Source of the DNA: an uncultured virus (IMG/VR IMGVR_UViG_3300032087_002549)
Lineage: Duplodnaviria > Heunggongvirae > Uroviricota > Caudoviricetes > Crassvirales
IMG/VR virus record: IMGVR_UViG_3300032087_002549
Length of the DNA stretch: 64,000 nt
Strand: one strand, 5' to 3'
The position numbers and the translations under genes were made by a program. Within the stretch, counting starts at the first letter, position 1; each line of letters starts with the position of its first letter. The notes under the pieces were generated by a model that worked only from the letters and a program-made list of their open reading frames with translations, did not search any database and was not told the origin of the DNA. Shown here in pieces: positions 1 through 64,000 of the stretch.

Positions 1-1058
1 TAATCAGACCACTGTTCACCTTCAAGTAAATTATTATGGCCTCCAAGTCCCCAACTATTTCTATGTAAATAGCTAAAGTCTTCATTACCTTGTACATATT
101 TGTGATAAGGTAATATCCAGCTACCATAAGCATGCAGCCAAAAATTATTTTTATAATGATAAAAATCAAAACCGACAACAGGAGCAACTTCAGCAAAAGG
201 ATCTAGCTCAGCCCAACGTTCTTGATTATATCTATTTAATAAACCAGGCATTACATCATCTCTAAATTGTCTATCTGTATACGCTACTGTAACACCTTCT
301 TCGTTTCTCCAAAACCAATCATAATAATAATCACCTGTTACCCAGTCTATCATTTGATAGTATATATCTTCATAGCCATACTCATAACCTAATTCATACC
401 AATAGTTAACTATACCACCGTTGTCATCTGTTTCATTTAACCATATTTCTACAGGATTATAACCATAAGGTCTTTGATGTGTTCTATATATTGCACCTGC
501 AGATATACTAAATTTCTTACCAATAGGTAACCTGGCTCTTAATTCACCAGACTGATACTCAAATCCTACATTACCAGACTCTCTTGATTCAAATTTAGCA
601 ATATGATAATTACCAGTGTGTCTAATAAATAATCTCTTATTTTTAAACTCATCACCGTTGTGTCTTTGTTTTTCCCAATGTAACATGTATTCTAAACCTT
701 GCACTGCAGCTGAAGGAGCTGATAATGCTACATTACTTTCTTTGCCATTATAAAAGTTTTGACCTTTTATTTCATAATCAAATCTAGCTAGCTTCCTAAT
801 ACCAATTCCGTATCTATAATCAAATGGATGATATATAGTTTGATCAACAACGTCTGGTATCGCGTATAAGTTTTCTGGATCTGTACGTATGAAGTATTTA
901 GGTTGTTCTTCTTTTGCATTACCTATGTTACCGGCAGCATAAAAAGTTCCGTACTTTAAAAAATCTTTATAAACTTCTTTAAAAAAGTTTTTCTTTTCTT
1001 CTTGAGCTATTGCATTAAAGCTTATAAATAATGCTAATATTGTTAAAATTTGTTTCAT
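1..1058 (-). CDS. Secreted/outer-membrane protein candidate (3' end beyond window)
   Basis: Not in ORF track. Hand translation from ATG at 1058 gives MKQILTILALFISFNAIAQEEKK (Sec-type signal peptide), then an aromatic/Gly-rich frame open to the window edge. Confidence 0.6.
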   Translation of the reverse strand, partial: MKQILTILALFISFNAIAQEEKKNFFKEVYKDFLKYGTFYAAGNIGNAKEEQPKYFIRTDPENLYAIPDVVDQTIYHPFDYRYGIGIRKLARFDYEIKGQNFYNGKESNVALSAPSAAVQGLEYMLHWEKQRHNGDEFKNKRLFIRHTGNYHIAKFESRESGNVGFEYQSGELRARLPIGKKFSISAGAIYRTHQRPYGYNPVEIWLNETDDNGGIVNYWYELGYEYGYEDIYYQMIDWVTGDYYYDWFWRNEEGVTVAYTDRQFRDDVMPGLLNRYNQERWAELDPFAEVAPVVGFDFYHYKNNFWLHAYGSWILPYHKYVQGNEDFSYLHRNSWGLGGHNNLLEGEQWSD

Positions 1059-1115
1059 CTGTAGTAAAGTTGTTATAGTTTAAGTAATCACTTGTTTTCG
1101 CTATACTTTTAATAG

Positions 1116-4100
1116 TTATTTTATTTTTCTTGGGTTTGTAAGCTGTCTTGATCTAACTTTATTTTTTTCCTTTAACCTTGGATCTGGTTTAGGTTTTTTA
1201 CTAGGCTCATCATCTTCTATACCTACTTGCCAAGTTCTCCAACCAAGAGCCACCGCCATACGTTGCCAAGCTTCATGTTCGTTGTTTAGCACTTCTCTTG
1301 TACTTTGTATTTTATAATATACTCTATCAGTAGGCACGTTAGTTGCAGCAGATATTAAGTTAGAACTAGCTTCAATAGCAGGGTTGTCTATATCAAGCCC
1401 CATCTGCATCATTTCTTTTTTATTAAATTTATAGGTTTGTAAAGCTGAATATGTTTTTCTAGCCTTACTGCCAATAGGTGGTGATATATTGAAAGCTTCA
1501 ACTAACACATAACCGTAATCAGCTCTATTTGAAGGTTTATCAGATTGCTTTTTAAATTCCATTATTGTGTTTTTCAACATGGCTACTATAGCACCTTTTA
1601 TACCCATACCTCTAAGTACTGAATCAGCCATACCATTTGCTATGTTGTTGTACTTTTCTTTTGCTTTTTCATCTTTCTCATCATCATCAAATGCTAGCGC
1701 AAAAATAGCATTTTGCATAGCGTTGAATACCAAGTTTTGCATACCTACGTAGTAAGTAACTCTTGACAACTGTATCATTCTACTTTTTGCTAAAGTATGA
1801 TAACCACCTGTAACAGGATCTTTAACTCTTCTACCTTTAGCAAAATCTAATATTTCTTTCTTAGAAAACCTGTTGTACTGCATTGTTACGTTTTGAAATG
1901 CTAGTATCACTCTACCTAATGGTCCAGCTTGTTGTTTAGATATAAGATCTGGTCTACCTGATTGCTGTGTTGTTTCTGCTATTACTTGAAAATCTAAAAA
2001 CGCTTGTTCTTCAGCAGCTTCTCTAGACATGTTTTTATTCTTCATGTATGCTTCTGTTCTATTTCTGTACATAGTAGAACCACCTAATGCAATTGCAAAA
2101 CTATCAGCCATTTGTGTAAATACAAAACCTTTTTGAAGTAACACCGCAATAGCTTTTCTTACTGGATCTTTATGACCCTTAACTTGCTCACTTATTTCTT
2201 GCCAGTTTACATCCTGCGTCATACCACCACGTCTTTGTTTTAAGAAGTCAGAATTAAATATCATGCCAAAATCTTCCCAAAACTGAGTTTGATTAGCAAA
2301 AGCTTTACCAGCTGCAAATATATTATTATCTGAATAATTTATAAAGTTTGTAAAAGATATTGTTTGCATAACAGCTGATCTAGTGTTAAGAAACATAATA
2401 GTACCAGTTGCGTTATTAATCCAGTCCATCCATTTGTTAACGGCTTTATTTTGACCAAATGTTCTATTGCTACCTTTTTCTATTCTATATATAAGATCTT
2501 CTAATGCTTCTCTAAAATCAGTACCGTATACAGCTTGTACTTTATTTAAGTTTTCAGGACTAAATATTTCATTTTTATTTTCTACAAACTCTTTTAAATA
2601 ATCAGATCTTTTACCTAATTGATTTATAGCTGTTAAATCTAAACCTATTGAGCTTGTTAACCAAATATCATCTGGCTTTACGTAACCTTCATCTAATTTA
2701 CTTATTGCGCTTATTTTATTAGCAAAAGCCTCCATGTCAGGATCACCTTTAACAATAGCTGTAAGTTTTTTAACATCTGTTTTAGATAAACCAGGTATTT
2801 CCATACCATTTTTATTCCATAAATAAACTCTTATAGCTGTGTCATAAGTAAATTTATTATAACCAGTATCGTTCCTTAACATCTTATGTATGCTAGGCAT
2901 TTCTTGTTTAAGAGCTTCGTAATCGTTTCTAATTTGTTGCTTAGCTCGATTTATAGCATCAATACCTCTAGTTATAGGTTTTAATAATGTTTCTTCAAAA
3001 AACTCTTTATGAGCTTCACCTTGCTTTCCCTTGCCTGCAAACTGTAATAATAAACCTCCAAAATCTTCTGCTGATGGCTCTATAAATATATTCCAATTAC
3101 CAGTACCATCACCTCTTGCTTTACCAGCCGCGTCTGAGTATGTTGTCTCAGCTCTTATGCCTTTTGTTTCTTCTAGTATCTCGTTAAATCTTTGGCTTTT
3201 CTTACCACGCTTACTGTATACAACATCTTCTCTAGCTTGTTGTATATCTGATTTAACATCTACAATGTCTAGTACATCTTTAACAGCTTTAACGTTTTTA
3301 ATAGCGTCATCAGCAAAGTAAAAATCATTATAACCATCAGCTGCTTTAGCTATCATAAAATCAGCTTTTGCCTCAGGCGTACCATTTTCTAAACCTGTTA
3401 TATTTTCTAAAGGTATATCAACACCATTGTCTGATAAAAACTTTTTAATAGCTGGAGCTGCTGCCTGTGGTCTTGCTGTTAATATAAAAACATCTTTGTT
3501 ACCAAACTTCTCTACACGCTTTTTAATAACATCAAACAAAGGACCTTTTTGACCTTTTTTTACTTCGTTAAATTCTGAAAAATCAAATATAGCTCCTTGT
3601 TCTTCTAAAGCAGCAGACTGTAGAGCAAACTGTGTTGCGTCTATTTTTATAAATTTACCGTCTTTTGTAGTTACACCAATCATGCTTTTTGTTTTAGCAA
3701 TGGTGTCATCAAAGTCCATAACAGTTATACCTTTTTTAGGAGCGTCTGTTCTTCTTGCCATTTCAATAGCTTTATCTATTAAAGCTTCTTTACTACGTTT
3801 GCTATACACAAAGTTGTTCGAGCCAACGGTACCACCGTTTTCAAGATCATGTAACTCCATAAAGCTCATTACTTCTTTGTATCTAGTATCTAACGGATCT
3901 TTACCAAACTCATGTCTAACACCCATGTTGCTTTGCTGGCCTCTATCTTTTATTATATCATCTATAGCTTTAGGTATAATAGCACCTTTGTAGTTTTTTA
4001 ACTCAGCATCTAAATTTTTCTTTGATTTTGCTGATCCTGAAATAATATATTCATATGCTAAATTAGCCACTACGTTAGCAGGTATCATATGCTCAAATAC

Positions 4101-7100
4101 AAAAACGTCATTAGGGTCAATACCTAGTAACTTAGACATAACATCTTTACGAACAGTTGGTATTAATGTAAGTTCAGCAGCTTTTCTACCTAAACCACCT
4201 GTGTCTTGAAATAAAGCTTCTATATGAACCCTCATCTGTTTGTTAGTTATATAACCGTATTGATTTAATATTCTATATGTTTCAATAGTATCTTTTAATA
4301 TTTGTTTATATTTTAAACCTTCGGTTCTAATACCATTATAATCGCTTGGATTTATGTTTTGATTTGTGTCTTTTAAATAAGGATCTTTTTTACCTAACGT
4401 TACACCTTTGTTTTGCGTAACTTTAAATTCACCAACATTTTTATTAAAGTCGTTTATACTTCTAAACGTAGATGTTCTTGAGCCTTTAGGATGTGGCTTA
4501 ACTTCACTTTGTTTTATTCTTATTCCAGCAGGATCTTTAGTTAATATAAAACCACCAATAGAATCAGGTTGCCATGAGTGATTTATTACTATGCTTAAGT
4601 TAGCGGGATCTAATGGTAAAGGAATTTTTGTATCACCATCCATTATAAAACCTTGCTCTACAGCATCTTTAAAATCTTTATAACCTAATCTAGCATTGTT
4701 TATTAAATTTATATCTGATTTATCAAAACCATTGTTACCGTCTAAACCACCATATTTTATAGAAATAACATCTCTATTTAAATCATGATTTGCTAATAAA
4801 TAATTAGCTGTTTTTTCAGCTATATTCTTAACGTCTAAATTGTGTGCAAAATTTGTTTTTATAAACTTAGGAACAAACTCGTTACCTATTGCGGTTAATT
4901 CACCTATTTTAACAGTTGTTATTTTACCTTCATCTTTTGCTTTACGTAAATGATGTTGTAGTATCCTATGTATACCGTTAAACTTAGAGCCAGCAGGTTC
5001 AGAAGCATACATCTTTAAATCATCTATAAAATCTTTGCTTATTAATATTTTTCTTATTTCGTTGTAATCTTTTACAGCTTCAGGATCAGTACTTTGTGAT
5101 AATTTAGCAGCTCTTTTACTAAACACAAGGTCAACAGGTCTCTGTACTACTTTAGCCATAGCTTGTACGGCTGATTCGTTTTGCATAGTACCTTTGTTTA
5201 AACCTTTTTCATCTCTTTTCAATAAAACATCAGGATCACCCATGACCTGCAGAGTAGCATCGTTTGCAAGCTCTATAGCTAATGCTTGACCTAATGATTC
5301 TTTTCTTGCTCTACCTTCAAAATATTTTACAAAAGCATCAGTATCTATATTATCTTTTACAAATAAAGCGTTACCAGCATTTAAATTCTTAATATTTAAA
5401 TTAAGTTTAGACTGCTTTCTGGTTTGTCTATCAACAACCTTTGTAGTTAAATCTTTAAATCTTTTATTAATAACATCTTGTGAAAGCTTAGACCATATTC
5501 TTTTTTTATTCTTTCCTAACCAAGCTTTGTAGTCATCTACGTTTTTAGGTATTAAACCTTCAGATATTAATATTTTTCTTATTTCTTTTTGAAATATTTC
5601 ATTTAAATCTTTTCTAAGGTTTTTATTGTTAAAGTCAAGCACTACTTCTTTACCGCTTCTTTTAACAAGTTTTTTTCTAGTAATAATATCTTTTACTTTG
5701 TTTATTATTTTTTCATACTGAGGACTACCAGTTTCTATTTGAAAAGCGCCTTCTCTTATATTTACAAACTCAGTATCTACCTGTACAGTTTCTTCACTAG
5801 TATCAACTTCTTGACCTGTAGTTTCTGAAGCAAAAGTATCTTGTATACCCATACGTTTTGCTAAACTTTGTGATCTTTGTACCATTAACTGTGTTAGCCA
5901 ACTATCTAAACTTTGGCTTCTTTGTTTTGATGGATCCCATTCATTTTGTAATATAGCTGCTGCTTCCATTACCATTTGATCCTTAAACATTTGTCTAGCT
6001 TTAAATCTATCTTCGTTTAATACTCTTGTTAAATCTTGTGGTATCTTGTCAAATAATCTTTGTGTTTGATTTTCTACAACACCACCTATTTCTTGACCAA
6101 AATCGCTTTCAGTAAAAGGTACAGTCATACCATCAACAACTCTACCATCAGGTGTACTAGACAACGTCTGGTTTAACATCGATCTAGCGTTACCGTTAAA
6201 CTCTGACTCAAGTCTTGGTTGTAGTCTAGAACTAAGCGCTATATCACCACCTTTAGCTGGAGTAACACCTTTTAAACTACTTGTTAATTTATCTGTAAGC
6301 TTACCTTTTTTATTTGATTTAGCATATTCTACCACAAAGTTCTTTAGTCCTTCAGTAGTTCCAAAATCTATTTCACCTTTAATACCACCTGTGTTAAATA
6401 ATTTTTTAAAGAAATTTAAAGCAGTATTAGGATTATTTTCAATATCTATTTCGCCTTCCAAAACACCTTCACCAAACAAAGCCATATACTCGTCTGGGTT
6501 TTTTTCCATATACGCAGGCGTATAAGTCTGTGGTTCATCTTTTATCCTGCTTTGAACATAACCATTAGTATCATACTTATTAACCATGTTTTTTATAGTC
6601 ATAGCATCTATTTTACCTGATGCTATCATAGCCTTTGTTAATGGGTGTAAAAACTCGTGCTGTGCTGTAGTAACTATACCTTTTTTATCAGAGTCTCTAT
6701 TAACAAATAAAGTATTAGTTTCAGGATCAAAAACTCCATCACCAATTTCTTTTTTATCATAACCTTTAGCAATTAACTCTTCAGTAGTTGTGCCCTCTAC
6801 AGTAGTGTCTTTATTTATAACACCAGCAGCCATAAGTTGTTTAGACGCTTTTTCAACAAAATCAATACCAAGTATGTTTTCTGTATCAATATTAAGTAAA
6901 GCAGCTTGTTTTTTAAGCTTTTCTATTAAAACATCATTTGGGACGTCTCTTTTTTGTTCGGTGTTAATTCTTCTTACTAGATCATCTTTCTTCAACATGT
7001 TGTTGAATATCTTGTTTTTGTCTTTTGCTTTTAAGTCAGGGTTTAATCTAAATGTTCTGCCAGCTGCTTCTAGTGATTCTAAGTAATCCATCTCAGCTTT

Positions 7101-8984
7101 ATAGTTGTCTGAGTTTAAATTACCATTATTATATCTTTTTTGTATTTCAGCTCTTATACTACCAAAAAATTCATTTGACACAGCATAGTTATTAGATATA
7201 TCAAATTTAGTAGAAAAGTTTCTTGCTGCTTGCCTTAACTCTATTATACTTTGTTTACCAATACCGCCTATACCAGGTAACATAGCACCAACTATATAAC
7301 CTCCAGCACCAGCTTGAAACAATTGATCAGCTTTTACATACCTATTATTTAAAAAAGTACCAGATTCATCGTTTTTATCACTCATAAACTGTGATAAACC
7401 TAATACTGTTTCTTGACCTACTTCAGTGCCAAGCTCAATTAAACCGCTAAAGTTCATGTTTTTACCTTGTTGAACAGCGCTTTTAGCAACTCTGTTATAA
7501 TGACCTTTTAATAAAGATCCAAAAACTTGCTTTACATCATCTCCAACACCCATAGCTTTACCAACACCTTTCATTACTCTACTAGCACCTATTCTTTCTA
7601 AATAACCAGCAGCAACTGCTCCAGCAGCTACATAAAACTCGTTTACGTTTTCTTCTTCTTCTTTTGCAAATTTAATATAGTCTTTAGCTGTAAGATCTTC
7701 AACTGGTATTTTATACTTATCAGACATTTGATTAGCTAGTATATCTCTTCTAGCTTGACCATACATTGTTGCTGATACCAAAGGTATACCAACATAAGGA
7801 ACAACCGCCATGCCCATATAAGGTAATGATTGACCTAATGTTCTAAAAGCCTCACCAAAACTAACTCCATCTGAAAAATCAGTTGGATTAAATAATTGCA
7901 AATCATCTTGTCTTTTTAAATAAGGTAAAAGTGTTTTTTCGAACTTTTCCGTAGCTTTTTTAATTTTCTCTTCTTGAAACTTAATGTTTTCAGCTACAGT
8001 ACCTGTTTGTTTTTCTATTTTTGGTTTATCAAATTCAGTTTCTTTTGGGACGATATTTGTTATCCAAATAGATTCATCTTCAGGGTTTAATTTTCCTAAT
8101 CTTTCTAGTTCCCTAGAAGCTTCTTGTATTCCTTTCTGCTGCATTTGCAACTCAACACCTGAAAAGCCTTGAGCAGCATTCATTGACCCTTGGTATATAC
8201 CTTCACCTAAATCACTTATTATAGGTATATCAACATCAATTGCTCTAAAAATAGCATCTTTGTTTCTACCTAGTTTTCTAGATACATCTGTACTATATTT
8301 ATTAGCAACACTCACATATGCTTGTAGTCGTTTTTGTACGTCTACATCGTCGTTAAAACCTGCGTACAACTCTTTATATTCTTCTTGAAACTTTTTATCT
8401 AGTTCTGCTAGATTAAATTCATTTTCAAAAGATAATTCTGATGTTGATGATTCTTTAGCTAATTTAGAATATTTATCTTTTAGCGCATCTATTTGTGGTT
8501 GGATTAAAGCTGTATACTGCTTGTTTTTAGCTTTTATAAAAGGATCATTAGCAATATACTGAGACTGTATGTTATTAAAAACGTCGTTTAGTACTTCGTC
8601 TGTATCTACTTGTCTTGCTTCTTCTTTTGTTTTACCTTTTAAATATTTATCTACTACTTTTTCATCTAATGTTTTAGAAAGCTCAGTGTAAAAATCTGAA
8701 GGTACGTCTTCTGTAATAGTATCAATAGTACCAAATTCATCTCCTCTAGGTACTTTTCTATCCTTTTTTACAGTTGTTGCTAGTGATGGATAATCCGATA
8801 AAGATATCTCCGAAGTTAAGCCCGTATCTTCTGGTGCTGTTATGTCCGGCGCCGCGTTCGCACCCACAGTCGTGGCACCTGTTATCTTTCCCAAATTAAC
8901 GTCGTATTCTTCTAATAGTTCATTAATTATTTCCTCATCGTAGCCTTTATCTACAAGAAGTTGTTTATATTCCTCTCTGTTCAT
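1116..8984 (-). CDS. Giant multidomain (polyvalent) internal virion/ejected protein with zincin HExxH and HAD-like domains
   Basis: 2622 aa. HEFLH...PDEYMA motif, HAD motifs DFDDT/ILTARP/FADD, and position after tail and ejection-type genes. Confidence 0.65.
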   Translation of the reverse strand: MNREEYKQLLVDKGYDEEIINELLEEYDVNLGKITGATTVGANAAPDITAPEDTGLTSEISLSDYPSLATTVKKDRKVPRGDEFGTIDTITEDVPSDFYTELSKTLDEKVVDKYLKGKTKEEARQVDTDEVLNDVFNNIQSQYIANDPFIKAKNKQYTALIQPQIDALKDKYSKLAKESSTSELSFENEFNLAELDKKFQEEYKELYAGFNDDVDVQKRLQAYVSVANKYSTDVSRKLGRNKDAIFRAIDVDIPIISDLGEGIYQGSMNAAQGFSGVELQMQQKGIQEASRELERLGKLNPEDESIWITNIVPKETEFDKPKIEKQTGTVAENIKFQEEKIKKATEKFEKTLLPYLKRQDDLQLFNPTDFSDGVSFGEAFRTLGQSLPYMGMAVVPYVGIPLVSATMYGQARRDILANQMSDKYKIPVEDLTAKDYIKFAKEEEENVNEFYVAAGAVAAGYLERIGASRVMKGVGKAMGVGDDVKQVFGSLLKGHYNRVAKSAVQQGKNMNFSGLIELGTEVGQETVLGLSQFMSDKNDESGTFLNNRYVKADQLFQAGAGGYIVGAMLPGIGGIGKQSIIELRQAARNFSTKFDISNNYAVSNEFFGSIRAEIQKRYNNGNLNSDNYKAEMDYLESLEAAGRTFRLNPDLKAKDKNKIFNNMLKKDDLVRRINTEQKRDVPNDVLIEKLKKQAALLNIDTENILGIDFVEKASKQLMAAGVINKDTTVEGTTTEELIAKGYDKKEIGDGVFDPETNTLFVNRDSDKKGIVTTAQHEFLHPLTKAMIASGKIDAMTIKNMVNKYDTNGYVQSRIKDEPQTYTPAYMEKNPDEYMALFGEGVLEGEIDIENNPNTALNFFKKLFNTGGIKGEIDFGTTEGLKNFVVEYAKSNKKGKLTDKLTSSLKGVTPAKGGDIALSSRLQPRLESEFNGNARSMLNQTLSSTPDGRVVDGMTVPFTESDFGQEIGGVVENQTQRLFDKIPQDLTRVLNEDRFKARQMFKDQMVMEAAAILQNEWDPSKQRSQSLDSWLTQLMVQRSQSLAKRMGIQDTFASETTGQEVDTSEETVQVDTEFVNIREGAFQIETGSPQYEKIINKVKDIITRKKLVKRSGKEVVLDFNNKNLRKDLNEIFQKEIRKILISEGLIPKNVDDYKAWLGKNKKRIWSKLSQDVINKRFKDLTTKVVDRQTRKQSKLNLNIKNLNAGNALFVKDNIDTDAFVKYFEGRARKESLGQALAIELANDATLQVMGDPDVLLKRDEKGLNKGTMQNESAVQAMAKVVQRPVDLVFSKRAAKLSQSTDPEAVKDYNEIRKILISKDFIDDLKMYASEPAGSKFNGIHRILQHHLRKAKDEGKITTVKIGELTAIGNEFVPKFIKTNFAHNLDVKNIAEKTANYLLANHDLNRDVISIKYGGLDGNNGFDKSDINLINNARLGYKDFKDAVEQGFIMDGDTKIPLPLDPANLSIVINHSWQPDSIGGFILTKDPAGIRIKQSEVKPHPKGSRTSTFRSINDFNKNVGEFKVTQNKGVTLGKKDPYLKDTNQNINPSDYNGIRTEGLKYKQILKDTIETYRILNQYGYITNKQMRVHIEALFQDTGGLGRKAAELTLIPTVRKDVMSKLLGIDPNDVFVFEHMIPANVVANLAYEYIISGSAKSKKNLDAELKNYKGAIIPKAIDDIIKDRGQQSNMGVRHEFGKDPLDTRYKEVMSFMELHDLENGGTVGSNNFVYSKRSKEALIDKAIEMARRTDAPKKGITVMDFDDTIAKTKSMIGVTTKDGKFIKIDATQFALQSAALEEQGAIFDFSEFNEVKKGQKGPLFDVIKKRVEKFGNKDVFILTARPQAAAPAIKKFLSDNGVDIPLENITGLENGTPEAKADFMIAKAADGYNDFYFADDAIKNVKAVKDVLDIVDVKSDIQQAREDVVYSKRGKKSQRFNEILEETKGIRAETTYSDAAGKARGDGTGNWNIFIEPSAEDFGGLLLQFAGKGKQGEAHKEFFEETLLKPITRGIDAINRAKQQIRNDYEALKQEMPSIHKMLRNDTGYNKFTYDTAIRVYLWNKNGMEIPGLSKTDVKKLTAIVKGDPDMEAFANKISAISKLDEGYVKPDDIWLTSSIGLDLTAINQLGKRSDYLKEFVENKNEIFSPENLNKVQAVYGTDFREALEDLIYRIEKGSNRTFGQNKAVNKWMDWINNATGTIMFLNTRSAVMQTISFTNFINYSDNNIFAAGKAFANQTQFWEDFGMIFNSDFLKQRRGGMTQDVNWQEISEQVKGHKDPVRKAIAVLLQKGFVFTQMADSFAIALGGSTMYRNRTEAYMKNKNMSREAAEEQAFLDFQVIAETTQQSGRPDLISKQQAGPLGRVILAFQNVTMQYNRFSKKEILDFAKGRRVKDPVTGGYHTLAKSRMIQLSRVTYYVGMQNLVFNAMQNAIFALAFDDDEKDEKAKEKYNNIANGMADSVLRGMGIKGAIVAMLKNTIMEFKKQSDKPSNRADYGYVLVEAFNISPPIGSKARKTYSALQTYKFNKKEMMQMGLDIDNPAIEASSNLISAATNVPTDRVYYKIQSTREVLNNEHEAWQRMAVALGWRTWQVGIEDDEPSKKPKPDPRLKEKNKVRSRQLTNPRKIK

Positions 8985-8993
8985 GATTTAATA

Positions 8994-11075
8994 TTATAAG
9001 TTTTTTGTTTCTAACTCTACCATAAGAGCTTTAACTGTCATAGTTCGACCTCCGTATTCAACGTATTGATCTTTAAGTCTATTAAATAAATCTTTACTTG
9101 CTGTTGCTGCATTATCCATAGCACGTATGAAGTATTTAGGATCTTGTTTTGCTACCATACTAACATACTTATGCATTGATCCTTGATCACCAAATGGGTT
9201 ATCTGATGTAGGTTTGTGCACATCGCCAGCTTCTGTACCTGTATCTAGTAAATGTCTATATAAATTAGTTTTTGCGTATTCCATAACAAAGACTTGAGCA
9301 TCGTTTCTGTAGTTTTGAGCATCTTTTCCTGTTTTGCTAACTTCAACTCCTCTTCTAACGTAAAGCTTTTCAAAATCAGTAGGATTAGATAAATCAAGAA
9401 TATCAGTTTTTTCAGGTAAATCTCCGTAAGTATCTTCATATGTACCATCTTCTTTTTGTACTTGGTACTTTATACCTCTTTTTTGATCATATCCAAACGT
9501 TAACTGTTTACTCATTGGATCGTAGTTAACTTCATCTATAAATCTAACACCATCTTTGGTATCAACTTTAGTTCCTTTAAATTTATTTACAGCATCGTCA
9601 TATTTACCTTCTTCAACATCGTAGTAATCATAATTACTATCAACTAACGAAGGTACTTTAGGTCCTTCCCAATCATCACCAGCTTCTATTTTTTCTATAG
9701 CCATTTCACCCACAAAAGAACCTATTTCATTTGCTACCCTCGCGCCATAATTTAATCCTGTAGCTCTATTTTTTTCATCGGCTGTTGCTTTTTTTACTTC
9801 TGGTGTATCAGGTTCAACTATTTCATCTGCTTTTCTATACTTACTTGTTAAACCTTGCGCATACAGATCAAGATATATTTTTTCAGAAACCATATTGTCT
9901 TTAACATTATTTAAAGCTTCAATTGTTGTTTGTACATTTTCACCTTTAAGGCCTAGCTTTTTTAACAACGATACATTTAAACTAGTGTCGTTATGTTTTG
10001 TTTCTAGTAAATCAGCTATTATCTCTCTTTTTTCAAATATACCATTTTCACCAGTATCACCTTCTGCTAAATCAACTAATGTTTTAAGCAACGGGTTGTC
10101 TTCACTAGCTTCAGTAAGCATACTATATCTTTTTGAATAACCAAAGTTTACACTGTTGTTAAATATATCTGTAATCATACTTTCACCACCTGGTATACCT
10201 TTAGCAGAAGTCTTAACAACATTTACATATTCATCTACACTGCTTTTTAAATATTTTTCAGGTGTTACAGCAAAACCATCTACATCTTTAGCTGGTACTT
10301 TACCTTCAGCAAAAATTTCATCTGCTCTAGTTTCAAAATCACCTTGAATACTTTTAATTACACCTTTTTCACCACTGTAAGCCTCTTTGTATCTTTCTAA
10401 GTCAGCTGGATTATTATTACCTATGTATGAGGCTAATAACTTAGAATCAACATCGATATATTTTTTATCTGGTGGATCGCCATTACGCCACTTTGGATTT
10501 TCTATTTTGATATTCATATCAAAATCATTATTACCTTTGTTTTGAAATTCAAATTGTTTAGCTATTTCTGGATTTTTACTTTGAAAACCATTTCTAGCAG
10601 CTTTAATAACAGCTGCGTATTCTAAGTATGTTTCTGAACTTTTATTTAAACCACCTTTTTCATCTAATTCAGGTAACACTTGAAATAAAGCATTTAATGG
10701 TTGTGCTGCAGCTGAAAAATTTTGCGCAGCTAAATCTAAATCTACATCTGATCTTCTTTCTTGATTAAGGTTTTTAGCAAAAAACCCTGCGCTTTTTTTA
10801 CCACCAAAATCAACTTTTGTAGCGCCACTATAAAACTCATTAACACTTTTTAATATTTCTGCTTGAGTATCAGCTTGTAAACCTTTTAAACCAGCAATAT
10901 CTTGCTTCATTAAGTCAGATCTTACCTGAACATCTGATTCGTATTCTTCTTGTTCTTTTTCTATATTACTATAATACTCTAAAGCACCCTTCATGCCTTC
11001 TCTAAAAGCAGTTTGAAAACTTCTATTTATTAACGTGTAATCTTCTTTAAAAAATCTTGGATTTCTATAACTCAT
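8994..11075 (-). CDS. Probable internal virion/ejection protein
   Basis: 693 aa, N-terminal helical segment, lies between the small ejection-type gene and the giant protein. Confidence 0.45.
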   Translation of the reverse strand: MSYRNPRFFKEDYTLINRSFQTAFREGMKGALEYYSNIEKEQEEYESDVQVRSDLMKQDIAGLKGLQADTQAEILKSVNEFYSGATKVDFGGKKSAGFFAKNLNQERRSDVDLDLAAQNFSAAAQPLNALFQVLPELDEKGGLNKSSETYLEYAAVIKAARNGFQSKNPEIAKQFEFQNKGNNDFDMNIKIENPKWRNGDPPDKKYIDVDSKLLASYIGNNNPADLERYKEAYSGEKGVIKSIQGDFETRADEIFAEGKVPAKDVDGFAVTPEKYLKSSVDEYVNVVKTSAKGIPGGESMITDIFNNSVNFGYSKRYSMLTEASEDNPLLKTLVDLAEGDTGENGIFEKREIIADLLETKHNDTSLNVSLLKKLGLKGENVQTTIEALNNVKDNMVSEKIYLDLYAQGLTSKYRKADEIVEPDTPEVKKATADEKNRATGLNYGARVANEIGSFVGEMAIEKIEAGDDWEGPKVPSLVDSNYDYYDVEEGKYDDAVNKFKGTKVDTKDGVRFIDEVNYDPMSKQLTFGYDQKRGIKYQVQKEDGTYEDTYGDLPEKTDILDLSNPTDFEKLYVRRGVEVSKTGKDAQNYRNDAQVFVMEYAKTNLYRHLLDTGTEAGDVHKPTSDNPFGDQGSMHKYVSMVAKQDPKYFIRAMDNAATASKDLFNRLKDQYVEYGGRTMTVKALMVELETKNL

Positions 11076-11089
11076 AATTTTATTTTCTT

Positions 11090-11800
11090 TTAATCTTGGT
11101 CTGGATCAGTAAAGTTTTTCAATAAATTTTCTCCAAATTTTCCTTCACCTATAAGACCACCTAACGCAATACTACTAGCGCTACCTAATGCACTAGCAAA
11201 ACCAGCTTGTGAAGCTTGTCTAGCTTGTAACATCTGCGCTTGAGCATTATCTAATAACGCAGCAGATCTATCTTCATCTCTAAACTGTCTAGCTTCTGTC
11301 ATTTGTTGTGTAAACGATGTACCTCTTATTTTTAATGCGTCAGCTTGTGCGCCTATTTGCGCTCTTGCTACCTCAGCTCTTTGTTGACCTTGTGCTCTTA
11401 ACTGCTGAGCTTGTATTTCTTGTTTTTCAATATTAGCAGATATACCTCTTTTACTTTTTAATGCTGCTTGAGCTAAAGCTGTGGCGCCACCAGCACCCGC
11501 ACCTGTAGCTCTAAGAGTATCTAGTGTGTTAGCTAAACTAATGTCAGCTTCTTCTGCTTGAAACTCTGAAGCTTGCGTTGCAACACCAATGTTTGCAAAT
11601 GGGTTTGTTATATCGCTAGATCTATCTTTAGCTAAATTACCAAGATTATTTAAAGCTTGCCTTTGACCTTTCAAGTTACTGAAAGCTCTTTCTGCATCTT
11701 TATATCTGTCTTCTGCAGCTGCCGCTCTTTTCTTAGCGCCGAAACCTTGTATTAAGCCGCCTACTATATTAGTAGCAGCTCCTATTAAAGCCATGCTCAT
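11090..11800 (-). CDS. Probable DNA ejection/pilot protein
   Basis: 236 aa, Ala/Gln/Gly-rich with hydrophobic Gly-rich ends and central coiled coil, typical of podovirus ejected proteins. Confidence 0.55.
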   Translation of the reverse strand: MSMALIGAATNIVGGLIQGFGAKKRAAAAEDRYKDAERAFSNLKGQRQALNNLGNLAKDRSSDITNPFANIGVATQASEFQAEEADISLANTLDTLRATGAGAGGATALAQAALKSKRGISANIEKQEIQAQQLRAQGQQRAEVARAQIGAQADALKIRGTSFTQQMTEARQFRDEDRSAALLDNAQAQMLQARQASQAGFASALGSASSIALGGLIGEGKFGENLLKNFTDPDQD

Positions 11801-11815
11801 ATTACTATAATTTTA

Positions 11816-13150
11816 TTAGACAGTAACTTCTCCATTAACTGAAAATAATTCAGCCTTTGAATCATTGGAACTTTCATTAGGTTCCCAGTACTGCATTGTT
11901 ATGTTTGAAAAATATCCTTTTAAACCAGATGTTTGAAAATGGCTGTTGTCTTGATAAAAATCAACCGCCTTATTTCTTAATTCACTGTAGTAAAAACCTT
12001 CTTTTTTAATAAAGCCTACAGTTTCACCTGTTCCTATTGTTGTACCTTCTTTAGGTATCTCATATGCTGTGTTAAGATCATCGTAACTATTTGATGCTCC
12101 GTAAACAGCGTAACCACCTGTTGAAAAATTAGTCATATTCCAACCAGTAGTTCCCTCGTAATCAAGGGTTAAAAATGTTTTGACTGATGATGGTTCCATG
12201 TTAAATAGAAGTTTAACATATGATGGATCGTTAAATGATGCGTCATAAAAATTACATCTTGCAACCGTTTCGTCATGTTGTCTGTATAAGTTTGATAAGT
12301 GATATGTGTAAAACTCATTTTTTAAACTTACACCGTGTGTTGCTTTGTATGTATAAAAACTAACCCAGCCACTAGCTCTCTCGTCAAATGCCAATGTGCC
12401 ATAAGTTGTTACGTCGGCTGTTGCTGATGCGCTAGATGCTATTACACCTCCATCAACACCTGTTCCTTCTAATGTTATAACATATTGTTTCTTTTGTTCA
12501 TCAAATGCTCCATATATAGTATCACACACTTTTAGGTTATCTTTAAACCAGTCTTTCATACCAGCGTCTGATATAGGAGTTATACCATCTGTTGATAATC
12601 TACATACAACGCCTCTTTGCTTATCTGCAAAGTATTTTCTGTTACCAAAGTATGCAAAACTTTCAGGGTTTTTGCCAATACCATATTTACCAGAATAAGG
12701 AGTTATTTGTCCTATAACGTTAGCGCCTGACGCTGTTATAGCTTGTCCTTCAGCTGTAAATATAGCGTCTTTATCTATTAAAGCTCTATTAACTTTATTC
12801 TCTTGAAATATATTTAAATTAGTGTCTTCAGCGTGTAGTTTTTGTACACTACCATTATTTATATCAACAGCTCTTGTTATTGATTGACCTGATGGAAATT
12901 GATTCAATTCATTAACAGTAGTTCTAGCGTTGAATATACCACTGTATGTTAAAGCGTTTTTTCTTACCCTACTTTTATATTCTTCGTCTGTTATATGAGC
13001 TCTTGCACCAATATCCATTTGAATACCATTGTATTCACCTTTTATTCTATTTTCTTCAATGTGATATACGCCAGGCGCTTCTGCTGTACCGCTTCTACCA
13101 CCTTGTATTATTATGGCGTTTGAAAATGCTAATTCTATTACTGCTCCCAT
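11816..13150 (-). CDS. Tail nozzle/stabilisation protein, C-terminal-like part
   Basis: 444 aa. GIGKNPESFA...YFADKQRG.VCRLS.DGIT.IS..GM motif resembles podovirus tail stabilisation beta-propeller proteins. Confidence 0.55.
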   Translation of the reverse strand: MGAVIELAFSNAIIIQGGRSGTAEAPGVYHIEENRIKGEYNGIQMDIGARAHITDEEYKSRVRKNALTYSGIFNARTTVNELNQFPSGQSITRAVDINNGSVQKLHAEDTNLNIFQENKVNRALIDKDAIFTAEGQAITASGANVIGQITPYSGKYGIGKNPESFAYFGNRKYFADKQRGVVCRLSTDGITPISDAGMKDWFKDNLKVCDTIYGAFDEQKKQYVITLEGTGVDGGVIASSASATADVTTYGTLAFDERASGWVSFYTYKATHGVSLKNEFYTYHLSNLYRQHDETVARCNFYDASFNDPSYVKLLFNMEPSSVKTFLTLDYEGTTGWNMTNFSTGGYAVYGASNSYDDLNTAYEIPKEGTTIGTGETVGFIKKEGFYYSELRNKAVDFYQDNSHFQTSGLKGYFSNITMQYWEPNESSNDSKAELFSVNGEVTV

Positions 13151-13159
13151 ATTTTAATT

Positions 13160-16100
13160 TTATGCTATTGGACAATCATATGTGCTTGCTGATATAACTC
13201 CAGAGCTTGAAGTTGCATGTCTAGGATTCAAACCAGACACTGTAAATGTTCCTTCTGCTACTGGATTATTTAATAATTTATCTGTATACACTATATTACC
13301 AGCGTTTACACCACCACTTTGACTAGGATCTGCTCCACCGCCACCACCAGTAGATGATTTAACATAATAAGTTGTAGCTGGTTGACTATATTTTATAGTA
13401 CACACATTATTACTAGCTCCAGCTAAATAATGAGCATCTATAGCTACTGAAACTCTTGGAAATATTGTAAATGCTGTAGCGCTTACACCAGTTGGTGATG
13501 TTAAACCACCGTTATCCGTAAACACCACTTGTATTGCTTTTCCTGATATGTTATCACCACCAAAGAAACCACTGAAAGTAAATGTATTATTTGTTCTTAT
13601 TGAAAAAGTACCGTCTTGTCCAGCTGGATTAATATCAAACATACTAGCGTTTGTTCCACTTAAAGCGGCTGTCATGCCTGTGTTATTTAATGCTGAGTTT
13701 GCAGATCCATTAACAGCTGTTATAGTACCTACTTGATAACCTTTTCCACCACTACCGTAAGTACTATGATTATCTATAAAACCATTAGCGTTAGTTCCAA
13801 CAGGGTTACTATTTGCTACACTAACTGTTATTGTTTGTAGCGAAGAAGCATTATTACTTTGCGTTGCTCTTAATAAAATACTATAATCATCAGAACCGTC
13901 ATTACTAAAACCAAATTGATGTCCTACTTTTAACATAAATCTAGGATCAATATTACCTGACGCTCCAGCTTGTTCGTTAGTTATAGCTACTATATCATGA
14001 TTAGCGTCTAACTGAACAACACATTGTCTTTGATTAGTAATATTTGTTGAGTAATTATCATAAAACCATATTTTATAAAAACCAGCACCAGTATTAGCTA
14101 TTGATGAAATATTAGTTGCTTCATTTGTAAGATTAGTACCTTCTGATGACAATGCTAAAAGCTCTGTGTATTTAAATCTAGCCGTGATAACGCCAGGATT
14201 AGTCAATGTTAAATCAATAGCGTTAGCAGCGCTTGCTGTAGACTGTTTAGCAGAGTGTTTAACTACTGTAATATCATCTTCTTGATCAATTTCAAACTTA
14301 CCTAAATCAGTACCATCAGTTTCATCATTATTTGTAACAGACATTAATTGAAAGTTTGATATAGTATAACCTTGACTTGTTGGGTCATCTACAGTTGCTG
14401 TTAATTCACCAATTTGTTTTTCTAATTTACTATTATTTGTATAATCAAAACTTTCTGGAAAATTAGCTGTCAAAGCTGCTGTATAAGTATCTTTTTCAGC
14501 TGTATCTGTTATTTTTATATTAGTTGGTCCAGAAGAAGCTGCTTCGCACTGGTCATTTAAATCAGGCACAGTACCACACGTTGCTGTTTCATAATATATA
14601 TCTAAATTTGATTGAAAAGGTTTTGTTTCAAAAACAGTTAAACCTTTGTCTTTAGCTTTTGGATAACCAAATGGTCTATCATTATTTGCATCATCTGCCG
14701 CGACAATAAGGTCACTTTCTTGAGTAAACTCACCGGTTACATTTACTATTTCATTATCTAAGTTTGGTAATTCAGCTACTGTTGGATTTTTCTCTGCATC
14801 GTGTAGAAAATCATATACTCTTTCTCTATCTGGTAAGCTTCTAGGTATAAAAGCTCCGTCTGTAAAAGGTCCGTTTTTAGCATTAGATATACTAAATAAA
14901 CCTTGTGACTTAGCATCGCCAATACTTATAACATCAATATACTCCTGACCATCAACACCCATTTTAGAATCAAAATGATTACTAACTGCGGTTGCTTGAG
15001 TTCCATCGTTTATTTGTACAACTTTAGGATATAATTGTACTTCTGAACCAGCTGTACCATCTTTAAACTCATCAATATCTTTTACAGATCTAGGTACTTT
15101 ATTTATATTATCACCCGTTAAACTAAACCATGATCTTGATTTTGATGTTTGGTTAAATTGACCAGCGATTACTTGATCTTGATCATCAGCATGATTATTT
15201 GGGTTAGTTGTTACAGTTTTACCAGCTGTAACTGACCAGTTATTCATTGGGTGCTGAGTATAAACGTTATAATATTCTTGCTCTGTTTGTTTAATTACAA
15301 CTTTCCACGAGAACCAACCATTTGGATTATCTTCATAATGATGTGTATTTGTGCTTGGCACTATTCTAGAGTCTTGAAAATCTACATTTAAAGCTTTACC
15401 ATATGTTTTAAATGTATTTTCCCAGCTGCCATCTGTATTAGCGTTATATGGATCGGTTTCAGCTACTACTGTATGTGTATCAGATAAGTCATCAGTTTTA
15501 TAAGTTGATGGTATTACCGGTGACATTCTACCATATCTATCACACAATACTACACCTGCTTGATAAGTTCTTCTTTGTTTTACAGTGTGAAACCTATGCG
15601 ATTGTGTGTTGTAATAAAAATGACCACTTGTAACTCCTTTTTCTACATTACCTTTGTTATCGCTTGATAAAAAGAAGCTTATACCTCTATTACCAGCTTC
15701 ATCGTTGGGTATATCATAACCTAATGTTATATTTCCATAAACTATTCTATTACCAACTATTTCTTGAGCTTTTGCTCTAACTGGAACATCGTCAGCAACT
15801 CTTATTAATTGTTTTTCTGGTAAAACTTTAAATGGTTCTTTTGCTTTATATGTATAATCTATAGCTGTTCTATAATAAGTAGCACCAGCTTTTGGTGTTA
15901 CTGTATAATTACTAAAAGGTCTTGTTGATTCGTTGTTAGCAGCATCAATATTTATAGTATCTACAAGCTTAACAGATAAGCCGTTTGATTCTTTTAGTAA
16001 TATTTCTACATCTTTTATTCTTAAACCTTTATCATTATTATAACCATTGTTTACTACATCAACGTTGCCACTATCAGTTTCAAACTCTGTAACAACAAAT

Positions 16101-17281
16101 GAATCGTTTACACTTGGTAAAGGTATACGCATTATAACTTTATCATAAGCGTTTTGCATTATAGGAAGAATACCTGTTTCAACAACATTTTGTGAAGATA
16201 TATTTACTTTAGGCTCGTTTGTAGTTGCGTTTACAGATGTGTCAGGAGAAAATTTAAGCACACCAGCATTTAAAGGTTTAAATACAGGTTGTGTAAATGG
16301 TGATATTATAGAATACGTACCGTCTTTATATTTATATCTATATGCAAATCTAATAAATCTTTCTTGCATATAATCAGACTTAACGCCTATATTAGAATTT
16401 GGATTAGATGTAATTAATGTTTGACCATCAGCTGTATTAGGATAAGCAGTTAATGTTATCGTAGCATTACCACCGCTACCTGTTATTGTTAATACATCAC
16501 CTACGCTGTAACCATAACCTACGTCGTCTGGTGATATTGTAACTGCTGTTACAACACCAGCGTTAACAGTTGTTATATTTACTTTTAAGCCAGTACCAGT
16601 TCCACCTGTGGTTACTAAGTCGTTAGCTACAGAATAACCAGTTCCACCAGCAGTTACATTAGCAGTAGCTTCAATTATGTTTGGCTTATTTAACATTGGT
16701 GCTAAATATGGTGCTACTTTTGCAACTGATATTTTTTCTTCTTGTGCGTCTACATAATAAGTTGTATTATTTCTAGCTAAGTCTACATCTATAACTCTTG
16801 GTGAGTTGTAGTTATCTGTAAAATATAAATAATTACCTATCGTATTTACACCTGTTATAGGATGTGTTTTTGTAAAATTTAAATACAAGCCTGATGCTAA
16901 AACCTCTTCAGCGTTGTTACCTTCTTTCATTACAACTTTCATCCTATGCTTGTTTGAATTTTGTTTCGCCCTCTGCATATTATGTATATCTGCATTTGGA
17001 GTTGTACTTGTGCATGAAGTTGTAAACCAAAATATTCTATCGTTAGAAACATCTACATAAGAACCTATTGTAACTACATCTATAGCGTTGCCTTCATCTA
17101 GAACTTCTTGAGTTGTAAGTTTTTTATTACCTCTAATATTTTCAATAGCTCCAACGTCTGAACCTTCACTTGTAGCTATAGATATATTTTGAGCTTCTCT
17201 ATATTCACCACCCGGAACGAGTCTTTCGTCCAGATCTTTATTCATACGAGCTTTAGTAAAAATATTTTTTATTTTTGGCAT
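13160..17281 (-). CDS. Tail stabilisation (nozzle) protein with C-terminal beta-rich extension
   Basis: 1373 aa. N-terminal MNKDLDERLVP.GEYR.A.NI, RFAYRYKYKDG.YS and GNRIVYGN motifs as in crAss-like/flavophage stabilisation proteins. Confidence 0.6.
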   Translation of the reverse strand: MPKIKNIFTKARMNKDLDERLVPGGEYREAQNISIATSEGSDVGAIENIRGNKKLTTQEVLDEGNAIDVVTIGSYVDVSNDRIFWFTTSCTSTTPNADIHNMQRAKQNSNKHRMKVVMKEGNNAEEVLASGLYLNFTKTHPITGVNTIGNYLYFTDNYNSPRVIDVDLARNNTTYYVDAQEEKISVAKVAPYLAPMLNKPNIIEATANVTAGGTGYSVANDLVTTGGTGTGLKVNITTVNAGVVTAVTISPDDVGYGYSVGDVLTITGSGGNATITLTAYPNTADGQTLITSNPNSNIGVKSDYMQERFIRFAYRYKYKDGTYSIISPFTQPVFKPLNAGVLKFSPDTSVNATTNEPKVNISSQNVVETGILPIMQNAYDKVIMRIPLPSVNDSFVVTEFETDSGNVDVVNNGYNNDKGLRIKDVEILLKESNGLSVKLVDTINIDAANNESTRPFSNYTVTPKAGATYYRTAIDYTYKAKEPFKVLPEKQLIRVADDVPVRAKAQEIVGNRIVYGNITLGYDIPNDEAGNRGISFFLSSDNKGNVEKGVTSGHFYYNTQSHRFHTVKQRRTYQAGVVLCDRYGRMSPVIPSTYKTDDLSDTHTVVAETDPYNANTDGSWENTFKTYGKALNVDFQDSRIVPSTNTHHYEDNPNGWFSWKVVIKQTEQEYYNVYTQHPMNNWSVTAGKTVTTNPNNHADDQDQVIAGQFNQTSKSRSWFSLTGDNINKVPRSVKDIDEFKDGTAGSEVQLYPKVVQINDGTQATAVSNHFDSKMGVDGQEYIDVISIGDAKSQGLFSISNAKNGPFTDGAFIPRSLPDRERVYDFLHDAEKNPTVAELPNLDNEIVNVTGEFTQESDLIVAADDANNDRPFGYPKAKDKGLTVFETKPFQSNLDIYYETATCGTVPDLNDQCEAASSGPTNIKITDTAEKDTYTAALTANFPESFDYTNNSKLEKQIGELTATVDDPTSQGYTISNFQLMSVTNNDETDGTDLGKFEIDQEDDITVVKHSAKQSTASAANAIDLTLTNPGVITARFKYTELLALSSEGTNLTNEATNISSIANTGAGFYKIWFYDNYSTNITNQRQCVVQLDANHDIVAITNEQAGASGNIDPRFMLKVGHQFGFSNDGSDDYSILLRATQSNNASSLQTITVSVANSNPVGTNANGFIDNHSTYGSGGKGYQVGTITAVNGSANSALNNTGMTAALSGTNASMFDINPAGQDGTFSIRTNNTFTFSGFFGGDNISGKAIQVVFTDNGGLTSPTGVSATAFTIFPRVSVAIDAHYLAGASNNVCTIKYSQPATTYYVKSSTGGGGGADPSQSGGVNAGNIVYTDKLLNNPVAEGTFTVSGLNPRHATSSSGVISASTYDCPIA

Positions 17282-17284
17282 GTA

Positions 17285-18409
17285 CTAGTGTTTAATTTGT
17301 TTTGACTTACCTCTCATAACTTGTGTAAGTTCTTTTATATTTAAGTTAGATAGTCTAAGTTTAGCGTTACGCATAGCAGCTCTTCTTTCTTTTCTATATC
17401 TATTTACGATATACTCTGGAATATTTGCTCTTGTAGAAAGTAAACTAAATGTAATATATTTATATAAAGCATCTTCAGCCATTTTATGTACTTTCATTTC
17501 ACTGTCAGTAGCTAAACCATCTGATACGTATTTTATTGTTATAGTTCTACCGCTTAGTGATGAGTCAAATCCAAACTGACCACCAACTTCATCAACAGTA
17601 AATACACCGTTCATGTTTGTTAGCTCAGGGTTTGCTCCGTATCTACCTGAAAAAGAAGATAATCTATTGGCTATATAATGTGTATATAAAAAATAATCAT
17701 CATTAGTAACAGTTCCATCAAATACATCTTGATTAAAATTAGCGTTAAATCTATCAACTGTCATACCTGGATTTAATGTAAGCTCTCCACCGTCTTCATC
17801 AAATAAAAATTCACCGCTACCACTTTGAGCAATTGATTTACTAGGTCTTGATGTGAATCTTGCAGGAAATACAGGATGTTCTACACCATGTGTATCAACC
17901 CAATGTATACCAATAGTGCTTACATAATCTTGAGGCATAGGCAATTTTAATGTTGGTGGAACATCAAGCTCTATATTTTTTTCCATACGAGATATATCGT
18001 AACTAAATTCTTGTATACCTCTTTTTGCATGAAATATTATTTCAGATCTATCAGCGTGCGGTATTAATTTACCATTACCAACAAATGCTATTTTAAAGTT
18101 ATTAATTATATCTTTTAATTTTATATACCTATAGTCACCTAATTCTCTATCAATAAGTTGTACTAACACAACATCACCTGCTGTTTTTCCAGATGTAAAT
18201 GTAATCTTACCAGCATTACTACCAGTAGCACCAGCGTAAGCATAAGTGCTAGGATTTTGTTCAGTTCCGTTTACAAAAATAAGAAAGTCAGTTATTGCGA
18301 CTGGCAATAAAGACATACTAAGAGTAAATACAGTTTGATCAGCCGTAGCTGTAAATTTCTGACTACTATTGTAATATTGTTCTGCTGTTGTTGTTCCTAA
18401 TAATCCCAT
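17285..18409 (-). CDS. Structural tail/ring protein
   Basis: 374 aa, in tail block, overlaps the stop of the upstream gene. Confidence 0.5.
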   Translation of the reverse strand: MGLLGTTTAEQYYNSSQKFTATADQTVFTLSMSLLPVAITDFLIFVNGTEQNPSTYAYAGATGSNAGKITFTSGKTAGDVVLVQLIDRELGDYRYIKLKDIINNFKIAFVGNGKLIPHADRSEIIFHAKRGIQEFSYDISRMEKNIELDVPPTLKLPMPQDYVSTIGIHWVDTHGVEHPVFPARFTSRPSKSIAQSGSGEFLFDEDGGELTLNPGMTVDRFNANFNQDVFDGTVTNDDYFLYTHYIANRLSSFSGRYGANPELTNMNGVFTVDEVGGQFGFDSSLSGRTITIKYVSDGLATDSEMKVHKMAEDALYKYITFSLLSTRANIPEYIVNRYRKERRAAMRNAKLRLSNLNIKELTQVMRGKSKQIKH

Positions 18410-19170
18410 TATTGTTGTTGTTTAGCCATTGCAGCACCTTGACCTAATGATACAGCTTGCTGAACCACGTTAGGATCTTTTATTATAAATCCTGTATAAG
18501 CTAAGATACTTATTATTAATTCTGTTTCTTGTGATGGATGTAGTGTAAAATCTGTTGATCCTTCAGTTGTTGTTTGGTTTGTAAATGCCGTGCTATCATA
18601 TGTTTGAGTACCGTAGGTTGCATTTGTAGTATAACCCCATCTAGGTTCTGCTGGTACTTTTATGTATTTAATATTTGGATCACCTAAATTAGTTGTAGTT
18701 CCTGCTAAATAATCTGTTCTTACAGGTTCAACTACAATATCTGTAGCTCTCTGATAATAAACAGGAAATGAACTTGATGGTTTTGTTAATGGTGAGGATT
18801 TTAAATAAGGTAATCTATTTTTGTCTATTTTTTCAACTTCAATAGTTTCATCTGTTATTGTTATATCAATAACCTTATATACATCTGTTGGTAGAGTACC
18901 AACTCCATTTGTTAGTGTAATGTTACTTGAGGCATAAAACGGATCTATCTGTTCTTGGATTTTTACTGGTATATCAGCTAAAGCATCGTTTACTCTACCA
19001 GCTTTTTCAATATTTAAAAACCTGTTATAGTCGTAAAATAGCTTATCTAGTAATTCTAGTTGTGCTTGTCTTGCTAAATTGTTATACTCAGACGGTGTTA
19101 AATAACCTCTTTGTTCTTTGTTTAATATTGACAAGACTGATTTATATACCTTGTTTATGTTTATTGCCAT
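18409..19170 (-). CDS. Structural head-tail adaptor/ring protein
   Basis: Start taken at MAININKV (ATG with AT-rich leader). LNKEQRGYLTP.EYN motif, downstream of MCP. Confidence 0.5.
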   Translation of the reverse strand: MAININKVYKSVLSILNKEQRGYLTPSEYNNLARQAQLELLDKLFYDYNRFLNIEKAGRVNDALADIPVKIQEQIDPFYASSNITLTNGVGTLPTDVYKVIDITITDETIEVEKIDKNRLPYLKSSPLTKPSSSFPVYYQRATDIVVEPVRTDYLAGTTTNLGDPNIKYIKVPAEPRWGYTTNATYGTQTYDSTAFTNQTTTEGSTDFTLHPSQETELIISILAYTGFIIKDPNVVQQAVSLGQGAAMAKQQQ

Positions 19171-19228
19171 AATTTCTTTTTTATAGTAAGTGGTCACCCA
19201 TAGAGATGACCACCTCTATAAATGATTA

Positions 19229-20017
19229 TTATTTTAATCGTTTTTCAACTTGTTTGAAAACATCAACACCTTCATCGGTTTTAAACCAAGATGCTAGCGC
19301 TGAGTATGGGTTTTCATCAAATGGTACATCAAATAATTTTCTATCATTTGTGCCCCATTTAAAATGTCTGTTGTCGTCAGATAATTTTATTATTCTAGCT
19401 TCAACAGCTCTAATACCCGTGTTTCTAATGTTTATATCTTCATCATTAGCAAGATCTAAGAACAATTTTGCATTATTCCTAGCAAATACCATTAGATCAC
19501 GTTTAAGTTCCTTAGAAGTCATGCTAGACACTCTATTACCAATGTCTGTTCTTAGTATTGCTTCTGCTCTATCAATATCCATTGTAGCAGCCGCATTCAT
19601 TGCTTCTAATTCTAATTCTAAGTAATCTATATCACTTTCGGCTATCGCTTCAGCATTGTGCTCAATATACGTTTTACCTGATTCAGGGTGATATTTTGAT
19701 AAAAACTCTTGTAGTGTTCGTTGTTCTTTTTCGACGAACAATTGTCCGTTTCTAAATATGATATGACCTAATCTTTGAGGTCCTTTCATTTCATCAACAA
19801 ATACTGTGTTTTGATTTCTACAATATTTTATTTCTCTTTCATAACCTTTGTCTTCGTCAAAATAAAATAATTGTCTTGATTTTAATATATATACAGGTGG
19901 TATTGTTCTAATGTTTAATTCATATAACCTGTCTTTCACTTCCCAGCTTTGTCCTTTTGCCACTGGGTCTGGTAATGGTTGTTCAACAACAACCTTTTTT
20001 TCTTTTGTTTTTTTCAT
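19229..20017 (-). CDS. Phage protein downstream of MCP
   Basis: 262-aa ORF with normal composition. Confidence 0.5.
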   Translation of the reverse strand: MKKTKEKKVVVEQPLPDPVAKGQSWEVKDRLYELNIRTIPPVYILKSRQLFYFDEDKGYEREIKYCRNQNTVFVDEMKGPQRLGHIIFRNGQLFVEKEQRTLQEFLSKYHPESGKTYIEHNAEAIAESDIDYLELELEAMNAAATMDIDRAEAILRTDIGNRVSSMTSKELKRDLMVFARNNAKLFLDLANDEDINIRNTGIRAVEARIIKLSDDNRHFKWGTNDRKLFDVPFDENPYSALASWFKTDEGVDVFKQVEKRLK

Positions 20018-20040
20018 GATATAATATAATATAAGTTAGT

Positions 20041-20078
20041 AAAAAAATAAAGGGCTAGGCGCCGAAGCGCCTAACTCT
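20041..20078 (-). terminator. Rho-independent terminator after MCP
   Basis: Minus strand reads GAGTTAGGCGC-TTCG-GCGCCTAGCCC then TTTATTTTTTT. Confidence 0.8.
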
Positions 20079-20091
20079 TTAATATAAAGTA

Positions 20092-21552
20092 TTACTTAAG
20101 TAATACGAAGTTGTTAGCAGCTTGCGTTACTAAACATCTTTCAGATAAGTAGTTAATCTCCATCTTATCGATGTTTGAACTAGTTGGTCCACCAACTGAT
20201 CCAGTCACCCAAGACTTTAATTTTCTGTCATCTGCTTGACCCGCTCTATATCTAACGTGTAAGAATGGTCTTCTTACATTAGATCCAACTGACTGATCAT
20301 ATACTGAAGAAGTACCTGCAGGTATCATAATACCTTTGATACCACCAACTAATCCTCTTGTAGAAGAATCGTTTAAGTATTTCCAATCAGTTTTATAGAA
20401 GTCATAAGAACCTCTTCTAAATCCAGAGAATCCTAGGTTTAATGCCATATCAGATGAATTTTCAAATACACCGAAAGATGTACCGCCATCGTAGTTAGCA
20501 TTAATTTGACCTAACATATCATCAAAGATTAAGTTTGAAGCTCTATTAAGATATAACATGTTTTCTTCAATAGCACCTTGCTTATCTAGTTCAGCTAATA
20601 ATAAATCGAAATCTGCTAATGCGTCAGTCGCGTTATCAACTAAATTAGTAGCTACAATACCTCTGCTTTCAACAGCTGAGAATAAACCTTCAGAACCTTC
20701 AATGTCACCATAAGTGTCATGAAGTTGAGAGTCATTAGCGTCTGTACCAGAAGTTGCAACTTTTTCAGCTTCAACCATTGTCATTTCCATGTAGTCATTA
20801 AATCTTACTCTTGTGTCTCCAGAAGATTTAAGATACCATAAGTATCCACCTTGTCCGCTTTCACCAGCTACTTCGATCCAACCGATCTGAGCAGTGTCAG
20901 AACCATTGACTTCAAAGTGATCTTTGATGATCATTGGTCTGTTTGTGAAAGTTAAGAACTTAGGCTCAAGAGAACCTGACATAGTGTTTGTTCCTTTACC
21001 AAATTCAGATCCATATACAAAGAACTTTATTACTTGGTTGTCGGTACTTCCAATAGTACTAGAAACGTTTTCTACGTTTTTAGCAGCATAAGGAAATATA
21101 TCTAACGCTACACCATTTTTATAATCAGCTGTACTAGATTCAATACCCTGATTAACGTAGGCCTTAAATACAACACCTGCTACTGTACAAACTACAGTTG
21201 CACCTTTTCTAACTGCGTGTGCTTCTGTTACTCCTGTGTCGATGTTTTTAATTTCATCAACTAAACCAGTTGCTGGGTTGATTTGACCTTCATATGCTAA
21301 ATGCAATCTACCTTGTTCAGACCAAATAACTTGATCAGACTGTAGAGGCATTTCAGCACTTAACATTGATAAGAAACCAGAAATTGTTCTGTTTCCATAT
21401 CTGTCTACTTCTTGCTCATATAATTCTGGCAAATACTGTTTAGCCCACCCGTCATTTTGAATGTCTAGGTAGTTAGTATTTAATGCCATCTTTTGGTAAG
21501 CAGGAGAGACTACTGAGCCGGACGCTGGTCCGGCAAAACTTACTGTTGCCAT
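20092..21552 (-). CDS. Major capsid protein
   Basis: 486 aa, follows an acidic scaffold-like gene and precedes a strong terminator. WSEQGRL, GSEGLF and LGFSGFRRGSYDF motifs seen in flavophage MCPs. Confidence 0.8.
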   Translation of the reverse strand: MATVSFAGPASGSVVSPAYQKMALNTNYLDIQNDGWAKQYLPELYEQEVDRYGNRTISGFLSMLSAEMPLQSDQVIWSEQGRLHLAYEGQINPATGLVDEIKNIDTGVTEAHAVRKGATVVCTVAGVVFKAYVNQGIESSTADYKNGVALDIFPYAAKNVENVSSTIGSTDNQVIKFFVYGSEFGKGTNTMSGSLEPKFLTFTNRPMIIKDHFEVNGSDTAQIGWIEVAGESGQGGYLWYLKSSGDTRVRFNDYMEMTMVEAEKVATSGTDANDSQLHDTYGDIEGSEGLFSAVESRGIVATNLVDNATDALADFDLLLAELDKQGAIEENMLYLNRASNLIFDDMLGQINANYDGGTSFGVFENSSDMALNLGFSGFRRGSYDFYKTDWKYLNDSSTRGLVGGIKGIMIPAGTSSVYDQSVGSNVRRPFLHVRYRAGQADDRKLKSWVTGSVGGPTSSNIDKMEINYLSERCLVTQAANNFVLLK

Positions 21553-21585
21553 AATGTTTATTAATTTTTAATTTTTAACTTTGTT

Positions 21586-22761
21586 TTAATAGTTTTTCAA
21601 CTTAAATTTTCGGCTAGAACTGTTATCGCCGCTTATAACTTTAAATTTATTACCACCAACTTTAACAACACCATCAGATGTTTTTCTTCCGTCGACATTG
21701 ATATTCTTTGCCTCAGAAGTTAACTGTTTGACAGCGTCTGCTTTTCCTTGTTGATAAAAATGATTAGCCAAAGCGTCAGCGTTTCGTGCTGCAAACAAAG
21801 ATTTATGATAACCTTTAGCGTCTGATAATAAATTATCTTCATTAATGTATTTGCTAAAAACATTTAGCACATCAGACTGGGCATCCTTTGTTTGTTGCAC
21901 ATCTTTAACGTTGTAACGATACTTTTTTTCTCCAACTTGAAAATCAAAACCTTTGAAGTTCTCATTAAATACTTGATCAGTTTTTTGATTAAAGTGTTTT
22001 TGTTGCTTTGCTGTAAGTTCACTAACCTGAGCTTGCTCTTTATTATAACGGTTAAAAAAGTCAATTGCCTTTTGTTGTTCTGGAGCTAACTTGGAACCCA
22101 ACTTGAGTTCTTTGTAGTATTGTGCTTTCAGACCATCTAAATGGTTTCTTGCTTGTGCAACCGCTTCTTTATGAGCTAACTGTTTGCGTTTTATGTCCCT
22201 TGGGTCATCTGCCTCGTCATCGTAGCTAAAATTGTCTTCCAACATAAAATTAACTTCTTCTGTAGACAAATGAGGTTTTGTAGATTTGTAGTACTCTCGC
22301 AAGAGTGCTTCGTTATCTATATTTGAGTAATCCGCGTTGAGGCGAACATAATCCTCTAACGTTCCACCAGTCTCGTTCATAAACTTTACAAGTTCTTGTA
22401 CGTTTTCTGGTAGTTCCACTTCTGGAGTTTCTTGCTTTGGTTCTTCTTCATCAAGCTTATCAGCTTGTTGTTTATCAACCTTGCTAAGAACATCTTCTGT
22501 TTCTTCTACTTCACCTGTTACTTCTTGAATAATTGATTCTTCTTCTTGTTCAGGTGTATCTTTTACCTCTGTTTTTTCTACAGGGGTAACTTTTTCTTCC
22601 ACTTTTTCTTCAGTGGGTTTAGGAGCGGGTTTACTAAGATCTACTTTATAATCCCCATCTTCGTTTTTATTAGAAGGTGTTTCAACTTTAGTTTCTTCAG
22701 ACTTTACGTCTTCAGACACCTTAGGTTCTACAACTTCTTCTTGTTGTTTTTCATTTTCCAT
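21586..22761 (-). CDS. Probable capsid scaffolding protein
   Basis: 391 aa with very acidic low-complexity N-terminus, between portal and MCP. Confidence 0.6.
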   Translation of the reverse strand: MENEKQQEEVVEPKVSEDVKSEETKVETPSNKNEDGDYKVDLSKPAPKPTEEKVEEKVTPVEKTEVKDTPEQEEESIIQEVTGEVEETEDVLSKVDKQQADKLDEEEPKQETPEVELPENVQELVKFMNETGGTLEDYVRLNADYSNIDNEALLREYYKSTKPHLSTEEVNFMLEDNFSYDDEADDPRDIKRKQLAHKEAVAQARNHLDGLKAQYYKELKLGSKLAPEQQKAIDFFNRYNKEQAQVSELTAKQQKHFNQKTDQVFNENFKGFDFQVGEKKYRYNVKDVQQTKDAQSDVLNVFSKYINEDNLLSDAKGYHKSLFAARNADALANHFYQQGKADAVKQLTSEAKNINVDGRKTSDGVVKVGGNKFKVISGDNSSSRKFKLKNY

Positions 22762-22791
22762 AATAAGATATTATATAATTGTTTAAAAATA

Positions 22792-23142
22792 TTATTTTTT
22801 AGCGTAATACGCTATGATACTTCCAGAGTTGACATTTATTTTGGTATACTGACCAAATATATCAATACCTGCTGGAAAAGAATCACCTACTACTACTTCT
22901 TCTCCTCCAGATCCTTCACTATAAGTTTCAGATCCTGAAGCAGCGTCACCAGCAGCGTCTTCTGTGTTAGCATATCTAGTAGCTTCTTCAGCAACTAATC
23001 CAGTAGTATTACTAAATGTAGTAGCAGCTAAAGTTTTAATAGCTATAAATATATGCCCCGATGGTGGTACTATTGCGTCTCCACCTTTTGAAAATACCGA
23101 TCCAGCTATATTACCTGGATAGTCATTAAATCTCCATGCCAT
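22792..23142 (-). CDS. Small structural protein (hypothetical)
   Basis: 116 aa in head gene block. Confidence 0.5.
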   Translation of the reverse strand: MAWRFNDYPGNIAGSVFSKGGDAIVPPSGHIFIAIKTLAATTFSNTTGLVAEEATRYANTEDAAGDAASGSETYSEGSGGEEVVVGDSFPAGIDIFGQYTKINVNSGSIIAYYAKK

Positions 23143-23153
23143 AATTTTATTAT

Positions 23154-25574
23154 TTATCTTGGTTCAAATTGTTCTAAATCAAATCCACCAAGATTATCAA
23201 AGCCTTTTGACTCAAATTTCTCAGCTGGTAGATCTTTTTTTCTTTGTTCAATCATTCTAGACTGTTGACTAGCTTGTATTCTAGTACGTTCATCTTTACG
23301 ATCTTCTTTATATTGCTCTTTATCTTTAATCACTTGTGAATCCATGTCTTTTAATCTCATATTCAAATTAAACTCATGTTCCATAAGTTCTTTCTTAATT
23401 TCAGCTTCTCTTTCCATTTTTTGAGTACCAAACTGAAACTCTGCTTGAGCTAACTGAACTTTTTGCTCAGTGATTATTTGATTTTTCTGTGCTTCAGCTT
23501 GCGCTGCTTGTTCAGCGGCTTGAGCGTTTGCTTGAGCTTGAGCTTGTATATTTTGTTGAGATATTTGTTGATCTAGCTCCGTCTTTTTTCTTTTTCTTAG
23601 TTTTAATACTTGATTAGCTAATTTTAAATTTCTAACTTCTCTAATATCAATAGCATCTTCTAAGTTTATTTGTTGTTGTTGAAGAGCCATTTGTATATTG
23701 TTTTCTAATCTCTGTTTTTCTTCTTCATCAGGTGATAGTTCTAAAAATATACCAAAGTCATGCAAATGTAATTCTTTAACTTGGTCTAAAGTACCAACGT
23801 TAAATCTACCTAAAGATAAAACAAATTGATTTTTAGTCTTAGAATATTCTAATACATCAGATATTCTTAACGAACAAGCTTCAGCTGTTTTTAATGTTAA
23901 ATATAAACCAGCTTGCAATATATGTCTTGTAGCTGTATTACTATTTGCCGCAGCAATTTTTTGTAAACCAACTAATGAAGCTTTATCTGGAACACTACCG
24001 TCTCTAGCTTCATTAAGCCCAGTCACATCTCTTATCATTTGTAAATAATAATTGTAAGACTGTATTAAAGCATTTATTTTAGCATTACCACCTGATGACT
24101 GTAGTTCTTGTATTGGAATACGACCATTGTTAAAATCACCATCTTGCGTCATTGATCTACCAATTATACTACCAGTTTGGAAATACATGTTTAATGCTTC
24201 TTGTGGATTATAATTAGTACCATTACCTAAATCTATTTCAGCTAAACCATCAGCATCTAAAAATACACCGTCTGGCACAGTTCTTGATAATACTTGTTGC
24301 AGCTTTAAATGTGTCAACTGTATCATATCAGCAAAAGTCATCATACGACTAACTAATGACTCAGGTCTTCCTTTGTACATTCTAGGCGCTACTATATTAT
24401 AACTCATAGCAACCTTAGTAATATCAGACTTAGGTCTAGTCATGTTTTCACATTTCTTCCAGTCTAACATTATATCAAAGTTTAATATTTTTGCTCCTGA
24501 GTATAAAACCTCAATAGCTCTTTCTGCTTTATCAAATCTTGATCTACCATCTTTTGGTGGATTAAACGTATCGTCTTTTTCTAAAGCTTTATCAGCACCA
24601 GATGCCGTTTGTTTTATTTTAAAAGTTTGTTTATTAAAAGTTTTGTATTCAAAATAAAGTATATTTACATAACCTTTGTCAGAAGCGTCTTCTGGGTAAT
24701 AAATATATTTATCGTTATTTTGATTTGAATACTTATCTTCTAAGTCTTTTATTTGTTCTGATGTTAAATCAGGATATTCTTTTATAAGATCTTTTAGTAA
24801 CACTCTTTTTACTTCACCAACATAATATAAGTCCTCAAAATAAGGATCATCACTATATGAATAAACTATATTAGCAGGATCTACGTAATCAATTTTTATA
24901 CCTTCAGCTGTATTAAAACTATTTTTAAGACAAGCTATTCCTAAAACAGTTAAATCATAATCAGCTCTTTTCTTTACAAAATCGTATTTATTTAAAGCCA
25001 TTACGTTATCTAAAGCTTCTTCTTCTGCTATTTCAATAGACTGCTTATAATTTAATTGCATGTGAACAGAAAGCTCTTCATCATTTTGAGGTATCTCTTC
25101 TTGTTTGTTTTTAAATGAGTTTACACCAGTTTGTGCTTGAACAGCAACTTTAAATGATTTAAACTTCATATCTTCTTGCATGTCCTTTATATAGTCTGTT
25201 CTATCTTGAGCAGATACAGGGTCTATTGAAAATGCTTTTATATCGTAAGTTCTTTCTTGTATTCCGTTTACAACAATATCAACAAATTTTGGTATAATAG
25301 GAACAGGCTTCCAGTCTAAATTAAGATAAGACAAATCACCGTTAATAGATAATTCATCTTTATATTTTTGAATAGATTGCTCTCCTCTTGCATATAATCT
25401 TAGTTCGTGGTATTTTTGCTGAGTGTCATAGTAACGATCTGTACCACGGTCACTTTTAAACCACTCTTGCTCTATAGCTTGAGCAACCTGCTTGCCATAT
25501 TCCATGCTAGACTTCTCTAAATCAGGCACTGCCTGACTTGGGAAACTAGATTTTTTTACTTTTGTTTTAATCAT
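23154..25574 (-). CDS. Portal protein
   Basis: 806 aa directly after TerL. PIIPKFVDIVVNG motif and Gln-rich C-terminal coiled coil. Confidence 0.8.
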   Translation of the reverse strand: MIKTKVKKSSFPSQAVPDLEKSSMEYGKQVAQAIEQEWFKSDRGTDRYYDTQQKYHELRLYARGEQSIQKYKDELSINGDLSYLNLDWKPVPIIPKFVDIVVNGIQERTYDIKAFSIDPVSAQDRTDYIKDMQEDMKFKSFKVAVQAQTGVNSFKNKQEEIPQNDEELSVHMQLNYKQSIEIAEEEALDNVMALNKYDFVKKRADYDLTVLGIACLKNSFNTAEGIKIDYVDPANIVYSYSDDPYFEDLYYVGEVKRVLLKDLIKEYPDLTSEQIKDLEDKYSNQNNDKYIYYPEDASDKGYVNILYFEYKTFNKQTFKIKQTASGADKALEKDDTFNPPKDGRSRFDKAERAIEVLYSGAKILNFDIMLDWKKCENMTRPKSDITKVAMSYNIVAPRMYKGRPESLVSRMMTFADMIQLTHLKLQQVLSRTVPDGVFLDADGLAEIDLGNGTNYNPQEALNMYFQTGSIIGRSMTQDGDFNNGRIPIQELQSSGGNAKINALIQSYNYYLQMIRDVTGLNEARDGSVPDKASLVGLQKIAAANSNTATRHILQAGLYLTLKTAEACSLRISDVLEYSKTKNQFVLSLGRFNVGTLDQVKELHLHDFGIFLELSPDEEEKQRLENNIQMALQQQQINLEDAIDIREVRNLKLANQVLKLRKRKKTELDQQISQQNIQAQAQANAQAAEQAAQAEAQKNQIITEQKVQLAQAEFQFGTQKMEREAEIKKELMEHEFNLNMRLKDMDSQVIKDKEQYKEDRKDERTRIQASQQSRMIEQRKKDLPAEKFESKGFDNLGGFDLEQFEPR

Positions 25575-27777
25575 TATTTATCATTTTTGATAACATACCT
25601 TTATTGTTATATTTTGAAAAACCAAAATTTAATTTTGAATTTTCTTTTAGTGGACTAGGTCTATATAAATTTTTATTACAAGCCATTATAGCTAAACCCG
25701 AACTAATAGCAGCATCAAACTTTGTTCTGTTATTAATATCAAATCTAGCCCAATCATTTAAAGTTTCATTAAATGATATATTACCATATTGTCCTTCTTG
25801 TGTTAAACCCACGTGTTGCTGTATATAACTTTCAATAGCTGCAGCATGAGCCTGCTTGATGTCTTCACTAGAGTTAGGTATTCCACCTACCTCTTTTTCA
25901 GCTGTTGATAATTTGTTCCATATTTTATCAGGTCTGTTCATTGAATAACCTCTATAACCTCTACGCTTTAAATAATATAAAAGCCTTGGTTTGTTATTTT
26001 CTGCAAGTAACGGCATGCCATAAAATACTAATGCCATTAATACATCTTCAAAAAACATTTCAGCTGTTTCTGGTCTTGCTACATATTCTAAAAAAAATGT
26101 ATTAGGTGGTGCATCTTCCATGCTAAACTTAGTTAGCCCGTGCAAAGCACCTTTAGAACCTCTTTTATCTACTGTTCCTGATATATCATAACTATCACAA
26201 CCAAAAGCACCTATATGCTCATTTGCTGGTAGTTTTTTACCATTTTTTAATATGTATCTATTTTGCAAGTTCATTGGTGGTACCCAAGATAAATTAAACC
26301 TACCGTTTTGATCTGGATAAAATCTAACATTTGTATCTTTAATACCGTTTTCCCAAACAAAACTACCTTTTATAGGTTTTGCTTGCGTTTCATTATAGTC
26401 TATTTGTTCGTATATTTTTACTAAATTAAATATACTACTTTTAGTTTCATCTCTGAAAGCATGTTCTTCAGTTCTTGGAAACTGTCTATAATATTCATTT
26501 AAAGCGTCTTGATCATTTTTTAACCCATCCGCTTCATTTTGCCAGTGCGAAATAACTCCAGTATCAATGACATCATTATGAGGACCGTATACTTCTGTTT
26601 CTGGATTTTCAAATACAGGTATCCCGTATTCATCAATAAAACCTTCATAGTTCCACTCCATTGGAATAAAAAAAGAGTACAGACCCGAATTAGTTTGGCC
26701 ATTTCTGTTTCGTTTAGTAACATCTGAATTATAATATAACTTTTTAAAATTACCACCACCTTTGTCTAACGCGTTACACGTTGATCCCATCATACATTTT
26801 CCTATAATTCTACTACCTAATCGTAAAGTAGTTTTAGTTACACGCCAGTTATTTAATATATTATCTGGTCTTTCCCATTTACCAGATTCATCATGTACTA
26901 GTAATTTAAGCTTTTCACCATCATAACTGTTATCACCTGTGTTTTTCCAGTCTATTGTTGTATCAAGACCTGTTAATTGTTCAGGTTTATCGTTGCTTGT
27001 TATTTTTCTTCTTGTAAGCTTTGAAGCTGGTACTCTATAAGCTAACTCTGTTTTTGGTCGATCCATACCGTCTTGAATCGGTTTAAAGAAAAAAGGATAA
27101 TTAACTGATATAGGTACAACTTTATCTGTAAACATCTTTTTAGCATCAGCACCAGACTTAGATAATATACCAAATCTTGCATCTGATGATATTGTAGCTA
27201 AGTTAACTGTTTCGCCAGAAGCCATGAAAGAAAAACCAGATCGTCTGTTTTTTAAATAACACATACCGTAACATCTGTTATCTGCTTTACAAGCTTCCCA
27301 AAATATAAAAAACAATCTATTTGCTTCTCTAAAATCAGGCTTACCTACATCTATTTTAGACCACTGAAGATACATATAATGAGTACCGCTAATATAAGTA
27401 GCAACACTCTTGTTATAAAACCAAAAACCTTCATCTCTTCTTTTAAACTCATCTTCTATGTAGTCTATATATTTTTCTTTGAAATTAGCAGGATAATCTC
27501 TCCAGTCAAATATTGTTTTTATTTGATTTAATTCTTTTGGGTATGGAGTTACCTGCCATTTATTTTTTTCAAACTTATGTACTTTAGCTGGTTGTTTAGG
27601 TAATGCTATTTTAAGGTTTTGTATTTCGTAAACATCACCTATAGTGCCATCTTTAGATATAACAACAACATCGTGTTCTTTATTATATCCATACTTCCAT
27701 TTCTTACCTTTATTTAATCTTTTGATAGTATTTTCACGTATAGGTTTTATAACCTTGCATAAACCTTGAGAATACAT
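25567..27777 (-). CDS. terL: Terminase large subunit
   Basis: 736 aa. KNRRSGFS Walker A-like, LLVHDESGKW Walker B, MMGST motif, nuclease motifs GCDSYD and FDAAISSG. Confidence 0.85.
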   Translation of the reverse strand: MYSQGLCKVIKPIRENTIKRLNKGKKWKYGYNKEHDVVVISKDGTIGDVYEIQNLKIALPKQPAKVHKFEKNKWQVTPYPKELNQIKTIFDWRDYPANFKEKYIDYIEDEFKRRDEGFWFYNKSVATYISGTHYMYLQWSKIDVGKPDFREANRLFFIFWEACKADNRCYGMCYLKNRRSGFSFMASGETVNLATISSDARFGILSKSGADAKKMFTDKVVPISVNYPFFFKPIQDGMDRPKTELAYRVPASKLTRRKITSNDKPEQLTGLDTTIDWKNTGDNSYDGEKLKLLVHDESGKWERPDNILNNWRVTKTTLRLGSRIIGKCMMGSTCNALDKGGGNFKKLYYNSDVTKRNRNGQTNSGLYSFFIPMEWNYEGFIDEYGIPVFENPETEVYGPHNDVIDTGVISHWQNEADGLKNDQDALNEYYRQFPRTEEHAFRDETKSSIFNLVKIYEQIDYNETQAKPIKGSFVWENGIKDTNVRFYPDQNGRFNLSWVPPMNLQNRYILKNGKKLPANEHIGAFGCDSYDISGTVDKRGSKGALHGLTKFSMEDAPPNTFFLEYVARPETAEMFFEDVLMALVFYGMPLLAENNKPRLLYYLKRRGYRGYSMNRPDKIWNKLSTAEKEVGGIPNSSEDIKQAHAAAIESYIQQHVGLTQEGQYGNISFNETLNDWARFDINNRTKFDAAISSGLAIMACNKNLYRPSPLKENSKLNFGFSKYNNKGMLSKMINND

Positions 27778-28049
27778 TATTTAGATCTTCTTTCCGCAAA
27801 ACCACTAAAAGATTCTTGCTTATTTTCTTTTACAACACCATCTAACATAGCTTGTTCAGCCTCAATGCGATTAAGTATTTCAAAAGCATCAAATATAGCT
27901 AACTTTTTAGTTGCTGCAGCGTTTTTAAGTCTATCAGCAGAAACATCATCTTCTGTTTCAACTATAGGTTCTTTAGCTACTTTAACTAATTCATCAACTG
28001 CTCTGTAACCAGCTTGGATTATATTCTTTTTCTTTTCCTCTGTACTCAT
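27777..28049 (-). CDS. Small protein upstream of TerL (possible terminase small subunit)
   Basis: About 90 aa, helical, coupled to TerL. Confidence 0.4.
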   Translation of the reverse strand: MSTEEKKKNIIQAGYRAVDELVKVAKEPIVETEDDVSADRLKNAAATKKLAIFDAFEILNRIEAEQAMLDGVVKENKQESFSGFAERRSK

Positions 28050-28572
28050 ATTTAATTTCAATAAAAATGTTTGGAACTCTGTATAATCTTTCTTTGTTTA
28101 TAACAAACTCATATTCAGCTGCTGAATTATAACCTACTAGTTCACCTTTTTTAAAACTACCGTCAGAATATTTAACAATACCTATTTGATCAGCTTCTGA
28201 TCCATCTTTTTTTTGAATAGGTTTTATAAATGAATAACCAGGTAAGGCTTTCCATTCTACTGTTTTTTTGTAAGCAAATACTTGATTGATACTAACCTTG
28301 TATAAATCTTTTTTTATATAACTGCTAGAATTACGCTCTTTGCCTCTAGCATCATGCCATCTTCTAAAAACATTGTGATGTATAATTATTTCATCACCTT
28401 CTTTAATTGGTGTATTAAACTCCGATGGTACACCTACAACAACCGCTTCGCGACTTATGTATTGATGGTTAAATATCTCAGAGTTTAATATAAGTTTTTT
28501 ATCACCAATTTTTTTGATATTGTTATATCTTTCTGTTTTTGGTTTTATTAAAAAATAAAACGTGCCTTTCAT
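27994..28572 (-). CDS. GroES-like (co-chaperonin fold) protein
   Basis: FLIKP...AVVVGVP...IKEGDEIIIH, with a second similar half FIKP...GIVKY...KGELVGY. Confidence 0.5.
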   Translation of the reverse strand: MKGTFYFLIKPKTERYNNIKKIGDKKLILNSEIFNHQYISREAVVVGVPSEFNTPIKEGDEIIIHHNVFRRWHDARGKERNSSSYIKKDLYKVSINQVFAYKKTVEWKALPGYSFIKPIQKKDGSEADQIGIVKYSDGSFKKGELVGYNSAAEYEFVINKERLYRVPNIFIEIKYEYRGKEKEYNPSWLQSS

Positions 28573-28790
28573 TAATATTCTAGATTATATTCAACTGATA
28601 TAGCCATGTTTTTATTGAAATCTTTCCAAGGTAAAACCTCTTTGTTTTTTTCAATTAAAACACTAAACTTGTCATGAGATTCTACTATATCACATATTAT
28701 GTGGTTACCGTAAACTTCTTGACCAACTGAATAATGCATCGCGTCGTTCTTATAGTCTCTACCTACGCTAATTTTTCTTATTAGTTTCAT
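28572..28790 (-). CDS. Hypothetical protein
   Basis: Start at MKLIRKISVG, coupled to neighbours. Confidence 0.55.
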   Translation of the reverse strand: MKLIRKISVGRDYKNDAMHYSVGQEVYGNHIICDIVESHDKFSVLIEKNKEVLPWKDFNKNMAISVEYNLEY

Positions 28791-29007
28791 CGTTGATTTC
28801 TCCAGTGTTAACATTAATGTTTACAGCACCATACTTTTTTTCAAGTTTTTGCTGAAACAATTTAACTTCTTGATTAAAATTATTAAATTGACTAATTAGT
28901 CCTATTTTTGTAATTTCTAATTCACCAATTCTTATCTGAACTCTATTGAGCTTACTTATATGCTCTTGTAGTTCTGTTAATTCTTTTTTTGCTATTTTTT
29001 TTGCCAT
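28768..29007 (-). CDS. Small coiled-coil protein
   Basis: 79 aa heptad pattern ending KYGAVNINVNTGEI. Confidence 0.55.
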   Translation of the reverse strand: MAKKIAKKELTELQEHISKLNRVQIRIGELEITKIGLISQFNNFNQEVKLFQQKLEKKYGAVNINVNTGEINDETNKKN

Positions 29008-29057
29008 TTTATTAAATTTTAGTTTTCTTTTATATTATCACGCAATTGTCACGCTTT

Positions 29058-29951
29058 TTACTTCTTTTTTGGTTCAGCTATAAACCAGTCTTTGTACATT
29101 TCTCGTTTTTTAAGTATGTATTCTAAGTATTTATCTATTTTTTCTTTCCAATTTTTGTCTACAGCTGGGTTTATAATACCAGACTTTGGACTTGAAAAAC
29201 ATTTATTGATATAATTCTTAATATCATGCTGATTATCAAGCAAATGATTGTTAATACAGTAAAAAGATCCCATTTGTATGTTATTCCAAACATCAATAGG
29301 TTCTATTTTTTTACCTAAAACAGCCGCATATATCATGCTTTCACTAATGTGAGTTGTATATACGTTATTTGCTTTTTGCAGATAATAATACATATCTATA
29401 TCCCTTGGTAATATATTGCTATCGCCAAAAAAGTCCTTTAATTCACCAATAATTTGATGTGTTGTTATAGGATGTGGCTTAAAATACATGTTATTACCAT
29501 GTTTATTTGCTAAAAATTTTAATCTATTCAAGCAAATATTAGATTTTACTTTATTTGAACCAGGTAATATAACAATATTATCTTTCGGTTTGTATTGATC
29601 AAACTTAGAGTTTCTATCTTGATACTTATTTGCGTTTTTACTCATAACATTTTCAATCAAATAAGATGAGTAATCAACAACTTCGCAGTCGTCAGCGTAA
29701 GCGTCAATCATTTGAGCATACCTAAGCTTTGTGTTTAAAGGTTGCATGTAAAAACTAGTAGCAAACTCAGTGTATGCTAAAGTTTTAAAATAAGGCATTT
29801 CATCAGCCATAACGTCATAGCTAAACTCAATACCAGCCTCAGTACATTTTCTTATAAAGTATCCTTCTACTTGTTCTAAATCTTCAAGTTTTTTATTTTT
29901 TTTGAGATGGCCAATTCTTTTGTCCAACTCACGTCTGTTAAACATTTCCAT
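29058..29951 (-). CDS. GT-B glycosyltransferase, KpsS/KpsC (CMP-Kdo/CMP-ulosonate transferase)-like
   Basis: IVILPGSN...YFKPHP...NVYTTHISESMIYAAVLGKKI matches the K.HP and V.T..S.....A...GK.V pattern of KpsS/KpsC and sialyltransferase-like enzymes. Confidence 0.55.
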   Translation of the reverse strand: MEMFNRRELDKRIGHLKKNKKLEDLEQVEGYFIRKCTEAGIEFSYDVMADEMPYFKTLAYTEFATSFYMQPLNTKLRYAQMIDAYADDCEVVDYSSYLIENVMSKNANKYQDRNSKFDQYKPKDNIVILPGSNKVKSNICLNRLKFLANKHGNNMYFKPHPITTHQIIGELKDFFGDSNILPRDIDMYYYLQKANNVYTTHISESMIYAAVLGKKIEPIDVWNNIQMGSFYCINNHLLDNQHDIKNYINKCFSSPKSGIINPAVDKNWKEKIDKYLEYILKKREMYKDWFIAEPKKK

Positions 29952-30004
29952 ATTATTAAATTTAATTTATTAGTATTATAATAGTTACACGTTTTTACGC
30001 TTTT

Positions 30005-32320
30005 CTACCTTTCAAACGATACGTCACCTAATTGACCGTAATTACCAGGATCACCGTCATACCAGTTTGTATTAGTTTCAAATGTAGTAGTAGTACTCGT
30101 ATTAAACACTGTAGTTGTGTTAAATGTTGTAGTTGTACTTCTTGTAGTGTTAAAAGTTGTGGTTGTAGCAGTACTTGTACTAAACGTAGTTGTGGTACTT
30201 CTTGTAGTATTAAACGTAGTTGTAGTATTTTTTGATGTACTAACTGTTGTAGTTTTACTAGTGTTAAAAGTAGTACTTGTAGTTGTGTTAAAAGTCGTAG
30301 TCGTATTAGTACTAGTGTTATAAGTAGTAGTTGTAGACTTAGTTGTATTGAAAGTAGTCGTTGTACTCTTACTTGTACTAACAGTTGTTGTTCTACTAGT
30401 ATTAAATGTCGTAGTTGTAGCGGTATTAAACGTGGTAGTAGTGTTAGTACTCGTATTAAATACCGTTGTCGTGCTCTTAGACGTGTTAAATACTGTAGTT
30501 GTGCTCTTAGATGTACTAACCGTAGTCGTTCTACTTGTGTTAAACGTTGTAGTAGTACTAGTATTAAACGTTGTTGTAGTCGCAGTACTAGTATTGAAAG
30601 TTGTAGACGTTGATCTAGTAGTATTAAATGTAGTCGTTGTTGATCTAGATGTACTTACCGTAGTAGTACGGCTCGTGTTAAACGTAGTTGTTGTACTAGT
30701 ATTAAATGTAGTGGTTGTACTCTTAGACGTATTATAAACAGTGGTAGTTGACTTACTTGTAGATACTGTAGTAGTTTTAGACGTATTAAACGTAGTCGTA
30801 GTAGACGTATTAAATGTAGTCGTTGTACTTTTAGATGTATTATAAACAGTAGTAGTTGACTTATTTGTAGACACCGTTGTAGCTCTAGATGTGTTAAACG
30901 TAGTTGTGGTAGATGTATTAAACGTAGTAGTTGTTGACTTACTAGTATTGTATGTAGTAGTTGTGTTTCTACTAGTTGATACCGTGGTTGTACGACTAGT
31001 ATTAAACGTAGTAGTAGTGCTAGTATTAAAAGTTGTCGTAGTGCTCTTACTAGTATTAAATGTAGTTGTAGTATTTCTAGACGTTGAAACGGTTGTAGTT
31101 CTACTTGTATTAAACGTTGTTAATGTTGTTGTGTTAAACGTGGTAGTCGTCGACTTACTTGTATTAAACGTTGTTGTAGTGTTTCTACTAGTGCTAACAG
31201 TTGTAGTACGACTAGTATTAAACGTAGTTGTCGTAGAGGTATTATACACAGTAACTGTTGCTGTAGTTGTATTAAAAGTAGTTGTTGTAGACCTAGTAGT
31301 ATTAAACGTAGTTTCAGTTGTTCTAGTAGTACTAACAGTTGTTGTTCTACTAGTGTTAAATGTTGTTAATGTTGTTGTGTTAAACGTTGTCGTGGTAGAC
31401 TTAGTAGTGTTATACGTAGTTGTAGTTGATCTACTAGTACTAATAGTTGTTGCTCTACTTGTTGATGTAGTTGTACTAGTATTAAACGTTGTAGTCGTAT
31501 TTTTACTAGTATTAAACGTAGTTGTTGTGTTAAACGTAGTCAACGTAGTAGTATTAAATGTAGTGGTAGTACTTCTACTAGTGCTAACAGTAGTGTTTCT
31601 TGACTCAATTGTACTTTTACTCGTGTTAAACGTAGTTGTTGTATTAGTACTAGTGTTATAAGTTGTATTTCTACTAGTTTGCGTAGTTGTACTAGTATTA
31701 AACGTTGTAGTCGTGTTATATGCTGTAATTGTATTAAACGTAGTAGTTGTATTAAATGTCGTAGTTGTGTTAAACGTAGTAGTTGTATTTGTACTAGTAT
31801 TGTAAAACGTTGTTGTGTTAGTAGCTGTACTAGTATTGTAACTAGTCAATCTACTTGTAGCAGTTGCGAAAGTAGTAGTAGTTGTTGTACTTCTTGATGT
31901 GCTCCACGTTGTGTTAAACGTAGTAGTTGTATTAAACGTTGTGGTTGTACTTTTAGATGTTGCAGTTGCTGTACTAGTATTAAAATAAGTTGTATCGTCA
32001 AATAAAGTATGAGGTCTTTCTGTATTTGTAGTTCTAGTTGTATTAAACGTTGTGGTTGTAGATGTATTGAAAGTTGTAACTGTACTAGTTTGGTATGTAG
32101 TAGTTGTGTTAAATATCGTTGTAGTATTTGTTGCTCTAGATGTACTTACGGTAGTATTTGTACTAGTGTTAAAAGTAGTGGTTGTACTAGTATTAAACAC
32201 AGTAATTCTATTAGTTAATCTATTAGTTGACGTAGATCTACTTGTGTTATACGTAGTTGTAGTAGCTGCTCCTTCAGAGGTAACGCGAGATGTTAGAAAA
32301 ACTGTAGTAGTATTAGGCAT
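30005..32320 (-). CDS. Thr/Ser-rich tandem-repeat protein (771 aa)
   Basis: Almost wholly units such as STTTTFNT, SRTTTVST and SKSTTTTFNT, with diversified codons and no signal peptide. Confidence 0.8.
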   Translation of the reverse strand: MPNTTTVFLTSRVTSEGAATTTTYNTSRSTSTNRLTNRITVFNTSTTTTFNTSTNTTVSTSRATNTTTIFNTTTTYQTSTVTTFNTSTTTTFNTTRTTNTERPHTLFDDTTYFNTSTATATSKSTTTTFNTTTTFNTTWSTSRSTTTTTTFATATSRLTSYNTSTATNTTTFYNTSTNTTTTFNTTTTFNTTTTFNTITAYNTTTTFNTSTTTQTSRNTTYNTSTNTTTTFNTSKSTIESRNTTVSTSRSTTTTFNTTTLTTFNTTTTFNTSKNTTTTFNTSTTTSTSRATTISTSRSTTTTYNTTKSTTTTFNTTTLTTFNTSRTTTVSTTRTTETTFNTTRSTTTTFNTTTATVTVYNTSTTTTFNTSRTTTVSTSRNTTTTFNTSKSTTTTFNTTTLTTFNTSRTTTVSTSRNTTTTFNTSKSTTTTFNTSTTTTFNTSRTTTVSTSRNTTTTYNTSKSTTTTFNTSTTTTFNTSRATTVSTNKSTTTVYNTSKSTTTTFNTSTTTTFNTSKTTTVSTSKSTTTVYNTSKSTTTTFNTSTTTTFNTSRTTTVSTSRSTTTTFNTTRSTSTTFNTSTATTTTFNTSTTTTFNTSRTTTVSTSKSTTTVFNTSKSTTTVFNTSTNTTTTFNTATTTTFNTSRTTTVSTSKSTTTTFNTTKSTTTTYNTSTNTTTTFNTTTSTTFNTSKTTTVSTSKNTTTTFNTTRSTTTTFSTSTATTTTFNTTRSTTTTFNTTTVFNTSTTTTFETNTNWYDGDPGNYGQLGDVSFER

Positions 32321-33350
32321 CAGACCCCCCTTTCACTAATATACCGTTCACAAAATAATTATCAATTAAAACTTTATTTATTTCGTGCACGTTTTCTGAT
32401 GAATCAAATGTTTTTGTATCTAAAGTAACTTCACCGTTTAAACCATATAATATATCACCAACTACAAGCTCATTTACTTTAACTGTAGTCCATTGATTAT
32501 TTCTTTTTACATATATAGGATGTGCACCTGTTATAACCAAGCTATTGTTTAACGTGTATATACCAGCGCAGCGCATACTTAATTTTTCACCACCTTTTAA
32601 ATCTACAATACTTTTATTTCCAGTGCTAATATTACATGATAATAAAGCGTTGCATTGCTTATCAAACCAATTACTAGTTGAATCATTACTAATACTATAG
32701 TTAGTACCTTTTAACACACCAAAACCAGTTCCTCTATTAAACGTTTTAACGGGCACGTGATATACATTTCTATTATAATATTGATTTTCAGGTGGAGATA
32801 TAGCTACATCGTGAAACACTACATCATCCCAGTAAAACTTCATCCACTCATCTGTTGTTTCACCACTCCAGTTCCACCATGTTATCTTAGCTCCGTCTTT
32901 CGCTTTTTGTTTTACAAAATATCTAAAATAAGGGTGTAAATCAGGATCAGCATACGTATCCATTAGTATCGCATCATAACCTTTACGCTCATTAAGCAAA
33001 CTCATCCATTTATCTTCAACAATTATTACATTAGGTTTATCTGCAGCCCATGCTTTTAACTTGGGTATTATTTGCGGATGTGTTTCACATATTGTGTGAG
33101 TACCTGGATTTCTAGATTGTATAGCGTCTGATAATATACCCATACCAAAACCACACTCTAAAACATCATCTCCAGCTTTAACGCATACCTCGGCTTTCTT
33201 TTGCATTATTGGTATTTCCCAGTCCATCATAACCTCCCATGTTTCATTAGTAACAGGGTTGGTCCAGACTATATCTCCATTTTCACGAAAAGTTAAATCA
33301 GCTGCATGATAGTTTATTTGCGTACCCGATGTTTTAGATGGTATATTCAT
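32313..33350 (-). CDS. RMT2/GAMT-like SAM methyltransferase fused to a degenerate Hint domain
   Basis: VMMDWEIPIM, VLECGFGMGI, HTICETHP and ILMDTY (GAMT/Rmt2 pattern). C-terminal ITGAHP, ELVVGD and NYFVNGILV (Hint pattern). Confidence 0.7.
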   Translation of the reverse strand: MNIPSKTSGTQINYHAADLTFRENGDIVWTNPVTNETWEVMMDWEIPIMQKKAEVCVKAGDDVLECGFGMGILSDAIQSRNPGTHTICETHPQIIPKLKAWAADKPNVIIVEDKWMSLLNERKGYDAILMDTYADPDLHPYFRYFVKQKAKDGAKITWWNWSGETTDEWMKFYWDDVVFHDVAISPPENQYYNRNVYHVPVKTFNRGTGFGVLKGTNYSISNDSTSNWFDKQCNALLSCNISTGNKSIVDLKGGEKLSMRCAGIYTLNNSLVITGAHPIYVKRNNQWTTVKVNELVVGDILYGLNGEVTLDTKTFDSSENVHEINKVLIDNYFVNGILVKGGSDA

Positions 33351-33361
33351 ACTATTTAATT

Positions 33362-36109
33362 TTATCTACAACCTCTAGCACAGCCGCCGCCAGATGCTGT
33401 AAATGTTGATCTAGATGTGTTATAAAAAGTTGTTGTATTATGGTACGTAATTGTAAGCGTACTAGTGTTATACGTAGTTGTTGTATTATATACAGTGTAC
33501 CATTGTGTAGTTTTACTTGTGCTAACCGTAGTCGTTCTACTTGTTGAAAATACAGTCGTCGTACTTGTGTTAAAGGTTGTTGTAGTTGACGTAGATTTAC
33601 TTGTTGAAGTACTTTTAGTAGTATTTTGTAATAAAGTAGATCTAGATGTACTAACTGCTGTAGTTTTACTAGTGTTAAACGTAGTAGTTGTTGATGTCAA
33701 GTAAGGTAATTGATTAGGTGTCCAGCCATAAACATGCGTTGTTGATGCGTTGTTTTTAGCGACTAATAGAACACCTTCACTAAATAAATTACTTGGTCCA
33801 TCATTCTGTGGAGTTACATCATATTCAAATCTTTGTTCACCAGAAGTATTAACATAAGAACCACCTGTTATTCTAAAAGCTCGATGCGCTACTTGAGCTC
33901 CTCCAACTAAATTTCTTAATACTATTTTACCATTTGTACTCAACATTTGATTTAAAGCATAATACCAGTCATGACCGAGCCTATCAGATCTAGATATATA
34001 TATTTTAGTAGCATTAGCAAAATTAGTATTATCAAGTCTAACACGTCCAGGAGCTGTACCGCTAGCAGTTGTAGTGTTATCATAAATCCACTCAGCACCA
34101 TCATTTGAAGCAGCATCTGATAAATCTCCCCACAATATATATCTAATAGCTGTAGCTGTACTTGTAACAAAAGTAGTATTTGTGTTAAAAGTAGTAGTAG
34201 TAGACCTTGACGTTGATGTTGATCTAGTAGTCGCTGTACTGGTGTTAAATACAGTGGTTGTATTAGTTGACCTAGTAGTTAACGTATTAAATACAGTAGT
34301 AGTACTAGTGTTATATGCTGTAGTTGTTAAAGTAGCTGTACTAGTATTATACTCAGTTGTTGTTGATCTTGACGTAGAAGTATTTCTAGACGTTGACGTT
34401 GTTCTTGACGTTGATGTTGCTCTTGCCTCTACCGTTGTAGTACTTGTATTATAAGCGGTTGTTGTACCAAAAGTTGTTAATGTTGAAGTACTATATGTTG
34501 TTGTTGTGGACCTACTAGTATTATATGTTGTGGTTGTAGCGTAAACAGTGTTTGTAGTAGTATTAAATGTAGTTGTAGTTGATCTACTAGTACTAACTGT
34601 AGTATTTCTAGATGTTGCTGTTGTTTTAGTTGTATTAAAAGTAGTTGTAGTACTTTTAGTAGTATTATACGCAGTTGTTGTGTTAAACGTAGTAGTGGTA
34701 CTGGTATTAAATACCGTTGTCGTGCTCTTACTTGTGTTAAAAGTTGTAGTTGTACTTTTAGATGTTGATACCGTTGTGTTTTTACTAGTGTTAAACGTTG
34801 TTGTGGTACTAGTGTTAAACGTCGTAACTGTATTTTTACTCGTAAGAAAAGTTGTAGTTGTATTTTTAGACGTACTAAACGTTGTATTAGTTGATTTACT
34901 AGTTGACACGGTGGTAGTTCTACTTGTGTTATACGTAGTTGTAGTACTTGTGTTAAATGTAGTAGTGGTCGACCTACTTGTAGGAAAAGTTGTAGTAGTA
35001 GACCTTGACGTACTTACCGTTGTGTTTCTAGTTGTGTTAAATGTTGTTGTAGTAGATGTGTTAAATGTCGTTGTAGTACTCCTTGAAGTAGGAAAGGTTG
35101 TAGTTGTGCTTTTACTAGTACTTACAGTAGTTGTTCTAGACGTATTAAAAGTGGTTGTCGTAGATGTATTGAAAGTTGTGGTAGTACTTTTAGACGTGTT
35201 AAAAGTCGTAGTTGTAGATCTACTAGTTGATACAGTCGTAGTTCTTGATGTATTAAATGTGGTAGTAGTACTTGTATTAAATACTGTCGTAGTGCTTTTA
35301 CTTGTGTTAAAAGTCGTTGTAGTTGATCTACTAGTTGATACGGTTGTAGTCCTTGATGTGTTAAAAGTCGTAGTTGTACTCGTGTTAAATACTGTTGTAG
35401 TACTTTTGCTTGTTTCAAATGTTGTTGTAGTTGATCTACTGGTTGATATTGTTGTAGTTCTTGCAGTGTTGAATGTAGTGGTTGTACTAGTATTGAACGT
35501 AGTAGTAGTACTTTTAGATGTGTTGAAAGTCGTAGTAGTATTTTTACTAGTTTCATACGTAGTTGTAGTGTTTCTACTTGTAGAAACAGTAGTAGTACGA
35601 CTTGTGTTAAAAGTAGTAGTAGTGCTTGTATTAAAAACAGTAGTAGTAGATTTACTAGTTTCAAAAGTAGTTGTAGTACTTTTTGAAGTTTCAAAAGTAG
35701 TCGTTGTAGACCTGCTAGTCGATACAGCTGTCGATCTAGACGTTTCAAATGTTGTAGTTGTACTAGTATTGAAAACAGTCGTGGTTGACTTACTAGTATT
35801 AAAAGTAGTAGTGGTAGATGTGCTAGTATTAAATACAGTACTAGTTGCTCTACTTGTAGACACAGTGGTGTTTCTACTTGTTTCAAAGGTTGTAGTTGTA
35901 GAAGTATTAAATACAGTGCTAGTACTCTTGCTAGTTTCAAACGTAGTAGTAGTATTAGTACTTGTATTGAAAGTAGTTGTAGTGTTCTTACTTGTATTAA
36001 AAGTAGTAGTTGTGGATTTGCTAGTAGCCGTCGATTTAGAAGTACTAACTGTTGTGCTTCTGCTAGTCGCGGTATTCCAGAAATCTATTTTATTCCATAA
36101 CCACTTCAT
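33362..36109 (-). CDS. Thr/Ser-rich tandem-repeat fibre protein with a globular insert (915 aa)
   Basis: Same repeat grammar as the 771-aa protein. Non-repetitive insert at about 33700-34145 (PGRVRLDNTNFANATKIYIS) resembles phage fibre domains. Ends GGGCARGCR. Confidence 0.8.
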   Translation of the reverse strand: MKWLWNKIDFWNTATSRSTTVSTSKSTATSKSTTTTFNTSKNTTTTFNTSTNTTTTFETSKSTSTVFNTSTTTTFETSRNTTVSTSRATSTVFNTSTSTTTTFNTSKSTTTVFNTSTTTTFETSRSTAVSTSRSTTTTFETSKSTTTTFETSKSTTTVFNTSTTTTFNTSRTTTVSTSRNTTTTYETSKNTTTTFNTSKSTTTTFNTSTTTTFNTARTTTISTSRSTTTTFETSKSTTTVFNTSTTTTFNTSRTTTVSTSRSTTTTFNTSKSTTTVFNTSTTTTFNTSRTTTVSTSRSTTTTFNTSKSTTTTFNTSTTTTFNTSRTTTVSTSKSTTTTFPTSRSTTTTFNTSTTTTFNTTRNTTVSTSRSTTTTFPTSRSTTTTFNTSTTTTYNTSRTTTVSTSKSTNTTFSTSKNTTTTFLTSKNTVTTFNTSTTTTFNTSKNTTVSTSKSTTTTFNTSKSTTTVFNTSTTTTFNTTTAYNTTKSTTTTFNTTKTTATSRNTTVSTSRSTTTTFNTTTNTVYATTTTYNTSRSTTTTYSTSTLTTFGTTTAYNTSTTTVEARATSTSRTTSTSRNTSTSRSTTTEYNTSTATLTTTAYNTSTTTVFNTLTTRSTNTTTVFNTSTATTRSTSTSRSTTTTFNTNTTFVTSTATAIRYILWGDLSDAASNDGAEWIYDNTTTASGTAPGRVRLDNTNFANATKIYISRSDRLGHDWYYALNQMLSTNGKIVLRNLVGGAQVAHRAFRITGGSYVNTSGEQRFEYDVTPQNDGPSNLFSEGVLLVAKNNASTTHVYGWTPNQLPYLTSTTTTFNTSKTTAVSTSRSTLLQNTTKSTSTSKSTSTTTTFNTSTTTVFSTSRTTTVSTSKTTQWYTVYNTTTTYNTSTLTITYHNTTTFYNTSRSTFTASGGGCARGCR

Positions 36110-36120
36110 TAAATTATATT

Positions 36121-36537
36121 TTATTGAGGATAACTACCAAAGTCTCCTACATAGTTTATTAATACTTTATCTGATGCTGCAATAAAATAAGTTAATACAG
36201 CTATTTTGTTTGCCGTTGTGTCAAATGATATAGCTACACCACCAGGTGTATAAGCAGTAGCAGGTAAAGCCGCCCAACCTAAAGATCCTACGCTTGCAGG
36301 ATTAGTTATAACTATAGTACCTGATTTACCAATGAGACTTGAGCTTAAACCACCAAAAGCTATTGTATTAGTAGCGTTTTGAGCGGTTATTGTAAAATTG
36401 TTTGTTGGAAGGGCAAAGTTGACAGTATGCGTATTTGACGAGTGATTAATGTCTGTGAAGCTCGAGCCTTGAAATTTAAAGTCACTAGCATCTAATGTGC
36501 CGTTCACGTTTGTATCTTGCAAAAACTGTAATGCCAT
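36121..36537 (-). CDS. Tail-fibre-associated small beta protein
   Basis: 138 aa. GKSGTIVIT...AVLTYF pattern of fibre C-terminal domains. Confidence 0.45.
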   Translation of the reverse strand: MALQFLQDTNVNGTLDASDFKFQGSSFTDINHSSNTHTVNFALPTNNFTITAQNATNTIAFGGLSSSLIGKSGTIVITNPASVGSLGWAALPATAYTPGGVAISFDTTANKIAVLTYFIAASDKVLINYVGDFGSYPQ

Positions 36538-36555
36538 ATATTTTATTTAAAATAA

Positions 36556-36583
36556 TACAGACGGCACCGAGGCACCGTCTATA
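36556..36583 (-). terminator. Probable terminator hairpin after tail fibre gene
   Basis: AGACGGTGC-CTCG-GTGCCGTCT followed by GTATTATTTT on the minus strand. Confidence 0.55.
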
Positions 36584-36599
36584 TTTAGTTAATTATTTA

Positions 36600-38429
36600 T
36601 TATGATGATGGATACGTGATATTTGATCCAGCAGCAATATTGTCTCCAATTACTTCCTGAATAACAACAATAATGTCGTTACTAGGTTGATGAGAGAAAA
36701 CAACTTGTATTTGATTAACACTAAGTCTATCAACATCTGCAAAAACATCTAAAAACGTAACGCTATCGTACAGTTTAATAATTAAGTTAGTTGAGTTCAT
36801 ACCGTGAGTAATGCTACATTTATTCACATTACTTGTTAATGAACTAACATCTATTGTTGCAGTTTTTTGTACAACCTTAATTCTGTTATCAATAACTGTA
36901 TCAAGTGCTGTTCCATTAACAGTAATCGCGTCAGCTTCTAATGTTCCATCAATATCTGCATTACCAGAAACATCTAATGAACCAGCATCTAATTCTCCAG
37001 TTAATATTAAAGTATCTGCACTAGCATCCCAAAGCAAATACTTTGAAGCAGTGTCACCAAAAAACTTAACATCATAACCAGTGTCGTCAACACCAACGCT
37101 TAATGTACCGTCTATTTGAACGTTACCATCAATATCAACAGCATCAAGATTTGTTGTTCCGTTAACATCAATATCACCCTCAATATCTAAAGAGTTAAAC
37201 GCTACATCTGAAGTTGTAGTTAAGCCTTGATTTAAAGCACCTACATAAGCCCATTGTGCGTTACTAATTGTTACTGAGTTTATGTTTTCTAATTGAGCAC
37301 CTTCAACAGCTGTTAAATTACTAAGTTCAGTTACTTGAGATATTGCAATTGTTTTGTTAGTAAGTGTAGCAGTATTATCTTCTAAAACTACAGTACCTGT
37401 TGCGTCTGGTAAGTTAATTGCTCTATCTGCAGTTGGATCAATAACATCTAAAGTTGTTTCAAAATCATTAGCTGTAGAACCTTCAAATATAACACCTGAA
37501 GATGTTTCAATAACATTTACATTATTTACTGTTTGAGTACCAGTTACTGTTAAATTAGCAACACTTAATGATCCTGAGCTAGGATTATATGTAAGAGCTC
37601 CAGTGTCATCTAATAATTTTCCTGCATTTGACTCATCATGAAATACAAGTGGAAAAGCTGTATTAGCATTACTATCTGTTACTGTAACTAATGATGATGT
37701 ACCTGTTACATTTCCAGTTATATCACCAGCGAAAGCAGTTGCTGTTAATAATCCTGAACTAGAATTAAATGTTAAATTAGTACCAGACTTAGGAGCTAAG
37801 TCACCAGTTGCTGCAGTAACAAATAATGGGAAGCATGTAGTATCTGTAGACTCATCTGCAACCGTTACCGTTGTAGCAATAGCAGCTGTACCTGTTGTAT
37901 CTTGGTTAAGCGTGTCAACCGCGATTACACTATTAGTAGCTGTTAAACCAGATCCCGCAAACAAAGTTGCAAGAGCTGCGACTGTAGTTAACTGTTCTGT
38001 AGATCCATCAGAATCTAAAGTTAAAAGTTTATCACCGTTTGCTGGTGTTACATCTGATAATCCATTTGCTAAATCTAATTGAAATGTAAGATCATAAGGA
38101 TCAGCATCTGTACCATTTGATGTATTTGTCCAGTCTATTTGTAAACCTTGTCCATCTATAAATTTAATTTCTTTTGCGTCTGCGATTGATACTTCAGTTC
38201 CATCGCCGTCTTCTAAAACCCAAGAACTCATTGTTCCTGACGCCGTTCCTAATGTCTGCCATGCAGAGCCATCGTAAAATTTTAAAACGTTGGAGTCGAA
38301 GATCAGCTTACCATCAACATCTCCGGCATCGCCAGTAGTAGAGTGATCTACGACAAAATCGTTTAATTTGTAATTGTTAAGGTTTATATTACCCTTAACA
38401 TTTAAATGATTTAAAATTGGTATTGCCAT
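36600..38429 (-). CDS. Tail fibre protein
   Basis: 609 aa, Thr/Asp/Gly-rich beta repeats (LTFNSSSGLL/LTYNPSSGSL, LDVSGNADIDGTL, PTADRAINLPD). Confidence 0.7.
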   Translation of the reverse strand: MAIPILNHLNVKGNINLNNYKLNDFVVDHSTTGDAGDVDGKLIFDSNVLKFYDGSAWQTLGTASGTMSSWVLEDGDGTEVSIADAKEIKFIDGQGLQIDWTNTSNGTDADPYDLTFQLDLANGLSDVTPANGDKLLTLDSDGSTEQLTTVAALATLFAGSGLTATNSVIAVDTLNQDTTGTAAIATTVTVADESTDTTCFPLFVTAATGDLAPKSGTNLTFNSSSGLLTATAFAGDITGNVTGTSSLVTVTDSNANTAFPLVFHDESNAGKLLDDTGALTYNPSSGSLSVANLTVTGTQTVNNVNVIETSSGVIFEGSTANDFETTLDVIDPTADRAINLPDATGTVVLEDNTATLTNKTIAISQVTELSNLTAVEGAQLENINSVTISNAQWAYVGALNQGLTTTSDVAFNSLDIEGDIDVNGTTNLDAVDIDGNVQIDGTLSVGVDDTGYDVKFFGDTASKYLLWDASADTLILTGELDAGSLDVSGNADIDGTLEADAITVNGTALDTVIDNRIKVVQKTATIDVSSLTSNVNKCSITHGMNSTNLIIKLYDSVTFLDVFADVDRLSVNQIQVVFSHQPSNDIIVVIQEVIGDNIAAGSNITYPSS

Positions 38430-38444
38430 AGTTGTTTATTATTT

Positions 38445-38792
38445 TTATTTAGTTAAATATGCAAAGCCAGAATAACTAGCTGCAAAAAAAATCTTTAATG
38501 TGTTTTTGTCAATGTATTTGACTTGTCCAAACGCTGAAATATTTACATGTGTTCCATCATCTAGATTAACAGTAACGCTTGGTAAATAACTACTTAACTC
38601 AAAGTTATGTACTATTGTCCACTCATTACTATCTGTGTTTTGGTGGTGCTTGTGACTAGATCCTTGCTCTACAACAAAGTTAGAAACTTGCTGCATAGAG
38701 TAATTTCTAGTAGCGCCAGAAGAGTCTGATCCTAAAAGTTTGTCTCCAGCTGTTACAGCTTGGTCCTGTGGTAAATTTGAAATTTTAGGCAT
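38445..38792 (-). CDS. Small structural/fibre-associated protein
   Basis: 115 aa. W.I.HN...PSVTV...G.AYL pattern. Confidence 0.5.
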   Translation of the reverse strand: MPKISNLPQDQAVTAGDKLLGSDSSGATRNYSMQQVSNFVVEQGSSHKHHQNTDSNEWTIVHNFELSSYLPSVTVNLDDGTHVNISAFGQVKYIDKNTLKIFFAASYSGFAYLTK

Positions 38793-38793
38793 A

Positions 38794-39192
38794 CTACTTG
38801 TTTCTTATTTTTTCTATACTACGTCCACCGAAATAGGATCCGATGACGGTGATTAAAATTATTTGAAGTAGATCTGTCCACTTTTCTTCTACGTTAAATG
38901 TTAAAGATCCACTGTCTATAAATACCATGAGCACGGTCGCCACTATTAGGAATATAAGAACGAGAGGGCGAACTGAACGCGTTAACCAGTTGCCGTGCTC
39001 TAAATCTGCTTTCCACCTTTCGGTGACATTTTTTTGCATAGCTGCCTCAGCATCTATCATTATTTGAGTCATTTGTTTTTCAAACTCTGCTTTCTCGTCT
39101 TTTGTTCTAATAAATCTATCAGCAACACCTGCTAATTTATCTACTACACTACCTCCGGCATTACCAAATATTTTTGCCAATATCTTACTCAT
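38794..39192 (-). CDS. Holin (3TM/GTA-holin-like)
   Basis: Coiled coil, WLTRSVRP, two hydrophobic helices and a YFGGRS.EK C-terminus. Confidence 0.7.
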   Translation of the reverse strand: MSKILAKIFGNAGGSVVDKLAGVADRFIRTKDEKAEFEKQMTQIMIDAEAAMQKNVTERWKADLEHGNWLTRSVRPLVLIFLIVATVLMVFIDSGSLTFNVEEKWTDLLQIILITVIGSYFGGRSIEKIRNK

Positions 39193-39219
39193 TACTGAAT
39201 ATTTCTATAATGGTTTATT

Positions 39220-39699
39220 TTACTTGTTATATTTTTTAGGACTCATCATGTTTTGATAATCCGGATCATTTTTATCACCTTCTGCTCTATAAGCTTTGTC
39301 TGCTTTTTTAGCTAAGCCTACTGCTTTACCAAGTTGATTTCTAAAATTCATTGGATGCTGAGCTTTAGGATACATCTTTGGATCATATCCGTCTTTTCTA
39401 GCTTTTACAACGTCAGCTTGTGTAATACCTGGCCCAGTTCCTTTTTGATCTTCAAATTTCATTGGGTGCATGCTAAAAGCTGCGTATTTTTGAACTTCTG
39501 ATCCTCTGAAGTTTCCTGGGTTAACTTCACTGTGTTTACCAGGGTGCATTTTGTAAGGTCCTCTAAGTGCAGGTCTAGATGTTTTACCATCAGCGGCATC
39601 TACTTTGTCTAGTATAGCGTTTCTTCTAGCTAATGCTTTTTTTGAAGGATCTATTTTGCTTTCATCTAGTTTTTGTCCTTTTGCTTTATTATTTGGCAT
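39220..39699 (-). CDS. Basic low-complexity hypothetical protein
   Basis: 159 aa, Lys/Pro/Met-rich with recurring MHP/HPM motifs. Confidence 0.5.
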   Translation of the reverse strand: MPNNKAKGQKLDESKIDPSKKALARRNAILDKVDAADGKTSRPALRGPYKMHPGKHSEVNPGNFRGSEVQKYAAFSMHPMKFEDQKGTGPGITQADVVKARKDGYDPKMYPKAQHPMNFRNQLGKAVGLAKKADKAYRAEGDKNDPDYQNMMSPKKYNK

Positions 39700-39718
39700 A
39701 ATTTTTTATTTTAAATTG

Positions 39719-40159
39719 TTATCGATCTATATCTTTAACCATATCATCGATAGCTTTATTAAATACTTTATCGGTATATGATTTGTTATTAAAAAATATA
39801 CTTCGCTCACTAGTTGGCAAGTCTTCCTCACCCAATAGTATACGGTATATTCTGCTTATTAATTGCGAACATTTAAATGAAGTTTTAAAAATAGAAAATT
39901 TAATTGAAGTGCGGTTGCGATGTCTCCATACTTCGATCCAGCCTTGTGAGCGTAATCGTTCCCATCGCTGTTTATCCCATGACATTGTATATGCGCCATC
40001 GATAAACTCTTGTCGTGTAAATCTGTCTTTACAATCTAAATATATCAAAAGTTCAAGGTCTGCGTCTGTTAAACCGTAAGTTTTACAGGCCCATTTTCTA
40101 ACGAGCCTGTAATACTTGAACAGTTTGAGTTCACGCAAATCTTGTGCGTCTAATCTCAT
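39719..40159 (-). CDS. Hypothetical protein, possible winged-helix
   Basis: 146 aa. LTDADLELLIYL...RLRSQGWI pattern. Confidence 0.5.
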   Translation of the reverse strand: MRLDAQDLRELKLFKYYRLVRKWACKTYGLTDADLELLIYLDCKDRFTRQEFIDGAYTMSWDKQRWERLRSQGWIEVWRHRNRTSIKFSIFKTSFKCSQLISRIYRILLGEEDLPTSERSIFFNNKSYTDKVFNKAIDDMVKDIDR

Positions 40160-40164
40160 TACTA

Positions 40165-40494
40165 CTATGTAGCGTAAGTAATTGAATCAACAGCTGTAAT
40201 TCCAGAACCTGCTAAGTAAACAGAATTCTCATCGTCAGCTAAGACCAAAAACTTATCACTATACGCGTCGCAGATAGCATTTACTACAGCTTTAAGTGCA
40301 GCTTTTTCGTCAGCTCCACAAGATAAAACGATATGATCGTTAGTATCTCCTGTAGCAACAGCATCACCAATTCTCTGTGGAGAGAAATATAAATGTAGCT
40401 TGCCTGCAGCAGTATCAATACCTTTAATAGCTTCTACTGGATAAGCAGTAGCATCATCAGCAGCGTTTGCAATGTAAATAAACTTTTTTACCAT
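40165..40494 (-). CDS. Hypothetical protein
   Basis: 109-aa Ala/Asp-rich ORF. Confidence 0.55.
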   Translation of the reverse strand: MVKKFIYIANAADDATAYPVEAIKGIDTAAGKLHLYFSPQRIGDAVATGDTNDHIVLSCGADEKAALKAVVNAICDAYSDKFLVLADDENSVYLAGSGITAVDSITYAT

Positions 40495-40557
40495 TTTGAT
40501 AGATTTTAAGGGTTAAACAATAATTTCAGCACGACTTTATTAAATTGTAATTGTTAA

Positions 40558-40815
40558 CTATTCAACGATCACTACATCTCCGTGCTTTATTACATAGAAG
40601 TAGCTACTGTTAAATTCGATTCCGTGTCCAGCGTTTTTATCATACCATACTATATCATTTTCTTTGATACCGTTGATCTGATCACCAACACTGACCACTT
40701 TGCCTTTTAAAAACCTAACATCATCAGCTTGTGACTCAGTTAGTATCAAACCATTATTAGGTTTAGGCTTTTCTTTTATTTTATCTACTACTAAAAAACT
40801 ATTGATCGCTTTCAT
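40558..40815 (-). CDS. groES: Co-chaperonin GroES
   Basis: 85 aa. GLIL...GKVVSVG...IKENDIVWY, adjacent to GroEL. Confidence 0.8.
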   Translation of the reverse strand: MKAINSFLVVDKIKEKPKPNNGLILTESQADDVRFLKGKVVSVGDQINGIKENDIVWYDKNAGHGIEFNSSYFYVIKHGDVVIVE

Positions 40816-42364
40816 TTATTCTCATATTAGAAATTACACAATCAGCTGATATAATAGTCGTAACTACTGATACAGCATTTTTTAGCGCCGATTTTGTAAC
40901 CAAAACCGGATCGATGATTCCAGACTTAATCATATTAACCTTTTTACCGGTTACTACGTTTATACCTTGACCTTTAACTAGTTTACTAGGTTTTTCAATA
41001 CCCGCGTTATCTAGTATTATATTAAAAGGTGTTTGTATTGCCTGTAATAATAATTCTTCTCCAAGATTCTTAGGTTTTATATTGTTACTAGCATTAAGTA
41101 ACGCTATACCACCTCCAGGTACGATGCCTTCTTGTAAAGCTGCTTTGGTAGCATATATCGCATCTTCGATCCTGTCCTTCTTCTCTTTTAGCTCTACCTT
41201 ACTATCAGCTCCGACAAAAACTATGCCGACTGATCCATTTAGTATTGCTAATCTCTCTTGTTGTTTCTTTTTTAGAAAAGGATTTTTAGTTTCCTTACCT
41301 ATTATATCTTTTACTTGTTTTATACGATCTTTAAGGTTTTTACCAGATTTATTTACAGTAAACACTGTATGTTTGTTATCTGTCACAGTTTTAACTGCTT
41401 CACCAAGACAATCTACGTCAATAAGATCAAAATCATCACCAAGCTCTTCATTAATAACTTTAGCACCTGTTACTATGGCTAAGTCTTCAGTACTGTCCTG
41501 TTTAGTAGGACCAAAGCCAGGTAAGTCAATAAAGTTTATTTTAATGTTACCTTTTACTTTATTTGCTAATAATGCTGCTTTAGGTTGTTGTTCTAACTCA
41601 CCAACTATAAGCAAAGATCTATTTTTCTTTATACAATGTTCTAATATAGGTTGTATTTTACGAATATTAGGTATTGGCGACGATGTGATTAATACTAGAG
41701 GATTATCTAATTCGGCAACACCTCTATCTTTATCGGTGACAAGGTGCGGAGATTTTAATGGAGACTTTATCTGTATACCATCAACAACATCAACATATGT
41801 TTCTCCTGTTGGTGATTCTTCCATTAGTACTACACCATCTTTGCCTACTTTATTATAAGCTGATGATATAAAGGTACCAAGCTCTTTGTCGTTATTAGTA
41901 GATATTGTAGCTACATGCTCAAGTAAGTCATCATCAACTGATATACTTTCTTTATCTAAATACTTAATAACTTTATCTGTAGCTGTTTTAATACCATCTT
42001 TTATCTCTCTAACATTGCCAGCCTCTCTAGCATTAGCAATCTTTAAAAGTGAATGAGCGAGAACGGTAGCCGTAGTGGTACCATCCCCTGCTTCTTTCAC
42101 AGTATTACTAGCCGCTTCCTTTATAAGTGTTGCACCTATATTTTCAACCGGGTCATATAAGACAACAGATTCAGCTACTGTTACACCGTCTTTTGTTATC
42201 ACCGGTTTTCCTAATGCATCTTCATAGATGACACATTTTCCTGAAGCGCCTAAAGTAGATTTAACTGCATTGTTCAGTTTATCTACGCCTTCAATAATTC
42301 TTGCTTTAGCCTCATCGCTAAAGTTCAGATCTTTTACAATCTGACTAGGTTGATTATATTCCAT
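40799..42364 (-). CDS. groEL: Chaperonin GroEL
   Basis: ITKDGVTVA, AGDGTTTATVLA, EGIVPGGG and GIIDP motifs. Lacks the GGM tail. Confidence 0.95.
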   Translation of the reverse strand: MEYNQPSQIVKDLNFSDEAKARIIEGVDKLNNAVKSTLGASGKCVIYEDALGKPVITKDGVTVAESVVLYDPVENIGATLIKEAASNTVKEAGDGTTTATVLAHSLLKIANAREAGNVREIKDGIKTATDKVIKYLDKESISVDDDLLEHVATISTNNDKELGTFISSAYNKVGKDGVVLMEESPTGETYVDVVDGIQIKSPLKSPHLVTDKDRGVAELDNPLVLITSSPIPNIRKIQPILEHCIKKNRSLLIVGELEQQPKAALLANKVKGNIKINFIDLPGFGPTKQDSTEDLAIVTGAKVINEELGDDFDLIDVDCLGEAVKTVTDNKHTVFTVNKSGKNLKDRIKQVKDIIGKETKNPFLKKKQQERLAILNGSVGIVFVGADSKVELKEKKDRIEDAIYATKAALQEGIVPGGGIALLNASNNIKPKNLGEELLLQAIQTPFNIILDNAGIEKPSKLVKGQGINVVTGKKVNMIKSGIIDPVLVTKSALKNAVSVVTTIISADCVISNMRINESDQ

Positions 42365-42385
42365 TTAATTAAATTTTATTATTGC

Positions 42386-42670
42386 CTATTTAAATTCTTT
42401 AACTACTTTTGGTCCTTTAATAAACTCTAATCGTTTATTATAATGATCAATGCTACTATCAATAGCTTGTTCGGCACCATCTATAGTTTCTCTTCTTGTA
42501 ACGTCTACCCAGGCTTCATCGAAGTCTTGGTATTCGGTTTGGTAAAATCCATTAGGTAGCTGGACTATTCTCCAGTTTTTCTTTTCAGCTAAATGCTTCC
42601 AATATTTAATGGTTTCCTCGTTTGCTTGTGGTTGACTAGATGTACTAGTCCTGTAATAAAAATACGTCAT
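42386..42670 (-). CDS. Hypothetical protein
   Basis: 94-aa ORF upstream of GroEL. Confidence 0.55.
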   Translation of the reverse strand: MTYFYYRTSTSSQPQANEETIKYWKHLAEKKNWRIVQLPNGFYQTEYQDFDEAWVDVTRRETIDGAEQAIDSSIDHYNKRLEFIKGPKVVKEFK

Positions 42671-42702
42671 TGTATTAGGGTTTTAGGGTGCAGAGGAATA
42701 GT

Positions 42703-42936
42703 TTATTCTTTTTTCGTACCGCGTCCTCTGTTTCCACGGTTCGATTTTACACTTACGAATCGTTTGGTTTTGTGATCGTAATCTTTACCTTGTAAGTTCT
42801 TTCCTGCTTTAATAGCAGCACGTCTCTTACGCTGGTTTTCAGCTCGCATCTTCTTACGTCTCGCGCTATTAGCGGTTTTCAAATCTCTACTCTTCTTAGC
42901 CGCTTTAGCTTTGATACTTAGTTTTTGCTTTGCCAT
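42703..42936 (-). CDS. Small very basic protein with HNH-like remnant
   Basis: 77 aa Lys/Arg-rich, GKDYDH...SVKSNRG. Confidence 0.5.
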   Translation of the reverse strand: MAKQKLSIKAKAAKKSRDLKTANSARRKKMRAENQRKRRAAIKAGKNLQGKDYDHKTKRFVSVKSNRGNRGRGTKKE

Positions 42937-42978
42937 ACTATAGTATATTACATGTATTTATAGTGTTTTAAAATAATG

Positions 42979-43023
42979 GTGACAATTGCCTCTTACTATT
43001 AGGATCTATATAGCTAGTGTCAC
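42979..43023. promoter_or_regulatory. 45-bp element with TGACA...TGTCA inverted ends (copy 1)
   Basis: GTGACAATTGCCTCTTACTATTAGGATCTATATAGCTAGTGTCAC. Its reverse complement aligns ungapped to 50020-50064. Confidence 0.6.
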
Positions 43024-43202
43024 ATAAAAAAAGTTGTAAGATATATTGGAGTAAAGTATTGCAACTACACTCTCGTACTTTGCTCGCATAATAAAAATCA
43101 TTTATAGAAAAGCGGGGCCCCCTCTTTATATTATATTTGTATAAAACTTTCACACTTTTTCTAGAAATACATACTATTATTTAAGTTTTTGTATAAATAT
43201 AT

Positions 43203-43234
43203 TACATAGTAAATACGACTTGTTAATGATAATA
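43203..43234 (+). promoter_or_regulatory. Phage promoter-like motif TACA-N5-AATACGA-N9-GATAATA, copy 1
   Basis: Exact match with fixed spacing. Seven copies found in the early region. Confidence 0.75.
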
Positions 43235-43334
43235 GTAATGTAAGTAAAATATATATAAAATATGTTAGATAAAGAGAGAAAGTGCGGAATACTATTACAC
43301 ACCAAACTAATACTAAACAATGTAACTACTTTTA

Positions 43335-43366
43335 TACATACAAAATACGAACTTACAAAGATAATA
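43335..43366 (+). promoter_or_regulatory. Promoter-like motif, copy 2
   Basis: TACA-tacaa-AATACGA-acttacaaa-GATAATA upstream of ORF 43411. Confidence 0.75.
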
Positions 43367-43410
43367 TAAACGTAACTAATAACAAATATTAATAATTAAA
43401 TTTTAAAACT

Positions 43411-43638
43411 ATGAGTAACTTAATTTCAAAAAGATTCGTCGTAAGACAATCACTAGTCGGTAAAAATCAAACTATTGAATTCACAAATAAAAAAGGTGAT
43501 ACAATAACGTATAATCACGACAAAGTCTTCTCACTAATGAAAGATACACTAACTAAACTTCCATGTTGGTTAAAGTACAAATCATACACTGCAACTAATA
43601 ATATACCAGTTGTACTAAGAGGTAAAGAGTTAGTATAA
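43411..43638 (+). CDS. Early hypothetical protein
   Basis: 75 aa, first ORF after the motif pair. Confidence 0.6.
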   Translation: MSNLISKRFVVRQSLVGKNQTIEFTNKKGDTITYNHDKVFSLMKDTLTKLPCWLKYKSYTATNNIPVVLRGKELV

Positions 43639-43698
43639 TCTAACTCAACCTCAACTGATCGTCTTGGAGCAGAGGTGGGTTTCGATTACCCTCGCGAT

Positions 43699-43730
43699 TA
43701 CAACCTTAATACGAATACTAATAGATAATA
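43699..43730 (+). promoter_or_regulatory. Promoter-like motif, copy 3
   Basis: TACA-acctt-AATACGA-atactaata-GATAATA. Confidence 0.75.
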
Positions 43731-43740
43731 TAATAAACAA

Positions 43741-43872
43741 ATGAAAAGAAAATTTACACACTACGTAATCAACACAGTATTAATCGGTCTTACTACATTG
43801 TTCGCCTTCGGTTTTGTAAATCTTGTGTATCACTTAATGTTTAACAACCCAACTATTACTTATGGATTTTAA
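43741..43872 (+). CDS. Small membrane peptide (43 aa)
   Basis: MKRKFTHYVINTVLIGLTTLFAFGFVNLVYHLMFNNPTITYGF, directly after the motif. Confidence 0.5.
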   Translation: MKRKFTHYVINTVLIGLTTLFAFGFVNLVYHLMFNNPTITYGF

Positions 43873-43954
43873 TATAAAAGAATTTATAAAAGATGTACTG
43901 TTTTTAGTATTACTATTCGGTACACTATATGTTTCACTAATAATATTTCACTAA
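43862..43954 (+). CDS. Small membrane peptide (30 aa)
   Basis: MDFNIKEFIKDVLFLVLLFGTLYVSLIIFH, overlaps the previous ORF end. Confidence 0.4.
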   Translation: MDFNIKEFIKDVLFLVLLFGTLYVSLIIFH

Positions 43955-43969
43955 TGGATAAATTAATAT

Positions 43970-44098
43970 ATGATAATTACTAATAAAATAACAGGTAGAG
44001 ATGTAACAAAAGAGTGGTTTGCGTTACTTGAAGGTATAATTACTAAAGATGAATTTGAAGTAATAACATTAACTCGTCCTAAAACTAAACAACTATGA
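43970..44098 (+). CDS. Small hypothetical protein (42 aa)
   Basis: MIITNKITGRDVTKEWFALLEG..., with an ATGA overlap into a further small ORF at 44095-44220. Confidence 0.4.
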   Translation: MIITNKITGRDVTKEWFALLEGIITKDEFEVITLTRPKTKQL

Positions 44099-44190
44099 GA
44101 AAATACTCACATAAAAAAATACTAAAACTTACTCGACAACAAATAATGTTAGTTGAAGATGAATGGTATGACAAGTTTAATAGAAGTTAT

Positions 44191-44222
44191 TACAAACAAA
44201 ATACGACTTTAGCAAGATAATA
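44191..44222 (+). promoter_or_regulatory. Promoter-like motif, copy 4
   Basis: TACA-aacaa-AATACGA-ctttagcaa-GATAATA upstream of ORF 44234. Confidence 0.75.
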
Positions 44223-44233
44223 TAATAAAAAAT

Positions 44234-44419
44234 ATGAATAAAATCAAAATCAACCAATACAACTCACTTAAACAACCAACTTCTTATACATTATACTATG
44301 CAAATGGCGATGTCGAAGTAGTTAACAAAATAATAACTAGTAGTTACTATGATGGTGCTGACCAAAGTTGTCACTCATATCGCAAGTTCTACAAAATAAA
44401 CAATACACTATATGCCTAA
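44234..44419 (+). CDS. Early hypothetical protein
   Basis: 61-aa ORF after the motif. Confidence 0.5.
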   Translation: MNKIKINQYNSLKQPTSYTLYYANGDVEVVNKIITSSYYDGADQSCHSYRKFYKINNTLYA

Positions 44420-44651
44420 ATACTACGAAGATTTAACACTAGAGCAAATGTTTGAGCAATATGATCACACTCATATGATGTCAGACGACCATAGAGCGTA
44501 TCAAAATGGCCAACGCCAACGCGAGATATGGATAAAAAAGATGCAAGATGAGCATGGTGGCTGGACAAAAGAACTAGTCGATATGTATAACAAGCATGCG
44601 CCTGCAGGTAGGTTTCAACTTGATTGGCAATTTATAAAAATGGCGGGGTAG
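44412..44651 (+). CDS. Early hypothetical protein
   Basis: 79 aa, MSDDHRAY motif. The 3' end overlaps the tRNA 5' end. Confidence 0.55.
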   Translation: MPKYYEDLTLEQMFEQYDHTHMMSDDHRAYQNGQRQREIWIKKMQDEHGGWTKELVDMYNKHAPAGRFQLDWQFIKMAG

Positions 44652-44713
44652 AGCAGTGGTAGCTCGTGAGGCTCATAACCTCAAGGTCGGTGGTTCGACT
44701 CCACCTCCCGCAA
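44642..44713 (+). tRNA. tRNA-Met(CAT), initiator-like
   Basis: Cloverleaf: GGCGGGG/TCCCGCA acceptor with 1:72 mismatch, GAGC/GCTC D stem (A11-U24), TGAGG-CTCATAA-CCTCA anticodon arm, GGTGG-TTCGACT-CCACC T arm. CCA not encoded. Confidence 0.9.
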
Positions 44714-44728
44714 CTAAATTTAATAACT

Positions 44729-45172
44729 ATGACACACGAAAGTAAATATAAACAAGAACAAGAAGCACTTGAGAATGCATTTGTAAGACAATTGCTTATT
44801 AAGTACAATATTAAAGAAGTAACTACGCAAAGACAAGCGATCAATGGTACAAGAGAATTTGAATTTCCTGTATCTTCGCTAGCACCTAATACAAGGTATG
44901 GTAGAGTAAAACCAGATAGCTTTCCTAAATTAAGATTAGCGTGTTTCAAAACAGGTTATGTAAGAAAACAAAACGGTTGCTACTCACCGTATCAACTAAA
45001 CCCTACATATAAAAGAAAGAAAAAGTGGGTATTTTTAGAGTCAAATGGCACTGTAACTAAAACGTTTACCACTATATCAAGAGCTAGAATATATAAAGGT
45101 CTTGCTAGATTAAACTATATGTTAGAATACTACTTAAGAAATTACAAACAAAATACGAATCCTGTCAGATAA
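44729..45172 (+). CDS. Hypothetical protein
   Basis: Start moved to MTHESK because the track start overlaps the tRNA. Confidence 0.55.
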   Translation: MTHESKYKQEQEALENAFVRQLLIKYNIKEVTTQRQAINGTREFEFPVSSLAPNTRYGRVKPDSFPKLRLACFKTGYVRKQNGCYSPYQLNPTYKRKKKWVFLESNGTVTKTFTTISRARIYKGLARLNYMLEYYLRNYKQNTNPVR

Positions 45173-45174
45173 TA
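45143..45174 (+). promoter_or_regulatory. Promoter-like motif, copy 5
   Basis: TACA-aacaa-AATACGA-atcctgtca-GATAATA. Confidence 0.75.
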
Positions 45175-45181
45175 TATACGA

Positions 45182-45394
45182 ATGACAAAATGTAAATGTA
45201 AAAATATAATACCTCCGCAGCGCCTCGCACTAGGTTATACCTCTTGCGTCGACTGTTCGACCACTGAACCATATGGCTGTGTGGCAATCACATACCATAA
45301 AACCGGCAATACTATTCAAATTATGCCAAAAAGTCAGGCGAAACGTGTAAGAAAGCTTGGCGCTAGACGAGGTTATGGAACATGCTTAAGATAA
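45182..45394 (+). CDS. TraR/DksA-type C4 zinc-finger protein
   Basis: CKC...IPPQRLALGYTSCVDC. Confidence 0.55.
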   Translation: MTKCKCKNIIPPQRLALGYTSCVDCSTTEPYGCVAITYHKTGNTIQIMPKSQAKRVRKLGARRGYGTCLR

Positions 45395-45398
45395 TAAT

Positions 45399-45617
45399 AT
45401 GGCAAAAATAAAACAAATGGACATAGTAGCAGAAGAAATAGCTACAGATATACTAGAAGAAATATACAAACATAGTGATTGGCAAATCGGCCAGTTCTTA
45501 CCAGAATCTTGTGAGGGCGATGAATACAATGATGCTCATAGTTACCTCGTAAAGCTGGTCGCTCGCCACATCGCTATTAAAACAGATGTAATAACTAACC
45601 AATACTACGATGAGTGA
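45399..45617 (+). CDS. Hypothetical protein
   Basis: 72-aa acidic ORF. Confidence 0.5.
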   Translation: MAKIKQMDIVAEEIATDILEEIYKHSDWQIGQFLPESCEGDEYNDAHSYLVKLVARHIAIKTDVITNQYYDE

Positions 45618-45852
45618 TTCAATAAAAGCATGGTATGACATGCAAGACGAAGAAAAATTAAAGACTATCGAAGAGTCTAATGAAAGAAGATATTTATGGG
45701 TACTAGACTTTGAAGAAGCCAGAGTATTCATGTATAACATTAACAGAACAGATTTAGAACATGAGCATTATGAAGATATAATGAAACTAAAAGGTCATAA
45801 TCCAAATAATTGCGAGTGGATGATTTGCAAGTCAGATCAAATCTATAAATAG
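45610..45852 (+). CDS. Hypothetical protein
   Basis: 80 aa, overlaps the previous ORF. Confidence 0.5.
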   Translation: MSDSIKAWYDMQDEEKLKTIEESNERRYLWVLDFEEARVFMYNINRTDLEHEHYEDIMKLKGHNPNNCEWMICKSDQIYK

Positions 45853-45924
45853 GGAGTGATAAGGTGAGCGACAACCGCGGCGAAAGCAAAGGTGTCAACG
45901 GCGGTTCGATTCCGCCCACTTCCA
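45852..45924 (+). ncRNA. tmRNA tRNA-like-domain-only RNA (Ala identity, no tag ORF)
   Basis: Acceptor GGGAGTG/CACTTCC with G3-U70 and A73, T arm GGCGG-TTCGATT-CCGCC, unpaired D-like segment ATAAGGTGAGC, GACAACC/GGTGTC helix capped by GC-GAAA-GC. Confidence 0.7.
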
Positions 45925-45929
45925 CTAAA

Positions 45930-46008
45930 TACCGGCCTAACAGTAAATCGACGCCTTGGCTTCCTTAAGGTATCAGTTGTACAAAGCCAGTCGTAGTGAC
46001 AGCCGGTA
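45930..46008 (+). ncRNA. Structured RNA candidate
   Basis: Nested stems TACCGGC/GCCGGTA, CGAC/GTCG and TGGCTT/AAGCCA in a GC-richer intergenic segment. Confidence 0.45.
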
Positions 46009-46014
46009 AGATAT

Positions 46015-46046
46015 TACAATACAAATACGAATGTGTTTGGATAATA
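46015..46046 (+). promoter_or_regulatory. Promoter-like motif, copy 6
   Basis: TACA-ataca-AATACGA-atgtgtttg-GATAATA upstream of ORF 46072. Confidence 0.75.
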
Positions 46047-46071
46047 CAATAAACAATTAAATATAATCACA

Positions 46072-46314
46072 ATGAGCAAAATTAAATCAGTTTACGACTT
46101 GCTAAAACCTTCAGTTAAATCTGAGTTGCAAGCTAGCGCTAGAAAATACTCCAGTGCTAAACTACTTAAGTATACTCTTATGTCTAAGACCCACTGGTCA
46201 GACCTTACAATGAGAGATATATCAGAGTTACTAACTTATTCTAACCTAACAGGTTACAAGCTATCAGCTTACGACTTTATGTATGGTGACAATATAATAG
46301 ATGATAAACAATGA
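46072..46314 (+). CDS. Hypothetical protein
   Basis: 80-aa ORF. Confidence 0.55.
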   Translation: MSKIKSVYDLLKPSVKSELQASARKYSSAKLLKYTLMSKTHWSDLTMRDISELLTYSNLTGYKLSAYDFMYGDNIIDDKQ

Positions 46315-46787
46315 AAAATGTTTTAACACCTGATATAGTCAGAGAAGAATTAGAAAAAGACGGCATTATATTCGGCTTACGAGATGAAGATGCTGCAGAA
46401 AAATTACTAGAGTATTTTGAAAATGACTTTGGTAGCACTATAGATTACGAATCATCATGGGCCAAAGGTCATGAAGGTTTACTAATATACACACAAAGTA
46501 CCGCTGATTCATATGATTTATATGTGTGCACTAATACACACGGTAATGATATATATTGGGACAGTGATGTATTCTATTACGAAGACCATAACACGTTTTC
46601 TGAAAGAGCTATTGAACAGTTAGCTTCTGGTTCAGATGTGTGGGTTGATCCTTCTATATGGGATGAGATGGAGTATGAATTTAATGCTCATTGCACTGAT
46701 GCATATGAAGATTATTACAGTGAATTATTTGATGATAAAAAAGAACAATTATTAGAATCAGGAAAATATGATAGATATGAAGACTAA
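46311..46787 (+). CDS. Highly acidic hypothetical protein
   Basis: 158 aa, Asp/Glu/Tyr-rich. Confidence 0.6.
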   Translation: MKNVLTPDIVREELEKDGIIFGLRDEDAAEKLLEYFENDFGSTIDYESSWAKGHEGLLIYTQSTADSYDLYVCTNTHGNDIYWDSDVFYYEDHNTFSERAIEQLASGSDVWVDPSIWDEMEYEFNAHCTDAYEDYYSELFDDKKEQLLESGKYDRYED

Positions 46788-47052
46788 ACAAGAAAAACCT
46801 AAATGGTTTAAAGGCGCTTGGTATAAAACAGGTGATATTGTAGAAAATCCATTTAGTGGTGAGTTCTGTGAACTAACAGGTCCAGAATTAAGTATGTATG
46901 ACTTTATTAAAGGCGCTGAATATACTATAGCAGTGACCTATAATGATGATATACTACACCCTGATACAAGTAAATTACAAAATGAATTGTATAAAGGTAT
47001 TGATTGGTTTAGATCAGAAAATCCTTCAGCTTATATGACATTACTAGATTAA
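46768..47052 (+). CDS. Hypothetical phage protein
   Basis: NPFSGE..EL...ELSMYDFIKG...WFR.ENP.AYM.LLD. Confidence 0.6.
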   Translation: MIDMKTKQEKPKWFKGAWYKTGDIVENPFSGEFCELTGPELSMYDFIKGAEYTIAVTYNDDILHPDTSKLQNELYKGIDWFRSENPSAYMTLLD

Positions 47053-47053
47053 T

Positions 47054-47368
47054 ATGACAACAGAACAATTTAATGCGTTAGTAAATGAGTTAGACTCTTA
47101 CGCGCAAGAAACAATGAATAAAAAAGGTCCTGAATATACTATGCAGGATAAAGACGTGCTAAACAACTTTAAATCTACTGCTAAAAAGCTTGGTGTAGAT
47201 CCGTTGATAGTATGGTATGCTTATTTTGATAAGCAAGTTAGCTCAGTTGCTTCACATGTTAGCAATGAAGATCTGAATAAAGCAGAGCCTATGATCAGTA
47301 GGTTCGGTGATATAATAAACTACGCAAAGCTTGGCTTCGCATTATTTAGAGAAAGAGATGATGTGTAA
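47054..47368 (+). CDS. Nucleotide-modification-associated (Nmad1/DUF1599-like, MazG clan) protein
   Basis: KKGPEY...DVLNNF...SRFGDIINYA pattern. Confidence 0.5.
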   Translation: MTTEQFNALVNELDSYAQETMNKKGPEYTMQDKDVLNNFKSTAKKLGVDPLIVWYAYFDKQVSSVASHVSNEDLNKAEPMISRFGDIINYAKLGFALFRERDDV

Positions 47369-47522
47369 AAATGTTATGGTGACTTTGTTGTCTCTAGTAG
47401 AAAAAGAGATGAAAAAAAGAATCGAACATTCATACTTTGAAGAAGAGTCTGACAAGTGGAGTAAGTTCCATGATTATATCAGAGAAATACGTTTAACAAT
47501 AAATAAAGGCGGAATAAAATGA
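47358..47522 (+). CDS. Hypothetical protein
   Basis: Short ORF coupled to neighbours. Confidence 0.4.
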   Translation: MMCKNVMVTLLSLVEKEMKKRIEHSYFEEESDKWSKFHDYIREIRLTINKGGIK

Positions 47523-47983
47523 GTACAAGAAATTTAACAATGATAGTTGATAGAGACTACGCAAGTCAAAACGAATTAGGTTTTGCTGCTAATCCATCAG
47601 TATATAGTGACAACAGCTATGTAAATATGTATTTACATCACGATGGTTACCCTGAATGGCAAGGCGTACAGTTAGCAAACTGGTGTCACGCTAATGCTAG
47701 ACAAGATGGCTCTGCTATGGCTGCAAAGCTAGTACACGATATGTACTATGACAGTTGCTACTTATATGCAGACCATCAAAACATAGATCATAACTATACT
47801 TATACAATATGGGTAGGTGATGCTGATGATATATGGATTAGTTGCTGGAATCAGTATACTAGCAGATGTGTATTTGTATTAAAGCCAGAAAAAATTATAT
47901 CTAAGTATATGAAAGATATGGAGTACACAGACTTTGCAAATAATGAAACAAGATACAAAATAAATACGGATGGATTTAGATAA
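47519..47983 (+). CDS. Phage protein of the Y.H.DGYP family
   Basis: MSTR N-terminus and MYLHHDGYPE motif. Confidence 0.6.
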   Translation: MSTRNLTMIVDRDYASQNELGFAANPSVYSDNSYVNMYLHHDGYPEWQGVQLANWCHANARQDGSAMAAKLVHDMYYDSCYLYADHQNIDHNYTYTIWVGDADDIWISCWNQYTSRCVFVLKPEKIISKYMKDMEYTDFANNETRYKINTDGFR

Positions 47984-47985
47984 TA
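47954..47985 (+). promoter_or_regulatory. Promoter-like motif, copy 7 (one mismatch)
   Basis: TACA-aaata-AATACGG-atggattta-GATAATA. Confidence 0.65.
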
Positions 47986-48263
47986 TAAACGATGCAACAA
48001 TTGATTTGATAACCGAAGCTGTAATTAAAAAAATGCTTTACAAATTCAAACAAGAGTATCATCAACTTGAAACACCTATGAGTATTCAAGAATTAATGAA
48101 AGGCTATATGCCATTCAGAGAAACTGAAGAAGAATATCTAATTGCTGAAATGGCTAGACTACACACGTTGTTAGCTTTATATGAAGGCAATGAAGAGTTC
48201 ATGAAAGCAGCAATAATAAAAAGAAGATTAGAAATAGTAGAAAATAAATTAAACAACTTATGA
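47970..48263 (+). CDS. Hypothetical protein with UVR-like C-terminal helix
   Basis: NEEFMKAAIIKRRL. The true start may be downstream of the overlapping motif. Confidence 0.45.
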   Translation: MDLDNINDATIDLITEAVIKKMLYKFKQEYHQLETPMSIQELMKGYMPFRETEEEYLIAEMARLHTLLALYEGNEEFMKAAIIKRRLEIVENKLNNL

Positions 48264-49102
48264 TTAAACACAATGCAATGTTGGCACACAAGTTCGACAA
48301 GTCTAGAGTAGACTGGAACAGCCAAAAAGTATTTATACAAGCAAAGCTCGACGGTGTTCGTTGCTTATTCACAAAAGATGGTGCGTATTCACGTAACCAC
48401 AAACAATTCATGAATGTTAGGCATATTGAAATGGCTCTCAAACCTTTCTTCGATCAACATCCTGACGTTATACTCGATGGCGAGTTATACAATCACAAAC
48501 TAAAACATGATTTCGAAAAAATTATATCATTAGTTCGTAAACAAAAACCTACCGACACTGATAGACTAGATGCTCAGCATCTCGTACAGTTTCATGTATA
48601 TGATTACTTCGATGGTACGAGGTATGATTCATATGATACTAGACGAGATCAACTTATATGTTCTGACATATATGATGCTCAAGTCAAATACGTACATGCT
48701 AAACAAGTTAGCAGTTACGAACAAGCTAGAGAAGACCATGCCACGTTCTTACTTGCTGGCTACGAAGGTAGTATCATCAGACTAGATGGTCTATACAAAC
48801 ACGGTAGATCTTACGACTTAATGAAGTTCAAAGACTTTAGTGATACCGAAGCTACAATTGTTGGCTACGAAATCGGTAAAGGTAAACGTTCAGGCACGCT
48901 AGGCAAGTTCTTAATGCAAGATGACGATGGCGTTAAGTTTGGTTGCCCTCCCGGCAAAGGCTATACGTACAAAGACATGGCAAATATGCTAGCTAATATT
49001 CAAGATTATATTGGCAAGCGTGCGACGTTTACTTATTTTCAAAGAACACAAGCAGGTTCATACAGACACCCGCTATTTAAAACAATACGTAACTATGAGT
49101 AG
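48260..49102 (+). CDS. lig: ATP-dependent DNA ligase
   Basis: KLDGVR, LDGELY, YEGSIIR, LMKFK and RHP motifs. Confidence 0.9.
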   Translation: MIKHNAMLAHKFDKSRVDWNSQKVFIQAKLDGVRCLFTKDGAYSRNHKQFMNVRHIEMALKPFFDQHPDVILDGELYNHKLKHDFEKIISLVRKQKPTDTDRLDAQHLVQFHVYDYFDGTRYDSYDTRRDQLICSDIYDAQVKYVHAKQVSSYEQAREDHATFLLAGYEGSIIRLDGLYKHGRSYDLMKFKDFSDTEATIVGYEIGKGKRSGTLGKFLMQDDDGVKFGCPPGKGYTYKDMANMLANIQDYIGKRATFTYFQRTQAGSYRHPLFKTIRNYE

Positions 49103-49235
49103 AAAATTTAAAAATGATGTACTGTTTAAAGTCTCAGTAGACGTTAACGGTAAGCAAGAATATAATTTTATGGAAAAAAATTATGATCAGCTATGCGATA
49201 AGCTAACTGATGTTATGATACGAGAAACTTTATGA
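49095..49235 (+). CDS. Small hypothetical protein
   Basis: MSRKFKNDV..., coupled to neighbours. Confidence 0.35.
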   Translation: MSRKFKNDVLFKVSVDVNGKQEYNFMEKNYDQLCDKLTDVMIRETL

Positions 49236-49765
49236 ATATATTTTATTTACATAAAGATCCTTATAAAGCTGCACAGATACAATACAATAAGCATGTGGTT
49301 AAAATGATCTTAGAATCAGCCCAGATGCTTTGTACTGCGCATCATCATTATAACAACGGAGATAATGTACCTTATAAAAAAGCACATTACAACCATCCGT
49401 CAACCATATGGTGTAGACAAAACAAAAACCATTATAGATGGTTATACAATCATATGATAGGTTTAGGCCAAGAGTATAAAGCTAGATATGGTAAAGAACA
49501 TCTTACAATAACTAAATGTAGATTACCATTATTTAAATATCCTGTTGGTATGCCAGACGGTAAGTTTAAACAACCTCCACAGGCTATGCCTGATCAGTTC
49601 AAGCGTGATTGTGCTATACACGCATACTGGTTATACTACGTGTATGACAAAAAACATATAGCGCATAACAAAGAATCATTATATGATACTAAATACATTA
49701 AAGATAATTTTGGTTACAGCGACGATTTATCATGCTACACCGGAGCAGACGGACAGCACTCCTGA
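49232..49765 (+). CDS. Pyrimidine-dimer DNA glycosylase (DenV)-like protein
   Basis: MNIFYL..DP...HVVKMILESAQML...HPSTIW...PQAMP. Confidence 0.7.
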   Translation: MNIFYLHKDPYKAAQIQYNKHVVKMILESAQMLCTAHHHYNNGDNVPYKKAHYNHPSTIWCRQNKNHYRWLYNHMIGLGQEYKARYGKEHLTITKCRLPLFKYPVGMPDGKFKQPPQAMPDQFKRDCAIHAYWLYYVYDKKHIAHNKESLYDTKYIKDNFGYSDDLSCYTGADGQHS

Positions 49766-50036
49766 CATAACGGCTAGTAATAAAAAGATAGATCTTAGTA
49801 ATCCACAAAAACATAGGTGGATAGCTGTATCAAGAGATTTAGAGGCTAAAGGTCTAACGTTTGGCGTAAAAGTCAAAGTTACTGGAGCCGGTAATCTTGA
49901 CGGTATATGGACCGTACAAGACAGAATGCACCACAGGTGGTTATCACGTATTGACTTTTTAGTCAATGAAGAAATTACAGGTGGTAAATGGGAAAATGTC
50001 AGAATCGAAATAATCGATGATGACAATAGGTTATAA
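49683..50036 (+). CDS. 3D-domain/RlpA-like cell-wall lytic protein
   Basis: VTATIY...QTDSTPDITA...IAVSRDL...VQDRM...RIDFL. Confidence 0.7.
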   Translation: MILNTLKIILVTATIYHATPEQTDSTPDITASNKKIDLSNPQKHRWIAVSRDLEAKGLTFGVKVKVTGAGNLDGIWTVQDRMHHRWLSRIDFLVNEEITGGKWENVRIEIIDDDNRL

Positions 50037-50064
50037 GATATAATTAGTAATAGGCTAATGTCAC
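50020..50064. promoter_or_regulatory. 45-bp TGACA...TGTCA element (copy 2), overlapping the start codon of the HTH gene
   Basis: ATGACAATAGGTTATAAGATATAATTAGTAATAGGCTAATGTCAC, 31/45 identical (hand count) to the reverse complement of copy 1. Confidence 0.6.
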
Positions 50065-50663
50065 AGAATAGAAATATAAAATGGTTAAATGATAGACGCA
50101 TATTATATAGGAAAGATCCTGTTAATGATGTGCCCACTATTGAAACTGAACAATATAGATACTACAAAAATGGTACGTATGAGTGTTATCACTTGTTTAA
50201 TAGCAAGGCTAAAATAACTACATACAAATCATTGAAATGGCACATGCTTGTATTATATTATCTTAACGAAGATGTAGATTTAAGACCTGTTTTTAAATTT
50301 ATAGCTAACAAAGAAAATGGTTTTGTAACCTTCTTCATTAAACAGCGACTACTAGATGAAATGATAGAAGATGTATTAAAACAAGGCGGTGACCCACCGT
50401 CAAACAAGCTACGTAAAGTAGTGTTTAAAGATTATTCAGGTTTAGACTTGAGTGGTAAATTAAAAATTGTAGGTCAACTAATAGGTAGATCTAGCATTGA
50501 CAAAGATATGATATATGATACTATGTTGGATTTAAACGACATGGGTAAAAAAATAACTATCAGTCGTGTTGCTGGTTTACTTAATTGCTCTACAAGAACA
50601 ATACATCGCCATATGTGTGATGATTTAAAACAAGAAAAACAAATACTAAATGAAGAAATATAA
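50058..50663 (+). CDS. DNA-binding protein with C-terminal HTH
   Basis: KITISRVAGLLNCSTRTIHRH. Confidence 0.65.
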   Translation: MSQNRNIKWLNDRRILYRKDPVNDVPTIETEQYRYYKNGTYECYHLFNSKAKITTYKSLKWHMLVLYYLNEDVDLRPVFKFIANKENGFVTFFIKQRLLDEMIEDVLKQGGDPPSNKLRKVVFKDYSGLDLSGKLKIVGQLIGRSSIDKDMIYDTMLDLNDMGKKITISRVAGLLNCSTRTIHRHMCDDLKQEKQILNEEI

Positions 50664-51420
50664 TTTAGATAATTATATAAGGTACAAAAACGAGGTTCAA
50701 GAACTTGTTAGCAAATTGCCTGAAGTACAAAATAATGACTTCACAATATATGATGATAAGCAAATGATAACATGTTTTTTACCGCTAGTAGAGAACGTTG
50801 CAAGAAAGTTTTCAACTAGTCAACAAGCCTCAGGTGTAATGACTATACTTGATTTGATACAAGAAGGTAGCGCTGGTTTAACACTAGCTGTTGGCAAGCT
50901 TGACAGATCTTTGTTGTTAGAATCTGAAGACCAATTAAAAACATTAAAATCATTTTTCTCAAAACGTATCAAAGGTGCAATACGTAGAGCTGTAGATATT
51001 AATCGTGGTAACATGAGAATACCTGAGCATAAACTAAACGAAATACGTAAGAACTTTGGTCACAACAAGAAAATGGTTGAAATGTTTTTCAATAGTATAT
51101 TTTTAAGTATTGATGAAAAGAAAACAGACCTTAATGAAGACTGGGCTGCTCAGATACCTGATAAGTCAGAGCCATATAACGTGGGTATGTTAAATCAATA
51201 TTTAAAAGGCTTACTTAAAAAACATCTAAACAATAAAGAGTACGAAGTATTACGTATGAGCTATGGTTTAGACTGTGACAAGCATGATGCTAAGACAATA
51301 GCTAGTAAACTAGGTATACAAGGCAGCAGTGCATATGTACGTGTTTCACAGGTTAAAAAACAAGCAGTACAAAAACTTATTGATAATGTAGATTACACAC
51401 AAGTGCTTGATTATCTTTAA
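50650..51420 (+). CDS. Sigma70-family RNA polymerase sigma-like factor
   Basis: Region 2 (LPLVENVARKF...LDLIQEGSAGL...RIKGAIRRA), MRIP, and region 4 (EVLRMSYGL...IASKLG...RVSQVK). Confidence 0.8.
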   Translation: MKKYNLDNYIRYKNEVQELVSKLPEVQNNDFTIYDDKQMITCFLPLVENVARKFSTSQQASGVMTILDLIQEGSAGLTLAVGKLDRSLLLESEDQLKTLKSFFSKRIKGAIRRAVDINRGNMRIPEHKLNEIRKNFGHNKKMVEMFFNSIFLSIDEKKTDLNEDWAAQIPDKSEPYNVGMLNQYLKGLLKKHLNNKEYEVLRMSYGLDCDKHDAKTIASKLGIQGSSAYVRVSQVKKQAVQKLIDNVDYTQVLDYL

Positions 51421-51495
51421 GTTATAGAGTGAACAATTGATTAAATAGCGTTCACCAATATGTAATTATAGATATAGACAATTTAATTTTATAAT

Positions 51496-52005
51496 ATGAC
51501 TTTACAACAAAAACTGGCTCAGATTCAAACTGAGCTCAAGGCTAAAAAGAGTAGATTTAATTCTTTCGGTAAGTATTACTTTCGTAGTGCTGAAGATATA
51601 CTTGAATCAATAAAGCCTTTCTTACTAAAGTACAATGTAACCGTTACTGTAAACGAAAAGTTAATCGCAGAATCTAACGGTGTTCCAGTACTAAAATCAA
51701 CAGCTACAATACACGATGAAAAGGGTATGATGTTATCAACATCAGCCATAGTCGGAGTAGACTTAATGCAAAAGGGTATGCAAACTCCACAACAGTTTGG
51801 TAGCGCATCCTCTTATGGTAAGAAATATGCTTTAGGTAATTTGTTCCTTATTGATGACACACAAGACAGTGATGCTACAAACAATCACAAGTCTGACTTC
51901 GATGTGGATGCAGCTAAAAAGTATATCAAATCTGGCGGTACGTTAGATGCGATAAAGAAAAAATATAAACTTACTCCTGAACTGGAAAAACAACTAACAC
52001 TATAG
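51496..52005 (+). CDS. ERF-family ssDNA annealing protein
   Basis: LKAKKSRFNSFGKYYFRSAEDIL...QQFGSASSYGKKYAL..LF.IDD. Confidence 0.85.
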   Translation: MTLQQKLAQIQTELKAKKSRFNSFGKYYFRSAEDILESIKPFLLKYNVTVTVNEKLIAESNGVPVLKSTATIHDEKGMMLSTSAIVGVDLMQKGMQTPQQFGSASSYGKKYALGNLFLIDDTQDSDATNNHKSDFDVDAAKKYIKSGGTLDAIKKKYKLTPELEKQLTL

Positions 52006-52006
52006 T

Positions 52007-52738
52007 ATGACAAAAGAGGAGATCCTAAAAAAGCTACGTAACGATGAAGATTATTATGGAGACTTTGGTAGGAATTTTTTAAGTACTTCTGATATTGGTG
52101 TGTTGTTAAAAAACCCATTAGCTTATGGCCAACCGTCAAAACAAACATCTGCATTTTTAGTAGGTGGTTATTTTCACACAGCTATACTTGAACCAGATAA
52201 ACTGAAAAAGTATAAAGTGATACAATCATCAACTAGAAATACTAAATTGTATAAAGAGATGTCTGAAGGCGAATTATGTTTATTACAACATGAAGTTGAT
52301 CATATTGAACTTATGACTGAAAAAATTATGAATAATGAAGTTTGCAAAAATTTAATTCAAGGTGCTAGCGTTGACTACGAAGTACCGGGTGTTGCCAAAC
52401 TAAATAAATATACCTGGAAAGGTAAAGCAGACATTATTAATCATGATGATAAAGTTATAGTTGATTTGAAAACTACAGCAGATATAAACAAATTTAGGTC
52501 AAATGCATTTAGGTATAATTACGATGCACAAGCATATATATACAGTCAATTATTTGGCTACGAAATGATATTCTTAGTTATCGACAAAACAACACACCAA
52601 ATAGGAGTGTTTGACTGTTCTGCTGAATTTTATTCGTCAGGGCAAGACAAGGTTAATAGAGCAGAAGATGCTTATGAGCTGTTCTATAAAACCAAGGATT
52701 TTAATCCAAAACAATATTTCATAAGTAAAACACTTTAA
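52007..52738 (+). CDS. PD-(D/E)xK exonuclease (RecE/exo VIII-like)
   Basis: LSTSDI, FHTAILEP, KGKADI...VDLKTT, YDAQAYIY. Confidence 0.8.
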   Translation: MTKEEILKKLRNDEDYYGDFGRNFLSTSDIGVLLKNPLAYGQPSKQTSAFLVGGYFHTAILEPDKLKKYKVIQSSTRNTKLYKEMSEGELCLLQHEVDHIELMTEKIMNNEVCKNLIQGASVDYEVPGVAKLNKYTWKGKADIINHDDKVIVDLKTTADINKFRSNAFRYNYDAQAYIYSQLFGYEMIFLVIDKTTHQIGVFDCSAEFYSSGQDKVNRAEDAYELFYKTKDFNPKQYFISKTL

Positions 52739-52747
52739 TATAATAAT

Positions 52748-52915
52748 ATGGCAAGAACTAGAAAAAGAACATGCGACGTAACAGGCATGACAACAAGCGT
52801 TAACAATTTTTACACTAATCAATCACATGTAAAAGCTGTTGACAATTTAAGAAGAGGCACTGGTGCTACAAAAGCTCAGATGTCTAGAATGTTTAACCAA
52901 TTAAATGCTTATTAA
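52748..52915 (+). CDS. Small hypothetical protein
   Basis: Hand translation MARTRKRTCDVTG...FNQLNAY fills the gap between neighbours. Confidence 0.5.
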   Translation: MARTRKRTCDVTGMTTSVNNFYTNQSHVKAVDNLRRGTGATKAQMSRMFNQLNAY

Positions 52916-52917
52916 TT

Positions 52918-53235
52918 ATGGCAGGAATTATTAAAACCAGTATTAATCTTTCACAAATACCTAAGGATAAAATTATCACAGGTAAGAAAGGTAAATACTT
53001 ACCAATTAGTATCTCAATCAACGATGAACCTGATCAATTTGGAAATCAAGGTCCAGTTGTAGTAGATCAAACCAAGGAAGAAAGAGAAGCTAAAGCAGCT
53101 AAAACTTACCTTGGTAATTGCAGAGTTGTTTGGACAAACGGCGCGTTCCCAGAACCCGTTAGTAATCCACAAGCTGATGGCTCTGTAAGTGTGCAGCAAC
53201 CTGTACAAGATGTAAAAGAAGATTTACCGTTTTAA
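52918..53235 (+). CDS. Probable single-stranded DNA-binding protein
   Basis: 105 aa with acidic EDLPF C-terminus, in the recombination/replication block. Confidence 0.65.
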   Translation: MAGIIKTSINLSQIPKDKIITGKKGKYLPISISINDEPDQFGNQGPVVVDQTKEEREAKAAKTYLGNCRVVWTNGAFPEPVSNPQADGSVSVQQPVQDVKEDLPF

Positions 53236-53244
53236 ATATTATAA

Positions 53245-54975
53245 ATGCAAGTAGAAGATAAAGAGATCAATGGATTTTTGATTGATGAGTTCAATCAATA
53301 CAAGCTTGACGTAGGTAAAACACAGGGGATTTGTCCTCTGTGTTCCCACGACAGGAAACCCAAAAATCAAAAGGCCAAATGTGCGTCTTATGATTGGGAA
53401 CGTGGTCTCGGTACTTGCCACAACTGTAATACAACTTATCAACTACATACTTACAAACGTAAGGGAGCTAGTGAACGTGAATACGTACGTCCTAGTTTTT
53501 CAACTAAGACTCATGAAACTCCCAGTAGTAAAGTTATAGAATGGTTTAAGTCCAGAGGAATATCTCAGGATACTTTAGAAGCATTAAATGTTTCTGAAGG
53601 TCCTGAGTTTATGCCTCAAACTGGTAAAACTGAGAACACAATTAAGTTCAATTATTTTATAGGTAACCAACTAATAAATATTAAATACCGTGACGGCGCT
53701 AAAAACTTTAAATTATATAAAGGTGCTGAAAAAGTATTTTATAATATTAATAGTATTGTTGGTCATACAACCTGTGTAATAGTTGAAGGCGAAATAGATG
53801 TATTATCATTACATGAAGCTGGTATAAGAAATGTTATATCAGTTCCAAATGGTGCTACGTTAAATCACAATAACCTAGATTACTTAGATAACTGTATAGA
53901 TTATTTTGAAGATAAAGAAAAAATAATACTAGCTGTAGATGCTGATGAACCTGGTACTATGTTAAGACAAGAGTTTATACGTAGGCTTGGTGCTGAAAAC
54001 TGTTATTTAGTTGATTTTAATGATTGTAAAGACGCAAACGAATACTTAATAAAATATGGCAGCAACGAGCTTGCTAATGCTATACACAGCGCAATACAAG
54101 TTCCGCTGGAAAATGTTACAACACTTAAAAACGTAGAAAATGATCTTAAAGACTTTGTTAAAAATGGTTTTAAACCTGGCTACCAAGTTGGGCTCAAAAA
54201 TTTCGACGAAGTATTCAGCACTTATACTGGACAGTTTATTACTGTTACTGGTATCCCTAGTAGTGGGAAGTCTGATTTTGTTGATCAAATGGTTGTAGGG
54301 TATAATAAAATGTACGGTTGGAAGACTGCTTTTGCTAGTCCAGAAAACGCGCCTATTTATTTACATGCCCATAAACTTATGCGTAAAACGTGGGGTGATA
54401 TGCCTTCACCTAGTGATATTGGTAGTGGTAAATGGAAAGAAGTTTCTGACCACGTTAACGATAACTATTATTTCATAGATATGGATAAATATAGTTTAGA
54501 ATCAGTATTACGTAAAGGTGCAGAGCTAGTTAAACGTAAAGGTATTAAATGCCTTGTGATAGATCCTTATAATAAGGTCAGAGATACAAATGCAGTTTCA
54601 GATGATGTTAATAGATATACTATGGACTACTTAGCTAAGATTGAGCAGTTCTGTAAAAAGTATGATGTTTTAACGTTTATAGTAGCACATCCAACTAAAA
54701 TGTATAAAGGCCAAGACGGTAGAATGGAAGAACCAACTATGTATAACATAAAAGGCGGTGGTGAATGGTATGATGCTAGTTATCACGGTTTATTAGTACA
54801 TAGAGATTATGAAGCCAAAACTACTAAAGTAAAAGTACTTAAAGTTAAGTTTCAAAACCTAGGTGAAAACGGCGCTGAGGCGCATTTTACATGGGAGCGC
54901 AGATCAGGATCATTTGTGCCACAAGTTAACGTATTAGACGAAAACAAAGATGACAGCAGCCTTCCGTGGGAATAA
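53245..54975 (+). CDS. Primase-helicase (T7 gp4/Twinkle-like)
   Basis: Zn finger CPLC...CHNC, TOPRIM VEGEID and D.DEPG, Walker A GIPSSGKS, LVIDPYN, IVAHP. Confidence 0.9.
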   Translation: MQVEDKEINGFLIDEFNQYKLDVGKTQGICPLCSHDRKPKNQKAKCASYDWERGLGTCHNCNTTYQLHTYKRKGASEREYVRPSFSTKTHETPSSKVIEWFKSRGISQDTLEALNVSEGPEFMPQTGKTENTIKFNYFIGNQLINIKYRDGAKNFKLYKGAEKVFYNINSIVGHTTCVIVEGEIDVLSLHEAGIRNVISVPNGATLNHNNLDYLDNCIDYFEDKEKIILAVDADEPGTMLRQEFIRRLGAENCYLVDFNDCKDANEYLIKYGSNELANAIHSAIQVPLENVTTLKNVENDLKDFVKNGFKPGYQVGLKNFDEVFSTYTGQFITVTGIPSSGKSDFVDQMVVGYNKMYGWKTAFASPENAPIYLHAHKLMRKTWGDMPSPSDIGSGKWKEVSDHVNDNYYFIDMDKYSLESVLRKGAELVKRKGIKCLVIDPYNKVRDTNAVSDDVNRYTMDYLAKIEQFCKKYDVLTFIVAHPTKMYKGQDGRMEEPTMYNIKGGGEWYDASYHGLLVHRDYEAKTTKVKVLKVKFQNLGENGAEAHFTWERRSGSFVPQVNVLDENKDDSSLPWE

Positions 54976-55228
54976 GAAATACAGTATGGGTGAATACACC
55001 CGAACTGATAATGAAGAAAAAGCTAGACTATGGTGTCACGAAAACGATATATGTATAACACCAAGGCAAGCTAAATGGGGAGAGCCTATTTGGTATATAG
55101 ATATAGAAAAAGGTAAATATCCTAATCGTAAAAAACTAGGATCAACACCTAATGTTTATGGACCAATTAGAATATGGGAGAAGATAAGTGAATATCAATT
55201 ATATTATTACAATAAACATGGAAAATAA
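54950..55228 (+). CDS. Hypothetical protein
   Basis: 92 aa, overlaps both neighbours. Confidence 0.5.
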   Translation: MTAAFRGNKKYSMGEYTRTDNEEKARLWCHENDICITPRQAKWGEPIWYIDIEKGKYPNRKKLGSTPNVYGPIRIWEKISEYQLYYYNKHGK

Positions 55229-55859
55229 ATTTTACAACGCTAATCACGCATACAATTACTTGTGGGATTATATAATAAGAAATGGTGTTGATTTTGACAA
55301 TACAAAGGCTATATTTAATTGTGGCTTTACAATTGAAAAACCATTAGAAAATTATATAACAAACGAAGATCGTAATTGGAAGCCTGATTATGCTGAAGCC
55401 GAATGGCAATGGTACTTATCTGGCGATCCTAGTGTTAAAAAGCTAGGTGATATATATGGTAAGGTTCCACCTATATGGGAAAAAATGGCAGATGAAAATG
55501 GTCACGTAAGAAGTAATTACGGTTGGCAATGGCAACGTAATCATCAAATAGATTATGTAGTCAATAAGCTTAAAAACCATAAAGAAACAAGACACGCTGC
55601 TATAAGTATATACGATTGTAAAGAACACGGTACATATGAGTCTGATACTCCTTGTACATATGCTGTTCAATTTACAATACTTAATGATAAACTAAATATG
55701 TCTGTTTATATGCGATCTAATGATCTCTGGTACGGCTTTTGTAATGATCAATACTGTTTTAGTATGTTACAAAAACTTGTTGCAGAGAGACTGTCTATGG
55801 ACACAGGGTGGTATTACCATCACGCACATAACATGCATATATATAACGATAAATTATGA
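55218..55859 (+). CDS. Thymidylate-synthase-family enzyme, dCMP hydroxymethylase/methylase-like
   Basis: SNYG, TPC catalytic Cys, MRSNDLWYGFCND and NMHIY. Asp at the position where ThyA has the dUMP-selecting Asn. Confidence 0.75.
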   Translation: MENKFYNANHAYNYLWDYIIRNGVDFDNTKAIFNCGFTIEKPLENYITNEDRNWKPDYAEAEWQWYLSGDPSVKKLGDIYGKVPPIWEKMADENGHVRSNYGWQWQRNHQIDYVVNKLKNHKETRHAAISIYDCKEHGTYESDTPCTYAVQFTILNDKLNMSVYMRSNDLWYGFCNDQYCFSMLQKLVAERLSMDTGWYYHHAHNMHIYNDKL

Positions 55860-56644
55860 CATATTATATTTATCATATTCCAGGTAAAAAAATTGGTGTT
55901 ACCTGTGATCTTAATAACCGGGTCACAGTTCAGCAAGGTTATAACCCTGATGAATATGAAATACTAGAAAGCTCTACTGATGTTGATTATATATCAACAA
56001 AAGAGAGAAAATTACAAAGAGAATATGGCTACCGGGTAGATATGGTACCATATAAAAACCTTAAACCAAAATCAAATATGAATATAAATATAACTGAACA
56101 GACCACAACGTTTCCAGTTCCGGTGGATAAATTAAAAGGTCAATTGTTTGATAATATGGGTATGTCTTGGCAAACTGATCACGGTAAGTTAGATATAACA
56201 CCTAAAACAATAAACTGGATAATGAAAAACGTTAAAACTTCTATGTTTAATAATAATAGAAGTTATGTATATAACAAAGCATTTGCTAGGTTCTACGAAA
56301 ACAATGATGTGTTTGAAAAACCAGTAGTTAAATGCTGTAAAAAACCTTTAAAAATGTTTGAAAACATTAGACAATGGGCTGATGAAAGAGGACTATACGA
56401 TAAAGGTGATACTAAAACTCAATTAATCAAACTACAAGAAGAAATGGGTGAGCTAGCTAAAGCTACACTAGAAAACGATAAGCCAGAAGTTATAGATGCT
56501 ATTGGTGATATGGTTGTAGTATTAACTAACTTAGCACATTTAAATAATGTAAACATAGAAACGTGTATATCAGAAGCATATAACGTAATATCTAAACGTA
56601 CAGGTAAAATGGTTAACGGAACATTTGTCAAAGATGCAGATTAA
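55856..56644 (+). CDS. MazG-like NTP pyrophosphohydrolase with GIY-YIG-like N-terminus
   Basis: C-terminal KLQEEMGELA...IDAIGDMVVVL...ISKRTG. N-terminal YYIYHI...KIGVT. Confidence 0.75.
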   Translation: MTYYIYHIPGKKIGVTCDLNNRVTVQQGYNPDEYEILESSTDVDYISTKERKLQREYGYRVDMVPYKNLKPKSNMNINITEQTTTFPVPVDKLKGQLFDNMGMSWQTDHGKLDITPKTINWIMKNVKTSMFNNNRSYVYNKAFARFYENNDVFEKPVVKCCKKPLKMFENIRQWADERGLYDKGDTKTQLIKLQEEMGELAKATLENDKPEVIDAIGDMVVVLTNLAHLNNVNIETCISEAYNVISKRTGKMVNGTFVKDAD

Positions 56645-56858
56645 AACTAAAGATAAGATAGTACAGGCTGTACTAAGGAAGATGGATAATCGTAGCATTA
56701 CTGGCCAAAAGAAATATGGCCAAACAATGTGTAACGAAATAGAAACAGGCAAGAAAGGCTTGTGTATGTTTTTAACAGATGTACAAGAAGAGATAATGGA
56801 TGCTTTATTGTATATTGAAGCTGCTAAAAAATGTATTGAAGATGAGAAGAAAGATTAG
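56634..56858 (+). CDS. Small MazG-clan helical protein
   Basis: RS..GQKKYG.TM...QEEIMDALLY. Confidence 0.55.
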   Translation: MQIKTKDKIVQAVLRKMDNRSITGQKKYGQTMCNEIETGKKGLCMFLTDVQEEIMDALLYIEAAKKCIEDEKKD

Positions 56859-57297
56859 AAGAAAGAAAGGACCTGTTACAAGTAGAAAAGTTACTTGTGA
56901 CGGGATAACTTTCGCATCAGGACTAGAAAAACACATGCATTTAGCTCTTAAAAAAGCAAAAATACAAGCTGTTTATGAAGGACATACTTATGAAATATTT
57001 CCAGCGTACCAGTTTGATACATCGGCTTATGAAAGATGCGCTAACGGTAAAGGTGACTATAAAGATCGTGGACATAAAAAGATATTAAACATATCTTATA
57101 CACCAGACTTTATGGGTCAAGGATTTATTATTGAATGTAAAGGTAGAGCAAACGAAAGTTTTCCTTTACGTTGGAAGATGTTTAAAAAATATGTTAAAGA
57201 ACATTTACCTAATGTTATATTGTATAAACCACAAAATCAAAAAGAATGCGAGGAAACAGTAAGGCTAATTTTGAAAAACAAAGGAGCAAGGAGATAG
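56842..57297 (+). CDS. Endonuclease I-like (T7 gp3) resolvase
   Basis: FASGLE...YTPDF...IIECKG. Confidence 0.7.
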   Translation: MRRKIRRKKGPVTSRKVTCDGITFASGLEKHMHLALKKAKIQAVYEGHTYEIFPAYQFDTSAYERCANGKGDYKDRGHKKILNISYTPDFMGQGFIIECKGRANESFPLRWKMFKKYVKEHLPNVILYKPQNQKECEETVRLILKNKGARR

Positions 57298-57551
57298 CAA
57301 GACGTATGTATGGCTTGAGAAAAATTGATACATTTATAAAATGGACAGTAACACAAAGAGGTTATTTAAAATGGAAGCACTTAAAAGAACAATATTTAAA
57401 GTATAACTTACCATGGGACGATTAATATTAAGCTCGTACACTTGGAAGCCTAAAAAGAAAAGACCAGGCATTCACGGTAAAAAGAGAAACACTAACAATA
57501 AAAACGGTAAGTACTATAATGGTACTGCTTATAGAGGACAAGGAAGATAAT

Positions 57552-57692
57552 ATGAAAAGTTGGGAATTAAGTTTTGGCCTGTTTACAGGATTTTTATTTG
57601 GATATAGATCGTATCCAGATGCAGAAAACAATAAGATAGATCATGTATTTTATGTATTTATATTTGACATTTGTTTAACACTACAATATTAA
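57552..57692 (+). CDS. Small hydrophobic protein
   Basis: MKSWELSFGLFTGFLFGYRSY..., ends 1 nt before nrdB. Confidence 0.45.
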   Translation: MKSWELSFGLFTGFLFGYRSYPDAENNKIDHVFYVFIFDICLTLQY

Positions 57693-57693
57693 T

Positions 57694-58662
57694 ATGGGAT
57701 TATTTGATAACAGAATAGCGTATAAACCTTTTGAGTACCCAGAGTATTATACTGAGGGTTGGTTGAAACAAGCTCAAGCGTTTTGGTTACACACAGAAAT
57801 ACCTATGTCAGGTGATGTAAAAGACTGGAATGAACATTTAACAAAAGAAGAAAAAAACCTAGTAGGAAATATACTACTAGGCTTTGCTCAAACAGAATGT
57901 GCAGTGTCTGATTATTGGACACAAAAAGTTGTAGGATGGTTTCCTAAACACGAGATACAACAAATGGCAATGATGTTTGGTTCACAAGAAACTATACACG
58001 CAGTAGCATATAGTTACTTAAATGAAACTTTAGGTCTTGAGGACTTTGAAGCTTTCTTACATGAGCCAGCAACAGCAGAGAGGTTTGATAATCTAGTGGC
58101 TTATGATGGTAATGATCCTGTAGAGATCGGTAAGTCTTTAGCTGTGTTTAGTGCATTTGCTGAAGGCGTTAGTTTATATTCTGCGTTTGCAGTTTTATAT
58201 AGCTTTCAAATGAGAAACTTGTTAAAAGGTGTAGGTCAACAAATGAAATGGAGTGTAAGAGATGAATCATTACATAGCCGCATGGGCTGTAGATTATTCA
58301 GACATATGTGTGAAGAAAAAGACTTTTTAAAAGAGTCTTGTAAACCACATATAATAGAAGCCGCGCAAGTTATGCACGATGCTGAAATGAAATATATAGA
58401 TAAGATGTTTGAAGCAGGAGATATTGAAGGAATGAAATCTTATGATTTAAAACAATTTATAAAGAAAAGAATAAATGAAAAACTTGTGGAGCTCGGATAC
58501 AAAGAGCTCTCAAAAGAATTTAAATACGACGAAGAAGCGGCAAAAGAGCTTGATTGGTTTTATCATCTTACTGGTGGTCATACCCATACTGACTTTTTTG
58601 CTATTAGGTCGACAGACTACAGTAAAGCAAATGAGGGAGAAGATTTCGAAAATATCTGGTAA
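57694..58662 (+). CDS. nrdB: Ribonucleotide reductase class I beta subunit
   Basis: QETIHAVAYS, AEGVSLYSAF, RDESLH di-metal motifs and DFFA C-terminal motif. Confidence 0.92.
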   Translation: MGLFDNRIAYKPFEYPEYYTEGWLKQAQAFWLHTEIPMSGDVKDWNEHLTKEEKNLVGNILLGFAQTECAVSDYWTQKVVGWFPKHEIQQMAMMFGSQETIHAVAYSYLNETLGLEDFEAFLHEPATAERFDNLVAYDGNDPVEIGKSLAVFSAFAEGVSLYSAFAVLYSFQMRNLLKGVGQQMKWSVRDESLHSRMGCRLFRHMCEEKDFLKESCKPHIIEAAQVMHDAEMKYIDKMFEAGDIEGMKSYDLKQFIKKRINEKLVELGYKELSKEFKYDEEAAKELDWFYHLTGGHTHTDFFAIRSTDYSKANEGEDFENIW

Positions 58663-58667
58663 ATAAT

Positions 58668-60389
58668 ATGTGGAGCAATAGATGGAAAAAAGGCGAAGAC
58701 TACCCAGAGTGGGCAGACGCCGATGTATATAAAAAAACAATAACAGGAGGATATTTACATAATGGAGAAACACCAAGAGAAGCGTACAGAAGAGTTGCTA
58801 GAACGGTTGCGCAAAGACTACAGAAACCAGAAATGGAAGAGACGTTTTTTACGTACATATGGAAAGGTTGGTTATGTCTTGCGTCACCTGTACTTAGCAA
58901 TACTGGTACTGACCGTGGCTTGCCTATTAGTTGCTTTGGTATCGATGTTGCTGATAGCATTTACGACATAGGTACTAAAAACCTAGAAATGATGCTACTA
59001 GCTAAGCATGGCGGTGGTGTTGGTATTGGTCTAAACATGATAAGACCTTCTGGTGCAAATATTACAATGAATGGTACATCAGATGGTGTTGTACCTTTCT
59101 GTAAAATATATGACTCTACAATACTAGCTACCAACCAAGGAGCTGTAAGAAGAGGTGCTGCATCAGTTAACTTAAATATAGATCATAAAGACTGGGAAGA
59201 CTGGTTAGAAATAAGAGAGCCTAAAGGTGATGTTAATAGACAATCATTAAACCTACATCAATGTACTATAATTGGTGATAAGTTTATGCGTAAGCTTAGA
59301 GATGGTGATAAAGTTGCAAGACGTAAATGGGGTAAATTGCTACAAAAGCGTAAAGCAACAGGTGAACCTTATATAATGTACAAGGGTAATATTAATAAAA
59401 ATAACCCAGCTGCATACAAAGATAATGCTCTGAAAGTATTTATGACAAATATTTGTTCAGAGATAGTATTACACACGGATGAAAACCATAGCTTCGTTTG
59501 CTGTTTATCTAGTTTAAACTTAGCTAAATACCACGAATGGAAAGACTCTAATTTAATATATGATAGCATATGGTTTTTAGACGGTGTATTAGAAGAGTTT
59601 ATACAGAAAGCAAAAAATAGAAGAGGATTTGAAAACGCTGTAAGATCTGCAGAAAAAGGTAGAGCACTAGGTTTAGGTGTTTTAGGTTGGCATACATATC
59701 TACAACAAAAAGGATTTCCTTTTGAAGGATTATTAGCACAATATGAGACAAGAAGAATATTTTCACAAATTAAAATTGAAAGCGAAAGAGCTAGTATGGC
59801 TTTGGCAGAGCAGTATGGAGAACCTCTTTGGTGTGTTGGAACTGGTTTTCGTAATACTCATTTACGTGCTATTGCTCCTACTGTTAGCAATAGTAAGCTT
59901 GCTGGTAATATTTCACCGGGTATTGAACCTTGGGCTGCTAACGTCTTTACAGACCAAAGCGCAAAAGGAACTTTCATCCGAAAAAATCCAACTTTAATAA
60001 AAGAATTAGAAAAACATAAATTAAACAATAAAAAAACATGGGACCAAATACTGAGAGACGGAGGTTCAATACAAGGTATCAAACAATTAGAGAACGTTAC
60101 TATAGGAGAACACAACGTACCTATAAAAGAAGTTTACAAAACTTTTAAAGAAATAAATCAATTAGAGTTAGTTAATCAAGCTGGTATCAGACAGCAATAT
60201 ATAGATCAGTCTGTAAGTTTGAATTTAGCTTTCCCTTCACAAGCAGATCCTAAATGGATTAATAAAGTACATTTAGAAGCTTGGAAAAAAGGTATTAAAA
60301 CTCTATATTATATGAGAACCGAGTCTGTATTAAGAGGTGATATTGCATCTCAAGCTATGGACCCTAACTGTTTAAGTTGCGATGGATAA
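58668..60389 (+). CDS. nrdA: Ribonucleotide reductase class I alpha subunit (no ATP cone)
   Basis: ISCF, GGGVG, TNICSEI, AIAPT, IDQSVSLN, KTLYY and C-terminal CLSCDG. Confidence 0.92.
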   Translation: MWSNRWKKGEDYPEWADADVYKKTITGGYLHNGETPREAYRRVARTVAQRLQKPEMEETFFTYIWKGWLCLASPVLSNTGTDRGLPISCFGIDVADSIYDIGTKNLEMMLLAKHGGGVGIGLNMIRPSGANITMNGTSDGVVPFCKIYDSTILATNQGAVRRGAASVNLNIDHKDWEDWLEIREPKGDVNRQSLNLHQCTIIGDKFMRKLRDGDKVARRKWGKLLQKRKATGEPYIMYKGNINKNNPAAYKDNALKVFMTNICSEIVLHTDENHSFVCCLSSLNLAKYHEWKDSNLIYDSIWFLDGVLEEFIQKAKNRRGFENAVRSAEKGRALGLGVLGWHTYLQQKGFPFEGLLAQYETRRIFSQIKIESERASMALAEQYGEPLWCVGTGFRNTHLRAIAPTVSNSKLAGNISPGIEPWAANVFTDQSAKGTFIRKNPTLIKELEKHKLNNKKTWDQILRDGGSIQGIKQLENVTIGEHNVPIKEVYKTFKEINQLELVNQAGIRQQYIDQSVSLNLAFPSQADPKWINKVHLEAWKKGIKTLYYMRTESVLRGDIASQAMDPNCLSCDG

Positions 60390-61209
60390 TATAACAATAA
60401 AACAAATACTAGATCCAGTCGATCCTAAGAGGTTCTGGCTGAACTATTGGGGTAAAAAACATTTAGTTATTAGAAGAAATACATTTAAAAATTTATTTAA
60501 ATGGCATGATTTTACTAATTTATTAAATGGTTACCCTAGAAATTTAAACCACTTACAGATACTAGATTATGATGGTAAAGGTAATAAGTGGTGTTTAGAT
60601 AAAGTAAATAAAGGTAAATTAAAATTACCTATGTTAAAGAAAAAAGAAGTATTAGACCTGTGGAGGTCTGGTAAAACATTTGTTCTTTCAATGGCAGAAT
60701 ATACTAAACAAGACTTTGTTGAAATATGCGATGAGCTTGAAAGATATTTTGAAAGAGGTCAAGTTAATATATATTGCTCAAGTAAAAAAGATGCTGTTGG
60801 TTTTCCAGCGCATTGCGATAGTACAGAAAACTTTTTGTTTCATACAGAGGGTAAAGTTAAATGGACTATATATGATAACTCTGCACCTGAAAGAAAACCT
60901 GGAAAGGTTATTGATGAGTTTGTTTTAGAAGCTGGAGATTTATTGTACATACCACAGTACAGATACCATAAAGCCGAATCACTTACGCCTAGAATATCTA
61001 TAAGTATTCATTTTCCAAACAAACAAAATCAATCATTAAAAAAGTTTCAGATAACTAAAAAAGGTGTGAAAAGAGATGGTTGGTATAACTGGATGCCCGA
61101 AGATTTATATTATGATGCTAAAGGTAATAGCACAAGAGATGTACCTAGAAAATTTAGGATGGGCGGAACACGATGGAAAGAAACGTATTTTAATAATTTA
61201 AAAAAATGA
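60382..61209 (+). CDS. JmjC/cupin 2OG-Fe(II) oxygenase (RoxA/NO66-like)
   Basis: FW..YW.KK.L, GFPAHCD, EGKVKW, LEAGDLLYIP...H. Confidence 0.8.
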   Translation: MDNITIKQILDPVDPKRFWLNYWGKKHLVIRRNTFKNLFKWHDFTNLLNGYPRNLNHLQILDYDGKGNKWCLDKVNKGKLKLPMLKKKEVLDLWRSGKTFVLSMAEYTKQDFVEICDELERYFERGQVNIYCSSKKDAVGFPAHCDSTENFLFHTEGKVKWTIYDNSAPERKPGKVIDEFVLEAGDLLYIPQYRYHKAESLTPRISISIHFPNKQNQSLKKFQITKKGVKRDGWYNWMPEDLYYDAKGNSTRDVPRKFRMGGTRWKETYFNNLKK

Positions 61210-61406
61210 ATAGAGTAGCAATAGTAGAAGCTCCTCACAATATTAGAAACGCAACGTTAATGCCTAATTTGAATAAGGCGTTTTGCGCTAAATGGGTTAT
61301 TGACAATGTAGAAAAGATAGAGGATATTGAAACAAAGGATTATGATTGTTTAATATTGTTTGGTGATAAAGAAAAATTACAAAAAATAGTAAATGAAAGC
61401 AGGTAA
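61206..61406 (+). CDS. Hypothetical protein
   Basis: 66 aa, coupled to neighbours. Confidence 0.5.
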   Translation: MNRVAIVEAPHNIRNATLMPNLNKAFCAKWVIDNVEKIEDIETKDYDCLILFGDKEKLQKIVNESR

Positions 61407-61737
61407 AATATGGGGTAAAACAGAAATGATACATAAAAATGGTGTCATGGAGTTTCACCGAATAGAATTTAATAAAGGATTTAAATGCTCTGAACATGAG
61501 CATAGATTTAAATGGAACGGATTTTTTGTAGAATCCGGTAAAATGCTTGTCAGGGTATGGCAAGAAGATCAAGGTCTTGTTGATGAAACAATACTTGAAG
61601 CAGGTGATTTTACTATGGTAAAACCTGGTAAGATACATCAGTTTGAAGGTGTTGAAGATGGTGTTGCTTTTGAATTATATTGGGCTGAGTTTAATCACGA
61701 TGATATAATCAGAAGAACAGCTGGTACTAAGACATGA
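61393..61737 (+). CDS. Cupin-fold (sugar isomerase-like) protein
   Basis: CSEHEH..KWNGFFVESG...LEAGD...PG.IHQF. Confidence 0.75.
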   Translation: MKAGKIWGKTEMIHKNGVMEFHRIEFNKGFKCSEHEHRFKWNGFFVESGKMLVRVWQEDQGLVDETILEAGDFTMVKPGKIHQFEGVEDGVAFELYWAEFNHDDIIRRTAGTKT

Positions 61738-62372
61738 AAAACATAGCGGTAGTTATACCAGCAAGACTTAATAGTACTAGACTCAAACACAAAATGTTAA
61801 TGAAGTTCGATGATGAACCTCTAATACGTCTTGTGTTTGATAAAGTACGTATGATGGGATATGATACATTTGTAGCAACAGACAGCAAGCGTATTGCTAA
61901 ACTGTTTCCTATGAAATGGTGTATACAAACAGGTAAAGCCGATAACGGTACACATAGATTATCTAAACGAGTTGTATTAGATTTAGTAAATGGATATGAT
62001 TATGTATTAAACATACAAGGTGATATGCTTGATATAAATCTAGATACAATTAAACCTATAATAAAAGCATTAAACAAAAAAGATGTAGTATGTTTAACTG
62101 CATATACTAAAGGCGCTAAATCAGATGATGTTAAAGTTATACATCAAAATGGTAAAGCAATGTGGTTTACAAGATCTGACATAGGTTATGGTGATAGACA
62201 CTTAGGTATATATGCTTATAAACCTTATTTGTTAAAAGCATATAGAGCTATGAAAGATAAATATAAATCAGAAAACTTAGAACAAAACAAAATATTAGGT
62301 TTATACGATATTGATGTAGTTGAAACTACATATAATGGCGTAGAAATTAACACTTATAATGATATAAAATGA
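61734..62372 (+). CDS. kdsB: CMP-Kdo synthetase (Kdo cytidylyltransferase)
   Basis: VIPARLNSTRL..K, VATD, GTHR, NIQGD, HLGIYAY, LEQ. Confidence 0.8.
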   Translation: MKNIAVVIPARLNSTRLKHKMLMKFDDEPLIRLVFDKVRMMGYDTFVATDSKRIAKLFPMKWCIQTGKADNGTHRLSKRVVLDLVNGYDYVLNIQGDMLDINLDTIKPIIKALNKKDVVCLTAYTKGAKSDDVKVIHQNGKAMWFTRSDIGYGDRHLGIYAYKPYLLKAYRAMKDKYKSENLEQNKILGLYDIDVVETTYNGVEINTYNDIK

Positions 62373-62995
62373 AATATGCAGAAAAATACAAAGCACTACA
62401 CGAAGGTGCTGAATATAAAATAAAATATCCAGACGGCGAATGGAGAGTAAAAAAAGGTAACTATGGTAATGGTGCAGGTTTTAAAACTGTACTAAAACCT
62501 GTTAAAAAGTGGGTTGATGAAAACCCTGGCACAATGTTATTAGATTATGGTTGTGGATCTGGTATGGTTTGGGATAATAAAATGGCTATTTACAACGGTG
62601 AAAAATATACTAAACCAGGTAAACGTGTTCCTGAAAAATATGATGCCATGACACTTACACAGTTTCTTGGTGAAAACTTACAGGGTTTTTACAGGTACGA
62701 TCCTTTTCACCCTAAGTATTATATGAGACCACCAGATATTAAATTTGATTTAACAGTTGTTAATGATGTTATAGAGCACGTGCCATTAGAAGAGCTGCCT
62801 GCATTGTTAAGAGATATAGCTGATTTAACGTGTACTTGTGGCGCAATAGTAATGTCAATACCACAAAGCCCTTCACACGCGCATTTTATGGACGGTGAAA
62901 ATATGCACTGCACGTTAATGCCAAGAGGTGAGTGGAAAAAATTATTAAGAAAATATATACCAAAACATAAAATAATAATAAATTTTACTCCATGA
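62369..62995 (+). CDS. Class I SAM-dependent methyltransferase
   Basis: LLDYGCGSG, YDP, FDL...DVIEHVP, GENMHCT. Confidence 0.8.
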   Translation: MKYAEKYKALHEGAEYKIKYPDGEWRVKKGNYGNGAGFKTVLKPVKKWVDENPGTMLLDYGCGSGMVWDNKMAIYNGEKYTKPGKRVPEKYDAMTLTQFLGENLQGFYRYDPFHPKYYMRPPDIKFDLTVVNDVIEHVPLEELPALLRDIADLTCTCGAIVMSIPQSPSHAHFMDGENMHCTLMPRGEWKKLLRKYIPKHKIIINFTP

Positions 62996-63744
62996 AAAAA
63001 CCGATATTAATAGCTGGTCCGTGTAGTCTAGAAGGTAGAATACAAGCTCATGAAATATCTAACAAATGTCAAGAGCTAGCGGACAAATATGGCTTTGACT
63101 ATTATTTCAAAGCTTCATTTGACAAGGCTAATAGAACGTCTGTAAACTCTAAACGAGGTATTGGTATAGACAAAGCTATAGATATATTTGCTGAGTTGAA
63201 AGATTTAGATAGTTGTAAGATTACAACAGATATACATGAGCCTTGGCAAGCAGATAGGTTAGCTGACGTTGTAGACATTATACAAATACCAGCTTATTTA
63301 TGTAGACAAACTGATTTATTAGTTGCTGCAGGTAATACGTTTAGAAATATTAATATTAAAAAAGGACAGTTTATAAATGGTAGTAATATGGTGCATGCTG
63401 TTAATAAAGTTAAAAGTACAGGTAATAATAATATTATGCTAACTGAAAGAGGTAGTATGTTTGGTATGGGTGATCTTGTTGTAGATTTTAGACAGATCGT
63501 AGATATGAAAGAGTTAGGTGTACCAGTTATAATGGACTGCACCCACTCAACACAAAGACCTAATTCAGGTAGCACAACGGCTGGTCAACCACGCTATGCT
63601 ATACACATTGCAAAAGCTGCGAAAGCAGTTGGCGTTGATGGTTACTTTTTTGAAGTACACGAAAATCCTAGCGCTGCATGGAGTGACGGGTCTAATATGA
63701 TTAAGTTAGATAAATTTGAAGAAATATTAAAACAATTAGTATGA
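62992..63744 (+). CDS. kdsA: Kdo-8-phosphate synthase
   Basis: IAGPCSLE, KASFDKANRTS, QIPAYLCRQTDLL, KKGQF, TERG, DCTHSTQ. Confidence 0.92.
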   Translation: MKKPILIAGPCSLEGRIQAHEISNKCQELADKYGFDYYFKASFDKANRTSVNSKRGIGIDKAIDIFAELKDLDSCKITTDIHEPWQADRLADVVDIIQIPAYLCRQTDLLVAAGNTFRNINIKKGQFINGSNMVHAVNKVKSTGNNNIMLTERGSMFGMGDLVVDFRQIVDMKELGVPVIMDCTHSTQRPNSGSTTAGQPRYAIHIAKAAKAVGVDGYFFEVHENPSAAWSDGSNMIKLDKFEEILKQLV

Positions 63745-64000
63745 GAGTATTTATAGGGCATGATAGCAGATACCCAGACGCTACTAAAGCATGCTACAAT
63801 TCGATTAAAGCATATAACAAAAACATTAAAGTAATACCTTTATATAAACATAAGTTAATAAACAAAGGTGTGTATGGTAGAAAAGATATACAAGGTGAAT
63901 CAACAGAGTTTTCATTTACTAGGTTTTATGTGCCACTTATGTCTGCCTACAAAGGTGTGTCTATGTTTTGTGATAATGACTTTATATTTAGAGATGATGT
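63741..64000 (+). CDS. GT-A (GT8-like) glycosyltransferase, truncated by window
   Basis: Hand translation MRVFIGHDSRYPDA...STEFSFTRFYVPLM...MFCDNDF (DxD motif). Confidence 0.7.
   Translation, partial: MRVFIGHDSRYPDATKACYNSIKAYNKNIKVIPLYKHKLINKGVYGRKDIQGESTEFSFTRFYVPLMSAYKGVSMFCDNDFIFRDD

What the first reader, a model, noticed from the sequence alone, without database searches (positions are those of the whole stretch)
45852..45924. Mini-tmRNA: alanine-identity tRNA-like domain with the mRNA domain missing
Seen: 73 nt with a 7-bp acceptor stem carrying G3-U70, discriminator A, a canonical T arm, no D stem (an A..GG...CGAC segment like tmRNA 5' ends), a 3-nt AAC linker before the T arm, and a short helix closed by a GAAA tetraloop in place of an anticodon arm. 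It is followed by CTAAAT, exactly as the tRNA-Met is. Known: G3-U70 specifies AlaRS, and these are tmRNA TLD hallmarks for SmpB binding. Inference: a phage RNA that could be alanylated and bind SmpB/EF-Tu, rescuing ribosomes without tagging, inhibiting host trans-translation, or acting as a decoy for tRNA-targeting defences.
Basis: partly seen in the sequence, partly recalled or inferred. Interest (0 to 1): 0.85.

Follow-up and report, generated by a model that had tools for sequence, protein, structure and literature searches.

The report
Phage tag-less mini-tmRNA gene
This uncultured marine phage carries a real 73-base gene for only the alanine-accepting, tRNA-like end of the bacterial ribosome-rescue RNA (tmRNA), a type already known from mycobacteriophage DS6A that probably interferes with the host's rescue-and-tagging system.

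Summary
Window 45852-45924 (+) has a 7-bp acceptor stem with G3.U70, discriminator A, a canonical T arm, a stemless A..GG..CGAC D-loop analogue, an AAC linker, and a GAAA-capped hairpin where tmRNA carries its mRNA domain and pseudoknots.

Rfam's tmRNA model aligns end to end at 27.4 bits, E 4.5e-10, which is below its gathering score of 47. tRNA and Y-RNA models do not fit.

It belongs to a large family:
- My script listed 104 distinct minis of 67-185 nt in uncultured, mostly marine phage contigs.
- 47 of 71 relatives anchored on a ligase gene carry one, one copy in each of 3 complete relatives.
- The 3' consensus also retrieves full-length bacterial tmRNAs.

A model built from the family hits the published "TLD only" tmRNA of mycobacteriophage DS6A full length. 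The kind is therefore known, and this scan has noted it before on other DNA.

The most likely function is occupying host SmpB (and AlaRS/EF-Tu) to suppress ssrA tagging. This is inferred; neither expression nor charging is shown.

The new detail is the hairpin cap. It is a conserved 20-nt module, and in relatives such modules are swapped, nested, and shared with neighbouring unknown structured RNAs.

The parts
45852..45924 (+). whole mini-tmRNA (TLD-only) gene, 73 nt
   Evidence: RF00023 27.4 bits, E 4.5e-10; the only match of model R1 in the 64-kb window, 64 bits; the window sequence was in the seed alignment
45852..45858 (+). acceptor stem, 5' strand GGGAGUG (G3 at 45854)
   Evidence: pair 4:69 covaries in the family (CG 20, GC 9, AU 7, GU 1 of 37)
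45859..45869 (+). stemless D-loop analogue AUAAGGUGAGC (A8, G12G13)
   Evidence: aligns to the tmRNA 5' consensus GGGGguGAucuGGaUUCG
45870..45896 (+). H2/P2-like hairpin in place of the mRNA-like domain and pseudoknots; GAAA tetraloop
   Evidence: fold; a closing helix of at least 4 bp in 102 of 104 family members against 51% of shuffled caps
45874..45893 (+). conserved cap module ACCGCGGCGAAAGCAAAGGU ('module A')
   Evidence: the pattern recurs in 10 distinct contexts: 8 in G3.U70 TLDs (directly on the helix or nested), 1 in another tRNA-like scaffold (L038), 1 in a stand-alone hairpin (L192)
45897..45899 (+). AAC linker before the T arm
   Evidence: the AC is also seen in the full-length tmRNAs listed
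45900..45916 (+). T arm GGCGG-UUCGAUU-CCGCC
   Evidence: pairs 2 and 3 of the arm covary in the family
45917..45924 (+). acceptor stem 3' strand CACUUCC (U70 at 45921) and discriminator A73; CCA is not encoded
   Evidence: discriminator A in 48 of 49 distinct elements; trailer CTA in 40 of 49
45925..45930 (+). trailer CTAAAT, the same as after the tRNA-Met
45930..46008 (+). neighbouring conserved structured RNA ('module X'), 5 nt downstream; lies beside the TLD or inside its cap in relatives
   Evidence: 25 predicted pairs, 8 with compensatory changes; no Rfam match
44642..44714 (+). tRNA-Met (CAU) of the same early-region RNA set
45610..45852 (+). upstream 80-aa ORF; the G of its TAG stop codon is G1 of the RNA
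   Evidence: no family match
46038..46067 (+). promoter-like site in front of the next ORF (46072-46314)
   Evidence: 10 of 12 consensus positions; similar AT-rich motif at the same place in relatives

Best explanation
It is a genuine phage gene for a tag-less, TLD-only tmRNA of the DS6A type.

Shown:
- The sequence has the tmRNA tRNA-like domain: acceptor with G3.U70 and A73, a T arm, a stemless D-loop analogue, and an AC linker.
- The H2 helix is closed after 27 nt, so there is no resume codon, no tag frame and no pseudoknots.
- It is conserved as a single syntenic copy in a large group of uncultured phages whose nearest cultured relatives infect Flavobacteriia.

Inferred:
- It is transcribed with the early genes and cut out by host RNase P and a 3' tRNA-processing enzyme, as its tRNA-Met-like trailer suggests.
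- It then receives CCA and binds host SmpB through the D-loop/T-loop elbow. It is probably also charged by AlaRS.
- Because it cannot supply a template, it competes with host tmRNA for SmpB, and for stalled ribosomes if charged. This suppresses ssrA tagging and the linked proteolysis and mRNA decay during infection.

The conserved cap module has an additional, unknown role.
For: Identity:
- RF00023 aligns end to end at E 4.5e-10. YrlA scores only 10.7 bits, and tRNA scores lower within the clan.
- The family's 28-nt 3' consensus found 24 places in bacterial genomes. ARAGORN calls full-length tmRNAs in 11 of those 24, and they show the same 5' and 3' ends.
- Model R1 hits the DS6A TLD-only RNA full length at 30.6 bits, E 4.4e-6.

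Conservation:
- 47 of 71 ligase-anchored loci have a full-length R1 hit at E <= 0.05, all on the gene strand.
- There is one copy in each of 3 of 3 complete relatives.
- The acceptor and T arm covary, and the H2 closing helix is kept with 55 different sequences.

Use of the host partner:
- No SmpB family was found in 66 window ORFs.
- None was found in 5 relatives' records, 3 of them complete.

G3.U70:
- It is present in 39 of 49 distinct elements of the set that was not selected on the acceptor (40 after correcting one mis-parse).
- 54 of 58 TLD-like elements found with a T-arm-only pattern carry one of the two family acceptors, both G3.U70.

Literature (passages read):
- SmpB binds the TLD elbow, and H2 mimics a long variable arm (PMC3968760).
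Against: - No expression, processing, charging or SmpB binding was shown.
- The more distant syntenic relatives lack G3.U70 (L022, L057, L063, L064, L067, L068), so alanylation is not universally required.
- In some relatives the slot holds a 47-nt acceptor/T-arm 'top half' without the D-loop analogue or H2 (L040, L031). SmpB would not be expected to bind this in the same way.
- The cap is not free filler. Module A and other caps are conserved and shared with other scaffolds, which a pure SmpB sponge does not explain.
- The two Bacteroidetes MAG tmRNAs I fetched have different acceptor stems. The phage RNA is therefore not a copy of those, and the true host is unknown.
- The inhibition result comes from E. 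coli and from a paper I could not read (Mao et al. 2009).
Confidence: 0.42

Rival explanations
1. tRNA-like chassis or punctuation. The acceptor/T-arm unit mainly tells host RNase P, the 3' tRNA-trimming enzyme and the CCA-adding enzyme where to cut and how to stabilise. This releases and protects the RNA module it carries (the cap) and the structured RNAs and mRNAs beside it. The resemblance to tmRNA is ancestry rather than function.
For: - Cap modules are swapped, nested, and shared with stand-alone hairpins and other scaffolds.
- Module X lies directly after the TLD (window, L007, L034), directly before it (L018, L188, L193), or inside its cap (L019).
- 41-47-nt top-half units without alanine identity occur in the same clusters.
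- The trailer is shared with the tRNA-Met.
- In many relatives the next ORF starts 10-25 nt after the RNA.
- G3.U70 is lost in distant relatives.
Against: - Processing needs only the acceptor and T arm. Yet the tmRNA-specific D-loop analogue, AC linker and H2 geometry are kept in 102 of 104 members.
- Ordinary tRNA genes are available for punctuation.
- TLD-only forms recur in unrelated phages, according to DS6A and this scan's earlier notes.
Confidence: 0.25
2. Tag-less rescue. The charged RNA, with host SmpB, enters stalled ribosomes and accepts the nascent chain. It may add alanines without a template. This frees or marks stalled complexes in a way that helps the phage, rather than blocking rescue.
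For: - G3.U70 and A73 are kept in close relatives.
- CDS-less tmRNAs persist in mitochondria and plastids alongside SmpB (PMC11915505).
- In this window, an RNase P cut at G1 would remove the last base of the upstream ORF's stop codon and make a non-stop mRNA.
Against: - No stop codon is supplied, so release needs another factor.
- The stop-codon overlap is not conserved in relatives.
- Non-chargeable relatives exist.
- The E. coli result in print is inhibition.
Confidence: 0.15
3. Decoy for a host defence that senses or cuts tRNA or tmRNA, or for another protein that binds the cap.
For: - The caps are hypervariable and exchangeable on a constant scaffold, a pattern seen in arms races.
- The gene is in the early region.
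Against: - There is no anticodon loop to be cut.
- No known defence targets the TLD (recalled, not searched).
- Module X has no host look-alike: 1 marginal hit in 201 genomes of one class.
Confidence: 0.06
4. Non-functional remnant: a decayed tRNA or tmRNA fragment, or an attP copy of a host tmRNA 3' end.
For: - It falls below the Rfam gathering score, and ARAGORN does not call it.
Against: - Both halves of the domain are intact and base-paired.
- It is conserved with covariation in over 100 variants.
- No integrase family was found among 66 window ORFs.
- An attP copy would hold only the 3' part.
Confidence: 0.02

Closest known systems
'TLD only' (CDS-less) tmRNA of Mycobacterium phage DS6A (JN698994, about 28478-28557; PMC4131195 Table 2; PMC11915505)
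   Same: - It is phage-encoded and about 80 nt.
- It has a 7-bp acceptor with G3.U70, A73, a stemless D-loop analogue with GG, a T arm, and a short closed H2 hairpin.
- It has no tag frame.
- My family model matches it full length.
   Different: - The phage lineage and host phylum are unrelated (actinophage, GC-rich).
- The cap sequence differs.
- The marine family has exchangeable, conserved cap modules and sits in a cluster of other structured RNAs.
Bacterial tmRNA (SsrA, Rfam RF00023)
   Same: The tRNA-like domain matches at both ends, including G3.U70, A73, the AC linker and the T loop.
   Different: It lacks the mRNA-like domain, resume codon, tag frame, stop codon and all four pseudoknots. 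It scores 27.4 bits against a cut-off of 47. It cannot perform tagging.
CDS-less organellar tmRNAs (jakobid mitochondria, RF02544; about 65-bp plastid genes of Mallomonadaceae; PMC11915505, passage read)
   Same: They are reduced to the tRNA-like part with no tag reading frame, and are presumed to work with SmpB.
   Different: They are organellar and usually permuted in mitochondria, and arose by reductive evolution of the resident gene. Here the gene is an accessory one in a virus that relies on the host's SmpB.
Laboratory TLD fragments (T. thermophilus 5' 25 + UUCG + 3' 34 nt, PDB 2CZJ; TLD of Shimizu and Ueda 2006; via PMC3929946)
   Same: The design is the same: the two ends of tmRNA joined by a tetraloop. 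Such fragments bind SmpB and, once charged, act on ribosomes in vitro.
   Different: This one is natural, has a longer H2 with a conserved internal-loop motif, and has not been tested.
tRNA-like processing elements
   Same: A tRNA-shaped unit without an anticodon that directs RNase P and RNase Z cuts next to other RNAs.
   Different: Those lack tmRNA-specific features and alanine identity. Whether this RNA serves that purpose is untested.

Membership tests
tmRNA tRNA-like domain (TLD) | 7-bp acceptor stem with G3.U70 and discriminator A73 (AlaRS identity; PMC3968760) | tested here: met
   GGGAGUG/CACUUCC plus A
tmRNA tRNA-like domain (TLD) | T arm with a tRNA-type 7-nt loop | tested here: met
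   GGCGG-UUCGAUU-CCGCC aligns to the model
tmRNA tRNA-like domain (TLD) | reduced D loop without a stem, with GG for the T-loop contact | tested here: met
   AUAAGGUGAGC. The tertiary contact itself is not testable here.
tmRNA tRNA-like domain (TLD) | helix H2/P2 leaving between the D analogue and an AC linker before the T arm | tested here: met
Full-length tmRNA (RF00023) | mRNA-like domain with resume codon, tag frame and stop codon | tested here: not met
   Only 27 nt lie between the H2 strands. ARAGORN finds no tmRNA.
Full-length tmRNA (RF00023) | pseudoknots PK1-PK4 | tested here: not met
   326 model positions are replaced by 31 nt
Full-length tmRNA (RF00023) | Rfam gathering score of 47 bits | tested here: not met
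   27.4 bits; no match at gathering
TLD-only phage tmRNA (DS6A type) | phage-borne TLD with H2 closed by a short hairpin and no tag frame | tested here: met
   DS6A is matched by family model R1 at 30.6 bits, E 4.4e-6.
TLD-only phage tmRNA (DS6A type) | binds SmpB and inhibits trans-translation | not testable with these tools
   Known only from print for a similar molecule in E. coli (PMC4131195 citing Mao et al. 2009, which I could not read).
TLD-only phage tmRNA (DS6A type) | expressed, processed at G1 and A73, CCA added | tested here: inconclusive
   RNA-library contigs of 4 runs do not cover it. Contigs cannot show ends.
Canonical tRNA (RF00005) | D stem and anticodon arm | tested here: not met
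   In clan competition the tmRNA model wins.
Bacterial Y RNA / YrlA (RF02553) | match to the family model (Ro-binding stem plus tRNA-like module) | tested here: not met
   10.7 bits against 69, E 9.6
Mitochondrial tmRNA (RF02544) | match to the family model | tested here: inconclusive
   Not listed at E <= 10, but lower-scoring overlapping matches of the clan are hidden by the tool.

The most novel reading that the evidence does not exclude
The tmRNA-like domain is a chassis that displays exchangeable RNA modules. In this phage group, a pool of conserved hairpin modules is moved by recombination between three places: the TLD cap, nested positions inside other caps, other tRNA-like scaffolds, and free-standing hairpins in one early RNA cluster. 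The pool includes the window's 20-nt ACC-N-CGGCG-N-AAGCAAAGGU motif and the 79-nt module X. The TLD would then give processing, stability, and possibly SmpB- or ribosome-directed delivery to cargo RNAs that act on host proteins. That would be a modular phage non-coding-RNA system not described so far.
Probability: 0.2. Interest if true: 0.8.

Novelty: new member of a known kind. Interest (0 to 1): 0.45.

Why it matters
- Print holds one phage example of a TLD-only tmRNA (DS6A) and one functional result for a similar molecule.
- This window shows the type is the rule in a large group of uncultured marine phages, with over 100 sequence variants. That natural mutagenesis set shows which parts are constrained (acceptor, T arm, D analogue, H2 base) and which are free.
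- If the RNA titrates SmpB, phages of Bacteroidota-type hosts routinely switch off ssrA tagging early in infection. That would be a testable host-takeover step.
- The swapped cap modules and the unknown neighbouring RNAs are the part a specialist would not expect.

Tried and rejected
- **Expression.** I laid four RNA-library runs (contigs only) on 45400-46400. None covers 45852-45924. Contigs of three runs cover module X (45926/45932 to 46002/46015), but with flanks unlike the window, so they come from relatives. A low-agreement loose end after 46002 looks like a T arm. DNA can be present in such libraries and contigs cannot show ends, so nothing follows from this.
- **Cultured relatives.** Megablast and blastn of the region against 50,697 phage records found nothing relevant. 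Model R1 found no full-length match in 5 of the 87 records that share the terminase (MW202828, elemoE 6-9C, phi19:3, phi38:1, Calle_3). It found only T-arm pieces in 2 of them.
- **Whole genome.** It is not held.
- **Host mimicry of module X.** 1 marginal hit in 201 genomes of one class.
- **Phage SmpB.** None found.
- **Loose geometry as evidence.** Too common by chance.
- **Promoter motif search.** My spacing was wrong and it gave nothing.
- **Neighbouring 80-aa ORF.** No informative relatives.
- **Scaffolds D and E of relatives.** No Rfam match.
- **Mao et al. 2009.** Not held, so I cite it only through papers that quote it.
- **Literature beyond DS6A.** Searches for a described marine or metagenomic TLD-only family found only PMC4131195 and PMC11915505. 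Subscription papers are not covered.
- **Readings rejected.** I rejected the decayed-tRNA, Y-RNA, attP-remnant and two-piece (permuted) tmRNA readings. For the last, both acceptor strands lie in normal order within 73 nt.

Full report
**What is there.** Window 45852-45924 (+) reads GGGAGUG / AUAAGGUGAGC / GACAACC-GCG-GC-GAAA-GC-AAA-GGUGUC / AAC / GGCGG-UUCGAUU-CCGCC / CACUUCC / A. The minimum-energy fold forms the 7-bp acceptor stem (G3.U70), the 5-bp T arm and the central hairpin. It leaves 11 nt unpaired where a tRNA has its D arm (-28 kcal/mol, z -2.27). The six bases after it, CTAAAT, also follow the tRNA-Met at 44642-44713. The G of the upstream ORF's TAG stop codon (45610-45852) is G1 of the RNA. 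The region is the start of the plus-strand early and DNA-metabolism block.

**Is it more than chance?** A loose tRNA-top-half geometry is not rare in this AT-rich DNA: 57 of 200 surrogates had a hit. The full set of tmRNA-type features occurs once in the window and in 0 of 1000 surrogates. ARAGORN and Rfam at gathering score see only the tRNA-Met. When given the element alone, Rfam's tmRNA model aligns from its first to its last position at 27.4 bits, E 4.5e-10, replacing 326 internal model positions by 31 nt. YrlA scores 10.7 bits, and tRNA is beaten within the clan (the earlier wider search is).

**Relatives.**
- The phage is uncultured. Its terminase is nearest to a spring-water Caudoviricetes record (63%) and to Flavobacterium, Cellulophaga, Tenacibaculum and Maribacter phages (32-45%).
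- The ligase gene 2.4 kb downstream gave 71 related IMG/VR loci.
- The exact 3' 22-mer gave 20 loci.
- My script listed 115 distinct elements, 104 of them minis of 67-185 nt.
- All minis share GGGNGUGA-N2-3-GG-N3-4, a helix, AAC, a T arm, CACNUCC and A, while the middle differs in sequence and length.

**Structure in the family.** In a 37-sequence alignment all 12 acceptor and T-arm pairs are paired. This is by construction of my filter, but pair 4:69 shows CG 20, GC 9, AU 7, GU 1, and two T-arm pairs covary. The helix that closes the middle is at least 4 bp in 102 of 104 members and at least 5 bp in 82 of 104. Shuffled middles give 51% and 23.5%. The helix uses 55 different 8-mers before the T arm.

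**Conservation.** A covariance model (R1) finds a full-length match at E <= 0.05 in 47 of the 71 ligase loci and once in the window, all on the ligase strand. Of the 24 loci without one, 10 hold less than 2.5 kb upstream. There is one copy in each of 3 complete relatives.

**Is it tmRNA-derived?**
- The same 28-nt pattern found 24 places in 185,579 bacterial and archaeal species genomes. ARAGORN calls full-length tmRNAs with tags ending in AA in 11 of those loci.
- Their ends, GGGGGUGA..GG.UUCGAC and GAACG.GGGUUCGA.UCCC.CCACCUCCA, line up with the phage RNA.
- In whole-genome searches RF00023 scores such minis at 37-40 bits, against 94-174 bits for resident tmRNAs.

**What is known.**
- Hudson, Lau and Williams list 'Mycobacterium phage DS6A (TLD only)'. 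They state that a similar molecule, chargeable or not, strongly inhibits tmRNA, perhaps by titrating SmpB (PMC4131195, passages).
- The 2025 tmRNA database paper repeats this and adds about 65-bp CDS-less plastid genes and tag-less mitochondrial tmRNA (PMC11915505, passages).
- I fetched the DS6A locus, and R1 matches it full length at 30.6 bits, E 4.4e-6.
- Reviews state that SmpB binds the TLD elbow, that H2 mimics a long variable arm, and that G3.U70 plus A73 are the AlaRS keys (PMC3968760). They also state that a TLD fragment with SmpB supports template-free polyalanine synthesis in vitro (PMC3929946).
- This scan has earlier notes on the same kind: 168 notes in at least 134 genomes. Two of them are on phages that share words with this window's neighbourhood.
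- My searches found no description of a marine or metagenomic family.

**Alanine identity.**
- In the set not selected on the acceptor (54 R1 hits, 49 distinct), pair 3:70 is G.U in 39 (40 after correcting L025), A-U in 5 and U-A in 5. The discriminator is A in 48 of 49.
- The exceptions are the more distant syntenic elements (L022, L057, L063, L064, L067; also L068 with G-C) and small top-half units.
- With a pattern that fixes only the T arm, 54 of 58 TLD-like elements carry GGGCGUG/CACGUCC or GGGCGCG/CGCGUCC. The other hits are ordinary tRNAs of unrelated phages.
- The identity is therefore kept within the close family, but it is not universal.

**The cap is not filler.**
- The window's ACCGCGGCGAAAGCAAAGGU recurs, with two variable positions, in 10 distinct contexts. 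These include both chassis subfamilies, nested positions, another tRNA-like scaffold and a free hairpin.
- Other caps are nested in one another. For example, the 79-nt L017 form is expanded to 138 nt (L074) and 185 nt (L053). ARAGORN calls the last a tmRNA with an unlikely tag.
- Caps also reappear outside the TLD.
- Module X (45930-46008) is 85% conserved, with a covarying closing stem. It lies after, before or inside the TLD in relatives.
- In L040 the slot holds only a 47-nt acceptor/T-arm unit.

**Mechanism.** No phage SmpB was found, so any SmpB used is the host's. I consider the following readings:
- Competition with host tmRNA for SmpB: 0.42.
- A processing and display chassis: 0.25.
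- Tag-less rescue: 0.15.
- A defence decoy: 0.06.
- A non-functional remnant: 0.02.

That it is a real TLD-only tmRNA-type gene I put at about 0.9. Expression was not shown.

**Verdict.** It is a new member of a known, little-studied kind. The modular caps are the open and more novel question.

Noticed in passing
window 45930-46008 (+): A conserved structured RNA ('module X') lies 5 nt after the mini-tmRNA. Its core is 85% identical across 11 copies, its closing stem covaries (8 of 25 pairs have compensatory changes), and it has an 8-nt palindromic loop (CCTTAAGG here, CAAGCTTG in L019). It has no Rfam match. It is covered by RNA-library contigs of 3 runs, with flanks unlike the window.
   Followed up: partly
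L012:3789-3905; L014:3873-4020; L007 and L034 after about 3700: A second unknown scaffold follows the TLD in relatives. It runs GGGUAAAACACGAAGGACGG ... CCUCAGAAAGCGUGGGUAUGUGCACAAUACCACCC and has a variable insert that can hold the same module as some TLD caps. It has no Rfam match at E <= 1.
   Followed up: partly
L044:3984-4083 and many loci: A third unknown scaffold of about 95 nt lies directly after the TLD, closed by AGAGAGAUG/CAUCUCUCU. It has no Rfam match at E <= 1.
   Followed up: partly
L040:3682-3728; L031:3838-3884; L007:3650-3699; L009:1695-1735: There are 41-50-nt 'top-half' units: an acceptor stem plus T arm joined by a short connector such as CUACGGUACUAAAGU. Some have G3.U70 and some do not. 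They sit in the same RNA clusters and sometimes in the TLD's slot.
   Followed up: partly
L020:3479-3576; L052:1390-1477; L102; L178: Caps are flanked by a direct repeat, GACAGUAUCU twice, around different inserts. This looks more like a duplicated insertion site or a two-part binding site than a helix.
   Followed up: no
window 45850-45852: The TAG stop codon of the upstream ORF shares its G with G1 of the RNA. An RNase P cut there would leave that mRNA without a stop codon. The overlap is not conserved in relatives.
   Followed up: partly
L233:369-456 and 526-628: Two mini-tmRNA genes with different caps lie in tandem, 70 nt apart, on a 56-kb contig binned with a Bacteroidetes MAG.
   Followed up: no
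window 40558-42364 (-): The phage encodes GroES (Cpn10) and GroEL (Cpn60) homologues side by side.
   Followed up: no
window 61734-63744 (+) and 60382-61737 (+): Sugar-pathway genes are present: a cytidylyltransferase (CTP_transf_3), a methyltransferase and a DAHP/KDO8P-synthase-family gene. They lie beside JmjC and cupin genes.
   Followed up: no
window 11816-13150 (-) and 1116-8984 (-): A virion-module protein matches the crAss-phage muzzle C-terminal domain (E 1.4e-6). Next to it is a 2622-aa ORF with no family match.
   Followed up: no
window 46012-46071 and the same place in L019, L020, L025, L054: A conserved AT-rich motif (AAAUACGA ... GGAUAAUA) lies between the RNA cluster and the next ORF. 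It is probably a phage promoter.
   Followed up: no
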